Translations under genes and position numbers: made by a program
The notes under the pieces: model-generated
Seen by the model: only the letters and a program-made list of their open reading frames with translations
Told to the model about the DNA's origin: nothing
The model's database searches: none
Part shown: positions 1 to 64,000 of the stretch, piece by piece
How positions within the stretch are numbered: the first letter of the stretch is position 1
Layout of the letters: each line of letters opens with the position of its first letter
Assembly (NCBI GenBank): GCA_963705255.1
Contig: OY970061.1
Coordinates: 2,016,001 to 2,080,000 of the forward strand
DNA length: 64,000 nucleotides
Origin: an uncultured Methanoregulaceae archaeon
Lineage (GTDB): Archaea > Halobacteriota > Methanomicrobia > Methanomicrobiales > Methanospirillaceae
Reading direction: 5' to 3'

Positions 1-178
1 CGGATTGAAGTGACCCCTCTGAGAGATAGAGGGGTCGCCTTGGTACAAATGGGGACCCCCAGGATGGGATCAGTCAATCCGGCGCTGCAACCCGGGAGAG
101 AGGAAACCAGATCATTGTACGATAAGGATGATCTCAATAACCGGATTCCGGTGCTTCGCGTTTTTGGGGGGAAACGTT

Positions 179-629
179 TCAGGAATCTGTGGCAGGTTTC
201 TCATGCAGCAGGGAGAACCCGAACAGAATGAATGCGATCACGACAGACAGGAGTGAGAGGACGAACACGCCGTTGGAGTAGAAAGCGTTCCGGAAGAGCC
301 AGGAGAGCCCCCCGAAGACGTGCGTGATACTCAGCGTGAGGATGAGCAGGACCCCAAACCGGTAGTAAACAGAGTCGTGGAGGATCCTGAGCACCGCGTA
401 CCGAAGCTCCGTAGTAGAAGAGGACGATGGCTATGAGATAGGGTGCCATCAGCTGGTTGATAACCGCGAACCGGACGAATGGGCTCGCTTCCCAGGTGGT
501 GATCATCGAAGTATCACCTGCCAGATAAAATGTCAGCGCATAATCGATGATTACCGCTATTGCGGGCAATAAGGCAATGATTTTATAATTGCCATAAAAT
601 TTTTCGATGATTTCCGATTTCACCTGCAT
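179..629 (-). CDS. Multi-pass membrane protein, split by a probable sequencing frameshift near 400
   Basis: Hydrophobic ORF 201..629 continues as ORF 179..394 (LRILHDS...) if one base is removed at GGTAC ~400. Confidence 0.6.
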
Positions 630-890
630 TTTTATCCCCGATCCTTATTTCTCTCTGTTATTGCAGATTTTCCTGCACATTCTTCTATGATGTCCCAATA
701 TTATATATATTTTAGGTGACCTGCTGCCGGATTGGGAAAGAATTGCCGATATTTTTTCTTTTAGCCCTCGTGAGCGCGGTACACTCCCGGGTCTTGCGGC
801 CGGCGTGAGGAGCCGGCGAATCCCATCCCGCTTACCGGATATATAGAGAAGCGAATGCATTATCATAGATCGGGAAGATAATACTTCAGC

Positions 891-1502
891 ATGGCAATGG
901 CAAACGGGCTGGAGATCGTCCCCGATAACAGCGTTTTGTGCATTGAAGAGAATTCCGGCAATATCAAATCGATCTATGCACTCTATGCTGCTTCAGAGAA
1001 GGCTGCTGAGGGTGCCGTTGTCATCTACCTGACCCTCCAGACAAAAGATGAACTTCTCGGACAGATGAAACGGTTCGGGATCCCGGTCCGGGATTCCCTT
1101 CGGATTGTCGAGATCTCCCCGGCCCATGCGAAGCTCGACGTCCTCTCGCAGATCGATTCCATCGAAGGCCCGCTCCTCATCATCGATCCCTTTGCCGTTT
1201 TCTTCGTTGACGATTCGACAAAAGATCTTACGGCATTCATGTTCGATCTTATGAAAAAGAGCCGGAAGGGGACCACCGTGCTCCTCCTCATCGATATCGG
1301 CGTCCTTCCCGAACGTTCGGAACAGCTCGTCCGGGCGATGTCCGACGGCATCATCCAGTTTGTCATCGTACCCGAGGGAGACAAGCTGAATAAGTACATC
1401 AATATCCCGAAGATGCGGGGGTCGTTTCCCAGGGACAAGATGCTGCCGTTCACGCTCAACGAAGAGGGGCTGATGATCGATACCCGGGAGAGGCACGGGT
1501 AA
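891..1502 (+). CDS. KaiC/RAD55/FlaH-like RecA-fold protein with degenerate Walker A
   Basis: VIYLT, LIIDPF (Walker B-like), SDGIIQF and IPKMRG motifs typical of KaiC-family domains; GxxGxGKT is replaced by NSGNIKS. Confidence 0.7.
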   Translation: MAMANGLEIVPDNSVLCIEENSGNIKSIYALYAASEKAAEGAVVIYLTLQTKDELLGQMKRFGIPVRDSLRIVEISPAHAKLDVLSQIDSIEGPLLIIDPFAVFFVDDSTKDLTAFMFDLMKKSRKGTTVLLLIDIGVLPERSEQLVRAMSDGIIQFVIVPEGDKLNKYINIPKMRGSFPRDKMLPFTLNEEGLMIDTRERHG

Positions 1503-1664
1503 TTTTTTATTTTTGTCGGGCTGCCGGGATCCCGGATATATCTGCTATTTCCCTCATCAATCCCGCCCCGCCCAATTCTTTGGAACCTGGAGAATCCTGG
1601 TGAATTCTCCTCTTCTGGGTCTGATGACTTCCTGGAAATCGACGAGATGCTTCTTACTTCCCGG

Positions 1665-2426
1665 TTATGGCGACCGCAGGATCCCCAGCTTTCGGCCGGC
1701 CTTCACAAGTCGTGTGACGCTATGGATCGCAGGGTGAGTGTGGTTGTAGTGGACCGATGCATCCGGCAACACCTTCATGAGCCCTTTCGGATCTGAGAAG
1801 GGTTCGATGCTGACATATGTCCTGCCCAATTCGAGTGAGGTATGTGCATCGGATCCAGCAGATACCGGTTTCCTCCGCCGGCCTGCATAGCCACGCGCCA
1901 GCGCGTTCTCCCCCTCGTCAAGTACCCGGCTGTTGAACCCCTCTATGATGTCGAGACGGTCGATGATCCTTTCCATGATATCATGCCTGAGGGCGCTCCT
2001 CCTGTAGGAGCAGAACGGGTGGGGGACGATCGAAAGTGCTCCCTGTTCATGGATCTCGTCGAGGGTCTCCTCGGCTGACTGGTACGGCGTGATGTGTTCC
2101 TGAAGGAAGAGTCCGATGATCTCGCCGTCAGAAGTCATGATCTCCTCAGCCAGTATACGCGGAAGATCAGGATCGTTCCTGCAGAGAACGTCGTAAACCC
2201 GCTCAGATCCGGCGATACTGTTGTGGTCGCAGATGAGTGGCAGGATGCCGGTGCGCCGGTAGCATCTTGCGATGGTTTTCACCGGGATCGAGGAGTCCGA
2301 CGAGTAACAGGAATGGAGGTGCATGTCGAACCGGACGCACTCTCCATTGCCCTTGCCATGGGACGGAGGATCTTCCAGCAGGTTTATTGTTTGTGACATT
2401 TTCGCGTTTCCTGATGTACCCGACAT
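1665..2426 (-). CDS. PHP-domain phosphoesterase
   Basis: DMHLHS..S.DS, CDHN, AEEI, PHPF, EGFN and GSDAH motifs. Confidence 0.9.
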   Translation of the reverse strand: MSGTSGNAKMSQTINLLEDPPSHGKGNGECVRFDMHLHSCYSSDSSIPVKTIARCYRRTGILPLICDHNSIAGSERVYDVLCRNDPDLPRILAEEIMTSDGEIIGLFLQEHITPYQSAEETLDEIHEQGALSIVPHPFCSYRRSALRHDIMERIIDRLDIIEGFNSRVLDEGENALARGYAGRRRKPVSAGSDAHTSLELGRTYVSIEPFSDPKGLMKVLPDASVHYNHTHPAIHSVTRLVKAGRKLGILRSP

Positions 2427-2444
2427 TCAGGAGAATTCTTTTAC

Positions 2445-3251
2445 TTACCAATTCAGCGTCCAGATCTTCCATTCCCCATGCTGGTAATACAAGGCAAATT
2501 TATATTGGATAGGAATTTCCGTACCCGGGATGTTTTGCTGGTTTGCCGGCTGGTGGAAGAATATCTGGGCAATTATTTCGGCATACGTTGCATTCTGTTG
2601 TTTATCAATCACGTTATAATTTATAAAATAGTTGCCCGGTTGGAGAAACGTATTATTCCGGTTGTCCTCTTTAAACTGGGCCAGGGTCCTCTGCTCTTTT
2701 ATCTCATCCGGAGCAAGGTCGTATACGCGATCGATATCTCCTTCGTTAACAGCTTCAATCCACATCTGAATACCGGTTTCCGGATCCATCCATGTTTTCC
2801 ATTCCCCATGCTCGTTATAAAGATCAAATTTATAATAGAGGGGGACTTCCAGGCTCAGGGTTTTCTGAGTTTCCGGCTGCTGTAAGAATACCTGGGCAAC
2901 TATCTGGGCATATGTCCCGTTCTGTTTTTTATCAGTCACGCTGTAATTGATAAAACTGTACTCTGGCTGGAGGAACGTATTATTCTGGTTGTCCTCTTTA
3001 AACTGGGCCAGGGTCCTCTGCTCTTTTATCTCATCCGGAGCAAGGTCGTATACGCGGTCAATATTTCTCTGGTTCATTGCTTCAATCCACATCTGGACAC
3101 CGGTTTCCGGATCCGTTGAAGGAACAGAATGTTTCCCCGGGAGATTTTTGCTGTCCAGTACATAAACGCTTCCAACAATAAACGTGATGAGGAATAATCC
3201 CGCCACGAACCATTTTATATGTTGTAACCTTTTTTCTTCCATCATAATCAC
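2445..3251 (-). CDS. Membrane-anchored protein with two tandem ~109-aa domains (NTF2-like by pattern)
   Basis: N-terminal TM helix, then two copies of DPETG.QMWIEA.N...HGEWK.W. Confidence 0.75.
   Translation of the reverse strand: MIMMEEKRLQHIKWFVAGLFLITFIVGSVYVLDSKNLPGKHSVPSTDPETGVQMWIEAMNQRNIDRVYDLAPDEIKEQRTLAQFKEDNQNNTFLQPEYSFINYSVTDKKQNGTYAQIVAQVFLQQPETQKTLSLEVPLYYKFDLYNEHGEWKTWMDPETGIQMWIEAVNEGDIDRVYDLAPDEIKEQRTLAQFKEDNRNNTFLQPGNYFINYNVIDKQQNATYAEIIAQIFFHQPANQQNIPGTEIPIQYKFALYYQHGEWKIWTLNW
2460..3115. repeat. Intragenic tandem duplication, period ~327 bp
   Basis: 2660-2729 is identical to 2987-3056; the flanks are more diverged. Confidence 0.9.
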
Positions 3252-3259
3252 GACCCGGT

Positions 3260-4633
3260 CTATGAATTGGAATTCGCTATGATGTTCGCTTTGCCGGTAT
3301 TGCCACCCGCTTTTGCAAATACGATGTAATTACCCGGGGTGGAACCAAGGATGGCCCGGACACTCACAATCCCGTTCTTGTCAGATGTATCTGAAGTCGG
3401 CGTTACATTTCCATCAGGAATGATGCTGAACTGGACTACCGTGCTATTCACCGGATTTCCAGACGGATCGGTGAGCTGGAACTGAATCGGATCTTTGAGA
3501 GGAAGTCCAGACCACACCCTGGTAGATATCAGGAGATACCGGAGTGATATTAAACGCCTGTGCCGGAGGTACAGCCGGCGGAGGAAGTATAAACAACGCA
3601 CACGCGATGTAGCCCGCAGCCATCAGCACGACCGCATGTTTGAGCCCGTACCGGGCATCGCCTTCGCTGATTTTCCCGATGATGAGACCGCCGAAGAACG
3701 AGTTGATCATGATCATGTGGAAGAAGCCCCGGGAAAAATCGAGCCCGACAAGCCCGTTGGCCTTCCCTAAGATATTTGTAGAGCCGAGCTGCTCGACAAA
3801 GGGGAGCAGGCTCGTCGAAAGGGTGTATATTATAAAGACAATGATGCCCTGCGCAAAATAGAAGATCATCACGTACTGCGAGAGATTGCCTTCCTTCTCC
3901 CGTTCGATCGCGATGATGTTCCTCATGTCCTCGGACGCCTTGAGGATCAGGTCCGCAACGGCACCGCCGGAGTAGGATGCCTGGACGACAAGGGCCGTGT
4001 ACCGGGTGATCATCTCCGAATGAAGGGACTTTGCCATCGCCTTCATCGATTCCTCGAATGACTTCCCGTAGGTCATCGAGGTTGCCGCGATGCGGACATG
4101 CGGCGTGAGCAGGCCGAGGTCGGTCTTCGAGAGCTCCTTGACCGACTTGATGGGATCGAGGCCGCCCCGCATCAGCTCGGAGAGCTTGAAGAGGAACTCC
4201 GTATAGATCTCCTCTTCCGCCGGATATTCCGTTTCTGGAGGGTAATATCGATGGCATAGGGCGTAATCGCGATGAGCACGGCAATGACCAGAACCTCGTC
4301 CAGTCCCATTTTCGATGCGGGTGCCTGTGCAGGGGCCTGCGCGGTCTCGCTTCCTGGGGTCGCATTCCCTCCACTGCCTTGGTTGAGCTGGGCGGTGAGC
4401 TCCTGCAACTGCTTGAGCCGTGTATCGTCAGTGGTACCGGTAGCTTTTTGCGTCCCCTGGAAGGCGGACCCGGTCAGGAATGCACCGAGCAGGACCATCA
4501 GGGCGATCGCCACCGGCACTCCGATGGTGAAGATCTCCCGCGGCGGGTTGTAGAGGATACTGATCCGCTCTGCTATATCGTGCATCTTCTGGATGTTCTC
4601 TTTGAAAAAATCCGGTTTCGGAGAGGGGCTCAT
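3260..4633 (-). CDS. Type II secretion F-domain (TadC/FlaJ-like) protein with C-terminal Ig-like (Big_1-type) domain; two probable frameshifts (~4215, ~3510)
   Basis: ORFs 4172..4633, 3444..4172 and 3260..3601 join; GGLIIGKISEG...GLKH is typical of archaeal TadC; the C-terminus TD.SGNPV....V.F....TSDKNG.V is Big_1-like. Confidence 0.75.
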
Positions 4634-4638
4634 GGCAA

Positions 4639-5541
4639 TCAGGGGTTGGTCGAATATTTTACGGAGAGCATCTGGAGGAAGACGATGTTGATGACCGGGA
4701 TCAGGACATAGACGAGGACGTTGAACATGTCCGCAGGCTTGAAAGGCCCGAACTCGATGCCGAGCGCTCCCGAGATCACGATCCCGAGCACCGCGAGAGT
4801 GATCGTCATTACGACCCCGCCGAGGTACCCTTCGCCGAAGACCGCAAGCGATTCAACAAACTCCTTGTAGGTCTGCCTGCGGATGGCCATCAGTTCCTTG
4901 GATTTGGTCTCGAGGTAGGATTTCAGCCCGCCACCCCCGTAGATGATGTTGGTCATGTCTACGCAGATGTCCCGGAAGAGGTCCGACGGCGTGTTCTGGG
5001 TGAGGCCGTTCATCGCGGTCACCACGTCTTCTCCGAGGATGTCGACGCGGAAGAGCACCTTCCGGAACTCGTTGGAGATCTGCCCGTACTCCTCGCGGGA
5101 TATGCGGCGGATGATATCCAGCGGGGTCGCTCCCGAACTTGCGAGGATCGACATGAACGCGAGTGCATAGGGGATCTGCTTGTCGATATCCCGTTTCTTG
5201 TTCTCGATCTCGTTCTGGAGATAGAAGGGAAAGCCTATGCCCGCTGCCCCCGCACCGATCAGCGTCATGAGAAGGATGTACACTGCCGGTGTTGCCGACT
5301 TGACCGGGCTCTCCGGGAGGATAAATATGATCGATGAGACGATCAGCATTGCCACACCGGCAAGTGCCGTCGTCACGAACCAGAGTGAAGTGAACATCCC
5401 CGGTGTCATCTCGAGATCTGCCTGGTAGATGAGCTTCGTGATGTCCCTGCTGGGATTACGGTCGTATTTTTGGCCGAAAATATAGCAAAACCGCTTGTAA
5501 GACTCCAATAAATTCACGGTACTCAATGCATTCTGGTTCAT
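4639..5541 (-). CDS. Type II secretion system F family (TadC-like) pilus platform protein
   Basis: IDKQIPYALAFMSILASSG, YGQISNEF, LGEDVVTAM..NTPS motifs. Confidence 0.9.
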   Translation of the reverse strand: MNQNALSTVNLLESYKRFCYIFGQKYDRNPSRDITKLIYQADLEMTPGMFTSLWFVTTALAGVAMLIVSSIIFILPESPVKSATPAVYILLMTLIGAGAAGIGFPFYLQNEIENKKRDIDKQIPYALAFMSILASSGATPLDIIRRISREEYGQISNEFRKVLFRVDILGEDVVTAMNGLTQNTPSDLFRDICVDMTNIIYGGGGLKSYLETKSKELMAIRRQTYKEFVESLAVFGEGYLGGVVMTITLAVLGIVISGALGIEFGPFKPADMFNVLVYVLIPVINIVFLQMLSVKYSTNP

Positions 5542-5895
5542 GGTTCAGGCAAACGTATATATATTGTCAGATGCAAAAATATAGAGTATCAGGAAGTATC
5601 TTCTCCTGATAAATGTTTCAGATTTGCTTACGGCAAATCCCCCACAGACTCAATTTTTTCTTCTTCCGGATCTCGCCACAGGGACTCCGTCACCCGATTA
5701 TCCCGAAGTAGACTGGTTTTTCCCGGTATGTCTTCCCAATCCCTTTCTCGTGGAAACGCTTTGCGGTAATCCATGAAAGAAGCGCGGCAAAGTCATCCGG
5801 ATGCATCGGGACTTTCTCGGAAGCCCTTCCTGTGCATTTTGTCCCCTCCAATGTCTCCTTGGTTGCAGACAGGTTTTCCATCGTTTTTCCTCCGC

Positions 5896-6219
5896 TTATT
5901 TAACGCTGAAACGCTCCAGCTCGCAGGTGTTGATTGCGATGTAATGCACGCCGTTGATGTCATCCCTGTAAACCGGAGCAGGTACACCGGTCAGCTGGAA
6001 GCCGAGATCCTCTGCCAGTGACTCCACGGTCGAGAGCGCGGCTATCAGTGATCTGATATTTCTGAGTTTCCTGTCATCTTCGCCGCTGTCGTCGCAGAGT
6101 GAATCGATGGTGAATGAAAGGATACGGATCAGGTTCCTGCACTCCGCCATGAAATTCGTCTCGTTGCCCAATGTGGGCGGACTGTGGGGTACGGTAATCG
6201 CATCGGGTGAAGTTAGCAT
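5896..6219 (-). CDS. Hypothetical protein
   Basis: ORF with helical coding-like composition; start uncertain. Confidence 0.4.
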   Translation of the reverse strand: MLTSPDAITVPHSPPTLGNETNFMAECRNLIRILSFTIDSLCDDSGEDDRKLRNIRSLIAALSTVESLAEDLGFQLTGVPAPVYRDDINGVHYIAINTCELERFSVK

Positions 6220-6598
6220 AGGTTTGTCCATGAGAGATTTCCTGCAGCCGGAAGCCTCCCGCAATCCCCGGATTTGATTCCTCCAGGCTCCATATTTTAT
6301 TAATGCAGTATATACTTAAAAAAATTTCTATAGAGATACAAATCCCGGCTACCTTCCGTGGTCTCCTGCGGACCGATTGCGCTGTAAAATTGGTGAGATC
6401 AGACTCCTTGCGCCATACCCATTTCATGCTTCCCTGTCGCTCAGTATGGCATCCTTTGAATCCGGGTGCAATTTGACTATAGATTCTCAATAGCCCTATG
6501 TTACGAAGATTTTTATCGCGAAGAGGCGCTATTTTATCCGGGACATCTTTCGGAAGGGATGCACTCCGACACTTCAACGCACGACGGTAACCTGCACC

Positions 6599-7282
6599 AT
6601 GAACCTGTTCATCCTGAAATACTGTCTCCTGATCGGGGGAATCCTCACCAGCACGGCCCTTGTTGCGGGGCCGCTGAACCCTCAGATAATCCTGTCGAAC
6701 CAAAATCCGACGGTAGGCCTGAGCGCAGATTCGATCTACCAGTTCGGATCCGATGTCTTCTACAAGGAGCTGAACAAAACGGGGAACGAATATATGAAAA
6801 GTGCCGTGGCCGGATATGCTACCAACCTCGTCCAGACGGACAACCAGACACAGCAGTACGATGACCTGTGGGCGCAGGGCGTGTCCGCGTTCAAGTCGGG
6901 ATACAACGGGTGCATCATTGCCTATCTCGATCTTGCCGGAGTACCGGAATTGCACTCGGCAAAACAGAAGGATGCAGTCTGCGATGAATTCAGGCTCGCA
7001 AATGACGATCTGAAGCAGTCCGAGGATTACTTCACCAGCGCAAAGGCAAGCAGTACCGCCTCTTCGGTGCAGGGATTCGAGGTCGGGATGGTTCTTGCAC
7101 GGGTAGTACCGATACAACAGCATGCAGAGGATGCAGAGATTGGGTGCATGAAAGCAGTACTCGCCGACCAGGAAGGAAATACCAGTGAATTCGAAAATAA
7201 CCTCCGCGCCAGCGGTGCTGATATAGCCGAGATGAAACGGATCTACCCGGAACTCGGGGTGCTGAGCAATGACTTCAGCTGA
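6599..7282 (+). CDS. Exported hypothetical protein (helical)
   Basis: N-terminal signal/TM segment, coding-like codon use. Confidence 0.7.
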   Translation: MNLFILKYCLLIGGILTSTALVAGPLNPQIILSNQNPTVGLSADSIYQFGSDVFYKELNKTGNEYMKSAVAGYATNLVQTDNQTQQYDDLWAQGVSAFKSGYNGCIIAYLDLAGVPELHSAKQKDAVCDEFRLANDDLKQSEDYFTSAKASSTASSVQGFEVGMVLARVVPIQQHAEDAEIGCMKAVLADQEGNTSEFENNLRASGADIAEMKRIYPELGVLSNDFS

Positions 7283-7379
7283 AAAAATGGACGTGAATAC
7301 CGGGTCCCTGTTCATTCACCAGGGCAACCGGCTTGAGAGACCATGATACCCGCGCAACCGGGATGCAGGTCGTGATCGT

Positions 7380-7739
7380 ATGAAAATTCCTGATAAAAAA
7401 TCGCTGAAAACACTAATCTGTTCCAGTTCAACGAACCTCTTTATCGAAGACAGCTGTCAGACCGATAACCTGTTCGAGAAGCGGAACCTGCTGACGATCC
7501 TGTCGTCCGCAATCTTCATGATCGCCGGACCGCTCTTCATCTACTTCGGGTTTTACCTGCTGACATCCCCCTTCACGGTGAAATGGGGAGCGCTCTCCAT
7601 CGCCATCGGCATGTTCGTGATGATGTTCGGGTTCAGTCTCTGGCAGGACCGCCAGATCCAGATCCAGTGGCGTCTGATAAAAAAAGAGAACGAAGAGATG
7701 AAGGCCATGCTGCGGGAACTTCTCGGTAAAATGAATTAG
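7380..7739 (+). CDS. Small membrane protein (2 TM plus coiled-coil tail)
   Basis: Two hydrophobic stretches followed by KKENEEMKAMLRELL. Confidence 0.6.
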   Translation: MKIPDKKSLKTLICSSSTNLFIEDSCQTDNLFEKRNLLTILSSAIFMIAGPLFIYFGFYLLTSPFTVKWGALSIAIGMFVMMFGFSLWQDRQIQIQWRLIKKENEEMKAMLRELLGKMN

Positions 7740-7909
7740 CATATATCCGGCAGTATAAGATCCGGTTTTGCCAAAGTATTCTTCCGAGAACTTCCTCCCT
7801 GATTCCGGTGGAGCCGCAGATCGCGTATCCCAGCTTCTCAAGTCGTTATGCCAGTACTCTGGCAAAAAAGGGTCATCCTACAAAGAAGATCCCTGCCTTA
7901 CGGTCTGTC

Positions 7910-9187
7910 TCATATATCAGGTGCCCGGTACAATCCTTCGGGAACGAAGATCTCGAACCTGGCTCCTGATCCCGGGACGCCCGTTTCACGTATCGTGATC
8001 CCGGTAATGGCGAGGATCTCTCTGATGAGATACAGCCCATAGCCGGTATTTTTTCCCACACCGAGATCGAATATCCGTTCTTTCTCCTCTGCGGCAACTC
8101 CGGAACCATCGTCCTCGCAGAGTATCGCAAGGCCTCTGGCCGAGATACGGCAGCTGAACCGGATCTGTTTTATTTTCTCTCCGTGCCTGATGGCGTTGTC
8201 GATGAGGTTATAGAATACCTTCCCGAGAAGCGGGTCTGCCATTATTACGACATCCGGCACAGAGATCACAATCAGGACAGGACTTGTCTCAAATCTCCTG
8301 GCAGAATTCCGGATTACGTCAGCGAGATCCTGCCACTGAGGGGAGTGCATCCCGATCTCCTGGTATTCACGGGTGAACATTACCTGTTCCCGGATCGCAA
8401 GGCCGGCAGCCCGGATATCCTTCAGGAGATCCCTGCATTTCCCCCCGGCATCGGTCTCGCCCGCCATATCCACGCACCCGAGCAGCCCGGCGACGGAATT
8501 GAGTATGTCATGACGGGTGATGGTGTTCATGAGGGTGAGTTTCTTGTTGATATCCGTAAGGCGCACCTCGGTTTTCCTCAGATCTGTGACATCGCTCGAG
8601 ATGACTGTTACTGCTACTATCGATCCGGAAGCCGGATCCCTGACTGGTGAGAATTTCCGGTGATAGTATCTTCCGTTGTGCTCGGATTCGTCCTCCACGG
8701 ATTGCCCGATCTGGAATACGGTGCTGGCGAGTGCAGTGAACCGGCTGGTTTCGGCGGCTGTGTGGAATTCAGCGTACAATCGCCCGAGGAGGCTCCGGTC
8801 TTCCGATCCCCGGCGGGCATTATATTTCGGGTTTATCAGAAGATACCGGAGGTCCCGGTCTATCGTGTAGATCGACTCCTCTGCAGATTCTACGTAGGAA
8901 CGGTAACGGGCTTCTACTGTGCGAAGGTTCTTCTCAGTATCTCTCAGTTGTCCGTACAGCGTACGGATCTCCCCCTGTTCAGTGAGCGAGGATCTAAGCG
9001 GGAGGTACACAAGAATTACGGCGACGATGCTGGTGAAAAATATCGTGATGATATGCGACTCCCACAGCGTTACTGAAGGGACGACGATCTGTTTTACAAC
9101 TTCAAAGACCGTCATCAGGACGATCATCGAGAAGAAGACAATCACCAGCGAACGGGAGAGCACTGATGTTCCGGAATTCTTCTCCAC
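7910..9187 (-). CDS. PAS-domain sensor histidine kinase
   Basis: 2 TM, PAS, H-box TRHDILN, N-box NLIDNAIRHG, DDGSG and GYGLY. Confidence 0.95.
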   Translation of the reverse strand: MEKNSGTSVLSRSLVIVFFSMIVLMTVFEVVKQIVVPSVTLWESHIITIFFTSIVAVILVYLPLRSSLTEQGEIRTLYGQLRDTEKNLRTVEARYRSYVESAEESIYTIDRDLRYLLINPKYNARRGSEDRSLLGRLYAEFHTAAETSRFTALASTVFQIGQSVEDESEHNGRYYHRKFSPVRDPASGSIVAVTVISSDVTDLRKTEVRLTDINKKLTLMNTITRHDILNSVAGLLGCVDMAGETDAGGKCRDLLKDIRAAGLAIREQVMFTREYQEIGMHSPQWQDLADVIRNSARRFETSPVLIVISVPDVVIMADPLLGKVFYNLIDNAIRHGEKIKQIRFSCRISARGLAILCEDDGSGVAAEEKERIFDLGVGKNTGYGLYLIREILAITGITIRETGVPGSGARFEIFVPEGLYRAPDI

Positions 9188-9557
9188 GGTAGTCCCTCAC
9201 TGTCAGACTCAGGGGGCTGCCCCGGTTTTGCCAAACCGGCAAAGGTCCCGTCATCGGTGTTATCACGTTTTGGTCATGAAATGAGATATACTTTGTCGAA
9301 ATATACTCTATTATTGAAATTTTGCTCTATATTGCTATAGATACTCGGCGAAATGGCCTGAATCGCTGGGCCCGGACATGGCGGAGGGTCCGACTGTTGC
9401 GTGTAACCCGGAAAGGCGGTTTTTCAGGAAGGACGCCGGCACGACCTGTTTTGATCGGATCGGGTTCCGGTTATCCGTGCCCATCACTCCATAGTTTTTA
9501 ATTTTTTTGTTCTGGCAGCGGATGAACTGCTGCGGCAAAAACTTCACGGTAAGGCAA

Positions 9558-10043
9558 TCAATCCCTTCCGGTAACCGTCCTTACCGAATAGATATAGGCA
9601 CCGAACGCCGAGAGGATGCCACCTGTGAAGACAAGAACAATCAGCAATCCTACCACAAGGAAGACACTTTCATAGCCTGAGGTCAGTGCGGAGTTCGCGT
9701 ATCCGGTATGGACTACGAGGCTGACGATATCGGAGAACCACATAACCTCGAGGATGATACTGGTTGTTACACCGGCAATCATCCCGGTAAGGAAGGAATC
9801 TTTCGGGCCTTCGGTCTGTCGGCGACACAGCCGGCCCGCGAAGATTCCCCCCATCTCAAAAACGATGATAACGAGAAGCGGGTATGCAACGTTCCAGATA
9901 ACAATGAGAGGAATCCCGGCGGATGCAGTCCCGGTTCCGGAATAATTTCTGATGAGGATGATGTTTATGAGTACTATCAATACCATGATCTCGCCGCTGA
10001 TCGCACCGGCGATCAACCCGCATCGGGTAACCGGCGTCATCAT
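9558..10043 (-). CDS. Four-TM membrane protein
   Basis: Four Gly/Ala-rich hydrophobic helices. Confidence 0.7.
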   Translation of the reverse strand: MMTPVTRCGLIAGAISGEIMVLIVLINIILIRNYSGTGTASAGIPLIVIWNVAYPLLVIIVFEMGGIFAGRLCRRQTEGPKDSFLTGMIAGVTTSIILEVMWFSDIVSLVVHTGYANSALTSGYESVFLVVGLLIVLVFTGGILSAFGAYIYSVRTVTGRD

Positions 10044-10181
10044 ATCTTTCCGCCATACCTGCATAAAGGACAGTCCTCTCTGGCCCCGGATCACCGGGAA
10101 ACGGATCCGGTAGGCTCCTGAATATAGTTCAACCGGGTAATTTATATATTTTTTTAAAAACTATAGAGCACATCTGAAGAT

Positions 10182-10352
10182 CTACTCTGAAGCAAGGGAG
10201 ATCGCGGCAAGGGCGACAAGAATACCTGCGACGAGGAACAGCAGGTACGAGATCTGGGAGAAACCGGGTGCGCTGATGATGATCACGCAACCGATGATCG
10301 CGAGGAGAAATCCCATAAACAACTGGATGAGTGGGCCGTCGAGGTTTATCAT
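10182..10352 (-). CDS. Small 2-TM membrane protein (56 aa)
   Basis: Hydrophobic ORF from MINLDG at 10352. Confidence 0.55.
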   Translation of the reverse strand: MINLDGPLIQLFMGFLLAIIGCVIIISAPGFSQISYLLFLVAGILVALAAISLASE

Positions 10353-10518
10353 ATTCGAAGAACCGTATCCCGTGCATATCACCTGCTCATCTTTGTTGCC
10401 GTCAGGAGAGACCGGTTGCCACGGTTTCCCAAAAGACTTCTGACAATATCTTCTGTCCCGGAGAGATCCGATGAGCCACCCGGGACACCGGAAAACCATG
10501 GAAGCAGGCGGAGGGCGT

Positions 10519-11711
10519 TCAACGGCTTCCCCTGACCGCAACGTCGATGGGCGCGAAATTCCCGGATATCACTTTCACGGTGCCGCTTCCTGAGGTCACG
10601 TTCGAGCTGTTCATCCCGTTCCCATCGGTTATCCCCTCATAGTTGTCGAGAGACAGGTTTCCGAACTGGTTGGTATCGATGATATAGTTCACGACCGCAT
10701 CGGGCACGGGTCTGCCGCTGATGTCCTTTATCGTGACATTGATGAAGTAAGACGGAGGATTCGGGTTGAACTGTACCCAGAAGTTCGCCGGTGGGACAAA
10801 CTGGTTATTGGAGGGAATTACCACATAATCTGAGCTCCTTCTCATCCCGCTGTTGTCCTGCACGGTCAGGTATACACAGAACGGGCCCGGTAGGTCTGGC
10901 TGGAAGTGAGCAATCTTCCCCTCTAAATAGTTCGGGGTAGTGAGGTTTTGCGTATCCGTGCAGTTTCCCTGTTGGTCGGGTGCACCATCTGTTATCGTCC
11001 CGGATGCGTCCTGGACCGACCAGTTCCAGTCAACGATCGTATTATTGTTCGCTGCAAAGGATTGCGTCCCGTCCAGCACGAGGGCCTCCCGCTGGATGGA
11101 ACCGAGGTTCTGCGTCACGGTATTCGACTGGATCACCGGGTTCGGGGGTTGGAACGATTTCCCAAACGTATTGTACAGGGTGGTCATTACCTGGATCGTT
11201 ACCTGATCGTTCGGCCCGATGCGGGGAGGCGGCGAGAAAAAATCCGTCGTGAAATTGATCCGGATCTTTTCACTGGCACTCGCTGGCACCGTAAGAGAAG
11301 ATGAAGGGTCCTGGCTTGAGAAATTATAGGGGATATATACGGGCTGAGAGGAAGAGGAGACCACCGTGAAGTTATGTGCATACATGTCATTGACCGATAT
11401 GCCGATCACGCTTGAATCTTCGTTATTCAGGTTGGTGAGGGAGAACGTCACCGCATTATAGCTCCGGTTGAGATACCGTTTGGCGGCCAGAAAGCCTGAT
11501 CCCACGCAGCCGGGACGGATTCAAAAGTTACACCGGTGATCAGGATCTGTTCATTCTGCACTGCAGAAATGTGGGCCTGCCGGTTCATCGCATCTTTCTG
11601 CATCTGGGAGATCATGATCGCGAGGCCGGCGGCGGCGGTCACTGTGATGAGGATGAGGAGGAGCGTCCCGACGATCACCGAAACGCCGTCATCACCTGTC
11701 CTTGCGATCAT
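10519..11711 (-). CDS. Archaeal type IV pilin-like protein (DUF1628-type N-terminus) with PKD- and Ig-like domains; frameshift ~11470
   Basis: Class III signal DDG|VSVIVGTLLLILITV; PKD-like LDGTQSF..IVDWNW..LTVQDNSG; Big_1-like KDISGRPVPDAVV..TDGNG. Confidence 0.75.
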
Positions 11712-11862
11712 GGAATTCCTGGGAGAAATTGGTTGTCCGAAGATATATCTTTTATCGATTAAGTCTATACTAAACTATAGTTTTATCAGAAAATACAATA
11801 GTAACGTTCGAAGATTCCAGCGGAAATTATTGTCACAGCACGTACCAGTATCATCGGCAGCA

Positions 11863-12396
11863 TCAGCGGACTGACCGATTGGACGCGGGATCCTGATAGA
11901 CGACCGGTTTTTCCGGAGAATTCCCCTGACTCACCGGATCAGTACATCCCGGGGGACCCATAACGGGTGTTCCTGACGGGCAATCGGGAAATATCTCCGT
12001 AATCCACGCCCCGATGTCGTTCCGCAGTTTCCGGTAATCCGCAATGATCTCATCTTTGTTCTTCCGGATTTCGGACGGGCTGACAAATCCCCGGTGGCAG
12101 ACCCGGTTGCCTTTCGGAATTATACTGGAGGCAGCGCGGGCAACCTGGTCGCAGAGAGTAATCACATAGTCGAACTTTCTCTGCGAAAAGATGGCAACCG
12201 ATTTCGATCGCTGCCGGGAGATATCGATGCCGGCTTCCTTCATGACCTGTACGGCATAGGGATTCAACCCTGCCGGTGCGAGGTCTCCGGAGCAGACGGA
12301 GTACCGGCCTCCGCACCGGTGGCGCAGCAGCCCCTCTGCTATCTGGGATCTGACTGAATTGAACGAACAGACAAATAGTACCGTCTTCTTTTCCAT
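11863..12396 (-). CDS. arsC: Arsenate reductase / LMW protein-tyrosine phosphatase family
   Basis: VLFVCSFNSVRSQIAEG (CX5R), GIDIS...SK, FDYVITLC. Confidence 0.85.
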   Translation of the reverse strand: MEKKTVLFVCSFNSVRSQIAEGLLRHRCGGRYSVCSGDLAPAGLNPYAVQVMKEAGIDISRQRSKSVAIFSQRKFDYVITLCDQVARAASSIIPKGNRVCHRGFVSPSEIRKNKDEIIADYRKLRNDIGAWITEIFPDCPSGTPVMGPPGCTDPVSQGNSPEKPVVYQDPASNRSVR

Positions 12397-12419
12397 GAAC
12401 CCTCCCGCGATCACAACGT

Positions 12420-13070
12420 TTAGTGAATCTCGATCCTCTCACCAGTCTGCATATAATGGACATTTTCTGCGATTTTGCAGGCATGGTCGGCACAGCGTTC
12501 GAGGTAACGGGCGACGAGGATGTAGTAGGTGCAGCGGGTGATGGTCTTGGGGTCTTCCATCATGTAGGTGATCCCCTCGCGGAAGATCGAGTGCCTGAGC
12601 GCATCGATCGTATCGTCCCGGGCAGAGAAATCTGCTATCAGCGCAACCGAATCGGTATCATATGCTTTGATTGCATCGTCGATCATATCCATGGTAAGTT
12701 CCGCCATGTGGGGGATACTCATCAGGCGGGCGATGTGGGGCCTGTCGGAAATATCCTTGACGATGTTGGCTATCACCTTGCCGTATCGTCCAATCCGCAT
12801 GGATGCATTGATCACCTTGAGCGTGCAGGCAATGACCCGCATGTCCTTTGCCATCGGCTGGCCGGTGGCGATGAGCTGGTAACAGTGCTCCTCAAGCTTC
12901 ACTTCCATCTCGTGCAGTGCATCTTTCTTGGCTACGACCGTGGCAGCAAGTTCCTTGTCCTGCCGTATCAGTGCATCCACAGCGTCCCTGAGCATCCCGC
13001 GGCCGAAGAGCGCCATTGCCACGGTCTCTTTTTTCGTGGTTTTGAGTTCCGTATGGAATTTTTCTGCCAT
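12420..13070 (-). CDS. phoU: Phosphate signalling protein PhoU
   Basis: QPMAKDMR and YLERCADHACKIAE; directly downstream of pstB. Confidence 0.95.
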   Translation of the reverse strand: MAEKFHTELKTTKKETVAMALFGRGMLRDAVDALIRQDKELAATVVAKKDALHEMEVKLEEHCYQLIATGQPMAKDMRVIACTLKVINASMRIGRYGKVIANIVKDISDRPHIARLMSIPHMAELTMDMIDDAIKAYDTDSVALIADFSARDDTIDALRHSIFREGITYMMEDPKTITRCTYYILVARYLERCADHACKIAENVHYMQTGERIEIH

Positions 13071-13079
13071 TCCTTTCTC

Positions 13080-13841
13080 CTAACCGAACCGGCCGGTGAT
13101 GTAATTCTCCGTGAGTTCCTCTCTGGGGTGCTCGAAGATATCCACGGTCTTCCCGCACTCGATGAGCTTTCCCAGATACATGAATCCCGTATAATCGCTG
13201 ACCCGCGCTGCCTGCTGCATGTTGTGGGTGACGATGATGACCGTGTACTCCTGCTTGAGCATATCGATCAGGTTCTCGATCTTCGCGGTCGCAATCGGGT
13301 CAAGCGCCGAACAGGGCTCGTCCATCAGGATCACCTCAGGCCCGACAGCGAGGGTGCGGGCGATGCAGAGCCGCTGCTGCTGGCCACCGGAGAGACCGAG
13401 GGCGGAATCGTTCAGCCGGTCTTTTACTTCGTCCCAGATGGCGGCATGACGGAGGCTCTGCTCCACATCCCTGTCAAGTTCGCTCCTGTCCTTCACGCCA
13501 TGGACCTTCGGGCCGTACGCGATGTTCTCGTAGATGGATTTCGGGAACGGGTTGGGCTTCTGGAAGACCATACCGACCTTCTTCCGCAGGGAGACGACAT
13601 CCGTTTCCTGGGCATGGATATTCTCATTATCGAGCATGATCTCACCGGTGATCTTCACGTGGTCGATGAGATCGTTCAACCGGTTGAAGCAGCGCAGCAG
13701 GGTCGATTTCCCGCATCCCGAAGGACCGATCAGGGCAGTCACCCTGTTCTTGGGGATCTTCATGGTGATCGACTGGAGCGCATGCTTCTCGTTATACCAG
13801 AGGTTCAGATTGTTTGTGGAAATGATACTGTTGTCAGACAT
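13080..13841 (-). CDS. pstB: Phosphate ABC transporter ATPase
   Basis: [46 protein letters not shown]. Confidence 0.98.
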
Positions 13842-13842
13842 A

Positions 13843-15798
13843 TTATCCCCGTGATTTGTTCTGGAAATGGGTTCTCACAAGAATCGCTGCCAAATAAAAT
13901 CCAACCACAAGCGTCAGCAGGACCAGGGCCGTGCCGTACCTGTTGGTAGAGGAATTCGAGACATTGGTTGCAAGGTAGAACAGCTGGAACGGCAGCGCCA
14001 TGACAGGATCAAAGATTGACGAAGGCAGGTACCGCTGCGAAACGACAACTGCCGTAAACATGATGGGCGCTGTCTCACCGGCAGCCCTCCCTATGGAGAG
14101 GATCACGCCGGTTACAATGCCGGGAACTGCAGGGGGAAGGACCACTTTACTGATGGTCTGCCACCTGGTGGCCCCGAGTGCAAGGCTCCCCTCCCGCAGG
14201 GAATGGGGGATATTCTTCAAGGATTCTTCGGTTGTCCTGATTATGGTGGGCAGAACCATCATCGCCAGCGCGATCTGCCCTGCAATCATCGAGATCCCGA
14301 CATTGAGGTACAGGACAACGAAGGCAAACCCGAAGAGGCCGAATACGATCGACGGAGTACCGTTGAGGAGATCGGCGCCGGTCCGGATCAACCGGGTGAC
14401 CCTCCCCTCCCGGGTGTATTCCACCAGGTAAATCGCTGCCCCGACACCCAGGGGCAGTGCGATGGCGATCGCGCCGATCACCAAGTACATCGTCCCGACG
14501 ATCGCCGGAAAAATTCCTCCTGATCTGCCTGCATCCTTAGGTGACTGGGTCAGGAAATCCCACGAGAGTGCCGGGAGACCGTGGACGATGATGTCCTGGA
14601 GGATGATGACAAGAATTGCCAGGACGATGAGGGTAGCTCCTGTGATCAGTGCGAAGGAGCATTTCTGGATCGTTGCCTGTGAGAGCCGGTTCCTGCCGAA
14701 ATACCATGCGCCACCCGCGAGCAGGACAAGGGCCGCCAGCCACCAGGATGCGGCTGCGAACAGAACTATAAAGAGGATAGCCGCAAAGAGGATTTTTGAT
14801 ATCCTCACGATCGAGTCCATTGCAGAGGTGCTGATGAAGGGTTTCCGGCCGGGACGGGTCGTGCGCCCTTCGTGAAGGTAGCGGAGGATGGCGACCGCAG
14901 AAAGGTTGATGACGAGCGTGATGAGCAGCAGCACGACGGCCACGGCAAACAGTGCATGGTAATGATCGCTGCCGACGGAGACCTCCCCCATCTCAATACC
15001 AAGCGTCGCGGTCAGGGTTTCCACCGTGGAAAAGATGTTCCAGATCGGGTTGGGGATGATCGCGGTATTACCGGCCACCATCAGGACCGCCATAGTCTCC
15101 CCGACCGCCCTGCCGATACCGAGAATGATGGCAGCAGCGATGCCCGAGAGGGCTGCCGGCACGATCACCCGGCTGATCGTCTGCCACCGGGTTGCACCGA
15201 TGGCAAGCGAGCCTTCGCGGAATTCGTGGGGGACGGAGCTGATCGCATCCTCGGACACGCTGACGATCGTGGGAAGGGCCATGATCCCCAGAAGGATGGA
15301 TGCGGCAAGCCATGAGTTTCCCGTCGGGACATCAAATACAATTCGTATGAAGTTCGTGAGAACGACGAGACCGAAGAACCCGTAGACCACCGAGGGGATC
15401 CCTGCCAGCAGTTCGATTGCCGGTTTGAGGATCGTTTTCACCCGGGGGGATGCAAGTTCGGCGATGTAGATTGCACAGCCGAGGGAAAGCGGGATAGCGA
15501 TGACCATGGCACCGATGGTGACGAGAAGTGTCCCGACAATAAGGGGGAGGATCCCGTACAGCGGCACCGCTGCAGTTGGTTGCCATGACAACCCAAGGAG
15601 AAAATCAGGCAGGCTGACCTGCTCGAGGATTGGGTACGCATCCCGTACCAGGAAGAGGATGATGAATGCAATGACAATAACGGCAAAGAAGGCTGTGAAG
15701 AAGAAGAGGGTCTTGATCGATCGCTCCCTGAGCCGGGAGCTGCGGGCACTGCCCGGTGAGGCGGTTCTGAATCCGATTGTGGTTCCGGCAAGTTTCAC
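13843..15798 (-). CDS. pstA: Fused phosphate ABC permease PstC-PstA
   Basis: Two permease units: [19 protein letters not shown] and [21 protein letters not shown]. Confidence 0.95.
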
Positions 15799-15852
15799 GA
15801 TCTTCGCCCCATGGAAAAGAAAAAGAATTGATGTTCATCCGGACCGATCATC

Positions 15853-16845
15853 TCAGCTCAGGGGGACATATCCCTGATCGGCGACGATCTTCTGCCCATC
15901 TGGGCTGAGGATGTAGTTGATGAAGTCGCCCGCAAGTCCGGTTGGCTTGCCGTTGGTGATGAGATAGAGATCGCGGGACATCGGATAGGTCAGGTCCTTC
16001 ACGGTGGCAACAGAGGGAACAGACACTACACCATTCGTTCCCATGATGGGGACCGCTTTGACACTGCTGCTCAGGAACCCGATTGAAACGTAGCCGATGG
16101 CCAATGGGGTCTGTGCAACGTTCTGGCTGACCGCGCCATTGGAGTTCAGCTCCTGCATCGAGGCGATCGGGTTCGTATTTCCCGGCAGAACGCTCTGTTC
16201 GAAATACACCCGGGTTCCTGATGCGCTGTCACGCCCGATAACGACGACCTGGTTATTGGTGCCGGAAACACCTGCTCCGGTAATCTGGGACCATTTGGTG
16301 ATCTTGCCAAGATAAATCTGCTTGATCTGATCGAAGGTGATAGTCTGGATCGTGTTGGCCGGGTTGACAATGACGGCAATGCCATCCTGCGCAATTGGCG
16401 TAATGACGAAGGCGGGATACTTGGTCATCTCGGCGCTGGTCACTTCACGGGAGGTCATGCCGATATCAACGGTCTTGGCACCAATCGCCTGGATGCCGAC
16501 ACCGGATCCGCCACCCGAGATCTGGATATCTGCGTCCGGGTGGGTTGCCATATAGGCGTCAGCTGCTGCCTGGGCAATCGGGAGGACGGTAGTCGATCCG
16601 CTGATCTTGAGGGTCTGTTTCTGGCCTGTTGAAACCGGCGCACTCGTGGTTACCGGTACTGCGGTCGTTGCCTGGGCAGCGGGAGAGTTAGTGGGGGTGG
16701 TCGATATTGCAGTTGCTGCACCCGGTGCCTGCGTGGAAGCCGTATTCGTTGATCCGTTGCCTGTACACCCTGCAGCAATCGCGAGCATGAACACTGCGAC
16801 GAGGCTGAGGGTAATAATCAGATAAGAACTCCGTTTCGCATTCAT
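15853..16845 (-). CDS. pstS: Phosphate ABC transporter substrate-binding lipoprotein
   Basis: Lipobox AAGC, SGSTTVLP, GGGSGVG, RDSASGT. Confidence 0.97.
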   Translation of the reverse strand: MNAKRSSYLIITLSLVAVFMLAIAAGCTGNGSTNTASTQAPGAATAISTTPTNSPAAQATTAVPVTTSAPVSTGQKQTLKISGSTTVLPIAQAAADAYMATHPDADIQISGGGSGVGIQAIGAKTVDIGMTSREVTSAEMTKYPAFVITPIAQDGIAVIVNPANTIQTITFDQIKQIYLGKITKWSQITGAGVSGTNNQVVVIGRDSASGTRVYFEQSVLPGNTNPIASMQELNSNGAVSQNVAQTPLAIGYVSIGFLSSSVKAVPIMGTNGVVSVPSVATVKDLTYPMSRDLYLITNGKPTGLAGDFINYILSPDGQKIVADQGYVPLS

Positions 16846-16968
16846 GGTGTTCGATTATCCATTCAACCCGGCCTATTAAACGTCTTTTCGCCATAAACTA
16901 TACGAGTATATATACAGGAAATAGACAAATAGAGTAACATAGGGAAATCAGAATTCTATTGTAATCCG

Positions 16969-18012
16969 GTGATGAAGATGGAGATACGGCGGGTGCAGAT
17001 GACCGGGGGTGCCTCCTTTGTGGTGACACTTCCCAAGGACTGGGCGGAACAGCAGAAGATCAAAAAGAATGATCCGGTCGGTATCATGATCCAGCCGGAC
17101 GGGACGCTCGTTGTGACCAAGAAGATCACGGAAGAACCGGATCAACGGACCAAGGAGATCAATTGCAGTACTATTACGGATCCTGCATTCCTGTTCCGGA
17201 TGCTGATCGGTGCATACATTACGGGATTCAATGTGATCCGTCTCACCACCAAGCAGCGGTTCTCCCCCTTTGTGCGGACGGGGGTCCGGGACTTTACCCA
17301 GATGACGATTGGCCAGGAGATCGTGGAAGAAACTGATACCGTTATCACGATAAAAGACCTTCTGAACCCGGCAGAGATGCCCTTTGACAACACCATCAAG
17401 CGCATGTTTGTTATCGTCAAGAATATGCATGAGGATGCCATTGCTGCGCTTGAAACCCATAATAAGGAACTCGCACAGGATGTGATCGTCCGGGACATGG
17501 ATGCCGATCGGCTCAACTGGCTGATTGCCCGCCAGACGAACATGATCATGCAGAACGCCTCGCTCTCCCGGAAGATGGAAATCTCCCAGAGCCTGGCAAT
17601 GCATTACTACATGCTCAGCCGGATCATCGAACGCGTTGGCGACCACGCGGTGAGGATCGCTGAGCATACTTTACCGATAGTCGGGGCCGACATCGACAAG
17701 AAGATCCTTACTGCGATCAAGAAATCCAGTACCCTCTCCCTTGAGATCTTTGACCGGAGCATCGTCTCATTCTTTAATACGGACATGAAGGAAGCGAACC
17801 GGAATATCGAGTCCATCAGCGCCCTTGAGAACATCTGCGGGGATATCAATAACATGGTGATCAGGCAGGACACGATGATCGCGATCAATATCGGGTACAT
17901 AGCAGAGAGTATCCGGAGGTCCGGTGAATATGCAGGGGATATCTCGGAGACGGTCATCAACCTCCTTATTGAGAACGAACAGGGGCCCCATAAGAGAAAA
18001 ACCAGCAAATAA
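16969..18012 (+). CDS. Archaeal phosphate uptake regulator (AbrB/SpoVT N-domain plus PhoU repeats)
   Basis: RRVQMTGGASFVVTLPKDWA N-terminus; IERVGDHAVRIAE; divergent from pstS. Confidence 0.92.
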   Translation: MMKMEIRRVQMTGGASFVVTLPKDWAEQQKIKKNDPVGIMIQPDGTLVVTKKITEEPDQRTKEINCSTITDPAFLFRMLIGAYITGFNVIRLTTKQRFSPFVRTGVRDFTQMTIGQEIVEETDTVITIKDLLNPAEMPFDNTIKRMFVIVKNMHEDAIAALETHNKELAQDVIVRDMDADRLNWLIARQTNMIMQNASLSRKMEISQSLAMHYYMLSRIIERVGDHAVRIAEHTLPIVGADIDKKILTAIKKSSTLSLEIFDRSIVSFFNTDMKEANRNIESISALENICGDINNMVIRQDTMIAINIGYIAESIRRSGEYAGDISETVINLLIENEQGPHKRKTSK

Positions 18013-18367
18013 CAACTTTGTTGTACCGGTCATCCTGGATCCATAATTTTGCCGGACATCCGTTTTCCCGGAACGGTGTGGAGTGCCCTCCAGATCCTGT
18101 CAGGGGAATATAGTTTTAAAAAATTTTATATAGAGAACTGACAGACTCTATTGTGTCGCATTTGGAAAAACCCGCTGGGACAAGCAAGCCGATAGCAGCC
18201 GGGCGCTTCACTTCGCCTTTACCATTTCACCTGCTCCGGACGGGAAGTTTCACGGTACTTCTTGTCAACCCGCTTGTTTTCCAGAGAAAGCCCTGCACAA
18301 ATTTGAATTGCCATGTCCCGGCCGGAAATGGTGACGGGACCGGAACCTGCTCTGGCTCCCGGAGTGG

Positions 18368-19111
18368 ATGGCTATGAAAGTCGATTTTCATGTACATACC
18401 CGGCGATCTGTTGACGCGGTTCACAGCCCGCGGGAGATGGTAAAGAAGGCACGGGATGCCGGCATCAATGCCATTGCAATAACCGATCACAGCCGCCTCT
18501 TCTCTAAGTCCGAAGCACAAAGGCTCAGCCGGGAGTTCGGTCTTGTGGTGATACCTGGCATTGAAGGAGGAAATATCGCGGTCCAGAGACACTGGATCGC
18601 CCTGGGCATAGACCGTCAGATAACGGATACGCGGATAGACCTGGTCCTTGAATCCATCCGACAGGACAGCGGCGTGTCCGTCGCTCCCCATCCACACTCA
18701 CGGCTGGGCTACGGGAATTATGCGGGGCTCGGGTTTGATGCCGTAGAATCCCTCAACGGGAGCGAGCCCGGATCCAACAAGCAGGTCAGGAATATCCGCA
18801 GGATTCCCGAGGTTGCCGGCAGCGATTCGCACGCGCTTTCGATGCTGGGATTCTGCTGGACAGAGGTTGATGCCGATGAGACCATAGAGAGCATCCTCGA
18901 ATCAGTCCGGCGGGGTTTATGCAGGCCTGAGGGATCCACCATCCCGTTCCTTGATCTCTTCTGCTTCTATCCCCTCTACATCCGGGACCGTATTCTCCGG
19001 CAACCGGTAACTGCCCTGTCTGCTGCCCGTCAGGTCATCCGGGATGTCCGCAGGGTAAGGGAATACGAATCCTCCTGCCGGAATTGTCGAATATACCTGG
19101 GACCAGGGTGA
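18368..19111 (+). CDS. PHP-domain phosphoesterase
   Basis: DFHVHT..S.D, AITDH, IPGIE, APHP, GSDSH. Confidence 0.9.
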   Translation: MAMKVDFHVHTRRSVDAVHSPREMVKKARDAGINAIAITDHSRLFSKSEAQRLSREFGLVVIPGIEGGNIAVQRHWIALGIDRQITDTRIDLVLESIRQDSGVSVAPHPHSRLGYGNYAGLGFDAVESLNGSEPGSNKQVRNIRRIPEVAGSDSHALSMLGFCWTEVDADETIESILESVRRGLCRPEGSTIPFLDLFCFYPLYIRDRILRQPVTALSAARQVIRDVRRVREYESSCRNCRIYLGPG

Positions 19112-19863
19112 TCAGATTTCATAGAAATACGTTCCTGCAAACCCGCTGGATAGGAGTTGACCTGAATACCACCGGCCATGCAGTGGTCGCTGCTGATCTC
19201 GTAAGCGGGAAAGTCATGAAACTTGGAAAGAGGCTGCACTATGCAAGGACTTCGTCGACACAGAACTGCACGAAACTGTACCGGGAGAGAAAACTCTGGA
19301 AACTCAAAAAGGTCAAGAGCCGCGAGAAGAAGGAGTTCAAGGCTGCTCTCCACAAGATTGCCCGGCAGATCGTCGGATTTGCCGAATCCTTCTGCGCCGG
19401 AATCAAGTTTGAAAGACTTTTTTCGGTCCGTTACCTCTGTAAGCGGGAAGTGGAGGATGCATACGAGTTCTCTTTCGACAATGGATCATTTGCCACTCTG
19501 CTACACCTCGTGGAAAAACGGGCGCTCAACCGCGGCATACCGGTCCTTTATGTCAACCCGTCCAACACTTCCAAGCGATGCAGCAGGTGCGGGGGGTTTG
19601 GGAGACGTGTTCGCAAGCGTTTTGAGTGCCCGCAGTGCGGCAGGGTTATTCATGCCGATGTGAATGCCGCGTTCAACATCGCGGCAACATCCTGCACTTC
19701 CGACAAGGCTGAGATTCACCTGCTACGGGCCTCGCGCAAAATGATGCGGAAACGTGCGAGGGCAGATCAGGCCGTTCCGGAGGGAGGAGTCCTCGCAGGT
19801 CCCGACCTTTCCTGTCACCAGGAGATGCTCTCCCGATGGGAGGATATACAGGGGATATCCTGA
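19108..19863 (+). CDS. tnpB: N-terminally truncated TnpB/Cas12f-like RuvC plus Zn-ribbon protein (251 aa)
   Basis: RuvC-I IGVDLN, RuvC-II FERL, VNPSNTSKRCSRCG...FECPQCG, RuvC-III HADVNAAFNI; GTG start overlaps the PHP stop (GTGA). Confidence 0.85.
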   Translation: MIRFHRNTFLQTRWIGVDLNTTGHAVVAADLVSGKVMKLGKRLHYARTSSTQNCTKLYRERKLWKLKKVKSREKKEFKAALHKIARQIVGFAESFCAGIKFERLFSVRYLCKREVEDAYEFSFDNGSFATLLHLVEKRALNRGIPVLYVNPSNTSKRCSRCGGFGRRVRKRFECPQCGRVIHADVNAAFNIAATSCTSDKAEIHLLRASRKMMRKRARADQAVPEGGVLAGPDLSCHQEMLSRWEDIQGIS

Positions 19864-19912
19864 AGGACTTGATGATAGCTGCGGAACGCAGATGTCCGAT
19901 TACCCGGGGTGA

Positions 19913-20149
19913 ATGATGATAACGTCCGTAATAACCGTAGAGGTCAGATGTCCGAAATGTGGGATCTCATATGCAGACCGGTATATTCCTGCGTTTGCCA
20001 TCCCGGAAGTCACCGGTAGAGGGGATGATTATACGGATGATTGCGTAGTGGCCACCTGTCCATCCTGCGATCACATGGTGAGCGTAGTTGTGCGGATGAG
20101 TAGTGCAGAAAAGAGAGAATGCATGGCAGGAGGGAATCCTGATGTTTGA
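19913..20149 (+). CDS. Small Zn-ribbon protein
   Basis: CPKCG and CPSC pairs; GGGGTGA RBS-like sequence upstream. Confidence 0.6.
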   Translation: MMITSVITVEVRCPKCGISYADRYIPAFAIPEVTGRGDDYTDDCVVATCPSCDHMVSVVVRMSSAEKRECMAGGNPDV

Positions 20150-20423
20150 AAAAGATCGGGAACCATCACCGCCATCTTTTCCGGAGACCTATGAGCCTGA
20201 TCGGGACAGCCCGTTTGAGATCGTAATTCCGGGCGGGGACCAATTCCATTCTGCTTGTACCGGGTAGACGCTCTTAATCGTTCCCGGAAAAACGGGTGAT
20301 GAAGATACCGGGCCTTCGCTGGGATTATATCATAACCCCCAATAAAACACTATAGTCATATTGGATTTATGGCGAGAGATATGATATGCTATTCCGGAGA
20401 AACAGTATCCCAGAGTTTCCCGC

Positions 20424-22239
20424 ATGAAGATACGAACCCGCACCCGACTGATTCTGGTAACCACATTGATCATTTTCCTGATTGTTTTGAGTTTCATCAC
20501 CCAGGCAATCATCCTCCAGTCGTTCGGAATTATTGAGAAGCAGGAGACCACATCCCATGTCCAGCGTTTTATTTCCCAGCTCAACAACGAGATAGAAACC
20601 GTGGCAGCCACCTGCCATGACTGGGCAGACCGCGATGAAACCGCGGCGATTTTTACAAACCCGGACGGGGAGCAGGATTCCTCGCGGCTCTTCCAGTCGG
20701 TCTCGATGAAAGACCTCGGAATCGATTACATCATCGTCTACAATGCCAGCGGGAACCGTGTTTTCTCCGAAACCATTTCCAGGAACGGAAATACTGTCGA
20801 GGATGCTCCTCTCGAACTTGACACCATCGTCCATGATAGTATACTACCCGAGGGATTTTCCGGGGGTGTCTCCGGACGGAGGGGGATCTCCTCCATCAAT
20901 AATGATCCCGTCATCCTTGTCGGTTATCCTGTCCTGTACGGTAACCCGTCTAATTCCACGGCGGGGACTCTCGTCATGGCCCGTCTCCTCGATTCTGAAA
21001 GGATCAGCGACATTGATACGATGCTTCAGCTGGACGCCACGCTCCTCCCCTACAACCCAAAAACTGCTGATGGAGTACTGTCAGCAGACGAATGGACGAA
21101 AGCAAAAGGGGGGGCGATCATTATCCGTCAGGCGGATGAAAACCATCTGGACGGATTTGCGATCATTACGGGAATAGAGAACGAGCCTTCGTTCTTCCTC
21201 CTGAAAATTGAGACCAACCGCCCGGTCTACCAGGAGGTCCAGAGATCAATCCTGATCGTTGCAACCGCCATCATCTTCCTCAGCATCGCGTTTTTAGTTG
21301 CGATCCAGCTCCTCCTCCAGGGGTTCGTCCTTGCCCCCCTGAATGAATTGGACAACGGTATGAAATCCATAGGAAGGTCCGGTGACCTTACCCTGCGGAT
21401 ACCCGAGAAAGGTGATGAGGAGATCGTCTCCCTCACCCACTCTCTCAACCAGATGCTCGGCCAGATCCAGCAGCAACAGGACGAACTGCATGACCTTCTG
21501 GAAGAGATCGAACAGCAGCGGGATGATCTCAGGGATGCAAGGGAGGTCCTCGCAGAACGAAACCGGGATCTTGAAGAGCTGAACAGGAAGGCAAACCTCT
21601 ACCTCGATATCTACCTCGATGCGATTACGTATGAAATCCTGAACGCGATCATGGGTCTTCGTGGGTATGCCGAACTGTTCCGCCACACGGCGCAGGATTC
21701 AGAGAGAATATTTGCAGATAAAATTATCGCGCTTGCCAAAAAGAGCGACGATGTCATCCGTAATATCGAGACGATCAGCCGCATCTACAAGAATCCCTCC
21801 GAAATAAAAGCGGTGGATCTTGCACCGATTATCAAAAAGGAGATGCAGTCCCGCCCAGGCATCCGCCTCATTATGGAAAACTGCAACCGGACGGTGCTTG
21901 CAAACGACATGCTGGGCGTAGTATTTGACAACCTCTTCTCAAACAGTCTTAAATTCGGAGGAATGGATACCGAGATTACGGTCACAGCCCGTGAGGTTCC
22001 TGAAGGATTATTGGAAATATCCGTCAGTGACACCGGGCCGGGCATTCCCGAGGCTATGAAACCGCTGGTGTTCGACCGGTTTATGCAGGATTCCCGCAAG
22101 CGGAGCAGTTACGGGCTCGGGCTCCATATCGTCAAGATGTTAATAGAGGGCTATGGTGGAAAGGTATGGGCCGATGACAGGATCCCGGGTGACCAGCAGT
22201 CAGGGTACTGCGATACGGTTTACGTTGCGGCTCGCCTGA
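20424..22239 (+). CDS. CHASE4-HAMP sensor histidine kinase (frameshift ~22204; true end likely ...GTAIRFTLRLA*)
   Basis: DWADRDET (CHASE4), HAMP EEIVSLTHSLNQML, NLFSNSLKF, DTGPGI, GLGLHIV. Confidence 0.9.
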
Positions 22240-22499
22240 ACGGGCCGGTTACAATCCTGACGGGGTGTGCAGATTGCATTCCCCTCCGATGCAACGCTGG
22301 AACCGGTAGCGGAATGCCAGGGAGGTGACAGGAAGATAGCGACTGATGAGGGACACAGCTGCCAGCGGTTCTGATAAATTGAGGTTGGCAGGAAATTGTA
22401 ATGAAGTGAAAAACCGGTCACCAACCACTCCTTATCTGAACCCGCAGATGCACCAGAACCTTTTTCCCCACCCGGCAGGATCGTTACATGAGAATTACC

Positions 22500-22973
22500 A
22501 TGACAATCAGGGTAGTCTATTACTCGTGGAAAGGGCACACGGAGAAGGTCGCAACTGCCCTCGCAAAGCTGCTGGATGCAGAGCTGGTACGGATAGAGCC
22601 GGTCCGTGACCGTGGCGTTGCAGGAAAAGCGATGAAGGCGTTCTTTGGGATGAAATCGCCAATCAAAACGACGAAGACCGATCTCACCGGTATTGACACT
22701 CTCGTCATCGCGAGCCCGGTCTGGGCCGGGAAAGTACCTGCGTACGTCAATACGTACCTCGATTCGGTTACGGGCGGCAGCGGAAAACCGTTCCACGTGC
22801 TCGTTGAGATGGGTGGCCGCGGCGACCAGTCCGCCATCACTGTCGTGAGAAAGGCGCTTGAGCAGAAGGGAATGACGTTTGTCTCGTCCGTATCGACCAT
22901 CGAAAAGGATATCGACAGCGGATCGTTCGCAGGGACTCTGGAAAAATTCGCAACCGGCATCCGGAAACAGTAA
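22500..22973 (+). CDS. Flavodoxin-like protein
   Basis: VVYYSWKGHTEKVA and ASPVWAG motifs. Confidence 0.9.
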   Translation: MTIRVVYYSWKGHTEKVATALAKLLDAELVRIEPVRDRGVAGKAMKAFFGMKSPIKTTKTDLTGIDTLVIASPVWAGKVPAYVNTYLDSVTGGSGKPFHVLVEMGGRGDQSAITVVRKALEQKGMTFVSSVSTIEKDIDSGSFAGTLEKFATGIRKQ

Positions 22974-23040
22974 CCCGGGAGATGCCGCACCGCCGGATTC
23001 TGGATTATTCACATAATCCAGTTCAGGAGTTTACAGGTAA

Positions 23041-23123
23041 TGCGAGAAGCAGGAGTTGAACCTGCGAACGCCTGCGCGAATCGATCTTGAGTCGATCACC
23101 GTTGACCACTTGGTTATTCTCGC
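23041..23123 (-). tRNA. tRNA-Leu (anticodon CAA), no intron, CCA not encoded
   Basis: Reverse strand GCGAGAA...TTCTCGC-A acceptor stem, anticodon arm ATCGA-CTCAAGA-TCGAT, long variable arm, T-arm GCAGG-TTCAACT-CCTGC. Confidence 0.95.
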
Positions 23124-23277
23124 TCAGATTGTATTTGGTGCGGAGCAGTATAAGCTTTTGAGTAGATGTATATTTTTCCAAAATTGTTGGTAAAACCCTG
23201 TCTCAATCACTGGTGGCCGGGCCTGGTTATCCCAGCGCCTGTGCAGGGTCGGCAAGGGAAAAGCCTGCGGTCACCGA

Positions 23278-26200
23278 TCACATAAAATCCGCAAGCCCGA
23301 GCTGCTGCTGTTTCTCCTCTCCGAACGTGGAGGTGATCGCAAGGTCAAGCACCTCGACCCGCTGCTTGGTATACTCGGAGACCTTGTATTTCCGGCAGAT
23401 CTCCCGGGACATTTCGAGGTATTTCTTCACCGAGCCTTCATGCACGGTGGGGATGATGTTGCCGTTGCAGATCCCTTTCCCCCTGAACTTCGTACATTTC
23501 CCGGCAAGCGGCATCCGCCGGTAGCTCGTGTTGCATTTCGTGCACCGGAACTTCTGCTTGGAGAACGCCGAGAGGTTGCCCATGAGGTCGCGGATGAAAT
23601 GCGTGGTGAGGACCCGTTCCGCCACGTCGTCCGCGTCAACGGCCCGGATCTTCTCGGCAAGTACCAGTTCGGCCCCGAGTTTGTCTGTCATGGTCTTGAG
23701 CTGGGTATACATGGACTCCAGCGGGCCGGCGGAGATATCGGAAGTATCGTGGGTGAACTGGAACCCCTCGACCTGCGCCGGCGTACCGACCCGTTTTTCC
23801 ACCCGGTCGATCAGTGCCGCAATGGTCTTGGGATCGGCGTAGGCGAGCGCACTGGTATAGAGTTCCAGAGGGTAATGATCGCAGACGTCTACGTTCAGGG
23901 CTTCCTTGTCGATCTCGGCGGGGTCGATCCTGCTCGTCAGCACCAGGGGAGCGTCCATCGACCCGCCCCGGTTCTGCGGCAGGAACGAACGCGAGAAGTT
24001 GATGAGCCCGTCGAGGAGGAGCATGATGCAGTCCTCGTCGCCATCGCACTGGCCGGTGAAGATGCCGTTGGCAACAAGGGTGTGGTCGTCCGCGACCGTC
24101 ATGCAGTAGACCCGTTCGTCCGGCGCCGGCACGGCATCAGCGGCAACGATGCGGTCGGCAAGAACGCACGATCCTTCGAAGACGGGTACCGCATCACCTG
24201 CTTTGAGCTCCACCGCCCTGATCTTCCTCAGGTAACCGGTGTCCCAGACAAGCATCGCGTGATCGGGGGTCACAACGAGCTCTTTTCCCCGTGAGGTCGT
24301 GAACCGGATCAGCGAGGCGGGGGAGCGGTGGATGGACACCGACGTGATCCTGCGGAGATGGATCTGGCCGCCGGTATCCACGGTCCGGGTGAGGAAAGGG
24401 AGGGCCGGGTCCGAATAATAGGTTCCGAGTCGGTCTAGGCCGGGGCGGGTCAGGTCGAAGTTCTCCAGCACGAACTTCCGTATCTGGCATTTCGTCCAGC
24501 TCTTCCCGTCGTAGACCTCGACCGTGGTATCGCCATAGAAGCAGTTGCGGCGCTTTGCAGCATGGAAGAACGGGTGGGCATATCCTACATTCGCACGCGT
24601 GAATCCGACGATCCGGGCGAGGACCCCGGCGCTCGTGTGCGGGGCGAGCCCGATGACGAGGTGCCCGACGAGATCGGCTGGCTCTTTCACATTGTAGAAC
24701 GGCTCAAGCCCGTAACACTTGACGAGCAGGTCGTCCATGAACTGCGCCACGCTGACCATGTACTCGGCGCAGGAGTCGGAGACAAGGATGTCCTGCGGGT
24801 GGATCTCCACGACCTGCGAACCGTTCTGGAGGTCATATCCCCGCGTATCCCTGACATAGCCGAGCGAGCGGAGTTTTGATACGGAGACCCGCACTTCGTC
24901 CGGGCGGATGTGGGTGAGGGGCAGATCGATCATATCGAACCTTGTTGTGCCGTCCTTGAAGACAAAGATATTGCGGGCAGCCCGGAGGATCCCTTTTTCC
25001 ATAGCCTCCACGGTCTTTTCCCGTGAGATCACCCCTTTCACCCCTTTCACGAGCGCGACGCTGTCTACCTTAAGGCCCAGCCGTTCCATCACCTTTGCGT
25101 ATTCCGCCTTCATATTCAGGGTGACCCGCTGGCTGCAGCTGGTGGGGACGTTGCACGCCGGGCAGCGGTCAACCGTTGTCTCCCTCCCGCACTTGGGGCA
25201 GGTGGTGATGGGAACGGTGTGGGCGCCGCACTTCTCGCACCGGTTCAGGTACGTGATCTCCTGGCACCCGCTGCACCGCCGTCTCCCGACTTCTATCTCG
25301 ATGATCCCGCCCTCTTTCTGGAAGTCGAGGTCGGTGTTGTTCGCGTCCACCTCCGCCGTATGGGCAGATGCAGACTGGAACGAGCGGCGGTTGCCACCGG
25401 AGTCCCCGAGCGGGAAGAGTACGTGCGGCGGCGGATTCATCTTGCGGGGCTTGGATTTCCCGGGCCTGCCCATGCGCCCGCCGATCCGGGTCCCGGACCG
25501 GGACCTGAGCCGGAACCCGGACAGGTGGGTGACGAGGTCCAGGGGTTTTTCCGGCAGCGGTTCGTTCCAGACCGCCTGTTTCTTCAGGTTCCCGTCAAGG
25601 CCCAGGCAGGCGATAAGCGAGCGGTAGTTCCTGATCTTCACGACTCCTTCCCACACTTCATGGGGGATGAGGAGCTCTTCGAGAATAATCTTTATTTCCG
25701 GTTCCTGCGGGAGGTGGAGGCAGTTGTCCTGCACCGTACCGCTGCCGGATACGGCCCCGGCGAGGGACGCGATCTGCCCGGCCGTGATATCGTCCCAGAA
25801 CCAGGTGTACGCGGGGTGGAGGTAACCCCCTGCCCGGGCGAGGGCGAGCGCCTCATTCTCGTCGGCCGGCGGTTTTGTGCCAGGTCCGGTGTCAAGCAGC
25901 CACCACTCCTCGCAGTACCCGGCAGGGACGAGCGGGTGGTTGTTCTCGAGGAACTCGCCAAACGATATGAGGATCTCCCCGACATCGAGGATCCTCTCGA
26001 CCGAGGGGGAAAGTGTCTTAGCGGTGACCTCGTCATCGATGCGGAGCACCGTGCCCCCGGTGAGGCGGACGGTTGGCCCCTCGATCGAATCGACCGGCAC
26101 CACGCCGCACGCCTTGCCCGGGCGCTCGGTCTTCATCTGCGTGCCGACCGCAAGAAATTCCCCGAGGATGTGCAGGGTCGCCGGGTGGAGCCCGGCAGCG

Positions 26201-27189
26201 GCAAACCCCGTGTTCCGCGATCTCCCGTACCGGAGCCGGAACCCGCCTTTGCGCATCGGGTACGCAAAGACGGGGCGGCCGCCGATAAGGTCGCGGAGGT
26301 ACTTGTCGAGAGGTCTGATACCGGCCGTCTTCTCGCTCTCGCCGGATTTTGCCCCGGCAATGAGCTTGTCCAGCCAGTCCCAGCCCCCCATCTTCATCTT
26401 CTCGACCCGGCTCTTGAGCTTGCGTGCCTTGCCGGCGATGCCTTCCCCGATCACGAGGGCCATGCCGCCCCGCACGACATTCGTCTCCACCCTCTCGAGG
26501 TTCCGGTGCCCCGAAACCTCCTCCTGCTCGGTCGCTTCGCCATCGATGCAGACCGGGCAGTTCTCGATGATGAGCCGGATCTCCGCCTCGCTCGGCAGGT
26601 ACTGGAGGTTCATGATGGAGTTGTACTGCCGGATCTCCTCGATGTAGCGCTCAACCTCCTCCTGCCGGGGGATGTACCGCCCGATCCCGAGCTTCTGGCG
26701 GACGTAGTCCCCTACGAGCACCGACAGTGCCTGGGCAGTACCGCCGGCACTCCGGATCGGTCCTGCGTAATAGATCATCAGGTACCGGGTCCCGTCATCG
26801 TTCCTGCCGAGCCCGATCTTCGCGATCCCTTCCGTCGGTGCTGCCACGACACCTTCGGTCAGGAGTGCCATGGCGGTGCGGATGGAATGGTCGAGGATCT
26901 CGTCAGTGTTCTTTTCGCCGAACTTTCTCGCGACAAAATCATCGCCGATGCGGAGTGCGACCTCCTCGCGGGACATCTGCTGCTCGAGCTCGCGGATACG
27001 TACCGCAACTCCTTTGATCCCGAGAAGGGCTTCCACACGGTCGGCGAGATCGCTTGCGATGGGGATCTCGACATCCGTTGTCGGGTCGAGGTCGCGGGAA
27101 CGCGCCTCCTTGGCTATCGCAATTGCGCGGAGGAGCTCGTCCATCAGGGACTTTTCGTACGCCTCCATCGCGGGCGAGAGCACAAGCAT
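23278..27189 (-). CDS. polC: DNA polymerase D large subunit DP2, intein-containing
   Basis: [49 protein letters not shown]-[intein]-CDGDED; start placed at MLVLSP. Confidence 0.97.
24049..24543 (-). mobile_element. Mini-intein (165 aa, no homing endonuclease) in DP2
   Basis: Begins CFYGDT after KRRN, block B VTPDH, ends ANGIFTGQ before the extein Cys of CDGDED. Confidence 0.93.
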
Positions 27190-27384
27190 ACCGGTACGAT
27201 GGGTGGGAGGAGATTTATGGGTTCGGTTTCGGGACCGCTCGTACGACCGTGGTTCAGTTCTTAAAAAAGTTTGGGAATGATCAATAATCAGCCCCGAATG
27301 CGGCGACAACTTCATATTTTTTAGTCTGTAAAAATCCATTTTCGTGTATTATGATTCCCCCCCTCTTGCGCCACCAGAGTCGCA

Positions 27385-27590
27385 GAGCCACAGGCTCTTC
27401 TCCAGCCTGCTCTTTCAAAGAGCAGCCTTCCCCCGATGGGGGATGATGAGGGTCTTCAGACCCGAAGCAGGAGAAGAACGGGAACCGTTCTTCGACCCGG
27501 GGCGCATTGGGATGACACCAGAATAGGTAATACGGCACTATCGCAATTGGGGGGTGCCCGAGCGGCGGGGGCGTAGCCCCCGAGAGCGGA
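27385..27590. repeat. Tandem-GA hairpin repeat, cluster A
   Basis: 27448-27495 GA-GGGTC-ttca-GACCC-GA-agcag-GA-GAAGAACGG-gaa-CCGTTCTTC-GA; 27448-27474 matches 44754-44780 at 25/27. Confidence 0.8.
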
Positions 27591-27699
27591 TTTCTTATGA
27601 TTTTGACTTCAATTGATTGGGTATTTGCTTTTCTCATTACCAATTTGGGGGCAGATGTTTTAAAATTACCAAAAGTTTTTAGAGATACTGCTCCCGCAG

Positions 27700-28239
27700 T
27701 CACTCTTTGTCCTGTATGCTCTCCACTATCGACGGCAGCCCCGTCTCGCCCATCTGCCAGAGGGTCAGCGTTGCGCAGGACCTCATGACTCCATCAGCAT
27801 CTGCAAGCCGGCGCGTGAGGGGTTCAACCGCGGGCTTTCCGATCCTGCACAAGGCAAGCGAGAGGACTCCCCTCAGCTCCCGGTCGTCGCTTCCCATCGC
27901 ATCGATCAGGGGCTCGACTGCAGGCCCTCCCATTCCGCCCAGTGCTGCCGCCGCATAGCGCCGGAACTCCTTATCCGTGTTCTCTTTCATGGCCGTAATA
28001 ACCGGGATTACCGCCGGCCCGCCGATTTTTGAAAGTGTCACTGCCACATACCAGCGCTGATCGTTATCCTCTGCTTCCGCAAGGAACCGGATCAGGGCTG
28101 CCACCGCAGGCTCCCCGCAGGCTGCAAGACCTGCTACCGCATTGTGCCGCTCATCGATGGACGGGTCACCAAATGCAGCGATAAGCCGCCTGATCTCTGT
28201 TGCGGGGGGTTTCCTCGTTTTCTTGCTTTTCGGGTTCAT
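27700..28239 (-). CDS. HEAT/PBS-lyase-like repeat protein
   Basis: Repeats of R..AA.ALG.MG.PAV.PLI. Confidence 0.9.
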   Translation of the reverse strand: MNPKSKKTRKPPATEIRRLIAAFGDPSIDERHNAVAGLAACGEPAVAALIRFLAEAEDNDQRWYVAVTLSKIGGPAVIPVITAMKENTDKEFRRYAAAALGGMGGPAVEPLIDAMGSDDRELRGVLSLALCRIGKPAVEPLTRRLADADGVMRSCATLTLWQMGETGLPSIVESIQDKE

Positions 28240-28313
28240 ACAACGACGCTCGGCTATCGTTATTCTCTGTGTTGTTCCTCCTTATAGAAGAAGTGTGGGG
28301 AACTGGTCGTATC

Positions 28314-29442
28314 TCAGGCAAAACCCAGGATCGCCGGAACAAACAGGATACCAAAAACGAGGACCATCAGGGCAAGTCCGATCGGGATACCGGTCCTTGC
28401 CCATTCTGCGCTCGTGATCTCCAGTTTACCTGCAGCAATAATATTCGGAATGTTCCCCGGGATCAGCATTCCTCCCGCTATCATGAGTCCCATGAGGGCG
28501 CCCACAACCTGCTGGAGCGAGAGGGCGGGACTTATCTCAGCAGCGGCAAGCGTCGCATTGTCGAGGACGGCCGAGATGATATTGATCCAGTACAGGCCAG
28601 CCCCCGGGATCATGGCGATATATCCCAGGATCAGGGGCCTGAACCCCTCGCCAAGGAATATGAGGGCCATGATGAAGAGGTAGACCTTGCCGGCACGGAC
28701 CACTATGTCAGCCAATTTTTCGCGTTCAATGATACATTCCAGCAGGGTGTCTCCGGTATGGGATCTCCGGAAGAGAACGAGTCCGACGATCCCGAGACCG
28801 AAGACCGAGGGAACAATGTACAGTCCCAGGTTCTGGAGGAGGAACCCGAACCCGGCATGGTACGGTTCGCCGGAAAGTTTGGAGACGACGATGGTCGAGA
28901 GCGGTTCTCCAAGGGGTGTCAGACCGGCACCGAGACCGATAGAGAAACATGCGACAACTGCAAGTTCGATCTTCGACCGCCTCCCGACCGGGAGGGCATT
29001 GACGATCTCGACAAGGATGATGGCCGCAAGGATCGCCGAAATGATGCTCGAGACAAGTCCGAGAATGATGATCACGGAGGGCACGATAACCGTGAGGGGG
29101 ACGGTCTCGATCAGCCGGGTGAATACGTCCTGCAGCTGAGGGTGAAAGAGATAGATCACGATTCCTACGATGAGGACGATCTGGACTATCCCGACGGGAA
29201 TACCTGCTATTGTTGCGATATTGAGCGGGATGGTCAGCGATTCAAGGACGATACGGGCACTCCAGACCGGTGGTCTCGCCGGGAATAACTGCAAACCCGG
29301 AGAGCGTGAGCGCAACGGTCCCGCAGAGAAACAGGAACAATTCCAGGTTCCGTTCAATGATCTTTACTCTGAATGGCAGGACCAGTACAAGGATGAAGAT
29401 GATCAGGAGTCCGGTATTGACAAAAACATCCACCTGTCCCAT
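28314..29442 (-). CDS. DUF1646-like IT-superfamily membrane protein (putative cation transporter); frameshift ~29245
   Basis: IERNLELFLFLCG, GAGLTPLGEPLSTI, SAVLDNATLAAAEI, GGMLIPGNIPNII. Confidence 0.8.
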
Positions 29443-29834
29443 CCCCGGTTATTCCGCCCGGTACCTGCCGGTCGCTGGTCTTTAGGTTGTGCGGCCATGA
29501 GATTAATGGATTCCTTTTTCTGCAGCCGGGTGGAAAGAACCGTAAGGGTATGACCTTCGGGTAAGAAAGTATATATCCAACCTCGGGGGAATACACCAAT
29601 TGATCGTTTCTGGAGCGGTAAAAATGACCCGGGACATCACCGCGATCATCGGGACCATGCGGAACAATGCCGTAGGAAGGTGCAGGGAGCGGATCGAGCA
29701 GGCCGCCTGGAAAGCCCGGGAACTTGCTGCGGGCGGACACAAGGCTGATGCGAAGAAGGAGCCGCTGAACAGCGAACCTCAGTGCGGCGTCACGAGCATT
29801 TTGAAGCGAAGGCATGGCTTATAGGGGAGGAACC

Positions 29835-30155
29835 ATGGAAGATGAAAAAACCCTGCTCCAGCAGATACGGGAAAAGGAGCAGGAATTCACCAGGAAGATC
29901 GATATGGTCAGGGCCGAGACCGAGGCTGCAGTCGCTGCCGCAAGGTCGGACGCGGAAGACCTGCTCTGTACTGCGGACAGCGCCGGGAAAACTGCTGCCG
30001 AGCAGCTGTACTGGAAAGAGAAAGGGAAGGCAGAGATTGAGATAGAAGAGCTGAAAAAAACGGCCGCAACCGAGAGCGAGGCAGTATCTGAACGGGGAAA
30101 ACGGAACCTTGCCGCTGCGGTGAAAAGGGTTGTCGGCTATGTGACGTTGGAATAG
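29835..30155 (+). CDS. atpH: V/A-type ATPase peripheral stalk subunit G/H
   Basis: ~106-aa coiled coil immediately upstream of subunit I; GGAGG RBS. Confidence 0.75.
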   Translation: MEDEKTLLQQIREKEQEFTRKIDMVRAETEAAVAAARSDAEDLLCTADSAGKTAAEQLYWKEKGKAEIEIEELKKTAATESEAVSERGKRNLAAAVKRVVGYVTLE

Positions 30156-30182
30156 TCCGGAACGATTCCGGAGAGGAGTGGT

Positions 30183-32130
30183 ATGCTCCAGAGGATGAAA
30201 CGAATCCAGGTTATCGGGCCAAGGGAAGATCTCAACCGGGCAGTCGATGTGTTGTACAATGCCGGCACCGTTCATCTCGAAGATGCACCGTCGCTGATCT
30301 CCCCGGATGAAATTCCCCTCACCCCGGTGAAACTGGAGACGGTGAATGATATCTCCGAGGTCCTGGGCAAGATCAACGGGATATTTGGTACATTGCCCAG
30401 GACTGCCGACGATCCGGAAGGCCAGCAGACGGTCCGTGCGTCCTTGGAGAACAAGAGCCACGAAGAGCTCATAGCGAAGGCACGGGACATCATCCGCGAG
30501 CTCGAAACAACTACGCGCGACCTGACGGCAAAAAAAAGCGAACTCACGCTCTCGATCACCGCACTGAACCGGTATGCCCGGGTCCTTGAGATCATCCAGC
30601 CGGTAGAAAAAGAACTGCCGCTGCTCGAAGGGTTCGAGATTACCATCTTACTCATCCAGAAAGAACACAGCGAAGTCCTGGAGATCATACGAAAAGAACT
30701 CAACACGCTTACCCACGACCAGTTCGAGATGACCTCTACCACGGTCGATGCCGATACGCTTGCGGCCATCATGGTCTTCAACCGGCGGTACTCCGAGCAG
30801 GTCCACTCGTTTATTTATTCGGTCAATGTGAACGAAGTGCGGCTGCCACAGGAATATTCGGGAAGGCCTTTTTACGAGATGTTCGCCCTCATCGGGGAGA
30901 GCAAACTACGGGCACAGGAGGATATCAGAAAAATTGATGAACAGCTCCTCGCCCTTGCCTCAGTCTGGTACCAGGAACTGGTAGTGCTGAAAAAGCGCCT
31001 TGAGGACATCAACGGGGAACTGGGAGCATACCGGAACTTCGGGTTGTCCGAGTAACATCTTTGTTATCATGGGCTGGATCCCAAAAAAATACCTGCAGCG
31101 CACCCGGCTGGCGGTCAGGGAAGTCTTTGGCGAGCGGGTCGCCGTCATCGAACTGGACCCGAGCGGAAAAGAGATGGAGAAGGCCCCGGTCTTTTACGAT
31201 AACCCGTGGTGGGTAAAACCCTTCGAGTTTATCATGCAGCTCGTCTCCCCGCCCCGGTACCGGGAGGTGGACCCGTCCCCGATCCTCGCGATCTTTTTCC
31301 CGATCTTTTTTGGTATGATGGTCGGTGATATCGGGTACGGACTTATCATATTCTTCTTTGCCCTGGCTCTTAAAAACCGGTTCAAGAAAATGGATTTTAT
31401 CGTCAGTCTCTCCGGTATCCTCATGATCTCTTCGATCCCCACCATCATCTTCGGGTTCCTGTACGGGGAATTTTTCGGGGATTTCGGGGAATCCCTGGGC
31501 TGGCTCCACCCGGTCACGTTCCTTGGGATAACCTGGAACCGTACAGAGGCGGTGATCCCCATGCTCCTCTTTGCCATTACCGTCGGGGTCATTCATGTTC
31601 TGTTAGGGCTGGTCATCGGGATCCGGAATGCCGTGATCACCAAAAGCAGGAAGCACCTTTGTGAAAAATGCGGCATGCTTTTCATGATCATCGCGATCAT
31701 CGCCCTCATCCTGGTGCTTGGCGGATTTATCCCGCAGGGGGGCATGTACCCGGCGGTACTGTTGATCGTTGTCGCCCTGCCACTCATCATCTACGGCGCC
31801 GGTGTGTTCGGCACCATCGAGATCATGAGTACCGTGGGAAACATCCTCTCGTACGCGCGGCTGATGGCGATCGGCATGGCCTCGGTCATCCTTGCCATGG
31901 TTGCCAACCAGCTCGGCGGGGCGCTCGGGTTCGTGATTATCGGTGTCATCGTGGCGATCCTGCTGCATGCGCTCAACATCGTGCTGGCCATGTTCAGCCC
32001 GTCGATTCATTCCGTGCGACTGCACCTCGTGGAGTTCTTCTCAAAATTTTACGAGGGCGGCGGGATAGTGTACAGACCGTTTAAAAAAGAGATCGCCGAA
32101 GTGAACCCCCCGCCGCCTTCCCCGCAATAA
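30183..32130 (+). CDS. atpI: V/A-type ATPase subunit I (a); frameshift ~31053
   Basis: MKRIQVIG, GWIP, EVDPSP, FGMMVGDIGYG, ILSYARLMA, RLHLVEFFSKFYEGGG. Confidence 0.95.
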
Positions 32131-32133
32131 GTA

Positions 32134-32793
32134 TTACCTGCCGGCCTGTTTTTTCTTCGCAGCTTTTTTCTTCCTCTCCATGATGCTCTTGACCTTTTTC
32201 AGCCTGAACAGGTCCTCCCGCTCCCGTTCCTCGATGGCATTCTTGATGTATTTTGCCTGGCTCTTCAGCTCCGGGATCAGGATCTGTTCAAGGGCATTCA
32301 CCCTGCGCCGGTTCATCTGGATCTCCGCCCCGAGCCGTCTCATGGCCGTCTCCGTCTCTGCAAGTTTTATCAGGAGGTCGAGTTCTATCTCGTACCGCTC
32401 GGCGGCCTCGTCGATCCTCGCGCTGGTCGAGATGATGTCATACCCCCTCTCGAGCATGGTCTTTGAGACCCGTTTCTTCTCGATGACCGGGACCGGCACT
32501 CCCATGATATTTTTTCCGGTGATGTCGACGGTGATGGACCTCCGGGTTGCGAAGGTGGCGGATTTCAGGGTGACCGGATCATCGACCGCCTGGGCGATCA
32601 GGAGCGCGAGGTCTGCTGCGCGGGAGACCTGCTCGAGTTCGTCCCGCGATTCGGAGACCGAATTGAGGATCTTGAAGAATTCCTGGATCAGCGCGTCCAT
32701 CTTCTCCCTGAGGAGGTCCCTCCCCTGCTCGGCGAGTTTGATCTGGGCCTTTTTCCGGATCAGCTCCATCCTCGTGGGCTTCACCTGCTCCAT
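32134..32793 (-). CDS. atpD: V/A-type ATPase subunit D
   Basis: KPTRMELI, RRRVNALE, EEREREDLFRLK. Confidence 0.97.
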   Translation of the reverse strand: MEQVKPTRMELIRKKAQIKLAEQGRDLLREKMDALIQEFFKILNSVSESRDELEQVSRAADLALLIAQAVDDPVTLKSATFATRRSITVDITGKNIMGVPVPVIEKKRVSKTMLERGYDIISTSARIDEAAERYEIELDLLIKLAETETAMRRLGAEIQMNRRRVNALEQILIPELKSQAKYIKNAIEEREREDLFRLKKVKSIMERKKKAAKKKQAGR

Positions 32794-32795
32794 GG

Positions 32796-34202
32796 TCAGG
32801 CTCCCGCGTTCTCTGCATGTGCCGGGTGGTATTTCGCTATGTGTTCCCGCTTGATCCGTTTCAGTTCGTCCTCCGGCAGGAGCGAGAACAGGTCCCAGGC
32901 GATGGAAAGGGTCTTCTCAATGGACCGGTCTTCATCGCCCTGGGTGATGAACTGCCGTTCAAAGCTGTCCGCGAACTTCAGGTATTTTTTATCCAGGTCC
33001 GTGAGGGCCTCCTCCCCGACAATTGCCACGAGCCTGCGCAGGTCCCGCCCGTACGCGTACGAAGCATACAACTGGTCCGCAACGCCGCGGTGGTCTTCCC
33101 GGGTCTTCCCCGCGCCGATCCCCAGGTTCATGAGCCGGGAGAGGCAGGGCAGTGCATCGACCGGGGGGTCAGCGCCCCGGCGGAAGAGGTCCCGCGAGAG
33201 CACGATCTGCCCTTCCGTGATGTAGCCGGTCAGGTCGGGAACCGGGTGGGTGATGTCGTCATCCGGCATGGTCAGGATAGGGATCTGGGTGATGGAACCG
33301 GCCTTTCCTTTCAGCCTCCCGGCCCGCTCGTATACCGATGCAAGGTCCGTGTACATGTAGCCGGGATATCCTCTCCTGCCGGGCACTTCTTCCCGGGCTG
33401 TTGAAATTTCACGCAGCGCCTCGCAGTAATTGATCATATCGGTCAGTATCACCAGCACGTGGAGGTGGTGGTTGAACGCGAGATATTCGGCGACCGTGAG
33501 CCCGCACCGCGGAGCGGCGAGGCGCTCCACCGTAGGGTCGTCCGCAAGGTTCATGAAAAAGACCACGCGTTCGAGGGCCCCGGTTCTCTCGAAATCCTGC
33601 ATGAAGAACGAGGCCTCCTTGTGCGTGATGCCCATCGCGACAAACACGACGGCAAACCGCTCTCCCTCGCCGCGGACTTTTGCCTGGCGTGCGATCTGGG
33701 CCGCGAGCTTGTTGGCGGGAAGACCGGAGCCCGAGAAGATGGGCAGTTTCTGGCCGCGGACAAGCGTGTTGAGGCCGTCGATTGCAGACATGCCGGTCTG
33801 GATAAAGTCCGCCGGCTTGTCCCGGGCTGACGGGTTGATGGGGGTCCCGGCAATGTCGAGCACGGCTTCCGGGACGATGTCCGGGCCCCCGTCCCGGGCC
33901 TTCCCGACGCCACTGAACACCCGCCCCAGCATGTCGATGGAGACATTGATCCGGGCGGGCTCGCCGATGAACCGGACATTCGTGTTGAGCGTGTCGATCC
34001 CCCGGGTGCCTTCATATACCTGGATGACCGCGTGCTCTTCGGAGATGTCGAGGACCTGCCCGGTACGTTCCTCCCCGTCCTTTAAGGTTATCCTGACGAT
34101 CTCGCCGAACGATGCCCCGTGGACATTGCTGACAAATATCAGGGGGCCCGAGACGTACCGGATAGTCCGGTAATCCTTCGTGAGGAGGGAGTCCTGTTTC
34201 AT
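32796..34202 (-). CDS. atpB: V/A-type ATPase subunit B
   Basis: [42 protein letters not shown]. Confidence 0.98.
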
Positions 34203-35935
34203 TTTTCCACCTCAAGGGACATAAGTTTCTCCTCGATCTCGGTGAGCATGTTCCGGATGGCGTCCAGGTCCGACACTTCCTTCATCCGCCCGATGGTTGC
34301 CTTCAGCGGGAGCCCCTGGATCTGCCGCAGGGAGACACCGCGGGTCATCACCTCGTTCACTTTTGCATAATACACCATGATCACCTTGAGCATCAGGTAT
34401 TGTTTTTCAATAGGGCAGAAGGAATCCGTGTCGCTGTACGCGCTCTGCTGGAGGAAGTCCTCGCGGATCATCCGGGTCACTTCCAGGATGGCCTTCTCGC
34501 TGTCGGGGAGGGCGTCGGGGCCCACCAGCTGGACGATCTCCTGCAGTTCCACCTCCTTCTGGAGCAGGTACATGGCATTTTCCCGCATCTCCCTCCAGTC
34601 CCGTGCGACGTTATTGATATACCAGTCCCCGATACTGTCGAGATAGAGCGAGTAACTTTTTATCCAGTTGACCGAGGGGAAATGCCTGCGGTACGCAAGG
34701 TTCGTGTCCAGCGCCCAGAACGTGCCGACGACCCGCAGCGTGTTCTGCGTGATCGGCTCCGAGAAATCCCCGCCGGGTGGCGATACCGCACCCACGACCG
34801 TGATGGAGCCGTTCCGCTCCCCGGAACCCGTGCATACGACCCTGCCGGCCCGCTCGTAAAAGGCTGAGAGCCGGGTGGCAAGATATGCGGGGTAGCCTTC
34901 TTCTCCCGGCATCTCCTCGAGCCTCCCCGACACTTCACGCAGCGCCTCGCCCCACCGGGATGTGGAGTCGGCCATCAGTGCAACGTCATATCCCATGTCG
35001 CGGAAATATTCGGCTATCGTGATCCCGGTATAGATCGAGGCCTCCCGTGCAGCGACCGGCATGTTGGACGTGTTTGCAATGAGGATGGTCCGCTCTATCA
35101 GCGGCAGGCCGGTCCTCGGGTCTACCAGTTCCGGGAACTCGGCAAGCACGTCGGTCATCTCGTTGCCGCGTTCCCCGCACCCGATATAGACCACGATCTG
35201 CGTGTCCGACCATTTGGCAAGGGTCTGTTCGGAGACAGTCTTCCCGGTCCCGAAACCGCCCGGGATCATCGCGGTCCCGCCTTTGGTTACCGGGAATATG
35301 CAGTCGAACACCCGTTGCCCCGTGATCAGCGGGAGGACCGGGTCGAGCTTCTTCTGGTGCGGGCGGGGATCCGGACCGCCAGAGCTGCATCATGGAGAGC
35401 CGGGTGGTATTGTCCAGGGTGCAGACGATCTCCTCGACCGTGAAAGTGCCCGCCCTGATGTCGGTGACTTTCCCGGATATTTTGTGCGGGACGAGGATCC
35501 GGTGCTCGAAATGGAACTCCCTGACGGTCCCGATGATGTCGCCCTCGGCTACCGTGTCGCCGGTCCTGACTGCCGGGACGAAGTCCCATTTTTTCTCGCG
35601 GTCAAGCCCGGGTGCCGAGATACCCCGGGCAATAAAGTCCCCGCTTTTCTGGAGGAGGACGGGCAGCGGGCGCTGGACGCCGTCATAGATTGACGATAAA
35701 AGCCCGGGGCCGAGTTCCACGGAAAGAGGCTTTTCCGTGTTCTCTACCGTCTCCCCGATCGTGAGACCCGTCGTGTCCTCGTAGACCTGGATGACCGCTT
35801 CTTCCCCGTCAAGCCGGATGATCTCCCCCTGAGGGCCTCCCCGCCGACTTTTACCACGTCATACATCTTGGACCCTTTCATGCCCCGGGATGTGATGACG
35901 GGTCCGGAAATCCGTGAAATCGTGCCTGTTATCAT
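34199..35935 (-). CDS. atpA: V/A-type ATPase subunit A; frameshifts ~35825 and ~35370
   Basis: Three ORF pieces: [24 protein letters not shown], then GGFGTGKT and [12 protein letters not shown]. Confidence 0.95.
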
Positions 35936-35939
35936 AGCT

Positions 35940-36260
35940 TCACCTCTTTAATACGATGTTATAGCCGATCGCCCTGCGCAGGAGCTGTTCGATGTACGTC
36001 CTCCGGTCAACCTCTTTCGACTTCGAAGGGATGGGAATGATGAGCGGGCGGTGCATCTTCTCGATCCGGTCCATCAGTTTCTCATCGAGAGAGAGCATGT
36101 ACTCCTCGTTCACTGCTACGATGCCGATGTCGTCTTTGTACAAAAGGGGCGGGATAATCTTTTTTGCCTCCTCGATTGACCCCGCCTCCAGGACCTCGAC
36201 GCCGGCCAGCCGGAACCCCGACGCCCGGTCACTGTCCGTAACGATGACGAATTTATACAT
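35940..36260 (-). CDS. atpF: V/A-type ATPase subunit F
   Basis: GFRLAGV, PLIIPIPS, LRRAIG. Confidence 0.95.
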   Translation of the reverse strand: MYKFVIVTDSDRASGFRLAGVEVLEAGSIEEAKKIIPPLLYKDDIGIVAVNEEYMLSLDEKLMDRIEKMHRPLIIPIPSKSKEVDRRTYIEQLLRRAIGYNIVLKR

Positions 36261-37302
36261 ACACGAGTTCCTCCTTCAGGTTCTCAAGGGGGAAATCTGC
36301 GGTCTTGCACCGCGAGATGATCCGGATATTGGTGATCTCGTTATATTTTGCCCAGAAATAGCCTATGAGCGAGGTCACGCTGAGCGGATCCCCCAGAAAA
36401 GAACCCACGCCTTTCTGGATCAGGGACTTTTCGAGCTGTTTCTCGATGACCGATATCTTCTCCGTGCGAAGGGCGCTCTCGGGAATGCTGTTCAGGAACC
36501 GGTACCGGGTGGACTCAAGTGCCGAAAGGACATCCCTGATCGTTTTCAGGGAGAGGAGGGCGCTCAGGTCCTCGGGACCCAATTCCTTCCCCCCGTCAAT
36601 CAGGAATGTTTCAGCCTCCTCCGGATCGATGCGGTCCCGTATCATCCGCAGGATCGTCTTGATATTGATGACATCGATCTCAAGGGATATGAGGTCCCGG
36701 ATGATCGTGTTGTTGTAGGACGGTTTTTTTACTGAGACCAGAGCGTCCTGATAATAATACTTGTCAAGTTCGCATTCAAGAGTGGCAAGATTTTCGGTCT
36801 TCAGAAAGTCCGGGTACTTCTCCGTGAGGGGTTTTGCATAGGAGATACCCCATGTCGCAAGCAGGTCAATGACCGCCCGTACATCGGGCTGCCTGACGAG
36901 TTCCGTCAGGGTCGCCTCGTCGAGCTCCCCCGCGGGCACAAGACAATCGAGGATCTCCTCGTTCGTGATATGGATATTCTTCCCGCGGATGATCGTCTTG
37001 ATGTTCTGGACGTCCCAGCGGTGCAGGAATATCCTGATGTACCGCTCTGCCTCTTCTTCATGGGCGAAAGCAAGGATCTTCCGGAATGTCCGGGTGAAAT
37101 TTATCCGAAGGGCGTATTCAATGCAGAGTACCCCGGAGTACCTGCCTTTTGCCTCGGTAATCTCGTCCAGGTACGGGGTTTTTTCCAGCCTGGTTATCAG
37201 GGAAGGGATATCCGGCTGGAGGATGAGGTCATCGAGTTCCCGGTGGTCGAGCAGCCGGCTCCTCATCCCCCTCATCCGTGCATTGATATATCCCCAGTCC
37301 AT
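36253..37302 (-). CDS. atpC: V/A-type ATPase subunit C (d)
   Basis: YINARMRGMRSRLL, WDVQNIKTIIRG, KYNEITNIRII. Confidence 0.95.
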   Translation of the reverse strand: MDWGYINARMRGMRSRLLDHRELDDLILQPDIPSLITRLEKTPYLDEITEAKGRYSGVLCIEYALRINFTRTFRKILAFAHEEEAERYIRIFLHRWDVQNIKTIIRGKNIHITNEEILDCLVPAGELDEATLTELVRQPDVRAVIDLLATWGISYAKPLTEKYPDFLKTENLATLECELDKYYYQDALVSVKKPSYNNTIIRDLISLEIDVINIKTILRMIRDRIDPEEAETFLIDGGKELGPEDLSALLSLKTIRDVLSALESTRYRFLNSIPESALRTEKISVIEKQLEKSLIQKGVGSFLGDPLSVTSLIGYFWAKYNEITNIRIISRCKTADFPLENLKEELVYV

Positions 37303-37303
37303 C

Positions 37304-37888
37304 TCAACCTCCGAACAGGACCGAATAGATCTCGTGTCTCTTTCGCTCTTGTGCCCGTTCAAGCCGGGACTCGATCGTATTGGAGATCACCACGGCTCCG
37401 TCAGGAGAACTCACCACGAGGCCTCCTGCACACTCCAGATCGGTGAATACCTCACAGGAGATCCGCATGGCAGAGAGCGTCTTTCGCAGGAGGTCCTCGT
37501 CCCGTTTGTCGATATGGACCGAAAACCGGTCCTCACCCACAGCACCGATGGCCTCATGTACCAGTTTTTCAAATATCGCCGGGTATCCCGGATGCTCCCG
37601 CACCGCCAAAAGCTGCTGCCCGGCCTCATGAAAAGCTGAAGAAAAGATCTTCTCCTTGATAGTTATGATCAGTTCCTTGTTCTCCCCTTTTGTGAGATAG
37701 AGCAGTTTGTTCTTTTCAACTTCCGCAGACTTTTCTGCACCTGACAGGTACGACTGCTGTATCTCGTCCGCCTGCTTCTTTGTCTGCGCCTTGATCTCAT
37801 CGATCGCGACGCGTGCCTTTTCCCGGAGCTCCCGCTCCCGTTCCGTGGCACTCTCCTCTACCGACTTCAAAAGATTTTCATACGCCAT
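37304..37888 (-). CDS. atpE: V/A-type ATPase subunit E
   Basis: Coiled-coil N-terminus, GGLVV..DG...SNTIESRL, ends VLFGG. Confidence 0.92.
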   Translation of the reverse strand: MAYENLLKSVEESATERERELREKARVAIDEIKAQTKKQADEIQQSYLSGAEKSAEVEKNKLLYLTKGENKELIITIKEKIFSSAFHEAGQQLLAVREHPGYPAIFEKLVHEAIGAVGEDRFSVHIDKRDEDLLRKTLSAMRISCEVFTDLECAGGLVVSSPDGAVVISNTIESRLERAQERKRHEIYSVLFGG

Positions 37889-38028
37889 AGGCTTTCCCGT
37901 CCTGTCTGAAGGTCCCGGAATCACCAGCTGTAAGAACAGGATACTCCCGGTTGTTCCCGGTACGGGAGTTCGGTGACGATCCGTGGAGACGGGAACGAAG
38001 TGAAACTACTGCACCTCTGGTTCTAGGA

Positions 38029-38253
38029 TTACTTGACCATCAGGATGATCATTGATGCGATCACAAACCCCAGAATCACCAGCGTTTCCGGGATAGCTTC
38101 GATGATGATGATAGACCCCGCGGTCTCGGGTTTTTCTGCAATCGTCCCTGCTCCGGCTGCACCAATCCTCGACTGTGCCCACCCTGTTCCAATCGCACCC
38201 GCGGAAAAGGCTAATGCCGCCCCGATGGGTACTTCCCAGCCTGCCACATCCAC
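38029..38253 (-). CDS. atpK: V/A-type ATPase proteolipid subunit K (c), single hairpin
   Basis: AQSRIGAAGAGTIAEKPE and AIPETLVILG. Confidence 0.93.
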   Translation of the reverse strand: MDVAGWEVPIGAALAFSAGAIGTGWAQSRIGAAGAGTIAEKPETAGSIIIIEAIPETLVILGFVIASMIILMVK

Positions 38254-38348
38254 ACCTCCTAATGATAGAACCTAACAGATTGCAGCTATATTAAACTATT
38301 GAGAATAGTTCCGGAAAAATTCCGGGTGTCCGGATCCTTTCAACACGG

Positions 38349-38684
38349 TTATTCAACAGGAGGACGCCCGAGAATCGCGTCCAGTGCCGTGAACGTTTCA
38401 GGCGTCAGGCAGTGTCCGGATCGTATATCTCTTCCAGCCGTGATAAGTAAATGTATCTCTTCTTTGGTAAGTTTTGCAAAACTGTACGTATCCCATCGTT
38501 CCTGGTCAACATTGATCCAGACCTCGCCCAGAACTTCCCTCAATGCTGCATAATCTTCATCCGAGCACGATCTCCATCCGGAATCCTTCGCGCGGCGAAT
38601 CCTTTCGAGGGCATGCTCTACTGCTTTTTCCTTCCGGACCTGGAAACGCCTCCTGCCAAGAGTATCATCGGCTACGCGGGACAT
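38349..38684 (-). CDS. Hypothetical helical protein, paralog of 38860..39189
   Basis: Shares GRR..Q..KEK.VE...E.IR, W.S and W.N..Q..WD...F with its neighbour. Confidence 0.75.
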   Translation of the reverse strand: MSRVADDTLGRRRFQVRKEKAVEHALERIRRAKDSGWRSCSDEDYAALREVLGEVWINVDQERWDTYSFAKLTKEEIHLLITAGRDIRSGHCLTPETFTALDAILGRPPVE

Positions 38685-38859
38685 ACGACTATTTTGTGGG
38701 AATTATACAAGTACCGGTTTAAATTGCTTGTGCCGGTTGTATCCGTCTTTTTTGGATCTCCGGATTTTTCCCCGGGTTCAATCTCTCACCCCGGCCACAA
38801 GGAATATAGGCAGGGAGCGGGATTGTTTCATCATCTGAACACATGAGGGGGGGAATAAA

Positions 38860-39189
38860 ATGCCGGACGTGACAAAGACCGAGATCGGGAGAAGAATGTA
38901 CCAGCTCCACAAGGAAAAGAGCGTGGAGAAGATCATTGAGAAGATACGTGATAATATCGGACATGACTGGAAGTCATTCACCGGGGACGAGATCCACCTG
39001 CTGGAGCGGCTCCTGAGTGCAGCATGGGCAAACATCGAACAGTCAAACTGGGACAAAATACCGTTTTCCCGGATGTCAAAGGATGATGTCCGGCGGGTAC
39101 TCGATGTCGGGAAATACACTGATCTTGATAAAACACCGCAGCATGCTTTGGTGGCGGAGGTGGAAAAGGTCCTGCTCTCGGTAAAATGA
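38860..39189 (+). CDS. Hypothetical helical protein, paralog of 38349..38684
   Basis: Same shared motif pattern; purine-rich RBS upstream. Confidence 0.8.
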   Translation: MPDVTKTEIGRRMYQLHKEKSVEKIIEKIRDNIGHDWKSFTGDEIHLLERLLSAAWANIEQSNWDKIPFSRMSKDDVRRVLDVGKYTDLDKTPQHALVAEVEKVLLSVK

Positions 39190-39480
39190 TCCTCTTTTTT
39201 CCATATATCATGCTGCCGGGAGATTTTTCAGAATTCCCGGTGAAACGGGAGTGCCGGTCCTCTGCTGCATTCAGCCAATCTCAAACCGGTCGATCACGCT
39301 CTGGGTCTCTGCTGCCGCCCTCTTCAGTTCCTCAATCCGGTCCGCGACCGTCTCCTCATGATGTTTCCGCTTTGCAGGAGCCGGGTTGATCGCGCCATGG
39401 GGTGCCCCGATGGTGCCATGGTCTTCTCACTCCAGACCCGTCCGGCCACCGCACCAGCACCGCCGGGACGACAATCAAAT

Positions 39481-39765
39481 TCGAAGGGTGATTGATGTCA
39501 CCCTTCTCATCCTCGAATTTCGCTTTGCTCAATTCTTCGGAGATCGAAGAATTCTCGCGAATTCGGTCGAAGAACTTCGTTCAGGAGAAGATTCTTCTCC
39601 TGTCTCAAGTCCGATGACTTTCGACAAGAGGGATTTTTCAAATCCCTCTGCTTCATCCTTAAGGGATGAAGCATTCTGATGACCCTCAGCATTCTCCTCC
39701 TCCAGGTCGGAGAGGTTTATCAAAACCTCGATGAGGAGAAGGGAGGTGTAAGCCGACCTTCGACT
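39481..39765. repeat. Tandem-GA hairpin repeat, cluster B (left island boundary)
   Basis: Many hairpins; 39560-39583 equals revcomp 44831-44854 (23/24); 39675-39696 equals revcomp 44745-44766 (21/22). Confidence 0.85.
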
Positions 39766-39768
39766 TTC

Positions 39769-39981
39769 TTATGGACCTATCGGACGTCGGAGAAACCTGA
39801 TGGTTTCTTCTTTTCCTTCAGGTCTGATGACCTGTCGGACAAAAAAAACGACCGGCATGTACGCCGAACCCCTGAACACGACCAGCACAATGTCCAGCAC
39901 CATCCCGAGGGCCAGCCCTGCAGCGATGCCGACGATGAGGCGCCTGATCGTGCGGTCTTCGAAAATGGTGGAGTCCGTCAT
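39769..39981 (-). CDS. Small membrane protein
   Basis: One or two hydrophobic segments, purine-rich RBS; stop abuts repeat cluster B. Confidence 0.5.
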   Translation of the reverse strand: MTDSTIFEDRTIRRLIVGIAAGLALGMVLDIVLVVFRGSAYMPVVFFVRQVIRPEGKEETIRFLRRPIGP

Positions 39982-40101
39982 GGTTATTTCCTTACTTATC
40001 TTGCGTCATGCTGGTTCTAGAAATTTTTTGCGGGGTTCAGCTTTGTTATTTCCATCACATCCAGGCACCGGACGGTGCCAGTGCACGGGTCATCATGCAT
40101 C

Positions 40102-40335
40102 TCAGCCGTCCCCGCTCCCGAACACGTCCGGGAAATATTCCCGGACCCGGCGGCGTTCCCGCTCGTTTAGCTCGCGGAGTTCCGGGCCGGCGAGCCCTAT
40201 GATGAATGCCGCCGCATCATCGCGGCACCTGAATATGCGGATCACCGGCCCGTCTCCCGCCGCGATCTGGTACCGGAGGTGAAAACAGGTCTCCTTTGCG
40301 GGCACCGGGCGGGCGCGGGAGTATTGTGCTGCCAT
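40102..40335 (-). CDS. Small hypothetical protein
   Basis: 77-aa ORF divergent from the XRE gene. Confidence 0.5.
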   Translation of the reverse strand: MAAQYSRARPVPAKETCFHLRYQIAAGDGPVIRIFRCRDDAAAFIIGLAGPELRELNERERRRVREYFPDVFGSGDG

Positions 40336-40511
40336 TATCCCGTATACCGGTGACTGGTGAGGTTTTCCCGGAACGACAGGGTACCACGTTCAGACCAAGC
40401 ATCTATAGCCGGGGGTGTCCGATCGGGATTTTCTTTGGGGTCCGGGGTTTGACGAATTTGATTCACCAGGCACCAAGGAATGTGTTGGCGGGCGGGGAGG
40501 ATAAATTTGTC

Positions 40512-40521
40512 GACTATAGTC
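40512..40521. promoter_or_regulatory. Palindrome GACTATAGTC, candidate operator of the XRE regulator
   Basis: Perfect 10-bp palindrome ~45 bp upstream of the XRE gene; resembles GACT-n-AGTC boxes of R-M controller proteins. Confidence 0.45.
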
Positions 40522-40568
40522 TGCGATAGGCATTAGCCTATTTTCAACTGAATCTCATTTGAGTGAAA

Positions 40569-40832
40569 ATGCACGAGGAAGAAATTTTTGGCAAGATGCT
40601 GCAGGAAGAGCGGAAAGCCAAAAAAATTTCCCAGGAGAAACTTGCAAAACTCGCCGGCCTCGACCGGACCTTCATCAGCCTCATCGAGAACGGAAAACGG
40701 AGCCCGACATTTTCTACTATTTTGAAGATCTGTTCAGTTCTCGAGATCGCTCCTTCTGAACTATTCTCGATTTACGAGAAGAAGGATCCGGATTACAGGG
40801 CGAAAAAAGGTGGGAAGCGTGAGAGGTTTTGA
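40569..40832 (+). CDS. XRE-family HTH regulator (R-M controller-like)
   Basis: FGKMLQEERKAKKISQEKLAKLAGLDRTFISLIENGKRSPT. Confidence 0.92.
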   Translation: MHEEEIFGKMLQEERKAKKISQEKLAKLAGLDRTFISLIENGKRSPTFSTILKICSVLEIAPSELFSIYEKKDPDYRAKKGGKRERF

Positions 40833-40983
40833 CGCTCAATGGGGCTGGTCCGGCACCATTCACGATATTCTCCGATTGAATAAACCGCACTGGCTCGCAT
40901 CCATGAATGTAGCAGAACCTCTTTAATAAAAAATGCAACCATTTATCGTTTTCAGATAATAAAAGAGAAGCAGTGAGCCTGTC

Positions 40984-41430
40984 GTGAAGATATACCTGGA
41001 CGTATGCTGCCTCTGCCGGCCTTTCGATAACCATCATGAGACCAGGATACGGTTGGAGACGGAGGCAATTCTTACGATCCTGAAACGCTGTTCCCTCGAT
41101 TGGGAACTGGTCACGAGTACCGCAGTGCTGTACGAGGTTGGCCTCATCGGGGATCCGGTAAGAAGATCCCATGTCATGAGGCTGACGAGTCGCGCCCGAA
41201 AGACGATAACTGTTGATGAAGCCCTGTTGTTGCGGGCAGAAGAGATCGAAAAGGATGGAATCATGGGAATGGATGCCATTCATATTGCGTGTGCTGAGAG
41301 AGCCGGTGCGGTGTTCCTGACAACGGATGACGAGGTGATAAGGATTATGAAGAAGCATACCCCAGATATATCCATACGGGTCGATAACCCGCTGCGCTGG
41401 CTGATGGAGTTGAACCATGACGGAGAGTAA
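40984..41430 (+). CDS. PIN-domain (VapC-like) toxin
   Basis: IYLDVC..RPFD, DAIHIACAE, FLTTDD, NPL.W. Confidence 0.92.
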   Translation: MKIYLDVCCLCRPFDNHHETRIRLETEAILTILKRCSLDWELVTSTAVLYEVGLIGDPVRRSHVMRLTSRARKTITVDEALLLRAEEIEKDGIMGMDAIHIACAERAGAVFLTTDDEVIRIMKKHTPDISIRVDNPLRWLMELNHDGE

Positions 41431-41623
41431 GACCATTGCCCAGATCCAGAGTGAAGGGTACGATGCCCTGGTAAATGCTCTTGGACCGGAGGATGCCGTC
41501 CGGTTTATCCGGAGTTTCGATCCCGGGAGTGGCGATTATACAAAAGAGCGGAAGAAAACGTTTAAGAAAAAGACGGCAAAGCAGATCGGGAAAGAGATCC
41601 TTGAGCTGCAGAAGACGATCTGA
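41417..41623 (+). CDS. Putative antitoxin partner of the PIN toxin
   Basis: Overlaps the toxin 3' end; G..AL...LG...A.RFI..F..G.GDYT.ER pattern. Confidence 0.8.
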   Translation: MTESKTIAQIQSEGYDALVNALGPEDAVRFIRSFDPGSGDYTKERKKTFKKKTAKQIGKEILELQKTI

Positions 41624-41706
41624 CTCTATTTTCACTTCTCTATCGTGTCGATCTCCGCAATGAACTCCATCAGCCGTTCGAGTTCCGGCCCGGACCATCG
41701 TTGTTT

Positions 41707-41805
41707 TTACTCCATCCCGTTCGACCACCGCACTAGTACCGCCAGGACCACGATGAGCACGAAGTCGAAGACTAGGATTACCAAACTAATTCCGGATACT
41801 TTCAT
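41707..41805 (-). CDS. 32-aa single-TM peptide MKVSGISLVILVFDFVLIVVLAVLVRWSNGME
   Basis: Translated by hand (below the ORF-track cutoff); lies just downstream of the left arm of a palindromic promoter region. Confidence 0.45.
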   Translation of the reverse strand: MKVSGISLVILVFDFVLIVVLAVLVRWSNGME

Positions 41806-41820
41806 AGTATACCGGTAAGC

Positions 41821-41924
41821 GGATTTCGGTATCCTCCACTTAACGTTTCTAACGCGATCGTCTACCGGTCAGGGGTCCGGTAGAGAGTTGCGTTAGAATC
41901 GTTATATATCGCGTAACGAAATCC
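41821..41924. promoter_or_regulatory. ~100-bp imperfect palindrome / divergent promoter pair
   Basis: TCTACCGG/CCGGTAGA, TTCTAACGC/GCGTTAGAA and GGATTTCG/CGAAATCC arms; TTATATAT at 41902-41909. Confidence 0.65.
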
Positions 41925-41930
41925 CCATTC

Positions 41931-42260
41931 GTGGACAGCCGGGGGTTGTCCCGAAAAGAAATGATGGGTTCACCAGGCGACGAACTTCGTTGAACCCGGT
42001 CCGCCCGCAGGCATGTGATCATTATCGTACATTCTTATGAGGATTTTCCCGTGCCCGGGTTGACAGCAAGGGAAGTGATAGCATAGACTCCACATACGGA
42101 AAGCAGAACAAAATGGCGGTATCCGGCAGGATACCGTCCTGGTTAACGAAGGAGAGCGGCCACTTACACCTTACCGGGGATGTACTCCGGGGGCAGGGAT
42201 TCCCGGCAGGGGTATCCGGTCAGCCTGCAGGAAAAAACCGGAAGCGGAGGCGGGCACAGG
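41931..42260 (+). ncRNA. Candidate structured RNA or long 5' leader
   Basis: Starts ~22 nt after the TATA-like box; hairpins GGACAGCC/GGTTGTCC, GGGTTCA..TGAACCC, GGTATCC/GGATACC; no convincing ORF. Confidence 0.35.
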
Positions 42261-42530
42261 ATGCCGAAGAGTAAATCCGTGACTGAAGGCGGTATTCCGC
42301 TCTATCTCCTGCCTCAGGCAATCGCACGGCAGATCACCAGGATCGGCAACTCAGTGTACCGCATCAGCGTGAAACGGACGCACTGGCATTATTACAACAT
42401 ATCCGTCAGGACAAAATCCCTGCCAAAGGAGCTTGCCCCGGCACGGGTTATCCAACGTGCTTCCCCGCAGGAGAGGGAACCGGACAATCATTATCCTGTC
42501 ATCCAGGAGGATAAACGGTGTACGGTATGA
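42261..42530 (+). CDS. Small basic hypothetical protein
   Basis: GGAGG upstream of MPKSKS; stop overlaps the next start (ATGA). Confidence 0.65.
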   Translation: MPKSKSVTEGGIPLYLLPQAIARQITRIGNSVYRISVKRTHWHYYNISVRTKSLPKELAPARVIQRASPQEREPDNHYPVIQEDKRCTV

Positions 42531-42916
42531 GCCGGGGACCACACCCGGGAAGGACGCTCGCCGTTGCCATCCCGATCGCAGAAATGCGGGGGACTGTCCA
42601 TATCGTCCGGCAGGCCCGCGGGAGCCTGTATGATTTCGTGATCTCGACTGCGGTCCCGGTCGCGTTTGTCCGCGTGAAGTATACGGACTGGATTCTCATG
42701 ACGCTCCCGGAGGCAGAAGCATACTACCGTGATGTGATCAATGGCCTCCGTGCCATTGCATCAACAGAGAATGTTTCGCGTGAACTCTGGCTGCGTTCCC
42801 GGCATGGGACCTGGCGGTTCTTCCGGGTTGGCGAGAACGGTCCCGTTGAGCTCTCACGGAACGGCATGGTATTCAATACACCCGGTAAGGAAAAAGTCAA
42901 ATCTCGTCAGGTATAG
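42527..42916 (+). CDS. Hypothetical protein, possible degenerate PD-(D/E)XK nuclease fold
   Basis: YDFVI-x7-FVRVK resembles the Hjc-type D-x-EVK motif with E replaced by R; RELW....G.WRFFRV. Confidence 0.55.
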   Translation: MSRGPHPGRTLAVAIPIAEMRGTVHIVRQARGSLYDFVISTAVPVAFVRVKYTDWILMTLPEAEAYYRDVINGLRAIASTENVSRELWLRSRHGTWRFFRVGENGPVELSRNGMVFNTPGKEKVKSRQV

Positions 42917-43371
42917 GGAAGTGAGGAAGAAGGGATCTCCCCTCTTTTACCTCTCTTCTGATGGGGGGGATCCTGATCCTCTTTTGGGGGCACCTCCCAA
43001 ATCTCCCCTATACGGGCTCCGATTGGCCATTTTTCCGGATCCAGAGGAGGTATTTCGTCAAAATGAGACATTATTTCGCTAAGATTTGCTCATTTTCACG
43101 TCAGTAATCCAGAGACGCTATTTGGGTGTATTTGGAAGGCGAAAAACAGCTTGGATCGGCCTTCAGGCCAGGAGCGCCGGGAGGATGGTTAATGGGGCTT
43201 TTCAATTACGATCCCATTTTTGCGAAACCCTCCGGCAGATTTCCTGCCACGGATTATCTCCAAATGCCAGCAAAACCCTCCGTTTTGCCCTCTGAAAATT
43301 TATTCAGCCAAGCCCATCTGCTCATAAAACCCATACTGATATGTCCAAAGGAGTTCTGCAGAACCCCGTGG

Positions 43372-43513
43372 ACGAGAAGAATGACGAAGTCATTCTTCAC
43401 TGTCAAAGGGGCCCTGGAGACACCAAAAGAAAACGAGGTTCGGTGAACCTTCGAGAGGTCGAAGAAATGTTTCACATTTCTTCTCCTCTTCGAGGTTCGA
43501 ATCGAACCTCTCA
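43372..43513. repeat. Tandem-GA hairpin repeat, cluster C, in the leader of the 43538 gene
   Basis: Minus strand 43512-43459: GA-GAGGTTCGA-t-TCGAACCTC-GA-agag-GA-GAAGAAATGT-gaa-ACATTTCTTC-GA. Confidence 0.85.
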
Positions 43514-43537
43514 GAAACAAAAGGAGGAACCAAAAAC

Positions 43538-44041
43538 ATGGCAGATTTCGTACAGAAAACAACCGTAAAGACAGCGGTTCGCATCCTCGCGAACCCGATA
43601 GCAGACGCAGCGGCGTTCAACACGATCGTCCAGTCGGTCATCACGACCAACCCGTTTGCATGCACAGCCTATGAGACCGCCGGCGTCAGCCACCAGCCGG
43701 TAGAGAAGACCAAGGAGTCCTACGTGGCGAAGATCGTGTACCAGGATTCCGACGCGAAGACCGTCGGGACCGACTCCGGCAGGTTCAGCTCCATCGCCGG
43801 GTTCAATGCCGGCGCCACGGCACTCCTCGGGAATGCAGCCCTCACCGCAGCCCACGGGGGCACCCCGGCCCGGGACACGGCACACGAGACCTACTCGGCA
43901 ACCCTGAAGTGTCACGACGCGAACGGGGAGATCTACATGGTCACATTCGGCCGGCAGAGTGTGAGCCTCACCTCGTACTCGGACGATGCGATCCGGACCA
44001 AGGTCGATACCTGGGCCGACTCGGTGGGGGCCCTGGCATAA
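43538..44041 (+). CDS. Uncharacterised 167-aa Ala/Thr-rich protein (MADFVQK...)
   Basis: Strong AGGAGG RBS, biased codon use, downstream hairpin. Confidence 0.85.
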   Translation: MADFVQKTTVKTAVRILANPIADAAAFNTIVQSVITTNPFACTAYETAGVSHQPVEKTKESYVAKIVYQDSDAKTVGTDSGRFSSIAGFNAGATALLGNAALTAAHGGTPARDTAHETYSATLKCHDANGEIYMVTFGRQSVSLTSYSDDAIRTKVDTWADSVGALA

Positions 44042-44064
44042 CGTGTTCTGGGCGTGAAGTCGCC

Positions 44065-44094
44065 AAAGGGGGTGACCAGCGGTCACCTCCCTTT
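44065..44094 (+). terminator. Hairpin after the 43538 gene
   Basis: AAAGGG-GGTGACC-agc-GGTCACC-t-CCCTTT. Confidence 0.55.
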
Positions 44095-44127
44095 CTGGCC
44101 CGTCCATCCTATCACGGAGGCAAAACC

Positions 44128-44292
44128 ATGGAAACTGAAATTCTGGGATTGCTGCTCGGGGCCGTCCTCCCGCTCTATCCCCTGCTGTTCGCCATCTACC
44201 AGAAGACCGGCAGGTATGACGAGATCGTCGAGGAGTTCAAAAGACTCCGGGACGAGCACGAGCATTACCGGGAGGCGCATCATGGGGGATGA
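44128..44292 (+). CDS. 54-aa protein, one TM plus charged coiled tail (holin-like architecture)
   Basis: GGAGG RBS; METEILGLLLGAVLPLYPLLFAIYQK...FKRLRDEHE. Confidence 0.7.
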   Translation: METEILGLLLGAVLPLYPLLFAIYQKTGRYDEIVEEFKRLRDEHEHYREAHHGG

Positions 44293-44746
44293 GATCGCAC
44301 CGGTCGCAACCGTGACCGGCCTGTACCGGGGCACCTTCAGCGGCCTCGAACCGCTCACGAAGGACACCCCGCTCACGCTCGACGAGGTTCGGCGCAACCC
44401 GGTTTTCTACGAGCTGGAACTGCACCCGGAGCAAGAGAAGGCGAACCTGATCATCGATGTGATCTATGACAACATGTCGCCGCTGCGGCTGCAGGACCTG
44501 ATGCGGGGAACGGATCTCCCGCGGGGCGTCCGGTTCTGGCCGGACTGGTTCGAGATCCCGCCCTACCGGGAGATGCGCGATATTGACGGCCGCAGGGTCT
44601 ACCCGCGCTCGCCGGGCATCCACACGGTCCGTATCCGGACCGCGAAGCGGAAACTGGGAAATGTCCGGGACTTCAGCCCGGCAAACGGCGGGTACACGAG
44701 TCCGGTGTTTGAGATTACCATAGTCGCGGACAGGAACAACGTTTGA
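44282..44746 (+). CDS. Uncharacterised 154-aa protein
   Basis: GGAGG RBS, overlaps the previous gene, stop abuts repeat cluster D. Confidence 0.8.
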   Translation: MGDEIAPVATVTGLYRGTFSGLEPLTKDTPLTLDEVRRNPVFYELELHPEQEKANLIIDVIYDNMSPLRLQDLMRGTDLPRGVRFWPDWFEIPPYREMRDIDGRRVYPRSPGIHTVRIRTAKRKLGNVRDFSPANGGYTSPVFEITIVADRNNV

Positions 44747-44895
44747 GAATGTTGAGGGTCATCAGACCCGAAACAGGAGAATGTCGAGAGTCATCAGATT
44801 TGAGACATGAGAAGACCGAAGGTCTTCGAATGAACGAAGTTCTTCGACTGAATTGAAAGTCATCACATCCGGGCAACCCTCTTCAGGAGGGAGGA
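44745..44895. repeat. Tandem-GA hairpin repeat, cluster D (right island boundary)
   Basis: GA-GGGTC-atca-GACCC-GA; TGTC-GA-GAGTC-atca-GATTT-GA-GACA; GA-GAAGACC-gaa-GGTCTTC-GA; inverted homolog of cluster B. Confidence 0.85.
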
Positions 44896-45021
44896 CGATG
44901 TTTGAGAACGAGCTGCAGGCCCCGGCCGCCGTCTGCGGTTCCAGGCTCCTGCCCGGGATTATTTTTTTCACCTGCCGCTCCGCGATGACTGGTTCGGGAC
45001 TTTGACGGGATCAAACCCACC

Positions 45022-46185
45022 CTACTCCGTCGCCACCTTCACGCACTCCTCGATCGTCCCGATCCGGGCCACCGCAGCACACATGTCCGGGACGTACGCG
45101 AGCGCCTTGCCGCTGTTCACCATGATCGCCTCGTACTGCTCCATGACCGGTGAGACCACCATGCAGGTGTCCGCAAAGACCCGGGCCCCGCTCTTCTCGA
45201 TAGAGTCGGCAACCCGCTGGCTGGCCTCGATGACGCCCTGCGCAGCAAAGACGTAGAGCGGCATCGTGACCAGTTTTCCCTTCAGGAGCCGGGCGATCTC
45301 TTCCAGTTCTTCAGGGGAGCAGTGGGGGCACCCGACCGCGACCGCATCGACCGGGATCTCTTTGAACAGGTGCCGGATCTCACCGGATTCCACGGCGATA
45401 GTCTCAAGGCCGGTGAGATCGAAGGGCACCTTCACCGCCTCGGGCGTGATGCCCTCCACATGGTAGAGCGCCACGGCCCCGGTCGCCGCCATCGCCGCCC
45501 CGAGGGCCTTGAGCTGGTCGCGGTCCGGGTTTATCCCTGAGAAGAACGGGATGCGATTGCCTGCCAGTTTTCCCGCATGGTAGCCAAGCGCCCCGAAATG
45601 TGCGATGGACCAGTCACGGGTATCGGCCTGCACCCGGATGACCAGCTGCGGCTTCCGGTTTTTTGCAAGGTGAAGGCCGTAGCAGGGGGTCTTCCCGACC
45701 AGTGCGGCGGCAAGGGCGCCGGGGCCCCCTTCCCGGTTCGTCCGGGCACCGATGACCGAGTTCGCGTAGCTGACCGCGGACGACTCCGACCATGCGAGGT
45801 GGTCGCCAAAGCTCGTCTCGTGCAGGTAGTAGGGCGTGCAGGTGCATTCGAGGCCGATGCCGAGCCGCTCGTAGGCAGCGACCACGGCCTGCTGCTTCTG
45901 CGCAAAGTCCTCGTCCACGCCCATCTCCTGCCAGCGCCCGCGGGGCATCCCTATCGGGTTCAGCACGGCCGGGACCACGGCTTTTGCGTCGAGCGAGTTG
46001 AGCCACTGGAGGCCGTACTCGCCGATCGTCTTGTAGGACGCGCCGCTCACCTGTGCGCTCCGGATCCTGACCAGCCGTTCCGCACCGAAGACCTTCCCCA
46101 GCGCGACGAGGAGCTCCAGCATCCTCTGCCGGGTCTCGCCCTCTTCTCCGGCAAGGACCCGTTCGTCCTCAGGTTCGAGCTGCAT
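45022..46185 (-). CDS. Aconitase X large subunit (probable phosphomevalonate dehydratase)
   Basis: QVSGASYKTIG, CTCTPY, WSESSAVSYANSVIGARTNREGGP, GCPHCS, DTCMVV, NSGK; clustered with ubiD/ubiX. Confidence 0.92.
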   Translation of the reverse strand: MQLEPEDERVLAGEEGETRQRMLELLVALGKVFGAERLVRIRSAQVSGASYKTIGEYGLQWLNSLDAKAVVPAVLNPIGMPRGRWQEMGVDEDFAQKQQAVVAAYERLGIGLECTCTPYYLHETSFGDHLAWSESSAVSYANSVIGARTNREGGPGALAAALVGKTPCYGLHLAKNRKPQLVIRVQADTRDWSIAHFGALGYHAGKLAGNRIPFFSGINPDRDQLKALGAAMAATGAVALYHVEGITPEAVKVPFDLTGLETIAVESGEIRHLFKEIPVDAVAVGCPHCSPEELEEIARLLKGKLVTMPLYVFAAQGVIEASQRVADSIEKSGARVFADTCMVVSPVMEQYEAIMVNSGKALAYVPDMCAAVARIGTIEECVKVATE

Positions 46186-46189
46186 CGGT

Positions 46190-47424
46190 TCACCACGTCG
46201 CACGGGAGAATTCGTCCTCGCGCCCGAGCACCATCGTTGCGTCGATCCCGACCTTGACGTTCGTGCCGTCCTCCAGCTGGCAGGGGTCGAGGGACGACCC
46301 TCTCACGCCGGTGATCACCATGATGTCCCGGTCGCCGCTGACCCGGGTCGCGACCGCGTACTCCACGTCGTTGGGGTCGCAGGGGTCGATGTCCTCGTCA
46401 ACGACAACGACGTGCTTGAGCGAGGTGTGGGCGGCGAATGCGGCCATGATCGCGTTCTTTGCATCGCCCTGCGTGCTCTTTTTGATCTGGATCACCGCGT
46501 GGAGGTAGCCGCAGCCCCCCTTGGTCAGGACCACGTTTCTCACTTCGGTAACCCCGGCCACTGCGCGGTAGATCTTCGGTTCATACGGGCAACCCATCAG
46601 CACTTTATGCTCGTCTCCCCCGGGCAGGATACCATGATAGATGAAGTCCGTTTTCGTGTGCATACCGCTGAACTCGATGACGGGCTGGCGCCGGACAGGA
46701 TCGTAGGTCCCGGTGATATCGACAAACGGCCCTTCGTCCGTGAGATCGGGGCCGATGAACCCTTCGAGCACGATCTCCGCATCGGGCACAAGCACCCCGT
46801 TGCTGCACTTCCGTACCGGATTTCGCCGCCGAGAAGTTCTGCTGCATACCCGAGCTCCATGCCGGTCGGCACCCGGGTGCAGCTCGCAAACGTGACTGCC
46901 GGGTGGGTCCCGATGGTCACAGCGATGGGCAGTTTCCCGCCTTCCGCGAGCGCTTTTTTGAGCATCACGTGCGTGTGCCGCCCCTCGACAAGCCGGGCCG
47001 CCACCCGGTGGTCGTCGAGCACCAGCATCCGGTGGATCGAAGCGTTCTCCACGCCGTCGAACCGCGAGAAGACGATAGCCGAAGTGAGGTACTTCCCTGC
47101 GTCTTTCGGGAAGTGGTGCATGATCGGCAGGCGGGAGAGGTCGGGTTTTTTCATCGGCAGGGTGCCGTCCTGCACCACCTTCCCGTCAAATTTTGCATCG
47201 GCAAGGGTCTTCACGATCTGTCTCTCGTCGATGCCGAGGGCAACGGAGAGCGAGGCCCGGCTCGCGGTGAGGTTCATGACCGCCCGCCCCCCGCCGATGT
47301 TGTGGAAGAACAGGAGCTTGTCGGTGGTGGCTGCCATCTTCGGGGCCTGCATCTCTGCCGAGACCGGCTCGTCGATATCGATGACCAGGTCCCGCTTTCG
47401 CATCTTCTCTATGAATTCACGCAT
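46190..47424 (-). CDS. ubiD: UbiD-family decarboxylase (probable anhydromevalonate-phosphate decarboxylase); frameshift ~46815
   Basis: [49 protein letters not shown]. Confidence 0.92.
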
Positions 47425-47971
47425 CGTAACCATTCCAGCGTTTTATGAGGTCGTGCTCCACCCCGAGATGGTCGAGCACGCGCGCGACGACCATGTCCAC
47501 AAGGTCGTCGATGGTCTTCGGGTTGTGGTAGAATGCCGGGCAGGCGGGCATGATCGTTGCGCCGGCGTCCCCGGCGGCCAGCATGTTCTTCAGGTGGATC
47601 TTCGAGAGCGGGGTCTCGCGGGTGACAAGGATGCACTTCCGGTGCTCCTTGAGGCAGACATCGGCAGTGCGGGTGATCAGGTTGTCGGCGTAGCCGGCTG
47701 CGATTGCGGCAAGCGTCTTCTGGCTGCACGGGATCACCACGAGGCCGTCAAACCGGTGGGAGCCGCTTGCGATGGGTGCGGCGATCTTATCAATATCATG
47801 GTAGACCGCATCGAAACCTTCGAATGAGACCCCTTCGTGGCTGGCAATCTGTTGTGCCACGTCCGACACGATGATGTGTACCGTTGCGTCCCTGCAGAGC
47901 ACCTCCAGCAGGCGCCGGGCATAGCAGGCCCCGCTCGCGCCCGTCACTCCGACTGCAAACTCTCTCTTCAT
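47417..47971 (-). CDS. ubiX: Flavin prenyltransferase
   Basis: GVTGASG, IASGS, PCSQKTL, RETPLS, PAFYHNP. Confidence 0.96.
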   Translation of the reverse strand: MKREFAVGVTGASGACYARRLLEVLCRDATVHIIVSDVAQQIASHEGVSFEGFDAVYHDIDKIAAPIASGSHRFDGLVVIPCSQKTLAAIAAGYADNLITRTADVCLKEHRKCILVTRETPLSKIHLKNMLAAGDAGATIMPACPAFYHNPKTIDDLVDMVVARVLDHLGVEHDLIKRWNGYDA

Positions 47972-48055
47972 GGTTGCGTTCCGCTCTCCTGTGATACCAA
48001 TGTCGGGTTTATGACAAAAAGAGTTTATGCCGGGATCCGCCCGCCCGGGCCCTTG

Positions 48056-48502
48056 TTACCGGGTTTTGGGCGGGGCGAAGAAGCGGTACCTGACCTGGGC
48101 CTCCTCGACCTTCCGGGCATGGGACGGGTTGAGGTCGCGGCGCGCCTCGATGACCAGGGTGTTGAGGATGTTGTGGAGGCGGAGCGTGTCGTATTCCTTG
48201 TCCTTGTGTTCATTGAGGAAATCCAGCAGGTCGTTGGTGCTCCTCAGGACCCCGCCACTCCCCACGAGGTTCAAGCGGTTGAGCGTCAGGGCAAGGTTCT
48301 TCTTTGCGATGTCCATCTTGTACGGGTCGCCACCGGCAAGGTTCAGCTCGGTGATAGCATTGAGCAGGTCCGTATACACCCTGAGCTTGTGGGTGCTCTC
48401 GTGCATCCGCCGTTCTGCGCTGCGCAGCTTCAGGAAGGCGATGGCGATGACTATCACTACAGCCACTGCGCAGCAGGCCGCTACAATCCAGTCTTCGATC
48501 AT
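48056..48502 (-). CDS. Membrane-anchored hypothetical protein
   Basis: N-terminal TM followed by a helical domain. Confidence 0.75.
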   Translation of the reverse strand: MIEDWIVAACCAVAVVIVIAIAFLKLRSAERRMHESTHKLRVYTDLLNAITELNLAGGDPYKMDIAKKNLALTLNRLNLVGSGGVLRSTNDLLDFLNEHKDKEYDTLRLHNILNTLVIEARRDLNPSHARKVEEAQVRYRFFAPPKTR

Positions 48503-48534
48503 ATTCCTTTCACCATTTTTCCATCATAGAGAGA

Positions 48535-49013
48535 TTACGGGTTCCGCCTGGCAATAATGACATCGACACTCACACGGTTGCCCTTCAGATCAAACCGGTA
48601 GGGGCCTTCATTGTACATGGGGTGCTGCTGGTATTTGTCCAGAGGGTAACCGCGGCCATAGCCAAAGGTCTCCGACCGGCGGAATCTATGTTGGTTGCCG
48701 TGATCTCGAACCAGGTATACTGGGGATCGGGATTTGTCGGGTTCACGGTAAAATCAATTGCCCACGGATCGTTCGTAACATGGAACTGCTCCGAAAATGT
48801 TTCGCTCTCACTGGTAAATGAATATTTTTTATGGAGATACTCCTGCCCCAGCGTAAATGAGAACTGAGGGACTGCGGTTGTCGTGACCGGCGCTGCGGTC
48901 ATGGCCGGAGTCGTCGCAGCCGGCGGTAACTGGGCCGGTGGAGCAGTACATCCGGCAAGGATCGCTCCGGCACCGATGAGCAGGAGTATGGCAATGACAC
49001 GGTCTCTCATCAT
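48535..49013 (-). CDS. Lipoprotein; frameshift ~48675
   Basis: Lipobox LAGC and Thr/Pro linker; the shifted frame continues SETFGYGRGY...NRVSVDV. Confidence 0.7.
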
Positions 49014-49117
49014 GGGGAATGTTTGGGAACCGTGCTATATTATTTTTTATTTGTGGAATGGTGTCATTTCCGCTGGACTTCAGCGATGGAATCCCTGCCA
49101 GGCCGGCATGTGCCGGA

Positions 49118-50314
49118 TCAAAAAAGGGTGTCCTGGCGGGTGGGTTTCCTGATATGCAGGACCTCGCACCCTGCCTCGGCGACTCTTTCCCGGAACTCAG
49201 GGAGCGTATAGATGCCGAGGCGCCACTGTTCCCGCCGGGTTGCATTGAACGTCCGTATCCGGGGCGAGATCTCCTCGAAACTGACCACGGTATGCCGGTT
49301 TTTCACCCGCACGCCCAGCGACAACTCACTGGGGATGGAAGGGATGTCCACGAGTACTTCATGAGGGCTGATACCTGCGCAGTCCGCGATCTGCCGGGCG
49401 AATTCGCGGCATCTCTCGATGGCGATCCCGTCCTGGAACGGTACCGCATTGACCTGCCCGCTCCCCACGTAGAGTGCCCGTTTGTACAGCCGCCGCTCGT
49501 ACAGGCGGCGCGAAAGGTCCCTGGCAACAGGGCTTGCCGATGTGCGCAGGGCCTGGAGGCAGGTGGGGTCATCCATGCTGAGGAGGGACTCCGGTGTTAC
49601 CCGGGTCTCCCGCAGGTGTTCCAGCACCGCCAGCTGGAACATGCTCTCGCCGATACGACTCACGTGGTGGTAATAGACCGAGGGGCGCATGAGCGTGCGG
49701 GCGATCAGGAGGGATTCGGCTGCGTTCACCCCATTCTCGTCCAGCACCGTTCCTTCCGGCGTGTGGATCAGGTACCGGATCAGGCGCTGGGCATCCACCG
49801 TCCCGTACGGGGCCCCGGTATAATAAGCATCCCGGAGCAGGTAGTCCATCCGGTCGACATCGAGATCACCATGGATGATCCCCGAGAGGGGATGGTTTCC
49901 TTTTATGACCGTGCAGAGCTCGTCCGGTTGTATCCCTGACTTCCTGAGCAGGTCTCCCACCTGGTCTTCGACGATTGCCTCGATGTCGTCGTGGGTGCGG
50001 TGGAGGAACTCCTCCATCAGCGGCTCGCTCGCGTGCGAGAACGGCCCGTGCCCGATATCGTGGAGGAGGGCCGCGGCCGTGACAAGGGTCCGCTCGTCTT
50101 CCGGAAGCCCGAACCTCCTGCCTGCCACATCGGCGAGGAACATGGTCCCGAGCGAGTGCTCGAAGCGCGTATGGTTGGCGCCGGGGTAGACCAGATAGGA
50201 AAAACCGAGCTGCTTGATGTAGCGGAGGCGCTGCAGCGCCGTGGAATCGAGCAGGGCGAGCGCGAAATCCTCCACCTCCACGTAGCCATGGACCGGGTCC
50301 TTGATGATCTTCAC
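49118..50314 (-). CDS. HD-domain phosphohydrolase (SAMHD1/dNTPase-like)
   Basis: KDPVHG, QRLR.IKQLG, HTRFEHSLG, LLHDIGHGPFSH, DVDRMDYLLRD. Confidence 0.95.
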   Translation of the reverse strand: MKIIKDPVHGYVEVEDFALALLDSTALQRLRYIKQLGFSYLVYPGANHTRFEHSLGTMFLADVAGRRFGLPEDERTLVTAAALLHDIGHGPFSHASEPLMEEFLHRTHDDIEAIVEDQVGDLLRKSGIQPDELCTVIKGNHPLSGIIHGDLDVDRMDYLLRDAYYTGAPYGTVDAQRLIRYLIHTPEGTVLDENGVNAAESLLIARTLMRPSVYYHHVSRIGESMFQLAVLEHLRETRVTPESLLSMDDPTCLQALRTSASPVARDLSRRLYERRLYKRALYVGSGQVNAVPFQDGIAIERCREFARQIADCAGISPHEVLVDIPSIPSELSLGVRVKNRHTVVSFEEISPRIRTFNATRREQWRLGIYTLPEFRERVAEAGCEVLHIRKPTRQDTLF

Positions 50315-50362
50315 AGACTCACTAAAAGAATCTTCATATACATCGCATAAAAGTATTGAGTA

Positions 50363-51265
50363 ATGATAACGTTCCTTTCTGGCGGGACCGGCACCCCGAA
50401 GCTCCTCCGGGGCATGCAGAAGGTCATGGACCGGCACGAGATCTCGGTCGTTGTCAATACTGCCGAAGACATCTGGATATCGGGAAACCACATCTCTCCT
50501 GACCTTGACACGGTCATGTACCTGTTCGCCGGTATTCTCAACACGGAGACCTGGTGGGGTGTCCGGAGCGATACCTTTACCACCCACGAAGAGGCCACCC
50601 GCCTCGGGGCCGATGAGTTCATCGCCATCGGCGACAGGGACCGTGCGGTCCACATCGCCCGCGGCGGGATGATGCGCAACGGCATGCGCCTCACCAATGT
50701 GACAAAGATCCTCTGCGAGCGGTTCGGCGTCCGGGAGAACGTCCTCCCCATGACCGATACCGAAGTGACGACCCAGGTCAAGACCGATCTCGGCCTGATC
50801 CATTTCCAGGAGTACTGGGTGAGGGCGAAAGGCAGGATCGGGATTGAGGAAGTCCTGCGCACGTACAACGAACCCCCGGTGGCCACGGAAGAAGTGCTCC
50901 TGGCTGTTGCGGCCAGTGACGCCGTTGTCATCGGTCCCTCCAACCCCATCACCAGTATCCTGCCGATCCTCTCGTGCGAAGGGATGAAGCAGGCACTCGG
51001 GGGAAAACCTGTCATCGCCGTCAGCCCGTTTATCGGCAACGCACCGGTCAGCGGCCCGGCAGGAGTGCTTATGGAGGCCTCGGGATTTGAACCGAGTTCG
51101 ATGGGCACCTTCAACTGCTACGAAGGGATCACCGATATCTTCGTACAGGATATCCGCGACCCGGTGCAGGTGAGGGACTCGGTACGGTTTGACACCCTGA
51201 TGACGGATGAAGAGAAGAGCATCGCCCTGGCACACGATATTCTGGAGCTGGTCCGGAAATGCTGA
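50363..51265 (+). CDS. cofD: 2-phospho-L-lactate transferase (F420 biosynthesis)
   Basis: [42 protein letters not shown]. Confidence 0.96.
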
Positions 51266-51455
51266 CCCATTCCTGTTACAATCGATGTATCCACCCGGGT
51301 GTTGAAAAAAATCCCGTGAAATTCGCACGATCCCGTCACCAGCACGGTAAAACCCGCAGAGGACCTTCAACCACGTTACAATCGACCACATGAAAAAATT
51401 AAAAAAGTATTTCAGGGTTCAATCCAGATATCCAGTCGATGATGTAGGAGTGGAG

Positions 51456-52372
51456 ATGTTCCGGAAACTTGTTATCCCCATGGTAATTTTCAGTATCCTC
51501 ATAGCAGGATGCATATCCGGCCCGAATACGGCAAAAGGTACGCTCAATTTTTCATCCTCACCATCCGGTGCCCAGATATACCTCGACAGTCAGTACCAGG
51601 GGACTACGCCGAGCACCTTACCCGGTATAAATCCGGGAGATCACGCCCTCGAATACCGGTACCCCGGGTACCAGAGCTGGTACACGAATATTACGGTATC
51701 GTCGGGTTCGTCGGTAATCTATGCAGCGTTGATCCCTGCCGGCATGATCGCGAACCCTTCGTCGCTCGTTCAGGTTGAAACCACCCCCGCTCCTTCTTCC
51801 CCGCAGGCACTTACCCTGAATGTCGGGAAGGACCCTATGATCGTTGGCAACTCGCAGATATTTTCCGGCACAGGTACCCGGGCGGGACCGTGCAGCTGGT
51901 CCTGTCGGGCCCGGGAAAATATACGAACGGGGTGAACCTGTCCCGGCAAACTGTCGGTTCCGGCGGGACCTGGCAATATACCTGGAACCCGGGGTCTTCA
52001 GTCCTGGCCGGTTCCTACAGCATCGTCGCAAGCGATCCTCAAAAGGCAACGTCCGTGAGGGCCGCGTTCAATGTCGTCGGCGGGGGCCAGGTTACCGTCA
52101 TAACGGGCAGGTATTCCTACAAAATTGGCGATACCATAACCTTTTCCGGTTTATGTACAACCGGTGCCCAGAGTGTCATCCTGACCCTCTCCGGTCCGGG
52201 GCAGTTTTCCAATGGAATAAGCCTTGGGACGCAGTCGGTTAATGCCGACAACTCCTGGACGTACAAATATGTGACATCCTATTCGATGCCGGTCGGATCG
52301 TATACGATAAATGTCAACGATGCACAAATGACGGCTTCTGCATCTTCGATCTTTTCAGTCTCCAGCGGGTGA
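51456..52372 (+). CDS. PEGA-domain surface lipoprotein; frameshift ~51877
   Basis: IAGC lipobox, SSPSGAQIYLD..Y.GTTP, PG.H...Y.GY; two Ig-like C-terminal repeats. Confidence 0.8.
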
Positions 52373-52575
52373 GGGAACAACCGGCTGGAAATAATCCGGC
52401 GCCGCTCATAAAAAAATTTCCCGTTTTTCTTTCCGGTTCATGGAAAAAATGTCGTTTTAATGGAGGAGATCCGCCAGTATTCGGCAAATACTCGGCGCAA
52501 TGAAAATAAAAACCCGAACCAGCCATCCGATACCTATTTGAATGATTTTATACTAATATTCGTTCGGAGAACACC

Positions 52576-53763
52576 ATGGGCATTATCAAGAAATTCCTCA
52601 ACATGTTCAAATCGGGAAAAGGAGAGGAGGATGAAGCGCGCCTCCGTGCACAGAAGGAGCGCTCAGAGAACTTCCTCAGGGCCCTGACGGAGGGGGACCT
52701 CGACGCCCGGTGGGCAGCAGTCCGGTCTGTCGGTGATCTTGGTGAACCCTTCATCGAACCACTGATACAGGGTCTGAAGGATGAATACTGGATCATCCGG
52801 AGGGGCTCAGCCGACACCCTTGGCAAGATCGGCGCCCCGGCAGTTGCCCCGCTGATCGGTGCGCTGGATGAGCCGTGGGACGATATCCGGCAGGAGACGA
52901 TCCGGGCGCTCCAGCTGATCGGCGAGCCATCGGTCGCGCCCCTCATCCAGGCGACCACGAACCACCACCCGCTCATCCGGCGTGGCGCCGTTCAGGCGCT
53001 CGGTATCATGGGAGAAGGGCGGGCAGTACCGGTCCTGATCGGGTCCCTGAAAGACGCAGACGCGGGCGTCCGGCGCGAGTGTGCCGTTGCGTTAGGCAGG
53101 ATCGGCGATCCTCAGGCAGTCCCGCACCTTGTCGATTGCCTCAGCGATGCACAGGAACAGGTCAGGAGTGCCGCGATGGCTACCCTCTGCTCCCTGGGCG
53201 GGCCATCCATCGGGCCGCTGATCTATGCCCTTGTTGACGTGAATGAGGATGTCTGTCGCCGTGCCGCGATGGCCCTGATCACGATTGGCGAGCCGTCCGT
53301 CGATGCCCTGATATCCGCCCTGAAGGATCCGAACCCCGGCATCCGCAGGGGTGCTGCCGAAGTGCTCGGGCAGATCGGGAACACGAAAGCCATTGGCCCG
53401 ATTATCGATGCATTTGACGATCCTGAACGGCTGGTCAGGAGCGAAGCAGTCCGGTCCCTTGCTGCGCTTGGCGTACCTGCCATTGCCCCGCTCATGCAGG
53501 TCTTCCGTGAAGGTGACAACCGGATGAGGACCGGTGCCATGGAGGCGCTCTGGATGCTGGGCCAGCCGGCAACGACACCGCTTATCATGGTGCTGAAAGA
53601 CGACCAGAGCGATGTGCGGAAGCGGGCAGCGCTCCTGCTTGGTGAGATTGGCGACGCCAAAGCTGTTGACCACCTGACCGGGCTGCTTTCCGACGATAAT
53701 GTTGCGGTGCGTAAGGAAGCGTTCGAAGCTCTCGAGATGATCAAGAACCGGACTTCTCCATAA
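52576..53763 (+). CDS. HEAT/PBS-lyase-like repeat protein
   Basis: About 12 repeats of VR..AA.ALG.IG. Confidence 0.92.
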   Translation: MGIIKKFLNMFKSGKGEEDEARLRAQKERSENFLRALTEGDLDARWAAVRSVGDLGEPFIEPLIQGLKDEYWIIRRGSADTLGKIGAPAVAPLIGALDEPWDDIRQETIRALQLIGEPSVAPLIQATTNHHPLIRRGAVQALGIMGEGRAVPVLIGSLKDADAGVRRECAVALGRIGDPQAVPHLVDCLSDAQEQVRSAAMATLCSLGGPSIGPLIYALVDVNEDVCRRAAMALITIGEPSVDALISALKDPNPGIRRGAAEVLGQIGNTKAIGPIIDAFDDPERLVRSEAVRSLAALGVPAIAPLMQVFREGDNRMRTGAMEALWMLGQPATTPLIMVLKDDQSDVRKRAALLLGEIGDAKAVDHLTGLLSDDNVAVRKEAFEALEMIKNRTSP

Positions 53764-53867
53764 ACTCCCTCCTTTTTTTGAGCAGACATCCGGTTCAGGG
53801 TAGTTATCGGACAATAATCCATCCCGAAGTCTTTTTTCCCTGCCAGTGAAACAGTGATACTGACACC

Positions 53868-54833
53868 ATGTTCGGGTTTTTTTCTTATAAGAAAGCGGTG
53901 ACCGGCCAGTCCGCTGGTGCCAAACAGCAGACCGCCCGGCTCTCGGTCATCTCCAATATATCCCTTGTTGTCATGAAACTCGCTGTCGGGTCAGCCGTTG
54001 GCTCGCTCGCCATCATCTCCGAAGCCCTTCACTCGGGGATAGACCTCCTCGCCGCCCTTATTGCGTACTTATCGATAAAGAAAGCAAGTGAGCCGCCGGA
54101 CGAGATCCACCGGTTCGGGCATGGCAAATTCGAGGACATATCCGGTTTTTTCGAGGCCCTGCTCATCTTTGCTGCCGCTGTCCTGATCATGTACGAAGCC
54201 GTCATGAAACTCATCCACGGTGAAACCGGCCTGGACACCGGCGCGCTGCTGTATGCCGGTATCGCTGTCATGGGGGTTTCGGCGGTGGTGAATTTTTACG
54301 TTTCCGGTCGCCTGATGAATGTGGCAAAAGCGACCGAGTCCATCGCCCTTGAAAGCGACGCCTGGCACCTCCGCACCGACGTCTATACCTCCCTTGGGAT
54401 CATGGCAGGGCTGGTCCTGATCAAACTCACCGGTATCGTGATTCTCGACCAGCTCTTTGCTTTCGGGGTTGCCGTTGTTATCATGCACGCAGCATACGAA
54501 CTGACGGTACGCTCCTTTGGCACCCTCACCGATCGCCGCCTCTCCGATAAGGAGGAGGACCGGATCAAGCAGATCCTGTGCGATCATGCGACGGACTATG
54601 CCAATTTCCATGCCCTGAGGACGAGAAGGTCCGGTGCCGACCGGTTCATCGACCTCCACCTGGTCGTGGCAAAAGATACCACGGTCCAGGAAGCGCACGA
54701 TCTTTCCGATCATCTCGAGTCCGATATCCTTCTTGAGTTCCCGAGGGCGAGCATCTCCATCCATGTGGAACCGTGCAGCGGGGACTGCAACGACTGCTCC
54801 TCTCTGTGCAGGGGACATAAGCCTGCAGTCTGA
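53868..54833 (+). CDS. Cation diffusion facilitator (FieF-like)
   Basis: SEALHSGID, PPDEIHRFGHGKFE, DAWHLRTD, IHVEP. Confidence 0.95.
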   Translation: MFGFFSYKKAVTGQSAGAKQQTARLSVISNISLVVMKLAVGSAVGSLAIISEALHSGIDLLAALIAYLSIKKASEPPDEIHRFGHGKFEDISGFFEALLIFAAAVLIMYEAVMKLIHGETGLDTGALLYAGIAVMGVSAVVNFYVSGRLMNVAKATESIALESDAWHLRTDVYTSLGIMAGLVLIKLTGIVILDQLFAFGVAVVIMHAAYELTVRSFGTLTDRRLSDKEEDRIKQILCDHATDYANFHALRTRRSGADRFIDLHLVVAKDTTVQEAHDLSDHLESDILLEFPRASISIHVEPCSGDCNDCSSLCRGHKPAV

Positions 54834-55091
54834 TCGCAGCTTCTGGTAGTATTGCCTGGTACCCTCCCCTCCGGTACGCCCCTGATCGTACCCTTTGTTT
54901 CCGCACACAGCACTTGCCCGGAGGGAGCAAAGGCCTCTGCCGTTATCGCCCCAGGGCCGGCAGGGTGTCTTTTGCCTTCTCCGGTACATTCTCTCCAACA
55001 CTACCGTGCGGGAATTCTTCCATCCCACTCATCCTGCTGCCATGGCAGGTTCACAACCTATTTCCGATCCGGGGGACACTACCAGTGAGGT

Positions 55092-55535
55092 ATGGCAATG
55101 CGACTGGTGGTTACATTACGAAACCGCGAAGCAGTGACAAAGGGGTCAACGGGTGGCCCTGCAGCTGGTGTCCTGCCCGACACCTACCGCGAACGGCTGA
55201 TCAAGTATATCCCGGTAGAAGTGATCGTGCTCTTCGTAGCGGCATATGGCACGGGCTACGCTGTGCTGGGTACCGAGCCGCTTTTTCCCAGGATTGCCCT
55301 CTGGATAGTTCTTGTGGGGATCATAGGGACACCTCTCTATCTCTGGAAGGCCGGACAGGTGACCGACCTGGTACAGCTGTTCATATCGACTCTTGGGTTT
55401 GTCCTCTGGGTGTTTGCTCTCGGAGTGCTCCCCATTTCAGATCTTCCGTGGTATAACCAGGTGGTCGCCGCGCTGGTCCTGCCGGTGTACGTCTTTGCTT
55501 CGCCACTCGCCGTGGGCATTCCGGACCGCTGGTGA
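55092..55535 (+). CDS. Four-TM membrane protein
   Basis: Y.ERLIKYIPVEVI followed by four hydrophobic helices. Confidence 0.75.
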   Translation: MAMRLVVTLRNREAVTKGSTGGPAAGVLPDTYRERLIKYIPVEVIVLFVAAYGTGYAVLGTEPLFPRIALWIVLVGIIGTPLYLWKAGQVTDLVQLFISTLGFVLWVFALGVLPISDLPWYNQVVAALVLPVYVFASPLAVGIPDRW

Positions 55536-55724
55536 GTGCTCCTATGCCGGGTCACCGCGATCAAAAAAAAGCGCGGTCAGCCGGAAAGAGGCAGCGCCGG
55601 AATGAAAACAGGTCGGGAGGAAAAGGACGGGAAAGGATCATAGTATAGCCGGAAAATGATAAAAAAATGGGCTTTGTAGAAATTCTATTTTATCGCATGA
55701 TTCGCTCATATTCTTCAACGGAAT

Positions 55725-56110
55725 GAGCGTGACCCCCTCTCTCAAGTCGAAGGGGGGAGGCAACGCAAGGGAGCATCCCCTTGAATCTCTGAGAGGTCTT
55801 CGGAATGTCGAAGGTCGGCTTTTGCCTCCCTTCTCCTTCTCGGGATTTGATAACCCCTCGAACCTCGAAGAGGAGAAGATTTACAAAGTAAATCTTCGAC
55901 CCCTTTTTCGGGATTTTTCATAAACCTTCTGAGGGACTATCGCAATTTTGGGGGAAATCTGCCGTTGCCCAAGGCAAGGGCAGATTCGAGAAGATGCGAG
56001 AGCATCTTCGCTGTGCCCTGGTGGCAGGCAATTCGAAGAACGCTGACGCGTTCTTCTCTTGTCTCCATGACTTCGTCATGTCGACATCCCCAAGAGCGAC
56101 TGCTTGTCTC
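55725..56110. repeat. Tandem-GA hairpin repeat, cluster E (largest, nested)
   Basis: 55807-55878 is similar to revcomp 39692-39764; GA-GAAGATTTAC-aaa-GTAAATCTTC-GA; TGTC-TC-CATGAC-ttc-GTCATG-TC-GACA. Confidence 0.85.
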
Positions 56111-56148
56111 TATAAGGATTTCTACAGAACCAAACAATGAGAAAGGAC

Positions 56149-56815
56149 TTACAGTTCCCCGAGGTCCTTCCAGTAGTCGGTACTCATGCTTCCAGAATTC
56201 TTTGTTGAATGACACCAGGCGTTTGAAGTACTCTTTGCGCTCGTGGTGGTATTTTTCCTGGGCCGGGTCTTTCCACTTCGTCCTGACGGCATCGGCCAGT
56301 CTTCTCCCGAGTTCCTTTGCCTGGTGTTCTCCGCCGGTGATGGCATTCGGGTCTGCGCCGACAAGCACTCCGACTCTTCCTACCGTTGTTGCCCCGAGGT
56401 TCTGGAGCGTGACGTTCATGTAGTCGGCAACCTCGTCTGCCATGGAGCCCCCCGCCGTGCAGACACCGCACCCGTACTTCCCGGCGAATGACTGGCAGTG
56501 GATCGAGTCGGCCATCCGGTCGAGTACCGTTTTGAGCTGGGCCGTGACCTGGTTGATATAATTCGGTGAACCGAGCACGATCCCGTCCGCGTCCATCATC
56601 TTTTCGAGAAGCGCGGGAAAGTCGTCATCGTTGACGCACTCGCCTTTCGCATAACAGGTCCCGCATGCAGTGCAGTACTTTATATCGAGGCCACAGATGT
56701 CTATGAACGTTACATCCGCTCCCGCCTGGCGCGCTCCTTCGAGCACCCCCATGACAAGCCGACGGGTCTGGCTCTTCTCCCCTTTCGGGCTCGCGTTGAT
56801 TCCGATGATCTTCAC
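56149..56815 (-). CDS. Iron-sulfur flavoprotein / NADPH-dependent FMN reductase family; frameshift ~56180
   Basis: NASPKG..S.T, C..C..C.....C motif, ADGIVLGSPNY. Confidence 0.9.
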
Positions 56816-56958
56816 GATATCACCTACTGTACTGGTGCCTGCCGGGTATCATAAAGATGTGCGGTACCCGCTCATAACCGGAATGTTCCGGCGGAATACA
56901 TCTGCAAAAGGGAGGACACTTATAGGCGGTACGGACCATCACTTTTTGTGAATCAACC

Positions 56959-57348
56959 ATGATCATCCGCGATGTCACCGATTGCTCTCATGAACGGGTC
57001 ATTGACCGGTCCCTTCTCTGCGAGCTCCTCCATCCCGACAGGGTGGAAGGGACAGGAAGTCTCGGGTGCAGTGTCGCCCACGCGATCGTCCCGCACGGTG
57101 AATCGACTCTTCCGCATGTATTGAAAACATCATCGGAACTCTACTATATCCTCGAAGGGACGGGAGAGATGCATATCGGCCGCGAGAGCACGCCGGTTCA
57201 TGGAGGCCAGATTGTATACATTCCCCGTGGTGAGCAGCAGCATATCCGTAATTCCGGCTCAGGAGATCTTGTATTTCTCTGCATCGTTGCCCCGAAATGG
57301 CAGGCCGCGGACGAGGAACTTGTCAGATATCCTGCCGGTCAAAAGTAA
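56959..57348 (+). CDS. Cupin-domain protein
   Basis: PH.....ELYYILEGTG, YIPRG..QHIRNSG. Confidence 0.9.
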   Translation: MIIRDVTDCSHERVIDRSLLCELLHPDRVEGTGSLGCSVAHAIVPHGESTLPHVLKTSSELYYILEGTGEMHIGRESTPVHGGQIVYIPRGEQQHIRNSGSGDLVFLCIVAPKWQAADEELVRYPAGQK

Positions 57349-57411
57349 CCTGAGCGAGGAATGGCGTACCGATGCGGATGTTTTTTATAAATTGAGCAAT
57401 ATTCCTCATCT

Positions 57412-57774
57412 ATGGGTATCACAGGTCTAAGTCAGGAAAACAGGACACGGGTATTCTTCTTCCTGATCCTTTTTGCTGCCGTGCTCTGGGCAGTATTCCT
57501 CCTGCAGCGCGGCGAGATATTCCAGCTCAGTATCCTGGTCGCATCGCTTGCCGCCATCAACCCGGTGGTAGGACTTATCGAAGTGAGAAATCCCCGGAAA
57601 GCACGGTCCCTGTTCTTCCTGTATCTTCTTATCCTTGTGGGCCTCCTGTGGGCGACGTTTCTCATTGTCCTCGGGGTTCAGCTCTGGATCAGCCTCTTCC
57701 TCATCATCGTTGCCATCGGGATACCCGCAATCCTCAAGATGACTACCCATGAACTGGATCCGGTTGTGAAGTAA
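57412..57774 (+). CDS. Four-TM membrane protein
   Basis: Hydrophobicity pattern with internal two-fold similarity (LWAVFL/LWATFL). Confidence 0.7.
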   Translation: MGITGLSQENRTRVFFFLILFAAVLWAVFLLQRGEIFQLSILVASLAAINPVVGLIEVRNPRKARSLFFLYLLILVGLLWATFLIVLGVQLWISLFLIIVAIGIPAILKMTTHELDPVVK

Positions 57775-57983
57775 CATATTTACGATTTTATCACGAAACC
57801 GATACCAGGCAGGAAAATTATCCCTTACGAGAGGAAAGGCCGGGGGTACAGGGTATCCTGTCGTCAAAACCGGAATGAAAATGCATCGATGGCGTCTTTG
57901 CTGGTTGCTGTGACCGGCCCGGTTGCCGGGACAATAGTCCACCGGATTTCTGACAATTCAAAAAGAGACAGGATCAAAAAAAG

Positions 57984-58577
57984 TTATTCCCAGTAATATT
58001 TTACAAACAGCTTAGATTTCTGGATGGATGGCGTGAAGACCCGGAGTGCAACCGGTATTATCAGGACGGTCACGATAATGTTGCCGACCAGCCAGCTGGA
58101 GAAGACACTGCCCATCTGGCCGCCAGGGATTACGTTGCCGAGCCCGAGGGTCCAGGCACCCCATGCGGCACCGACGATATTGTTGATCACGACGCCGAAG
58201 AGGAGGAGGAGGGATATGTCCCGCCGGTTTTTCAGCGTCAGGTCGACTTCGAAGGTACGGAGCGCCACCAGCGGGATAAGGACCTGGAGGAGTCCGGCAA
58301 CAGCCCAGTATATCGCGACATCGGGATGGCTGGCAATGGTCCCGGCGGAGAGGAGCCCTGACCCGATCAGCGTGCCGGCATACGCGGCAATTGCACCATA
58401 GGCGCCAAACCAGAGCGTGAAGAGGATCATGAACGCAACGGCAGGATACAGCCAGGAGACCCCGCTCACGCCCGCGGGGAAGAGAGCACCGGAGAGCTGG
58501 GCGAGGAGGATGTTGACAACGATGAGAACGAGCGTGAGAATGACAAAGGAGTACGTGGGTTCATGGACGTTTTTCAT
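57984..58577 (-). CDS. MASE1-like integral membrane protein
   Basis: SWLYPAVA, LWFG..G, WLVGNI. Confidence 0.65.
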   Translation of the reverse strand: MKNVHEPTYSFVILTLVLIVVNILLAQLSGALFPAGVSGVSWLYPAVAFMILFTLWFGAYGAIAAYAGTLIGSGLLSAGTIASHPDVAIYWAVAGLLQVLIPLVALRTFEVDLTLKNRRDISLLLLFGVVINNIVGAAWGAWTLGLGNVIPGGQMGSVFSSWLVGNIIVTVLIIPVALRVFTPSIQKSKLFVKYYWE

Positions 58578-58811
58578 GAATTCACCTGTATTCCATATGG
58601 TACGTGTATATATAGTATTTTTCCGGGTTCTGGCAAGTTGTCGGGAGTTCGACTATTCCGGAATCTTTGTCAAAAATCGGCAGCTCGCAATGTAAACTTT
58701 GAGGATTGTTGAAAGCAGTTATCATCATGGGATAAAAGTTAGTGTTAACTGTCGTGGATTAGAAGAAAAAATTTGTTACTGTGGTAGCGGACGATTATAA
58801 TTAATGTACCA

Positions 58812-59383
58812 TTAATCGTCGTTGTAATCGCTTAAAGGTACATTCTTGCTGATTCTCTCAAGCTCTCTGTGAATGTCAATATAAAGCGGGACTGTATCAC
58901 GCCCTTTCAATTTTTGAGGATCTATGATTGCTTCATGAAAATCAAACCTTTTGTAGAACCCAACGGCTTCTGGTTCGCATCGACCGTAATAATTCTGCAA
59001 CCGATATATGCTGAGAATCGGATCCAGATTGCGTAAATCTTTCTAAGCATACAGCGGCCTATTCCCTGTCGTTCAAATTCTTGATGGGTGGCTAAACGTG
59101 CAATTTTTAGTGCAGGATATGTACTATATGTAAAACCGGGATCTCCATCTCCATTAATGAGTTCCTTCTTCTTGATGACGTCAGTGACCAGAGTGAAATA
59201 CCCCGCAAGCCGACCTTTATAAAAAACGAGTCGTGTAACTGATGTCCGGTCTAACTGATTCTCATAGGCATCCTCAATTAAAAAGCCCTTCAATTCATCA
59301 TTATTGCATTTAAAAGTGGGAAGATGATGAAGATAATCAGCAGTCAGAACTAAAAAGTCTAGATCTTCACAGCCGATACTCAT
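58812..59383 (-). CDS. GNAT acetyltransferase toxin (AtaT/TacT-like); frameshift ~58975
   Basis: F.C.NDEL..FL...A, YPALKIARLA....RQGIG, GCRIITVDA, A..FY. Confidence 0.85.
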
Positions 59384-59530
59384 TTAAAGACGTGATCTCT
59401 CAGCTAACTCAGCCGCTTCCCTAATCAGCTTACGACCCGCATCAGTATATTTCGGATTATCAATATATTCTTGAAATCTGATAGACTCCTCGTGATCAAG
59501 GACGAGTCCCAACTCAATAGGTTTTGCCAT
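59384..59530 (-). CDS. 48-aa putative antitoxin MAKPIELGLVLDHEESIRFQEYIDNP...
   Basis: Hand-translated; TAA immediately precedes the GNAT ATG; purine-rich RBS. Confidence 0.7.
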   Translation of the reverse strand: MAKPIELGLVLDHEESIRFQEYIDNPKYTDAGRKLIREAAELAERSRL

Positions 59531-59760
59531 CTCTCATCTCCCCTATGTTAACACGAGTGTTAACACTTTGTTAGCAATGTTATATTATAATTACTTAAAG
59601 ATTATTCCATTTTACTAGAGAACACTCTCTTATTTTATAGAGAAAAATTCCATAACTGGTTGTTATCTCACATCATCATGAATTCATTTGTTCTTATGTT
59701 TTTACCAACAGCCACTTATCACACCCATTAGAATCTATCTAAAAGAAAAAAATATTGAGA

Positions 59761-59975
59761 TTATTTTACTCGTGCCATCTGGCTTGCATTCCGTATCAAT
59801 ACCATCCACTTGGTATCCCCCTCAACAACAATCCCGCACGCCTCAGCGGGTGTCTTTCCTTTTAACGCTTCGTGCCCACGGACAAAGTTGTGGTAAATCT
59901 GCATTCCGGGGAGGATCTTTGTATCGACTTTCTTTAACCCGCGCATTGCTTGTTCCCGGTCCCGAATCAACTTGA
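59761..59975 (-). pseudogene. 3' remnant of a DDE transposase/integrase
   Basis: RGLKK...IYHNFVR.H..LKGKTPAEACGI is the typical end of an rve/DDE domain; no 5' part present. Confidence 0.75.
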
Positions 59976-60097
59976 CAGAACCTTGTTGCGGTCCGGCCGG
60001 AAGCGGTACCGTTCCGGTCTTTCAGCCCGGCCGGAACAGTGATATGCAGCAATTATTATTGCAGCGATACCGAACTATAGATTGAGGAAGGTCGCTC

Positions 60098-61204
60098 ATG
60101 AAGAAGTCACAGGACCCGGATCTGGCTTCAGTATCTGCGGAAGAGGCTGAACTGGTACAGGCAGCGATGCAGGCCGTGAGCGAACGCGACAACGCAGGAC
60201 TCGAAGGGCTCGTCGGCGGCCTTGATTCCGTCATCATCACCACCGAACCGGACAACCTCGTCCCCGCCGTCTACGAACTGCTGAGGTATACCGGCCTCTC
60301 GTGCCAGGAGGCATTTTTTAACGCCGAAGCGCAGAGCTATGTCCTTGGCCTCCCGGGATCAGCGTCCCTTATCATACGGTCACGCGGCGGGGCGCCAAAC
60401 CCGTTTGCCGGTGCCAATAAAGCCCGGCTGACTGCACACCTCCCCAATACACGGCTCGAGACGTTCGTCTTCTCCACGCCGGATATCCGGCAGTACGTGG
60501 CGATCCAGAAGAAAAGGGGGGTGAAGTTCCTCACTGCCGGTCCCCGGGAATCGGATTACTTCCTGTTCATCCAGACCGTCCCCTCCCCGTTCACCGGAAA
60601 CTCGGTCGGGTTCATCGAATGGCAGGATGATATGAAGACCTATGCACCACAGGGGGCGACCCGTGTCTCACCTGACCTTGAAAAGCCGTCGTTCCGCCAC
60701 CTCGGCAATATCTTTGAGCTCGACCATGTTGCCACCCGTGTGCGGGCCCAGGACCGGAAGGCCGCCATCCTCGAATTCGTCGGTCTCACCAATTACCATT
60801 ACGATTTCGGCGTGCATGTCAGGTCCCTCAACTCGATCACGAGCGTGGCACGGCGCAACCCTGACGATTTTGCCATGGTGTTCACTTCCGGGATCACCCC
60901 CTTCGTCTCGGAAGAGGTGTCCGGGCCTACCGAGAAGTTCATCCGGAACTACGGGACCCGGGCCCACCATATGGCGTTCCGGACCGGGAATATCGAGGCG
61001 ACGATAAAGAACCTGAAAAAAGACGGGATGAAGTTCCTGCTCGAGCTGGCAGGTTCTGAAGAGGAGGGGCTCAAACAGATCTTCTCGGAGCCTTCGCCCT
61101 CCACCCTGATCGTCAACGAATACATCCACCGGTATGGTGGTTTTGACGGCTTTTTTACCCGATCCAACGTAGAAAAACTGACCGGGGCAACCGCACGACA
61201 GTAA
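60098..61204 (+). CDS. VOC-superfamily (4-HPPD-like) metalloenzyme
   Basis: LDHVA, HHMAF, LKQIFS, EYIHR and GFF..NV metal-triad pattern. Confidence 0.75.
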   Translation: MKKSQDPDLASVSAEEAELVQAAMQAVSERDNAGLEGLVGGLDSVIITTEPDNLVPAVYELLRYTGLSCQEAFFNAEAQSYVLGLPGSASLIIRSRGGAPNPFAGANKARLTAHLPNTRLETFVFSTPDIRQYVAIQKKRGVKFLTAGPRESDYFLFIQTVPSPFTGNSVGFIEWQDDMKTYAPQGATRVSPDLEKPSFRHLGNIFELDHVATRVRAQDRKAAILEFVGLTNYHYDFGVHVRSLNSITSVARRNPDDFAMVFTSGITPFVSEEVSGPTEKFIRNYGTRAHHMAFRTGNIEATIKNLKKDGMKFLLELAGSEEEGLKQIFSEPSPSTLIVNEYIHRYGGFDGFFTRSNVEKLTGATARQ

Positions 61205-61274
61205 AAAAAGATTATCCGGCTTCAGGCATTCCGGGTTATTGCCGGGCGGGGCCCTGAAAGATGTTTTTGACGGT

Positions 61275-61781
61275 TCAGGCCGGCTGGGCATTCATGTCAG
61301 GCGGGATCAGGTGCCTGAGTATGAGTTCCGGGACCTGGTCGGATGTCCTGACGGTCATGGTGAAGTCCGCGTTTCCTCCGGTCGAGCCGAGATAGGTCAG
61401 GGTTATCTGGAAGTCCGTGTCAAAGACCGGGATACCCATAACAGTTATCCGTGCGTGCCGGGGGCTGATCACCCGTTCCTGTCCGACCACCAGTTCCTCT
61501 TTTGTCCCGTCCACGTCTGCCACCGTCCCGTTGTTATACGACACGACAAGGATATGGCTGCTCCCGATCGTGATCGGCTCCCCGTCCGGGAGGGTGACCC
61601 GGTACGTCGTGGTGTACGGGAGCGCCGTCCCGGTCGTCGTATCGAGCACTGCGATGGTGAGGGTAAAAACAGCGAGGGTGGCAATGACGATGACCAGGAG
61701 TACGATGCCGAGCAGGACCTTCGTCCCGGTACTCCAGCCTCGTGCGCCCTTTGTATCAGCACTTCGGGAACTTTCCGCCAT
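61275..61781 (-). CDS. Membrane-anchored hypothetical protein
   Basis: One TM plus beta-rich domain. Confidence 0.7.
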   Translation of the reverse strand: MAESSRSADTKGARGWSTGTKVLLGIVLLVIVIATLAVFTLTIAVLDTTTGTALPYTTTYRVTLPDGEPITIGSSHILVVSYNNGTVADVDGTKEELVVGQERVISPRHARITVMGIPVFDTDFQITLTYLGSTGGNADFTMTVRTSDQVPELILRHLIPPDMNAQPA

Positions 61782-61867
61782 AGGTCTTCCATTGTACAGG
61801 AGTTCCCGGAATATTATATGGGTTGTGGATTTGTCGTGTCCCGGCCCGCTCATCCCGTGGTGCTGGT

Positions 61868-62060
61868 ACTATCAAAGTCGAAGAAATTTTGATGAATCTC
61901 ATCTCCTGCCTGTTTTTCTCTCAGTGCTGATACTGACATGGTCGAAGAAATTCTTTTTTGAATTTCTTCTCCAGCCTGCCCTTCCCTGCGGGATCCGAGA
62001 GGTTCGACAGAACCTCGAGGAGGAGGAGAATTCATCAGAATTCTTCGACCAAGGCAGGCT
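61868..62060. repeat. Tandem-GA hairpin repeat, cluster F
   Basis: 61997-62048 GA-GAGGTTC-gaca-GAACCTC-GA-ggag-GA-GGAGAATT-catcag-AATTCTTC-GA enclosed by AGCCTGCC/GGCAGGCT. Confidence 0.85.
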
Positions 62061-62106
62061 ATCATAAACTCCATAACCCCCCCCGGCCCAGTATTATAGG
62101 ATTTTG

Positions 62107-63399
62107 ATGCGCATACCCATACAATCAGTGACGCCGGAGTGCGGCCACGCGGAGATCTGCGGCTGGGTCCACGAGGTCAGGGATCTCGGGGGCCTCGCGT
62201 TCTTTTTGATCCGCGACCGGACCGGCATCATCCAGGTGACCATCCCGAAGAAGAAGGCTCCCGAGGCGGTGCTTGCCGCCGCAAAAGCGGTCTCCCGCGA
62301 ATCGGTCGTCCGGGTAACCGGGACCGTGAAGGCGATCGACAAGGCTCCCGGCGGCCGTGAACTGGTGCCCGAGACCTTCGAGATCGTCTCCCTTGCGGAG
62401 ACCCCGCTCCCCCTCGATGTATCCGAGAAGGTCCCGGTCGAGCTGGATACCCGGCTCGATGCCCGGTTCCTTGACGTGCGGAGGCCCCGGGTTGCTGCGG
62501 TCTTCGAGATCCGCAGCGCGGCCCTGCATGCCATCAACCAGTATTTCCACCACGAGGGGTTCACCAACATCACCACGCCCAAGATTGTCGCAGCAGCAAC
62601 CGAGGGCGGGACCGAGCTGTTTCCCATAGCGTACTTCGACAAGGAGGCTTTCCTCAACCAGAGCCCCCAGCTCTACAAGCAGATGATGATGGCGGCAGGC
62701 TGCGAGAAGGTGTACCAGATCGGCCCGATCTTCCGTGCCGAGGAGCATAACACCACGAAGCACCTGAACGAGGCGACCAGTATCGATATCGAGGTCTCGT
62801 TTGCAGACCACTTTGAGGTCATGCGCATCCTCGAGGATCTCATTGTCAGGGTCTACGGGTACGTGAACGGGACGTGTTCTCCCCAGCTCGCAAACCTGGA
62901 AATTACGGACTTCCCCTTGCCGAAAGCCCCGTTCCCCCGGCTCCCGTACAGTGAAGCAATCGAGATCGCGAAGAAGCAGATCGAGGACCCCCTCAGGTAT
63001 GGCGATGACATCAGCCCCGCGGCCGAGCGTGCGATCGGTGCTGAGATGGGCGGCCACTACTTCATCGTGGACTGGCCCAGCGAGATCCGTCCCTACTACG
63101 CAATGCAGTACCAGAACGATCCCTCGATCTGCAAGGCGTTCGACCTGATGCACCCGCGGATGGAACTCTCGAGCGGGGCCCAGCGGGAGCACAGGTACGA
63201 CCGGCTCGTGCACCAGATCAGCAGGAAAGGTCTCAACCCCGGGAGCTTCGAGTTCTACCTCCGCCCGTTCCGGTACGGCATGCCCCCCCACGCAGGCTGG
63301 GGTCTCGGGGCAGAGCGGCTGGTCATGACCATGCTCGGCCTTTCCAATGTGCGGGAAGCGGTCCTGTTCCCGCGGGACATGCACCGGCTGGTCCCCTGA
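62107..63399 (+). CDS. aspS: Aspartate-tRNA ligase (archaeal type)
   Basis: GWVHEVRDLGG, TEGGTELF, LNQSPQLYKQ, FRAE, SSGAQR, GMPPHAGWGLGAER. Confidence 0.97.
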   Translation: MRIPIQSVTPECGHAEICGWVHEVRDLGGLAFFLIRDRTGIIQVTIPKKKAPEAVLAAAKAVSRESVVRVTGTVKAIDKAPGGRELVPETFEIVSLAETPLPLDVSEKVPVELDTRLDARFLDVRRPRVAAVFEIRSAALHAINQYFHHEGFTNITTPKIVAAATEGGTELFPIAYFDKEAFLNQSPQLYKQMMMAAGCEKVYQIGPIFRAEEHNTTKHLNEATSIDIEVSFADHFEVMRILEDLIVRVYGYVNGTCSPQLANLEITDFPLPKAPFPRLPYSEAIEIAKKQIEDPLRYGDDISPAAERAIGAEMGGHYFIVDWPSEIRPYYAMQYQNDPSICKAFDLMHPRMELSSGAQREHRYDRLVHQISRKGLNPGSFEFYLRPFRYGMPPHAGWGLGAERLVMTMLGLSNVREAVLFPRDMHRLVP

Positions 63400-63460
63400 C
63401 CACGAACTATTTTTACACACGGGACAATCCAGCTGTAGCAGACACCTGCCCGGATCCCTT

Positions 63461-64000
63461 ATGGCAAAAGCGTATTTCATCAATAAAGTGCTGGCAACTA
63501 CGGTAGTCGGCAGCTACCCGGTCACGAAGGGCGGGGGACTGCGGAGCCTCTTCGACCCGCTCCACGCTGCAGTAGAGACTGCGGTCGCGGACCAGATTGC
63601 TGCCGGCATCGACATCATCTCGGACGGACAGGTCCGGGGGGACATGATCCAGATGTTCACCGCACGACTGCCAGGTATCAGAGGGCAGGACGTGATCGGC
63701 AAGGTGGAACCGGCCGCAGGCGCTATAACCGTTGGCGACACGAAGTATGCCCTCTCGAAAGCCCCGAAGGTCAAGGGGATCATCACCGGCCCTTCCACGC
63801 TCGCACACGACCTCCATATCAGCACCCCGATGTACCGGAACAAGGAGGAGCTCGCGCTCGACCTTGCCGCAGCCCTCATTGTCGAGGCAAAGAGCCTGGA
63901 GGCTGCCGGGGTGGCCCTGCTCCAGATCGATGAGCCGATCCTCTCGACCGGCATCGCCGATCTCGCGGTGGGGAAGCAGGCCGTGGAGATGATCACATCG
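63461..64000 (+). CDS. metE: MetE C-terminal-like methionine synthase (methylcobalamin:homocysteine methyltransferase), truncated by window end
   Basis: Hand translation: TTVVGSYP, Q..AGIDIISDGQVR, KGIITGPST, LQIDEP. Confidence 0.88.
   Translation, partial: MAKAYFINKVLATTVVGSYPVTKGGGLRSLFDPLHAAVETAVADQIAAGIDIISDGQVRGDMIQMFTARLPGIRGQDVIGKVEPAAGAITVGDTKYALSKAPKVKGIITGPSTLAHDLHISTPMYRNKEELALDLAAALIVEAKSLEAAGVALLQIDEPILSTGIADLAVGKQAVEMITS

Follow-up and report, generated by a model that had tools for sequence, protein, structure and literature searches.

PATEs (palindrome-associated elements), which derive from IS200/IS605 and move by peel-and-paste, and IS608 have strand-asymmetric hairpins and insert 3' of a short fixed word. 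REP/BIME sequences and REPIN–RAYT systems are built of short tagged palindromes (about 20–35 nt) present in hundreds of copies; they are mostly extragenic, enriched at gene 3' ends, arranged in mosaic arrays of mixed orientation, lineage-restricted and quick to turn over within a species. According to PMC3733652, bacterial REPs are defined by the tags GTAG or CGTC, and the RPEs of Rickettsia are in-frame insertions that leave host proteins probably still functional. Hypervariable TA-rich islets are strain-specific, lie between core operons, vary in content by strain at one site, and hold TA-like pairs, small hypothetical genes and gene fragments.

Here, we analyze a locus in a 64,000-nucleotide stretch (the window) of the genome of a Methanoregula archaeon; coordinates beyond 64,000 (e.g. 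2427674) are genome positions and smaller ones are window positions. A sequence-only reading had taken 5.4 kb of this window for one mobile or virus-derived element, possibly undescribed, with two inverted clusters of hairpins (B and D) as its terminal cis sites and solo clusters elsewhere as its non-autonomous derivatives. Our results support a different explanation, which we hold to be probable with both of its parts taken jointly: positions 39200–45021 are an ordinary strain-specific, mosaic accessory islet of ~5.8 kb between two core genes, and the hairpins in it are independent arrays. By this comparison the island most resembles hypervariable accessory or TA-rich islets at intergenic hot spots, with which it shares all of the features listed above and from which it shows no essential difference, while the GA hairpins share those listed for REP/BIME.

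An accessory islet between two core genes

The right flanking gene, acnX, is collinear across all relatives, and homologs of the left flanking 109-aa gene (90% amino acid identity in sister strain L001) lie directly 3' of acnX in 29 relatives. Between the stop codons of these two genes lie 44–88 bp in 21 of the 29 relatives and 390–3218 bp in the other 8, compared to 5832 bp in the window. The sister strain (L001/G031) has 728 bp of different sequence at this site between flanks that are ~96–97% identical, and 366 bp of the 728 bp in G031 are 90.7% identical to 2457363–2457728 of this genome. Ancestrally, the site between 39189 and acnX was empty, and the segment is a true insertion specific to this lineage; the comparison with relatives proposed earlier had a positive outcome.

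The empty site, the inverted matches between B and D, the high local repeat density (five loci within ±15 kb, in the top 1% of 30-kb windows), and the lack of a conventional integrase, which would call for a new mechanism, all speak for a single element. That reading is nevertheless largely refuted by the positions of the borders: the variable segment ends at ~39200 and ~45022, 280 and 127 bp outside of clusters B and D, respectively. Unlike those of MITEs, these borders have neither terminal inverted repeats nor a target duplication; they have no repeat of at least 9 nt in common, att-like or otherwise, and no tRNA was found at either. In agreement with the earlier observation, no island ORF matches a recombinase or transposase family; the island has no viral family or fold match either, and the only tyrosine recombinase of the genome is 480 kb away. 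In a search of contigs, none was seen to bridge the island or to contain a circle joint between B and D. Taken with the mosaic interior and the ordinary similarity of B and D described below, the single element becomes very improbable.

The full comparison with the sister strain covers one contig of 548 kb. Of 18 variable segments relative to G031, the islet alone has clusters near both borders; none of the 17 others (≥1 kb) is bracketed by clusters, and 4 of their 34 borders are near a cluster vs an intergenic background of 8.5%. Some tie between the hairpins and islet assembly may exist.

Table 1 Features of the islet, its flanks and one MITE in the window
Feature	Position	Strand	Basis or remark
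109-aa gene, conserved	38860–39189	+	Left core flank, convergent with acnX
Strain-variable mosaic segment (true island extent)	39200–45021	.	Comparison with L001/G031 and 29 relatives
Gene fragment, C-terminal part of small coiled-coil-like ORF without start codon	39284–39414	-	Paralogy
Displaced 3' end of small two-TM gene, encoding ..VVPAVLVRWPDG	39437–39475	-	Alignment to paralogue
Hairpin cluster B, nested array of GA-tagged modules	39476–39848	.	Inside two-TM gene
Truncated two-TM ORF, 70 aa	39769–39981	-	Paralogue comparison
77-aa hypothetical gene	40102–40335	-	62% aa paralogue at 2431006–2431209
XRE-type HTH regulator	40563–40832	+	PF01381 (HTH_3), E 7.8e-16; PADLOC HTH/control-protein models
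PIN-domain gene	40984–41430	+	PF01850, E 1.4e-6
68-aa partner, overlapping and downstream of PIN gene	41417–41623	+	Conserved pair
Second, orphan 3' fragment of two-TM gene paralogue	41716–41790	-	Sequence comparison
Long imperfect palindrome upstream of 42180 gene	41821–41924	.	48-nt arms, 73% complementary
Very recent duplicate of 2467538–2469137	41889–43478	+	Nucleotide alignment
Overlapping gene pair	42180–42916	+	116-aa gene (42180–42530) and 132-aa gene (42518–42916)
Leader hairpins of three-gene module	43461–43510	-	GA form on - strand, antisense to downstream module
167-aa protein gene, first of module	43538–44041	+	Belongs to a family that is very abundant in Methanoregula
54-aa small membrane protein (METEILG...)	44128–44292	+	ORF and paralogue at 2470xxx
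154-aa hypothetical gene, third of module	44282–44746	+	86% aa paralogue at 2470360–2470971
Hairpin cluster D	44745–44895	+	Two tandem 32-nt TGTC-GA units, GAAGACC hairpin, host hairpin remnant
acnX	45022–46203	-	Right core flank; PF04412, E 3.7e-149
MITE	55672–56133		TIRs and 8-bp AT-rich target duplication

A patchwork of paralogous pieces

The islet is not one element but a patchwork with at least five pieces, each paralogous independently of the others. Their counterparts lie in a hypervariable region of ~45 kb that is 370–410 kb away: 39429–40846 matches 2427674–2431800, 44155–44727 matches 2470398–2470970 (92%), and 1.59 kb (41889–43478) is matched at 100% identity (97–100 identical per 100-column block, and 100% over 41989–43388). 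The pieces differ in age, paralogue identity ranging from 49% at the amino acid level up to 100% at the nucleotide level. The internal junctions fall at ~40250/40303, 40846, 41633, 41889, and 44044, none of them at a hairpin cluster. We suggest recombination or duplication as the way in which the islet came together: modules and fragments would have been copied or recombined from the pool that fills the ~45-kb region and would have piled up in the convergent intergenic gap between acnX and the 109-aa gene.

Much of the gene content read from the letters was borne out, including the XRE regulator (paralogue at 2431516–2431783), the PIN pair, the palindrome, and the leader repeats, while the nuclease fold fared less well: the 132-aa protein may have a nuclease-like fold, as weakly suggested by Foldseek (E 2.5e-3, TM 0.42–0.49). 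The candidate ncRNA had been named without coordinates, and across 36000–48000 there was no Rfam family at or above its gathering score. The family of the overlapping gene pair is matched 16 times in this genome and was present in 18/18 sampled Methanoregula genomes. The PIN gene and its partner are conserved as a pair at 2458118–2458700 (49% and 55% amino acid identity, respectively). The palindrome has a fold z of −5.55, and its surroundings (41753–42241) are a multi-copy segment with at least seven loci. The fragment at 39284 is 87% identical to 1764261–1764391, translations also having been compared, and the displaced 3' end at 39437 aligns with the C-terminus of an intact 65-aa paralogue (2433230–2433427) and recurs at 41716–41754. 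The 167-aa protein has 1305 homolog clusters and a model with a pLDDT of 93.5, for which fold comparison gave no informative match; the 77-aa gene has no family match.

Origin of clusters B and D

Clusters B and D are indeed inverted homologs (39560–39591 with 44823–44854, 32 nt, 88%; 39675–39696 with 44745–44766, 22 nt, 95%; 23/24 and 21/22 by blastn), and as single strands they fold into hairpin series (z −4.8 to −5.1 for B and −2.6 for D). As a pair they are the median: the score of B–D is equalled or surpassed by 246 of 528 cluster pairs, the pairing ranks 16/32 and 15/32, and the best partners lie elsewhere (B with 2427729, 192 bits; D with 2430523, 115 bits; B with D, 40 bits). Moreover, cluster B is an array inserted within a small two-TM gene, of which only the first 47 codons of the truncated ORF (39841–39981) are native. 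Repeat-derived sequence reaches ~39848 within this ORF and supplies its tail, and the stop codon at 39769 is therefore repeat-derived, so that the earlier statement that each cluster begins at the stop codon of a terminal gene does not hold for B. One metagenome contig joins 41764 to 39900 and in this arrangement has no hairpins. The same insertion site is reused in paralogues at 2427729–2427912 and 2430523–2430663, in direct rather than inverted context, and whole-module indels distinguish the copies. In D, the last ~40 nt (44856–44895) hold one more, untagged hairpin (44877–44891), and one metagenome contig lacks one of the 32-nt units (44776->44809). We suggest that B and D are local arrays, each independent of the other, of a hairpin family that spans the genome, and that they look inverted only by the chance outward orientation of the two outermost modules. 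D is located where the third gene of the module ends. The island clusters are ordinary members of this family, and the solo clusters are not derivatives of the island.

A hairpin family in an archaeon

The GA hairpins are a lineage-restricted, REP/BIME-like archaeal repeat family of interest in its own right. We counted 232 perfect GA..GA/TC..TC hairpins, compared to 20 expected from a Markov-1 simulated genome, and 134 hairpin clusters at about 102 loci genome-wide. In this family the basic unit, GA-GAAG..stem-loop-stem..CTTC-GA, frequently follows a stem in which a tandem G.A/A.G mismatch is conserved. In addition to their occurrence in an archaeon, the GA hairpins differ from REPs in their tag and in being very heterogeneous (160 distinct sequences among the 232), and from REPIN–RAYT systems in that this genome has no Y1 transposase/RAYT gene and in that the mobile units are two-hairpin modules of 50–62 nt rather than inverted REP doublets. 

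An alternative is that the clusters are RNA 3'-end elements (terminators or mRNA stabilizers in the manner of REP/BIME) selected downstream of the two outward genes. Of the 232 hairpins, 205 are outside called genes. In line with this idea, these are enriched in convergent regions, which hold 79 of the 205 and make up 22% of intergenic bases; all intergenic and orientation counts are approximate because genes were called with a home-made codon-usage caller (74.5% coding). Also, the stem of the 27-nt unit varies compensatorily with the tandem G.A/A.G invariant in 15/15 variants, G.T wobble exceeds A.C on the GA strand (22 vs 12), and in B and D this strand mostly has the sense of the adjoining gene. 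However, tandem regions follow no orientation rule (39 sense vs 47 antisense), the leader hairpins are antisense, and B has a GA-form hairpin on the + strand (39712–39729), all of which contradicts the earlier proposal that transcripts from both ends read the repeat in the same sense. Units also interrupt ORFs, loci vary between strains that are ~96% identical, and no Rfam family reached the gathering score across 36000–48000. Finally, a search of 18 other Methanoregula genomes failed to find the family in 16 of them and, therefore, it is not a conserved regulatory device. We consider selection as RNA 3'-end elements unlikely.

Turnover and insertion of hairpin units

The GA hairpins act as DNA that inserts and turns over quickly. 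Of 15 hairpin loci with orthologs in both this genome and G031, 11 differ by at least 50 nt, and discrete 50–62 nt units show clean indels between strains ~96% identical, these being either gains or losses. Units nest in one another, in a MITE and in ORFs. Their presence in ORFs recalls RPEs and intragenic REPs but, in contrast to RPEs as described in PMC3733652, they truncate or disrupt small accessory ORFs: apart from the two-TM gene, the paralogue of the 54-aa gene is broken after codon 7, and that of the 154-aa gene has a unit inserted 10 codons ahead of the stop.

Could the clusters themselves cause the mosaicism, with short homologies or attC-like single-strand sites shuffling gene cassettes and the islet and the 45-kb region being cassette arrays? 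Clusters occupy equivalent positions in 3/5 TM genes, 3/6 copies of the 167-aa gene, and 2/2 copies of the last gene, variable DNA is enriched in them, and the leader at 43461 lacks a 56-nt two-hairpin unit that an otherwise identical paralogue carries, with a 13-nt direct repeat of shared module ends as flanks. Against this stand the internal junctions and the other segment borders described above, the lack of an IntI-like recombinase near the islet or the 45-kb region, and the clusters in MITEs and alongside core genes. We regard such shuffling as improbable. The remaining copies of the TM gene (2/5) and of the 167-aa gene (3/6) are paralogous modules without repeats, which the sequence-only reading had itself named as evidence against a single element, together with a background-level repeat density, from which the local density departs.

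Returning to independent arrays, the hairpin modules would have spread by some dedicated mechanism or by short-homology recombination. As in PATEs, the hairpins are strand-asymmetric, and 13 of 24 units were possibly inserted directly 3' of the word GAGAA^ without obvious duplication. However, described PATEs are much larger than these units, several indels instead have flanking direct repeats, TnpA is absent from this genome, and no GA hairpins lie near its two short TnpB-like ORFs. Nested insertion is shared with MITEs. The MITE in the window is missing at the orthologous site in the sister strain; the GA units in this MITE are guests without TIRs, and seven hairpin-free copies of the MITE exist alongside six hairpin-laden ones.

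Insertion at an ancestral empty site

The source genome is a single contig of 2.60 Mb, of which the window covers bases 2016001-2080000, and its nearest relative by AcnX protein is the MAG L001 (genome G031, 96% AcnX identity), here called the sister strain. Because acnX and a UbiD-like gene lie on its right and an A-type ATPase operon on its left, the island is placed between core genes. The two paralogous 109-aa genes at 38373-38684 (-) and 38860-39189 (+) are divergent, share 29% identity and are conserved beside acnX across Methanoregulaceae.

An empty site between position 39189 and acnX, which the sequence-only reading had proposed to look for, does exist. In 29 relatives with both flanking genes, the distance from the acnX stop codon to that of the 109-aa gene is 44-88 bp in 21 cases and 390-3218 bp in the remaining eight; in the window it is 5832 bp. 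The short gaps in most relatives indicate that this convergent gap is an ancestral empty site that became an insertion hot spot in the sub-lineage of the window, where its content differs from genome to genome. The sister strain is 96-97% identical to the window over 50000-45022 and again over 39200-29934, and at the island site it carries 728 bp of unrelated, hairpin-free sequence. Because 366 bp of this filler are 90.7% identical to bases 2457363-2457728 of the source genome, both strains drew on the same sequence pool.

The segment is a genuine insertion, and the hairpin clusters are not its borders. Clusters B and D, the hairpin arrays that had been taken for the ends of a mobile element, lie 280 and 127 bp inside the true borders at ~39200 and 45022. 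We found no target-site duplication and no tRNA at these borders (the sole tRNA of the window is at 23041-23123), and no att-like direct repeat in the form of a common direct word of at least 8 nt between 39150-39300 and 44900-45060; a single inverted 8-mer is common to both border regions.

Features of the island, its flanks and other elements
Feature	Position in window	Position or match in genome	Remarks
A-type ATPase operon (subunits C and E)			left of island, past the two conserved paralogous 109-aa genes
Two-TM C-terminal fragment, cluster B, truncated TM gene, 77-aa gene, XRE	39429-40846	2427674-2431800	84-95% nt
Cluster B	39476-39848
PIN pair		2458118-2458700	49% and 55% aa; PIN gene and partner kept as a pair
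Island piece	41633-41771	2427598-2427736
Island piece	41889-43478	2467538-2469137	97-100 identities per 100 columns, 100% over 41989-43388
Island piece	43533-44032		paralogous match at 97-100%
Island piece	44155-44727	2470398-2470970	92%
Cluster D	44745-44895
acnX	45022-46203 (-)		right flank of island; PF04412, E 3.7e-149; UbiD-like gene next
TnpB-like ORF	19084-19863	2035084-2035863	259 aa; Cas12f1-like_TNB, E 5.6e-21; without TnpA
Second TnpB-like copy		2543266-2544018
MITE	55672-56133		462 bp; TIR GGCTTTGTAGAAAT.., 8-bp AT-rich target duplication

Mosaic composition and gene content

By tblastn and blastn against its own genome, the island resolves into pieces that all have their sources in one region of ~45 kb, at 2.426-2.471 Mb and outside the window. 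This region is hypervariable, with TA-like pairs, small hypothetical genes, AT-rich low-coding stretches and hairpin clusters, and it holds paralogues of nearly every island module. Gene fragments lie inside the island at 39284-39414, 39437-39475 and 41716-41790. Pieces of such different ages cannot have come in together, and the idea of a single mobile element therefore gives way to separately paralogous pieces of unlike age. What is left is an ordinary accessory islet, mosaic in make-up and placed at a hot spot between genes.

Much of the gene content read from the sequence was recovered, including the XRE regulator (HTH_3, E 7.8e-16), the PIN gene (PF01850, E 1.4e-6) with a 68-aa partner, the palindrome at 41821-41924 (48-nt arms, fold z -5.55) and the three-gene module with hairpins in its leader. 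The lack of an integrase or transposase also held, in that no recombinase, transposase or phage family was matched by any island ORF, and searches of the island proteins with PHROGs, NCBIfam and PADLOC returned nothing except the XRE regulator. The suggestion of a virus-derived origin finds no support, since nothing in the genes or folds points to a virus. The PIN pair resembles VapBC in joining a PIN-domain gene to an adjacent small partner. In the canonical VapBC order, the antitoxin gene is upstream of the PIN gene, whereas the 68-aa partner here is downstream and overlaps the PIN stop (41417-41430). An integron is not indicated either: each cassette of an integron array ends in an attC hairpin, whereas most module junctions of the island have no hairpin, and the sole tyrosine recombinase match of the genome (PF00589) is at 2540082-2540543, ~480 kb from the island. 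With none near the island or near the 45-kb region, there is no IntI-type candidate at either place. An Rfam scan at E<=1 over 36000-48000 gave only two matches, both below threshold, to mir-5391 and to IMES-5 (29 bits, where the gathering score is 96), and scans with bacterial-type promoter and terminator models, which are unsuited to archaea, gave shuffle-level scores.

Clusters B and D are members of a repeat family, not partners

Both clusters are rows of hairpins (fold z -4.8 to -5.1 for B and -2.6 for D), and they do match in inverted orientation, at 39560-39591/44823-44854 (32 nt, 88%) and 39675-39696/44745-44766 (22 nt, 95%); blastn reproduces the 23/24 and 21/22 matches on which their pairing as cis sites had been based. 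This similarity does not make them partners, because among the 528 pairs that can be formed from the 33 clusters of at least 100 nt, 246 score as high as or higher than B and D (40 bits). Among the 32 possible partners of B, D comes 16th, and B comes 15th among the 32 of D; their best matches are elsewhere, at 2427729 for B (192 bits) and at 2430523 for D (115 bits). Of the 101 gaps between adjacent cluster loci, 28 measure 6 kb or less, where random placement would give 21.4 +- 3.7. The source genome and the sister contig differ in 18 segments of at least 1 kb. Of the 36 borders of these segments, six have a cluster no more than 400 nt away, and two of the six are those of this island; as background, 3.6% of positions overall and 8.5% of those between genes are this near to a cluster. 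Two observations count against a coincidental bracket, namely the high repeat density around the island (5 loci within +-15 kb, top 1% of windows) and its being the only one of the 18 variable segments with clusters near both borders. No listed contig from four DNA runs spans the island, joins 39200 to 45022 or shows a B-D circle joint; because contigs break at repeats, these negatives say little. Altogether, the hairpins that bracket the island are coincidental members of a dynamic repeat family.

Nor does cluster B begin, as had been read, at the stop codon of an outward-pointing terminal gene. The intact form of this gene, at 2433230-2433427, encodes a 65-aa protein with two TM segments. 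The window copy retains the first 47 codons (39841-39981), after which come ~370 nt of hairpin modules, and the last codons, ..VVPAVLVRWPDG, are displaced to 39437-39475 and out of frame. The hairpin modules thus split the gene, so that the stop at 39769 is derived from the repeat and B is intragenic. Two paralogues, at 2427923 and 2430674, have arrays in this very place that differ by whole modules added or missing (for example, those at 39627-39671 and 39709-39767 are missing from the 2427xxx paralogue), two more (2429597 and 2433290) have no array, and a metagenome contig that joins 41764 back to 39900 represents a hairpin-free arrangement. Similar differences are seen in the paralogue of the three-gene module: a hairpin unit is inserted in the last gene, 10 codons short of its stop, the 54-aa gene has tandem hairpin units behind codon 7, and the leader has an extra 56-nt two-hairpin unit between 13-nt direct repeats in otherwise identical surrounding DNA.

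A REP/BIME-like family without a RAYT-type transposase

Iterated blastn from B and D yielded 134 clusters at 102 loci all round the chromosome, in arrays of mixed orientation. The genome has 232 perfect hairpins (stem of at least 7, flanked by GA..GA or TC..TC), where a Markov-1 genome has 20. Of these 232 stems, 220 are opened by GAAG, and 160 hairpin sequences are distinct; 160 of 270 GAGAAG..CTTCGA brackets fold without mismatch. A second unit, TGTC-GA-stem-ATCA-stem-GA-GACA, is present in 24 copies and 15 variants, in all of which the tandem G.A/A.G is invariant while neighbouring pairs covary. The mismatches on the GA strand (22 G.T against 12 A.C) weakly suggest that this strand is the structured one. 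The commonest loops genome-wide are ATCA/GTCA tetraloops and GAA/GCA/GTA/GGA triloops of the GNA type. C-GAA-G is an unusually stable DNA mini-hairpin motif.

By crude gene calls, 205 of the 232 hairpins are outside genes, 79 of them in convergent intergenic regions (22% of intergenic bases), 40 in divergent regions, 39 in tandem regions in sense and 47 in tandem regions in antisense. The tandem counts give no transcript-sense rule, contrary to the suggestion that transcripts read the repeats in the same sense, and no replichore bias of orientation was seen. The family is abundant in the sister strain; in a sample of other genomes, it was found in two of 18 from Methanoregula and in none of 12 from other genera; the exact 33-nt unit pattern had no match in viral contigs. 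It is restricted to one Methanoregula lineage.

Like REP/BIME elements, the GA hairpins are short, high-copy palindromes that are mainly extragenic and form mosaic clusters. The tag differs, being GTAG or CGTC at one end of the palindrome in REPs and GA + GAAG ... CTTC + GA here, and while REPs have a cognate Y1 transposase (RAYT), PF01797 has no match in the 2.60-Mb single-contig genome (marker-based completeness 89.5%); the control gave matches in 6 of 14 genomes. We found no description of GA-type repeats from Methanoregula in the literature searched, where supplementary lists could hold archaeal REP classes, and the available parts of two papers on palindromic repeats (PMC12306157, PMC3733652) do not mention Methanoregula. 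The GA hairpins thus form an apparently undescribed REP/BIME-like family without a RAYT.

Turnover, nesting and possible mechanism

The 548-kb sister contig is collinear with 1.669-2.242 Mb of the source genome at ~95-97% identity. This stretch contains 22 hairpin loci, 15 of which have unambiguous flanks in the sister strain, and 11 of these 15 differ by at least 50 nt. Among the clean cases, the source genome has at 1759018 a 50-nt unit that breaks a hairpin at GAGAA^GAATGCC, whereas the sister strain has this hairpin intact; at 1809013, a 62-nt unit of the same type as the indel at 39709-39767 between B and its paralogue is present in the sister strain only; and at 27378-27496 of the window, units of 51 and 55 nt, both missing in the sister strain, flank a small palindrome. 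Tag words are found in 17 of 54 indels of at least 18 nt, and at least two of the 17 resemble chance matches. Among the 24 TGTC-GA units, GAGAA precedes 13, and a GAGAAG hairpin of variable sequence follows 21. Units are gained or lost as blocks and nest in the feet and loops of hairpins, in MITEs and in ORFs while keeping their structure. At 44776-44809 of the window, precisely one of the 32-nt tandem units of D is missing from a single metagenome contig (run X1), a unit polymorphism at the level of the population.

Two mechanisms could account for this behaviour. A hairpin-specific enzyme could move the units, which the recurrent GAGAA^G insertion site favours; alternatively, recombination or slippage at the common GAGAAG/CTTCGA ends could spread them, which is favoured by the direct repeat of 13 nt that flanks one indel of very recent date. 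Palindrome-associated IS200/IS605 elements insert 3' of a fixed word of 4-5 nt without target duplication. The GA units give a mixed picture in this respect: two clean strain indels lie at GAGAA^GAA, and other units have different flanks or direct repeats. The genome has no Y1_Tnp (TnpA) match. It has two TnpB-like ORFs of 250-259 aa, and these were rejected as partners of the hairpins since no GA hairpin lies within ~2 kb of them. Given that neither RAYT nor Y1 is present, mobility of the units would call for an as yet unknown enzyme. It is tempting, although we rate it as doubtful, to speculate that the GA modules are a new kind of ultra-small archaeal mobile DNA, in which two-hairpin units of 50-62 nt, held in shape by the invariant tandem G.A/A.G and GNA-type loops, would be moved by such an enzyme acting on single-stranded hairpins and would prefer, as insertion site, the conserved foot (GAGAA^G) of hairpins already in place; arrays would grow by nesting, units would also land in MITEs and ORFs, and the clusters of the island would be two growing arrays.

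A new mobile element that ends in hairpins and has no integrase would have been of note; with the island reduced to an ordinary islet, it is the repeat family that is worth following up. Its interest lies in being a REP/BIME-like family in a methanogenic archaeon, restricted to one Methanoregula lineage, which lacks a RAYT-type transposase, changes between strains of ~96% identity and nests in itself, in a MITE and in genes. Active mobility of the modules would point to an unknown DNA enzyme specific for hairpins, and if they spread by short-homology recombination, they offer a clean natural system on the persistence of palindromic repeats. In practice, they break short-read assemblies and introduce false small ORFs and false stop codons into annotation, as in the case of the "70-aa gene".

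Other families and variable segments

The nuclease-fold gene of the sequence-only reading is present as a 132-aa gene (+) at 42518-42916; the resemblance of its modelled fold to splicing endonuclease and Hjc is weak (pLDDT 80.6; best Foldseek rows E 2.5e-3 to 4e-2, TM 0.37-0.49). PD-(D/E)xK nucleases of the restriction-endonuclease-like fold have an acidic/Lys catalytic motif; the alignment of this family has an invariant R52 and a V-R-V-K stretch and no clear E-x-K, and a profile search of PDB sequences gave no match. This genome alone holds 16 matches to the family, which is found in all 18 Methanoregula genomes and in one of 12 genomes of other genera, a distribution that rules it out as mobiliser of the hairpins, since these were found in two of the 18. 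It is often in variable DNA, and a 116-aa upstream partner accompanies just 4 of 15 copies examined.

In Methanoregula metagenomes, the 167-aa family of the three-gene module is very common and constant in length, forming 1305 clusters at 90% identity and 414 representatives at 50%, and it has 6 paralogues in this genome. The confident alpha/beta model of the protein (pLDDT 93.5) gave nothing informative in a Foldseek search of the PDB (best E 5.6e-3, TM <=0.37), no match among BFVD viral models and only generic alpha/beta domains in the VIA wide search (best Z 7.8); a protein atlas search gave no usable match (best score 0.75).

The sister strain lacks the MITE of the window at the orthologous site. 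Complete copies in the source genome number 13, of 237-527 bp and none of them autonomous; seven of 237-257 bp are free of GA hairpins, and six of 361-527 bp carry hairpin modules at three internal sites. Elsewhere in the window, the sister strain has only 60 bp in place of a segment of 1.36 kb at 58633-59995 (genome 2074633-2075995).

Follow-up and report, generated by a model that had tools for sequence, protein, structure and literature searches.

AAA+ ATPases of the ORC/Cdc6 clade form the core of anti-invader systems, among them BREX, with BrxC/BrxD, and the DUF499 systems (PMC12839542). Very little is known about how the Methanomicrobiales handle viruses and plasmids, and few methanogen-specific protein families have been characterised. 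The locus described here lies in a window of 64,000 nucleotides (the whole stretch of DNA that was analysed) from an uncultured archaeon of this order, and it consists of three genes encoding proteins of 167, 54, and 154 amino acids (p167, p54, and p154). The resemblance to BREX and DUF499 systems lies in the relatives of p167 from other taxonomic families, which adjoin Orc1/Cdc6-like ATPases, BrxB-like genes, methylases, and nucleases. In contrast to the BrxC-like giants, however, the p167-linked ATPases are about 375-400 aa long with a Cdc6 lid (one also has a Cdc6_C winged helix) and give only P-loop-level matches in PADLOC; the module of the window lacks such an ATPase altogether. The module offers experimenters a concrete, testable candidate for a new accessory system, associated with the membrane or linked to replication.

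All three genes lie on the forward strand, as do the other features placed below. The p167 gene (43538-44041) is followed by those of p54 (44128-44292, with its ATG at 44128) and p154 (44282-44746), and the reading frames of the last two share 11 nt, the start of p154 falling within the end of p54. Read off the sequence, a GGAGG ribosome-binding site occupies 43523-43527, 10 nt 5' of the p167 ATG; the corresponding GGAGG of p54 (44116-44120) is spaced 7 nt from its ATG, and that of p154 is spaced 6 nt. The products are mildly acidic (pI 5.4-6.1). An earlier note on this DNA had described such a three-gene module with a strong ribosome-binding site for p167, and both are present as it described them. 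It had also suggested a comparison of synteny, which shows the order p167-p54-p154 on a single strand at all 17 p154 loci, distributed over nine genomes of the genus. The three genes are one conserved chromosomal operon, very probably not a virion module, and in this genus one lineage of p167 has been fixed in the arrangement.

The p167 protein is soluble, stand-alone, and mildly acidic (pI 5.73). Its family is multicopy and confined to one methanogen order, the Methanomicrobiales. The earlier note had mentioned paralogs in this order and suggested that they be counted: the source genome (2.6 Mb) holds six full-length copies (A-F) together with fragments. Of 121 genomes of the order, 101 carry the family, representing 26 of 30 genera, at 1-11 matches each. 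The other 20 lack it, and 10 of these belong to the 104 genomes with a completeness of 90% or more. In a phylum-wide sample, 25 of 27 genomes from the order had p167, as did the source genome, against 0 of 173 from the other 20 families. Many fragments carry stops or frameshifts. The family amounts to 1305 clusters at 90% identity, named only as “hypothetical” by their sources, and p167 has no family match in Pfam or NCBIfam. No fused form was found among proteins of 294-2000 aa; the longer database members examined look like frameshifts or mis-called starts, with the exception of P0145, which has an N-terminal membrane stretch. Text searches of the literature gave nothing on the family among the records listed, which is no claim that it is unpublished, as words cannot find sequence families.

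Because p167 is 74-92% identical to its 120 best database clusters and 45-60% identical to sampled loci outside the genus, its conservation looks more like that of a housekeeping gene than that of a fast-evolving defence gene. Among 40 diverse aligned members the sole invariant residue is P39, and F4, R15, G77, G107, R139, Y147, W159, A160, D161, and L166 are near-invariant; the N- and C-termini are both conserved, and the family is without a catalytic-looking set of residues. What emerges is a large “hypothetical” family for which there are now fold models of high confidence, an operon of three genes in fixed order, a regulatory motif common to several copies, and a tight, unexpected link to extra Orc1/Cdc6 paralogs in defence islands.

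The predicted structure of p167 (pLDDT 93.9) is an alpha+beta fold with the order strand-helix-four-strand-helix. The best matches in a wide VIA-align search are chains at Z 5.6-7.4 (KA1, AHSA1/Bet v 1-like, phosphoglucomutase C-terminal, AMPK, Med18/20, and TBP), and the fold class is only suggestive because every structural match falls at Z <8, where by the VIA-align guide a score may mean only a common arrangement. Most of these superpositions have an rmsd of 2.1-3.6 A across 65-94 residues, and a chain of a yeast pre-initiation complex is among the top matches. The KA1, AHSA1/Bet v 1-like (SRPBCC), phosphoglucomutase C-terminal, Med18/20, and TBP domains are grouped here in what we take to be a “TBP-like” fold class. 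The order of strands and helices in the p167 model would fit these domains, as would the matches at Z 5.6-7.4; p167 differs in that it stands alone, is conserved at both termini, and has no sequence family match. Foldseek gives a best E of 1.1e-2 against the PDB (CYTH/TTM enzymes, TM 0.29) and of 1.6e-2 against BFVD (TM 0.15-0.30, families inconsistent), and the best feature score in the ESM Atlas is 0.75, under the usable level. Structure prediction had been suggested in the earlier note as a check for particle-forming folds; the model is of a common alpha+beta type, and no capsid, coat, or tail-tube fold was matched in Foldseek PDB, in BFVD, or among the 50 VIA-align matches listed (best Z 7.4).

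By its sequence and hydropathy, p54 begins with a hydrophobic helix and ends in a charged tail, and 13 of its 54 columns are invariant in 18 sequences, the tail being kept as well. These properties fit the one-helix membrane peptide with a charged tail that had been proposed from the sequence, and we infer that p54 is a single-pass membrane peptide whose tail lies on the cytoplasmic side. It is present at all 17 module loci and also in locus L052. More generally, small hydrophobic ORFs of four sequence types lie directly 3' of p167 at 16 of 40 sampled loci (the other 24 are without a peptide gene 3'), and in the source genome paralogs C and D are each followed directly by one. p54 is like holins in its 54 aa, its one N-terminal hydrophobic helix, and its charged C-terminal tail, but it differs from them in its non-phage, chromosomal context and in being fixed in a conserved cellular operon. 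No family in Pfam, PHROG, or NCBIfam, those of holins included, matches it at the default level. Nor does it belong to a lysis cassette, there being no adjoining cell-wall-degrading enzyme, since p154 is a predicted Ig-like sandwich.

Nine of the 10 genomes of the genus, counting the source genome, encode p154, and the other genera among the 30 sampled do not. Its model (pLDDT 88.7) has nine strands. Foldseek assigns a probability of 1.00 to matches with Wzt and RoxP at TM 0.45-0.51, the best VIA match has Z 7.5 with an rmsd of 4.0 A over 117 residues, and the 50 VIA matches listed are mostly Ig-like, Fn3, PKD, or carbohydrate-binding sandwich domains. By its model p154 is thus an Ig-like beta-sandwich, predicted to be cytoplasmic; a fold class only, and no family, is implied, and no enzyme family in Pfam matches it.

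The leader of p167 is composite. A promoter-like A/T-rich element (43295-43304) recurs 5' of the p167 homologs L058, L060, L063, and L069, as does a promoter-proximal motif of which 43341-43353 is a truncated first copy. The full motif, TGTCAAAGGG..CC...GAC, lies at 43401-43421. Its core, GTCAAAGG, is found 5' of 18 of 60 p167 homologs, 45-250 nt from the ATG, and all 18 belong to the window's own taxonomic family. The full motif occurs five times in the source genome, 5' of paralogs A, B, C, and D and of one o132 paralog (a small basic ORF described below). Between the truncated and full copies, sequence and a hairpin scan place an insert of about 47 nt (43354-43400) that carries GA hairpin 1 (43376-43398). 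The insert is flanked on both sides by copies of a motif stretch of about 10 nt, from which we infer an insertion with a target duplication (about 10 nt, 43341-43353 and 43401-43410, judged by eye). Further downstream, folding and the hairpin scan give a stack (43434-43510) made up of a small hairpin, GA hairpin 2 (43461-43483), and a second small hairpin; the leader hairpins thus sit between the promoter-proximal motif and the ribosome site. In copy B the stack has one extra unit of about 56 nt.

That the leader is packed with hairpins, including a GA-hairpin unit, was an observation of the earlier note that held up well. For the region 43330-43545 the folding energy is -85.8 kcal/mol, whereas shuffled versions give -54.55 +/- 4.43 (z -7.05; none of 200 as stable). 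Besides smaller hairpins, it contains two GAAGA...TCTTC hairpins, at 43376-43398 and 43461-43483, that pass a strict test (a 9-bp stem with at most one mismatch). These hairpins are copies of a genome-wide palindromic repeat. The GAAGA...TCTTC seed has 344 matches on both strands of the source genome versus 5 in a shuffled genome, a rate about 10-20 times that of ten of eleven control 5-mers; the eleventh, AGAAG, which overlaps the seed, scores like it. The window holds 14 seed matches and eight hairpins. At p167 homologs the number of GA hairpins in the leader is 0-4 per locus, with at least two at just 4 of 60, and most leaders lack them; the number differs even between the two near-identical p167 copies of the source genome, which are recent duplicates. 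In their short dispersed stems with mostly 4-nt loops, in the gain or loss of GA units between recent duplicates, and in the one possible target duplication, these units are like REP and miniature palindromic repeats, but they differ in that no Rfam family reaches threshold for the hairpins here; Rfam matches across 39000-45200 are three and weak, all far under the gathering scores. A false lead is thereby removed, the leader hairpins being a genome-wide repeat and not a packaging signal.

At the 3' end of the module lies another dispersed hairpin-repeat array (44745-44860), with 26 matches across the source genome and an inverted match to 39560-39700. The idea that 39560-39700 and 44745-44855 are the terminal inverted repeats of one 5.2-kb mobile element was set aside because the end units recur at 26 places in the genome.

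Between p167 and p54, a terminator-like or attenuating hairpin is predicted at 44065-44094, in a position conserved among relatives. Taken alone this hairpin is not significant (z -1.98; 11 of 200 shuffles fold as well). The spacer between the two genes measures 67-96 nt in 11 of 17 related loci, and a hairpin stands in the same place in all 11, with a stem sequence that varies by locus and, in 6 of the 11, a following T-run of at least 5. This conservation with changing stems, often followed by a T-run, supports a predicted excess of p167 over p54 and p154, in agreement with the earlier proposal that p167 is expressed above the next two genes. When codons are compared with those of 18 ribosomal, Mcr, and EF genes, the similarity of p167 falls in the 96.7th percentile and that of p154 in the 98.2nd, and by this measure their codon use is native-like, unlike that of the neighbouring HTH (41st) and PIN (20th) genes. 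The index tracks GC3 almost exactly (r = 0.92), and codon use therefore tests only weakly whether p167 is abundant, as it had appeared to be. A self-consistent codon index, whose top 20 included UvrA, PyrI/PyrB, tRNA synthetases, and gyrase, was dropped as an expression measure.

The genomic surroundings of p167 vary among its copies. In the window, the island around the module contains one HTH gene and one PIN gene and otherwise no family among the ORFs scanned. Copy B sits on the margin of a 45-kb island that contains PIN, HicB, QueC, TGT, a BrxC/D-like ATPase, HerA, Schlafen/AlbA_2, and a PDDEXK nuclease. Outside the window's taxonomic family, p167 adjoins extra Orc1/Cdc6-like ATPase genes in defence islands: in the genomes G032, G044, G094, and G118, 12 of 15 full-length p167 genes lie no more than 4.5 kb from a non-canonical Cdc6_lid match, a linkage far above chance. 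Neighbours of these pairs include BrxB, DNA methylases, BfiI, an OLD-type nuclease, MNT/HepT, and Schlafen genes, as well as ArdC-like, DUF2080, and transposase genes, with a D5_N primase-helicase in locus L023. Together p167 and the Cdc6-like gene form a unit of 2.1-2.3 kb that recurs, at 72-91% nucleotide identity, at several sites both in one genome and across genomes. In two taxonomic families the two genes point away from each other, and in a third they are co-directional or overlap. The regions scanned around the pairs showed neither an integrase nor an att-like boundary. In the source genome none of the six p167 copies is near a Cdc6-like gene, because Cdc6_lid matches occur solely at 1973481 and 2501284.

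Several observations run against a role in conflict. Paralogs C-F (four of the six copies) lie outside recognisable defence contexts, with NikR, nitroreductase, and GNAT acetyltransferase genes among their neighbours. The source-genome copies also lack a nearby Cdc6-like gene, and there is no PADLOC model (PADLOC-DB 2.0 at E <= 0.01 gives 0 families for p167, p54, p154, o132, and o116).

We tentatively favour a reading in which this chromosomal operon supplies a soluble binding protein, p167, and a membrane-anchored pair, p54 and p154, for an accessory or conflict role. p167 would be the surplus product and serve as a binding or scaffold subunit, a function suggested because its fold class is characteristic of modules that bind ligands, proteins, or nucleic acids and because the family keeps no catalytic-looking set of residues. 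p54 would be anchored in the membrane, its charged tail facing the cytoplasm, and would hold p154, to which it may be translationally coupled, and the three proteins would act jointly at the inner face of the membrane. The leader hairpins would be passengers, at most stabilising the mRNA. The role would be an accessory one, with conflict against invading elements, or stress, as its likeliest setting, because toxin-antitoxin and defence genes surround the window copy and its twin and because relatives in other taxonomic families pair with extra Orc1/Cdc6-like ATPases in defence islands. It is also conceivable, if unlikely, that p167 is the common subunit of unrecognised conflict systems found only in the Methanomicrobiales, with two partner sets and one shared regulator. 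As such it would be a soluble sensor or decoy, partnered by the extra Orc1/Cdc6-like ATPase in other taxonomic families and by a membrane peptide with an Ig-like adaptor in this genus, and one regulator acting on the shared promoter-proximal motif would switch all p167 copies of a cell.

A cassette of the abortive-infection or toxin-antitoxin type, in which p54-type peptides damage the membrane, p167 is an abundant sensor or antidote, and p154 is an adaptor, would account for the single-pass peptide gene after p167 (16 of 40 sampled loci, 17 of 17 modules), for the toxin-antitoxin and defence islands around the window copy, copy B, and the Cdc6-linked copies, and for the copy number of 1-11 with many broken fragments. 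We nonetheless consider it an unlikely explanation, as p54 is strongly conserved down to its tail (13 of 54 columns invariant) and co-directional with its supposed antidote, 24 of 40 p167 genes have no peptide gene 3', and p167 is slow-evolving and without a PADLOC match. Another reading makes p167 an ordinary abundant cytoplasmic protein (a ligand carrier, stress, or chaperone-like protein) with co-regulated paralogs, the island and peptides being incidental. Its order-wide presence and good conservation, native-like codon use, one promoter-proximal motif common to four paralogs, the unremarkable contexts of paralogs C-F, and a predicted fold class common among small-molecule and protein binders would all suit such a protein. 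This explanation appears distinctly unlikely, however, given that all 17 loci retain the p167-p54-p154 order, that 12 of 15 copies in four genomes are linked to Orc1/Cdc6-like genes, and that 20 of the order's 121 genomes lack the family, including 10 of the 104 with a completeness of at least 90%.

The Orc1/Cdc6 linkage could alternatively mark p167 as an accessory gene (e.g., for copy control or associated with an origin) of integrated plasmid-like elements with their own Orc1/Cdc6, later detached and re-used in this genus. The compact, repeated unit of p167 and the Cdc6-like gene, its differing orientations, and the ArdC-like, DUF2080, transposase, and primase-helicase genes nearby point in this direction; the lack of an integrase or att-like boundary in the scanned regions, the absence of any p167 relative on 72,556 plasmid records, a pI of 5.73 that is unusual for an origin-binding factor, and the missing Cdc6 pairing at all six source-genome copies make it improbable. 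Least credible, and very improbable in our judgement, is the virus-like module of the earlier note, a particle- or filament-forming unit whose major protein would bind or package the hairpin nucleic acid. Its attractions are a layout with one gene apparently expressed above two partners, the small membrane peptide, and a multicopy p167 whose conserved termini could mediate self-association. As to viral affinity, tblastn found no match in 50,697 phage records, none of 50 pattern matches in an IMG/VR scan was confirmed as a relative, the module proteins have no PHROG family at E <= 0.1, nor a Pfam family, and the ORFs scanned in the window island include no virus hallmark gene. Particle formation finds no support in the fold matches, among which no capsid, coat, or tube appears. 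Nor is packaging supported: the hairpins are spread genome-wide (344 seed matches versus 5) and missing from most homologs' leaders, and all three proteins are acidic. The preferred reading remains that of a soluble binding protein with a membrane-anchored pair.

Upstream of the module, and moving with it, lie two small basic ORFs that overlap each other, o116 (42180-42530) and o132 (42518-42916), with no match in Pfam, PHROG, NCBIfam, or PADLOC. They belong to a 2.9-kb segment that is duplicated at 2467529-2470970 of the source genome. The pair is also found 5' of p167 in loci L020 and L048, and o116 alone in L062. About 12 paralogs of o132 are present in the source genome, and the one at 2596025 bears the promoter-proximal motif of the p167 type.

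The genes p167, p54, and p154 form a conserved chromosomal operon. All three lie on the plus strand: p167 (43538-44041) encodes a protein of 167 amino acids with a pI of 5.73, p54 (44128-44292, with its ATG at 44128) a peptide of 54 amino acids with a pI of 5.41, and p154 (44282-44746) a protein of 154 amino acids with a pI of 6.14. The first 11 nt of p154 are shared with the end of p54, and GGAGG is read 6-10 nt upstream of the ATG of each gene. None of the three has a meaningful family match in Pfam, PHROG, NCBIfam, or PADLOC. The module is set in a 6.7-kb run of small genes, which also includes an HTH gene (40563-40832) and a PIN gene (40984-41430); one flank of this run is an A-type ATP synthase operon (recognised subunits E, C, A, and B); on the opposite side an AcnX gene comes first, with more ORFs beyond it. 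Profile searches place p154 at 17 loci in nine genomes, all of the window's genus (its own genome, G000, and eight of nine other sampled genomes), and find it in none of the 29 other genera sampled. The order p167, p54, p154 is kept on one strand at all 17 loci, which confirms the three-gene module that the earlier note had observed and provides the synteny comparison proposed there. Thirteen columns are invariant among 18 p54 sequences, and 38 among 34 p154 sequences.

The hairpin 3' of p167 is predicted to be a conserved attenuator. By itself, the window's hairpin is unremarkable (z -1.98); a hairpin with differing stems occurs at the same position in all 11 loci with short p167-p54 spacers (67-96 nt), and at six of these a run of at least five T follows directly. 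This arrangement would fit, and supports, the proposal that p167 is expressed above the next two genes. Codon use agrees only weakly with it: in similarity to a set of 18 genes (ribosomal, Mcr, and EF), p167 ranks at the 96.7th percentile and p154 at the 98.2nd, on an index whose correlation with GC3 is 0.92. The dominant codon-usage trend of G000 has no tie to expression, and a self-consistent codon index has a top 20 made up of genes for repair, tRNA synthetases, and nucleotide synthesis.

The p167 proteins are a multicopy family specific to the order Methanomicrobiales. The paralog count gives six full-length copies in G000 (A-F), the other five being 99, 65, 56, 52, and 42% identical to the window's copy; the C-terminus of the 65% copy is frameshifted, and fragments are also present. 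Whole-genome searches of the order find p167 in 101 of 121 genomes, representing 26 of 30 genera (1-11 matches per genome), with stops or frameshifts interrupting many matches. In a phylum-wide sample, the family is present in G000 and in 25 of the 27 genomes representing the order, and in none of 173 genomes from the 20 other families. A protein database holds 1305 p167 clusters at E <= 0.001. Among the 120 clusters listed, the named ones are called "hypothetical protein" with one exception (a JGI entry named ABC-type transporter permease subunit), and the organism in NCBI/nr names is Methanoregula sp. or Methanomicrobiales archaeon. When 1.84 billion representatives are searched with a profile, 561 match, many of them fragments, and no fused forms occur among the longer proteins searched.

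Across the order, p167 is strongly linked in its genomic surroundings to small membrane peptides; in taxonomic families other than the window's, it is likewise linked to extra Orc1/Cdc6 paralogs within defence islands. A small hydrophobic ORF lies just 3' of p167 at 16 of 40 sampled loci (eight of one type, five of the p54 type, two of a third type, and one other); G000 paralogs C and D are followed by the first type. In a neighbour scan covering 143 of the 235 ORFs of at least 90 amino acids at the 40 loci, an Orc1/Cdc6-like AAA+ gene (Cdc6_lid, AAA_16, AAA_22) adjoins p167 at ten (L028, L031, L032, L035, L036, L040, L041, L042, L045, and L055). Whole-genome checks of four genomes from three other taxonomic families find a full-length p167 within 4.5 kb of a Cdc6_lid match in 12 of 15 cases (2/4 in G032, 4/5 in G044, 2/2 in G094, and 4/4 in G118), where well under one would be expected by chance. 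The top-scoring Cdc6 of each genome, presumably the canonical one, is never among these partners. In two families the paired genes diverge; in the third they are co-directional or overlap. The pair recurs as a block of 2.1-2.3 kb with 72-91% identity between loci. Neighbours of the block include genes for BrxB, DNA methylases, a BfiI-type enzyme, an OLD-type nuclease, UvrD-PDDEXK, NYN, EVE, MNT/HepT, Schlafen/AlbA_2, ArdC-like proteins, and transposases. ATPases of the ORC/Cdc6 clade are described as recurrent components of anti-invader systems (PMC12839542).

None of the six G000 copies has a Cdc6-like neighbour, and the surroundings of copies C-F are unremarkable. Copy B, the near-identical twin of the window's gene, is located at the margin of a roughly 45-kb defence island (G000 2424001-2472000; L106-L108). 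This island carries PIN_2, HicB, an RNase III-like gene, HerA with DUF6884, Schlafen/AlbA_2, DUF3800, a YhcG PDDEXK nuclease, and QueC, TGT, and a BrxC/D-like ATPase, which we take to be a set resembling those for 7-deazaguanine DNA modification.

The fold models of p167 and p154 are confident (pLDDT 93.9 and 88.7), and both predict common binding-type folds. Modelled p167 runs strand, helix, four strands, two helices, four strands, helix. Its best Foldseek matches in the PDB are CYTH/TTM enzymes (about E 1e-2, TM 0.29), and BFVD yields none better than E 1e-2. Exhaustive structural alignment returns KA1, Aha1/AHSA1, Bet v 1-like, and phosphoglucomutase C-terminal domains, AMPK regulatory pieces, Med18/20, and adaptin appendage domains, most of which presumably belong to the so-called TBP-like alpha+beta class; the Z values (5.6-7.4) lie under the aligner's guide of 8, so only a common binding-type arrangement is claimed. 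Among 40 diverse members, P39 is the sole invariant residue, F4, R15, G77, G107, R139, Y147, W159, A160, D161, and L166 are nearly invariant, neither cysteine is conserved, and the conserved residues include no active-site-like set. Modelled p154 is a nine-strand sandwich matching mostly Ig-like, Fn3, PKD, or carbohydrate-binding sandwiches (Z <= 7.5); Foldseek assigns the Wzt binding domain and RoxP a probability of 1.00. A tentative reading of the operon is a soluble binding subunit, made in excess, that works together with a membrane-anchored peptide/Ig-like pair in an accessory, probably conflict-related role.

The earlier note had proposed instead a virus-like module that forms particles or filaments and might bind or package the hairpin nucleic acid, and this is not supported. 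No p167 relative occurs in 50,697 phage records or 72,556 plasmid records, none of 50 pattern matches in IMG/VR is confirmed as a relative, PHROG has no family for the module proteins, and the ORFs scanned in the window island include no hallmark virus gene. Structure prediction and Foldseek, suggested as a check, lead to no claim of a capsid, coat, or tube fold. The leader upstream of p167 is indeed structured far above chance (z -7.05), with GAAGA...TCTTC hairpins at 43376-43398 and 43461-43483; the module proteins are all acidic, and the hairpins that would have been packaged belong to a generic repeat of the genome. G000 holds 344 seed matches on both strands (5 in a shuffled genome), most units being counted once per strand because they are palindromes; the 14 matches in the window are eight hairpins. 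Of eleven control 5-mers, ten occur at rates roughly 10-20 times lower; the remaining one, AGAAG, overlaps the seed and has a similar score. The array 3' of p154 (44745-44860) has 26 matches across G000. Upstream of 60 p167 homologs, perfect 8-bp hairpins number 0 to 4 within 250 nt, with at least two at only four loci (mean 0.52, versus 0.12 when every 250-nt window of these loci is counted, including those in coding sequence).

What is conserved upstream of p167 is a promoter-proximal motif of about 21 nt rather than a hairpin. Its core, GTCAAAGG, precedes 18 of 60 homologs, every one of them from the window's taxonomic family, with 45-250 nt separating it from the ATG. G000 has five full copies of the motif, one ahead of each of paralogs A-D and one ahead of a paralog of o132, a small ORF upstream of the module. 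Since the hairpin repeat is genome-wide and varies in number while the motif is conserved, the leader hairpins, which sit between the motif and the p167 ribosome site, are read as passengers from a REP-like repeat family and not as a module-specific signal. A truncated motif copy (43341-43353) and a full one (43401-43421) bracket a piece of about 47 nt bearing the first hairpin, which looks like an insertion with target duplication. The GAAGA...TCTTC hairpins of G000, whose tip often resembles CTGATGA, occur in tandem arrays where they alternate with small GGTTC...GAACC hairpins; they are densest at about 0.62, 1.20, and 2.56 Mb, and no Rfam family fits them.

The segment 41880-44746 has a duplicate at G000 2467529-2470970, with 96.7% identity over 2221 nt and then 92.0% over 573 nt. 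The twin's leader has one more hairpin unit, and its p167-p54 spacer is 624 nt, filled by dispersed repeats, versus 86 nt in the window. The overlapping small basic ORFs o116 (42180-42530) and o132 (42518-42916), which lack family matches, are a recurring pair that precedes the p167 module in at least three genomes; their elements recur at G000 2456722-2457422, 1757870-1758567, and 2595678-2596025, and o132 has about 12 paralogs. Mostly non-coding, the segment 41753-42450 contains a 48-nt inverted repeat (41821-41924) and is possibly a small mobile or RNA-coding element. It recurs with 82-92% identity at G000 1757426, 2456356, 2462635, and 2467529, and in sub-pieces at 327602, 330611, 337446, 2451812, 2454553, and 2459633. 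Arrays of the dispersed hairpin units in opposite orientation (39560-39700 and 44745-44855) enclose 5.2 kb, from a small membrane gene through the HTH and PIN genes to p154; they may lie there by chance, as units of a genome-wide repeat, or mark the two ends of a movable cassette. The small membrane-protein ORF (39769-39981, minus strand, 70 amino acids) has all or part of its DNA repeated four times in the G000 island 2427913-2433511, at 89-96% nucleotide identity.
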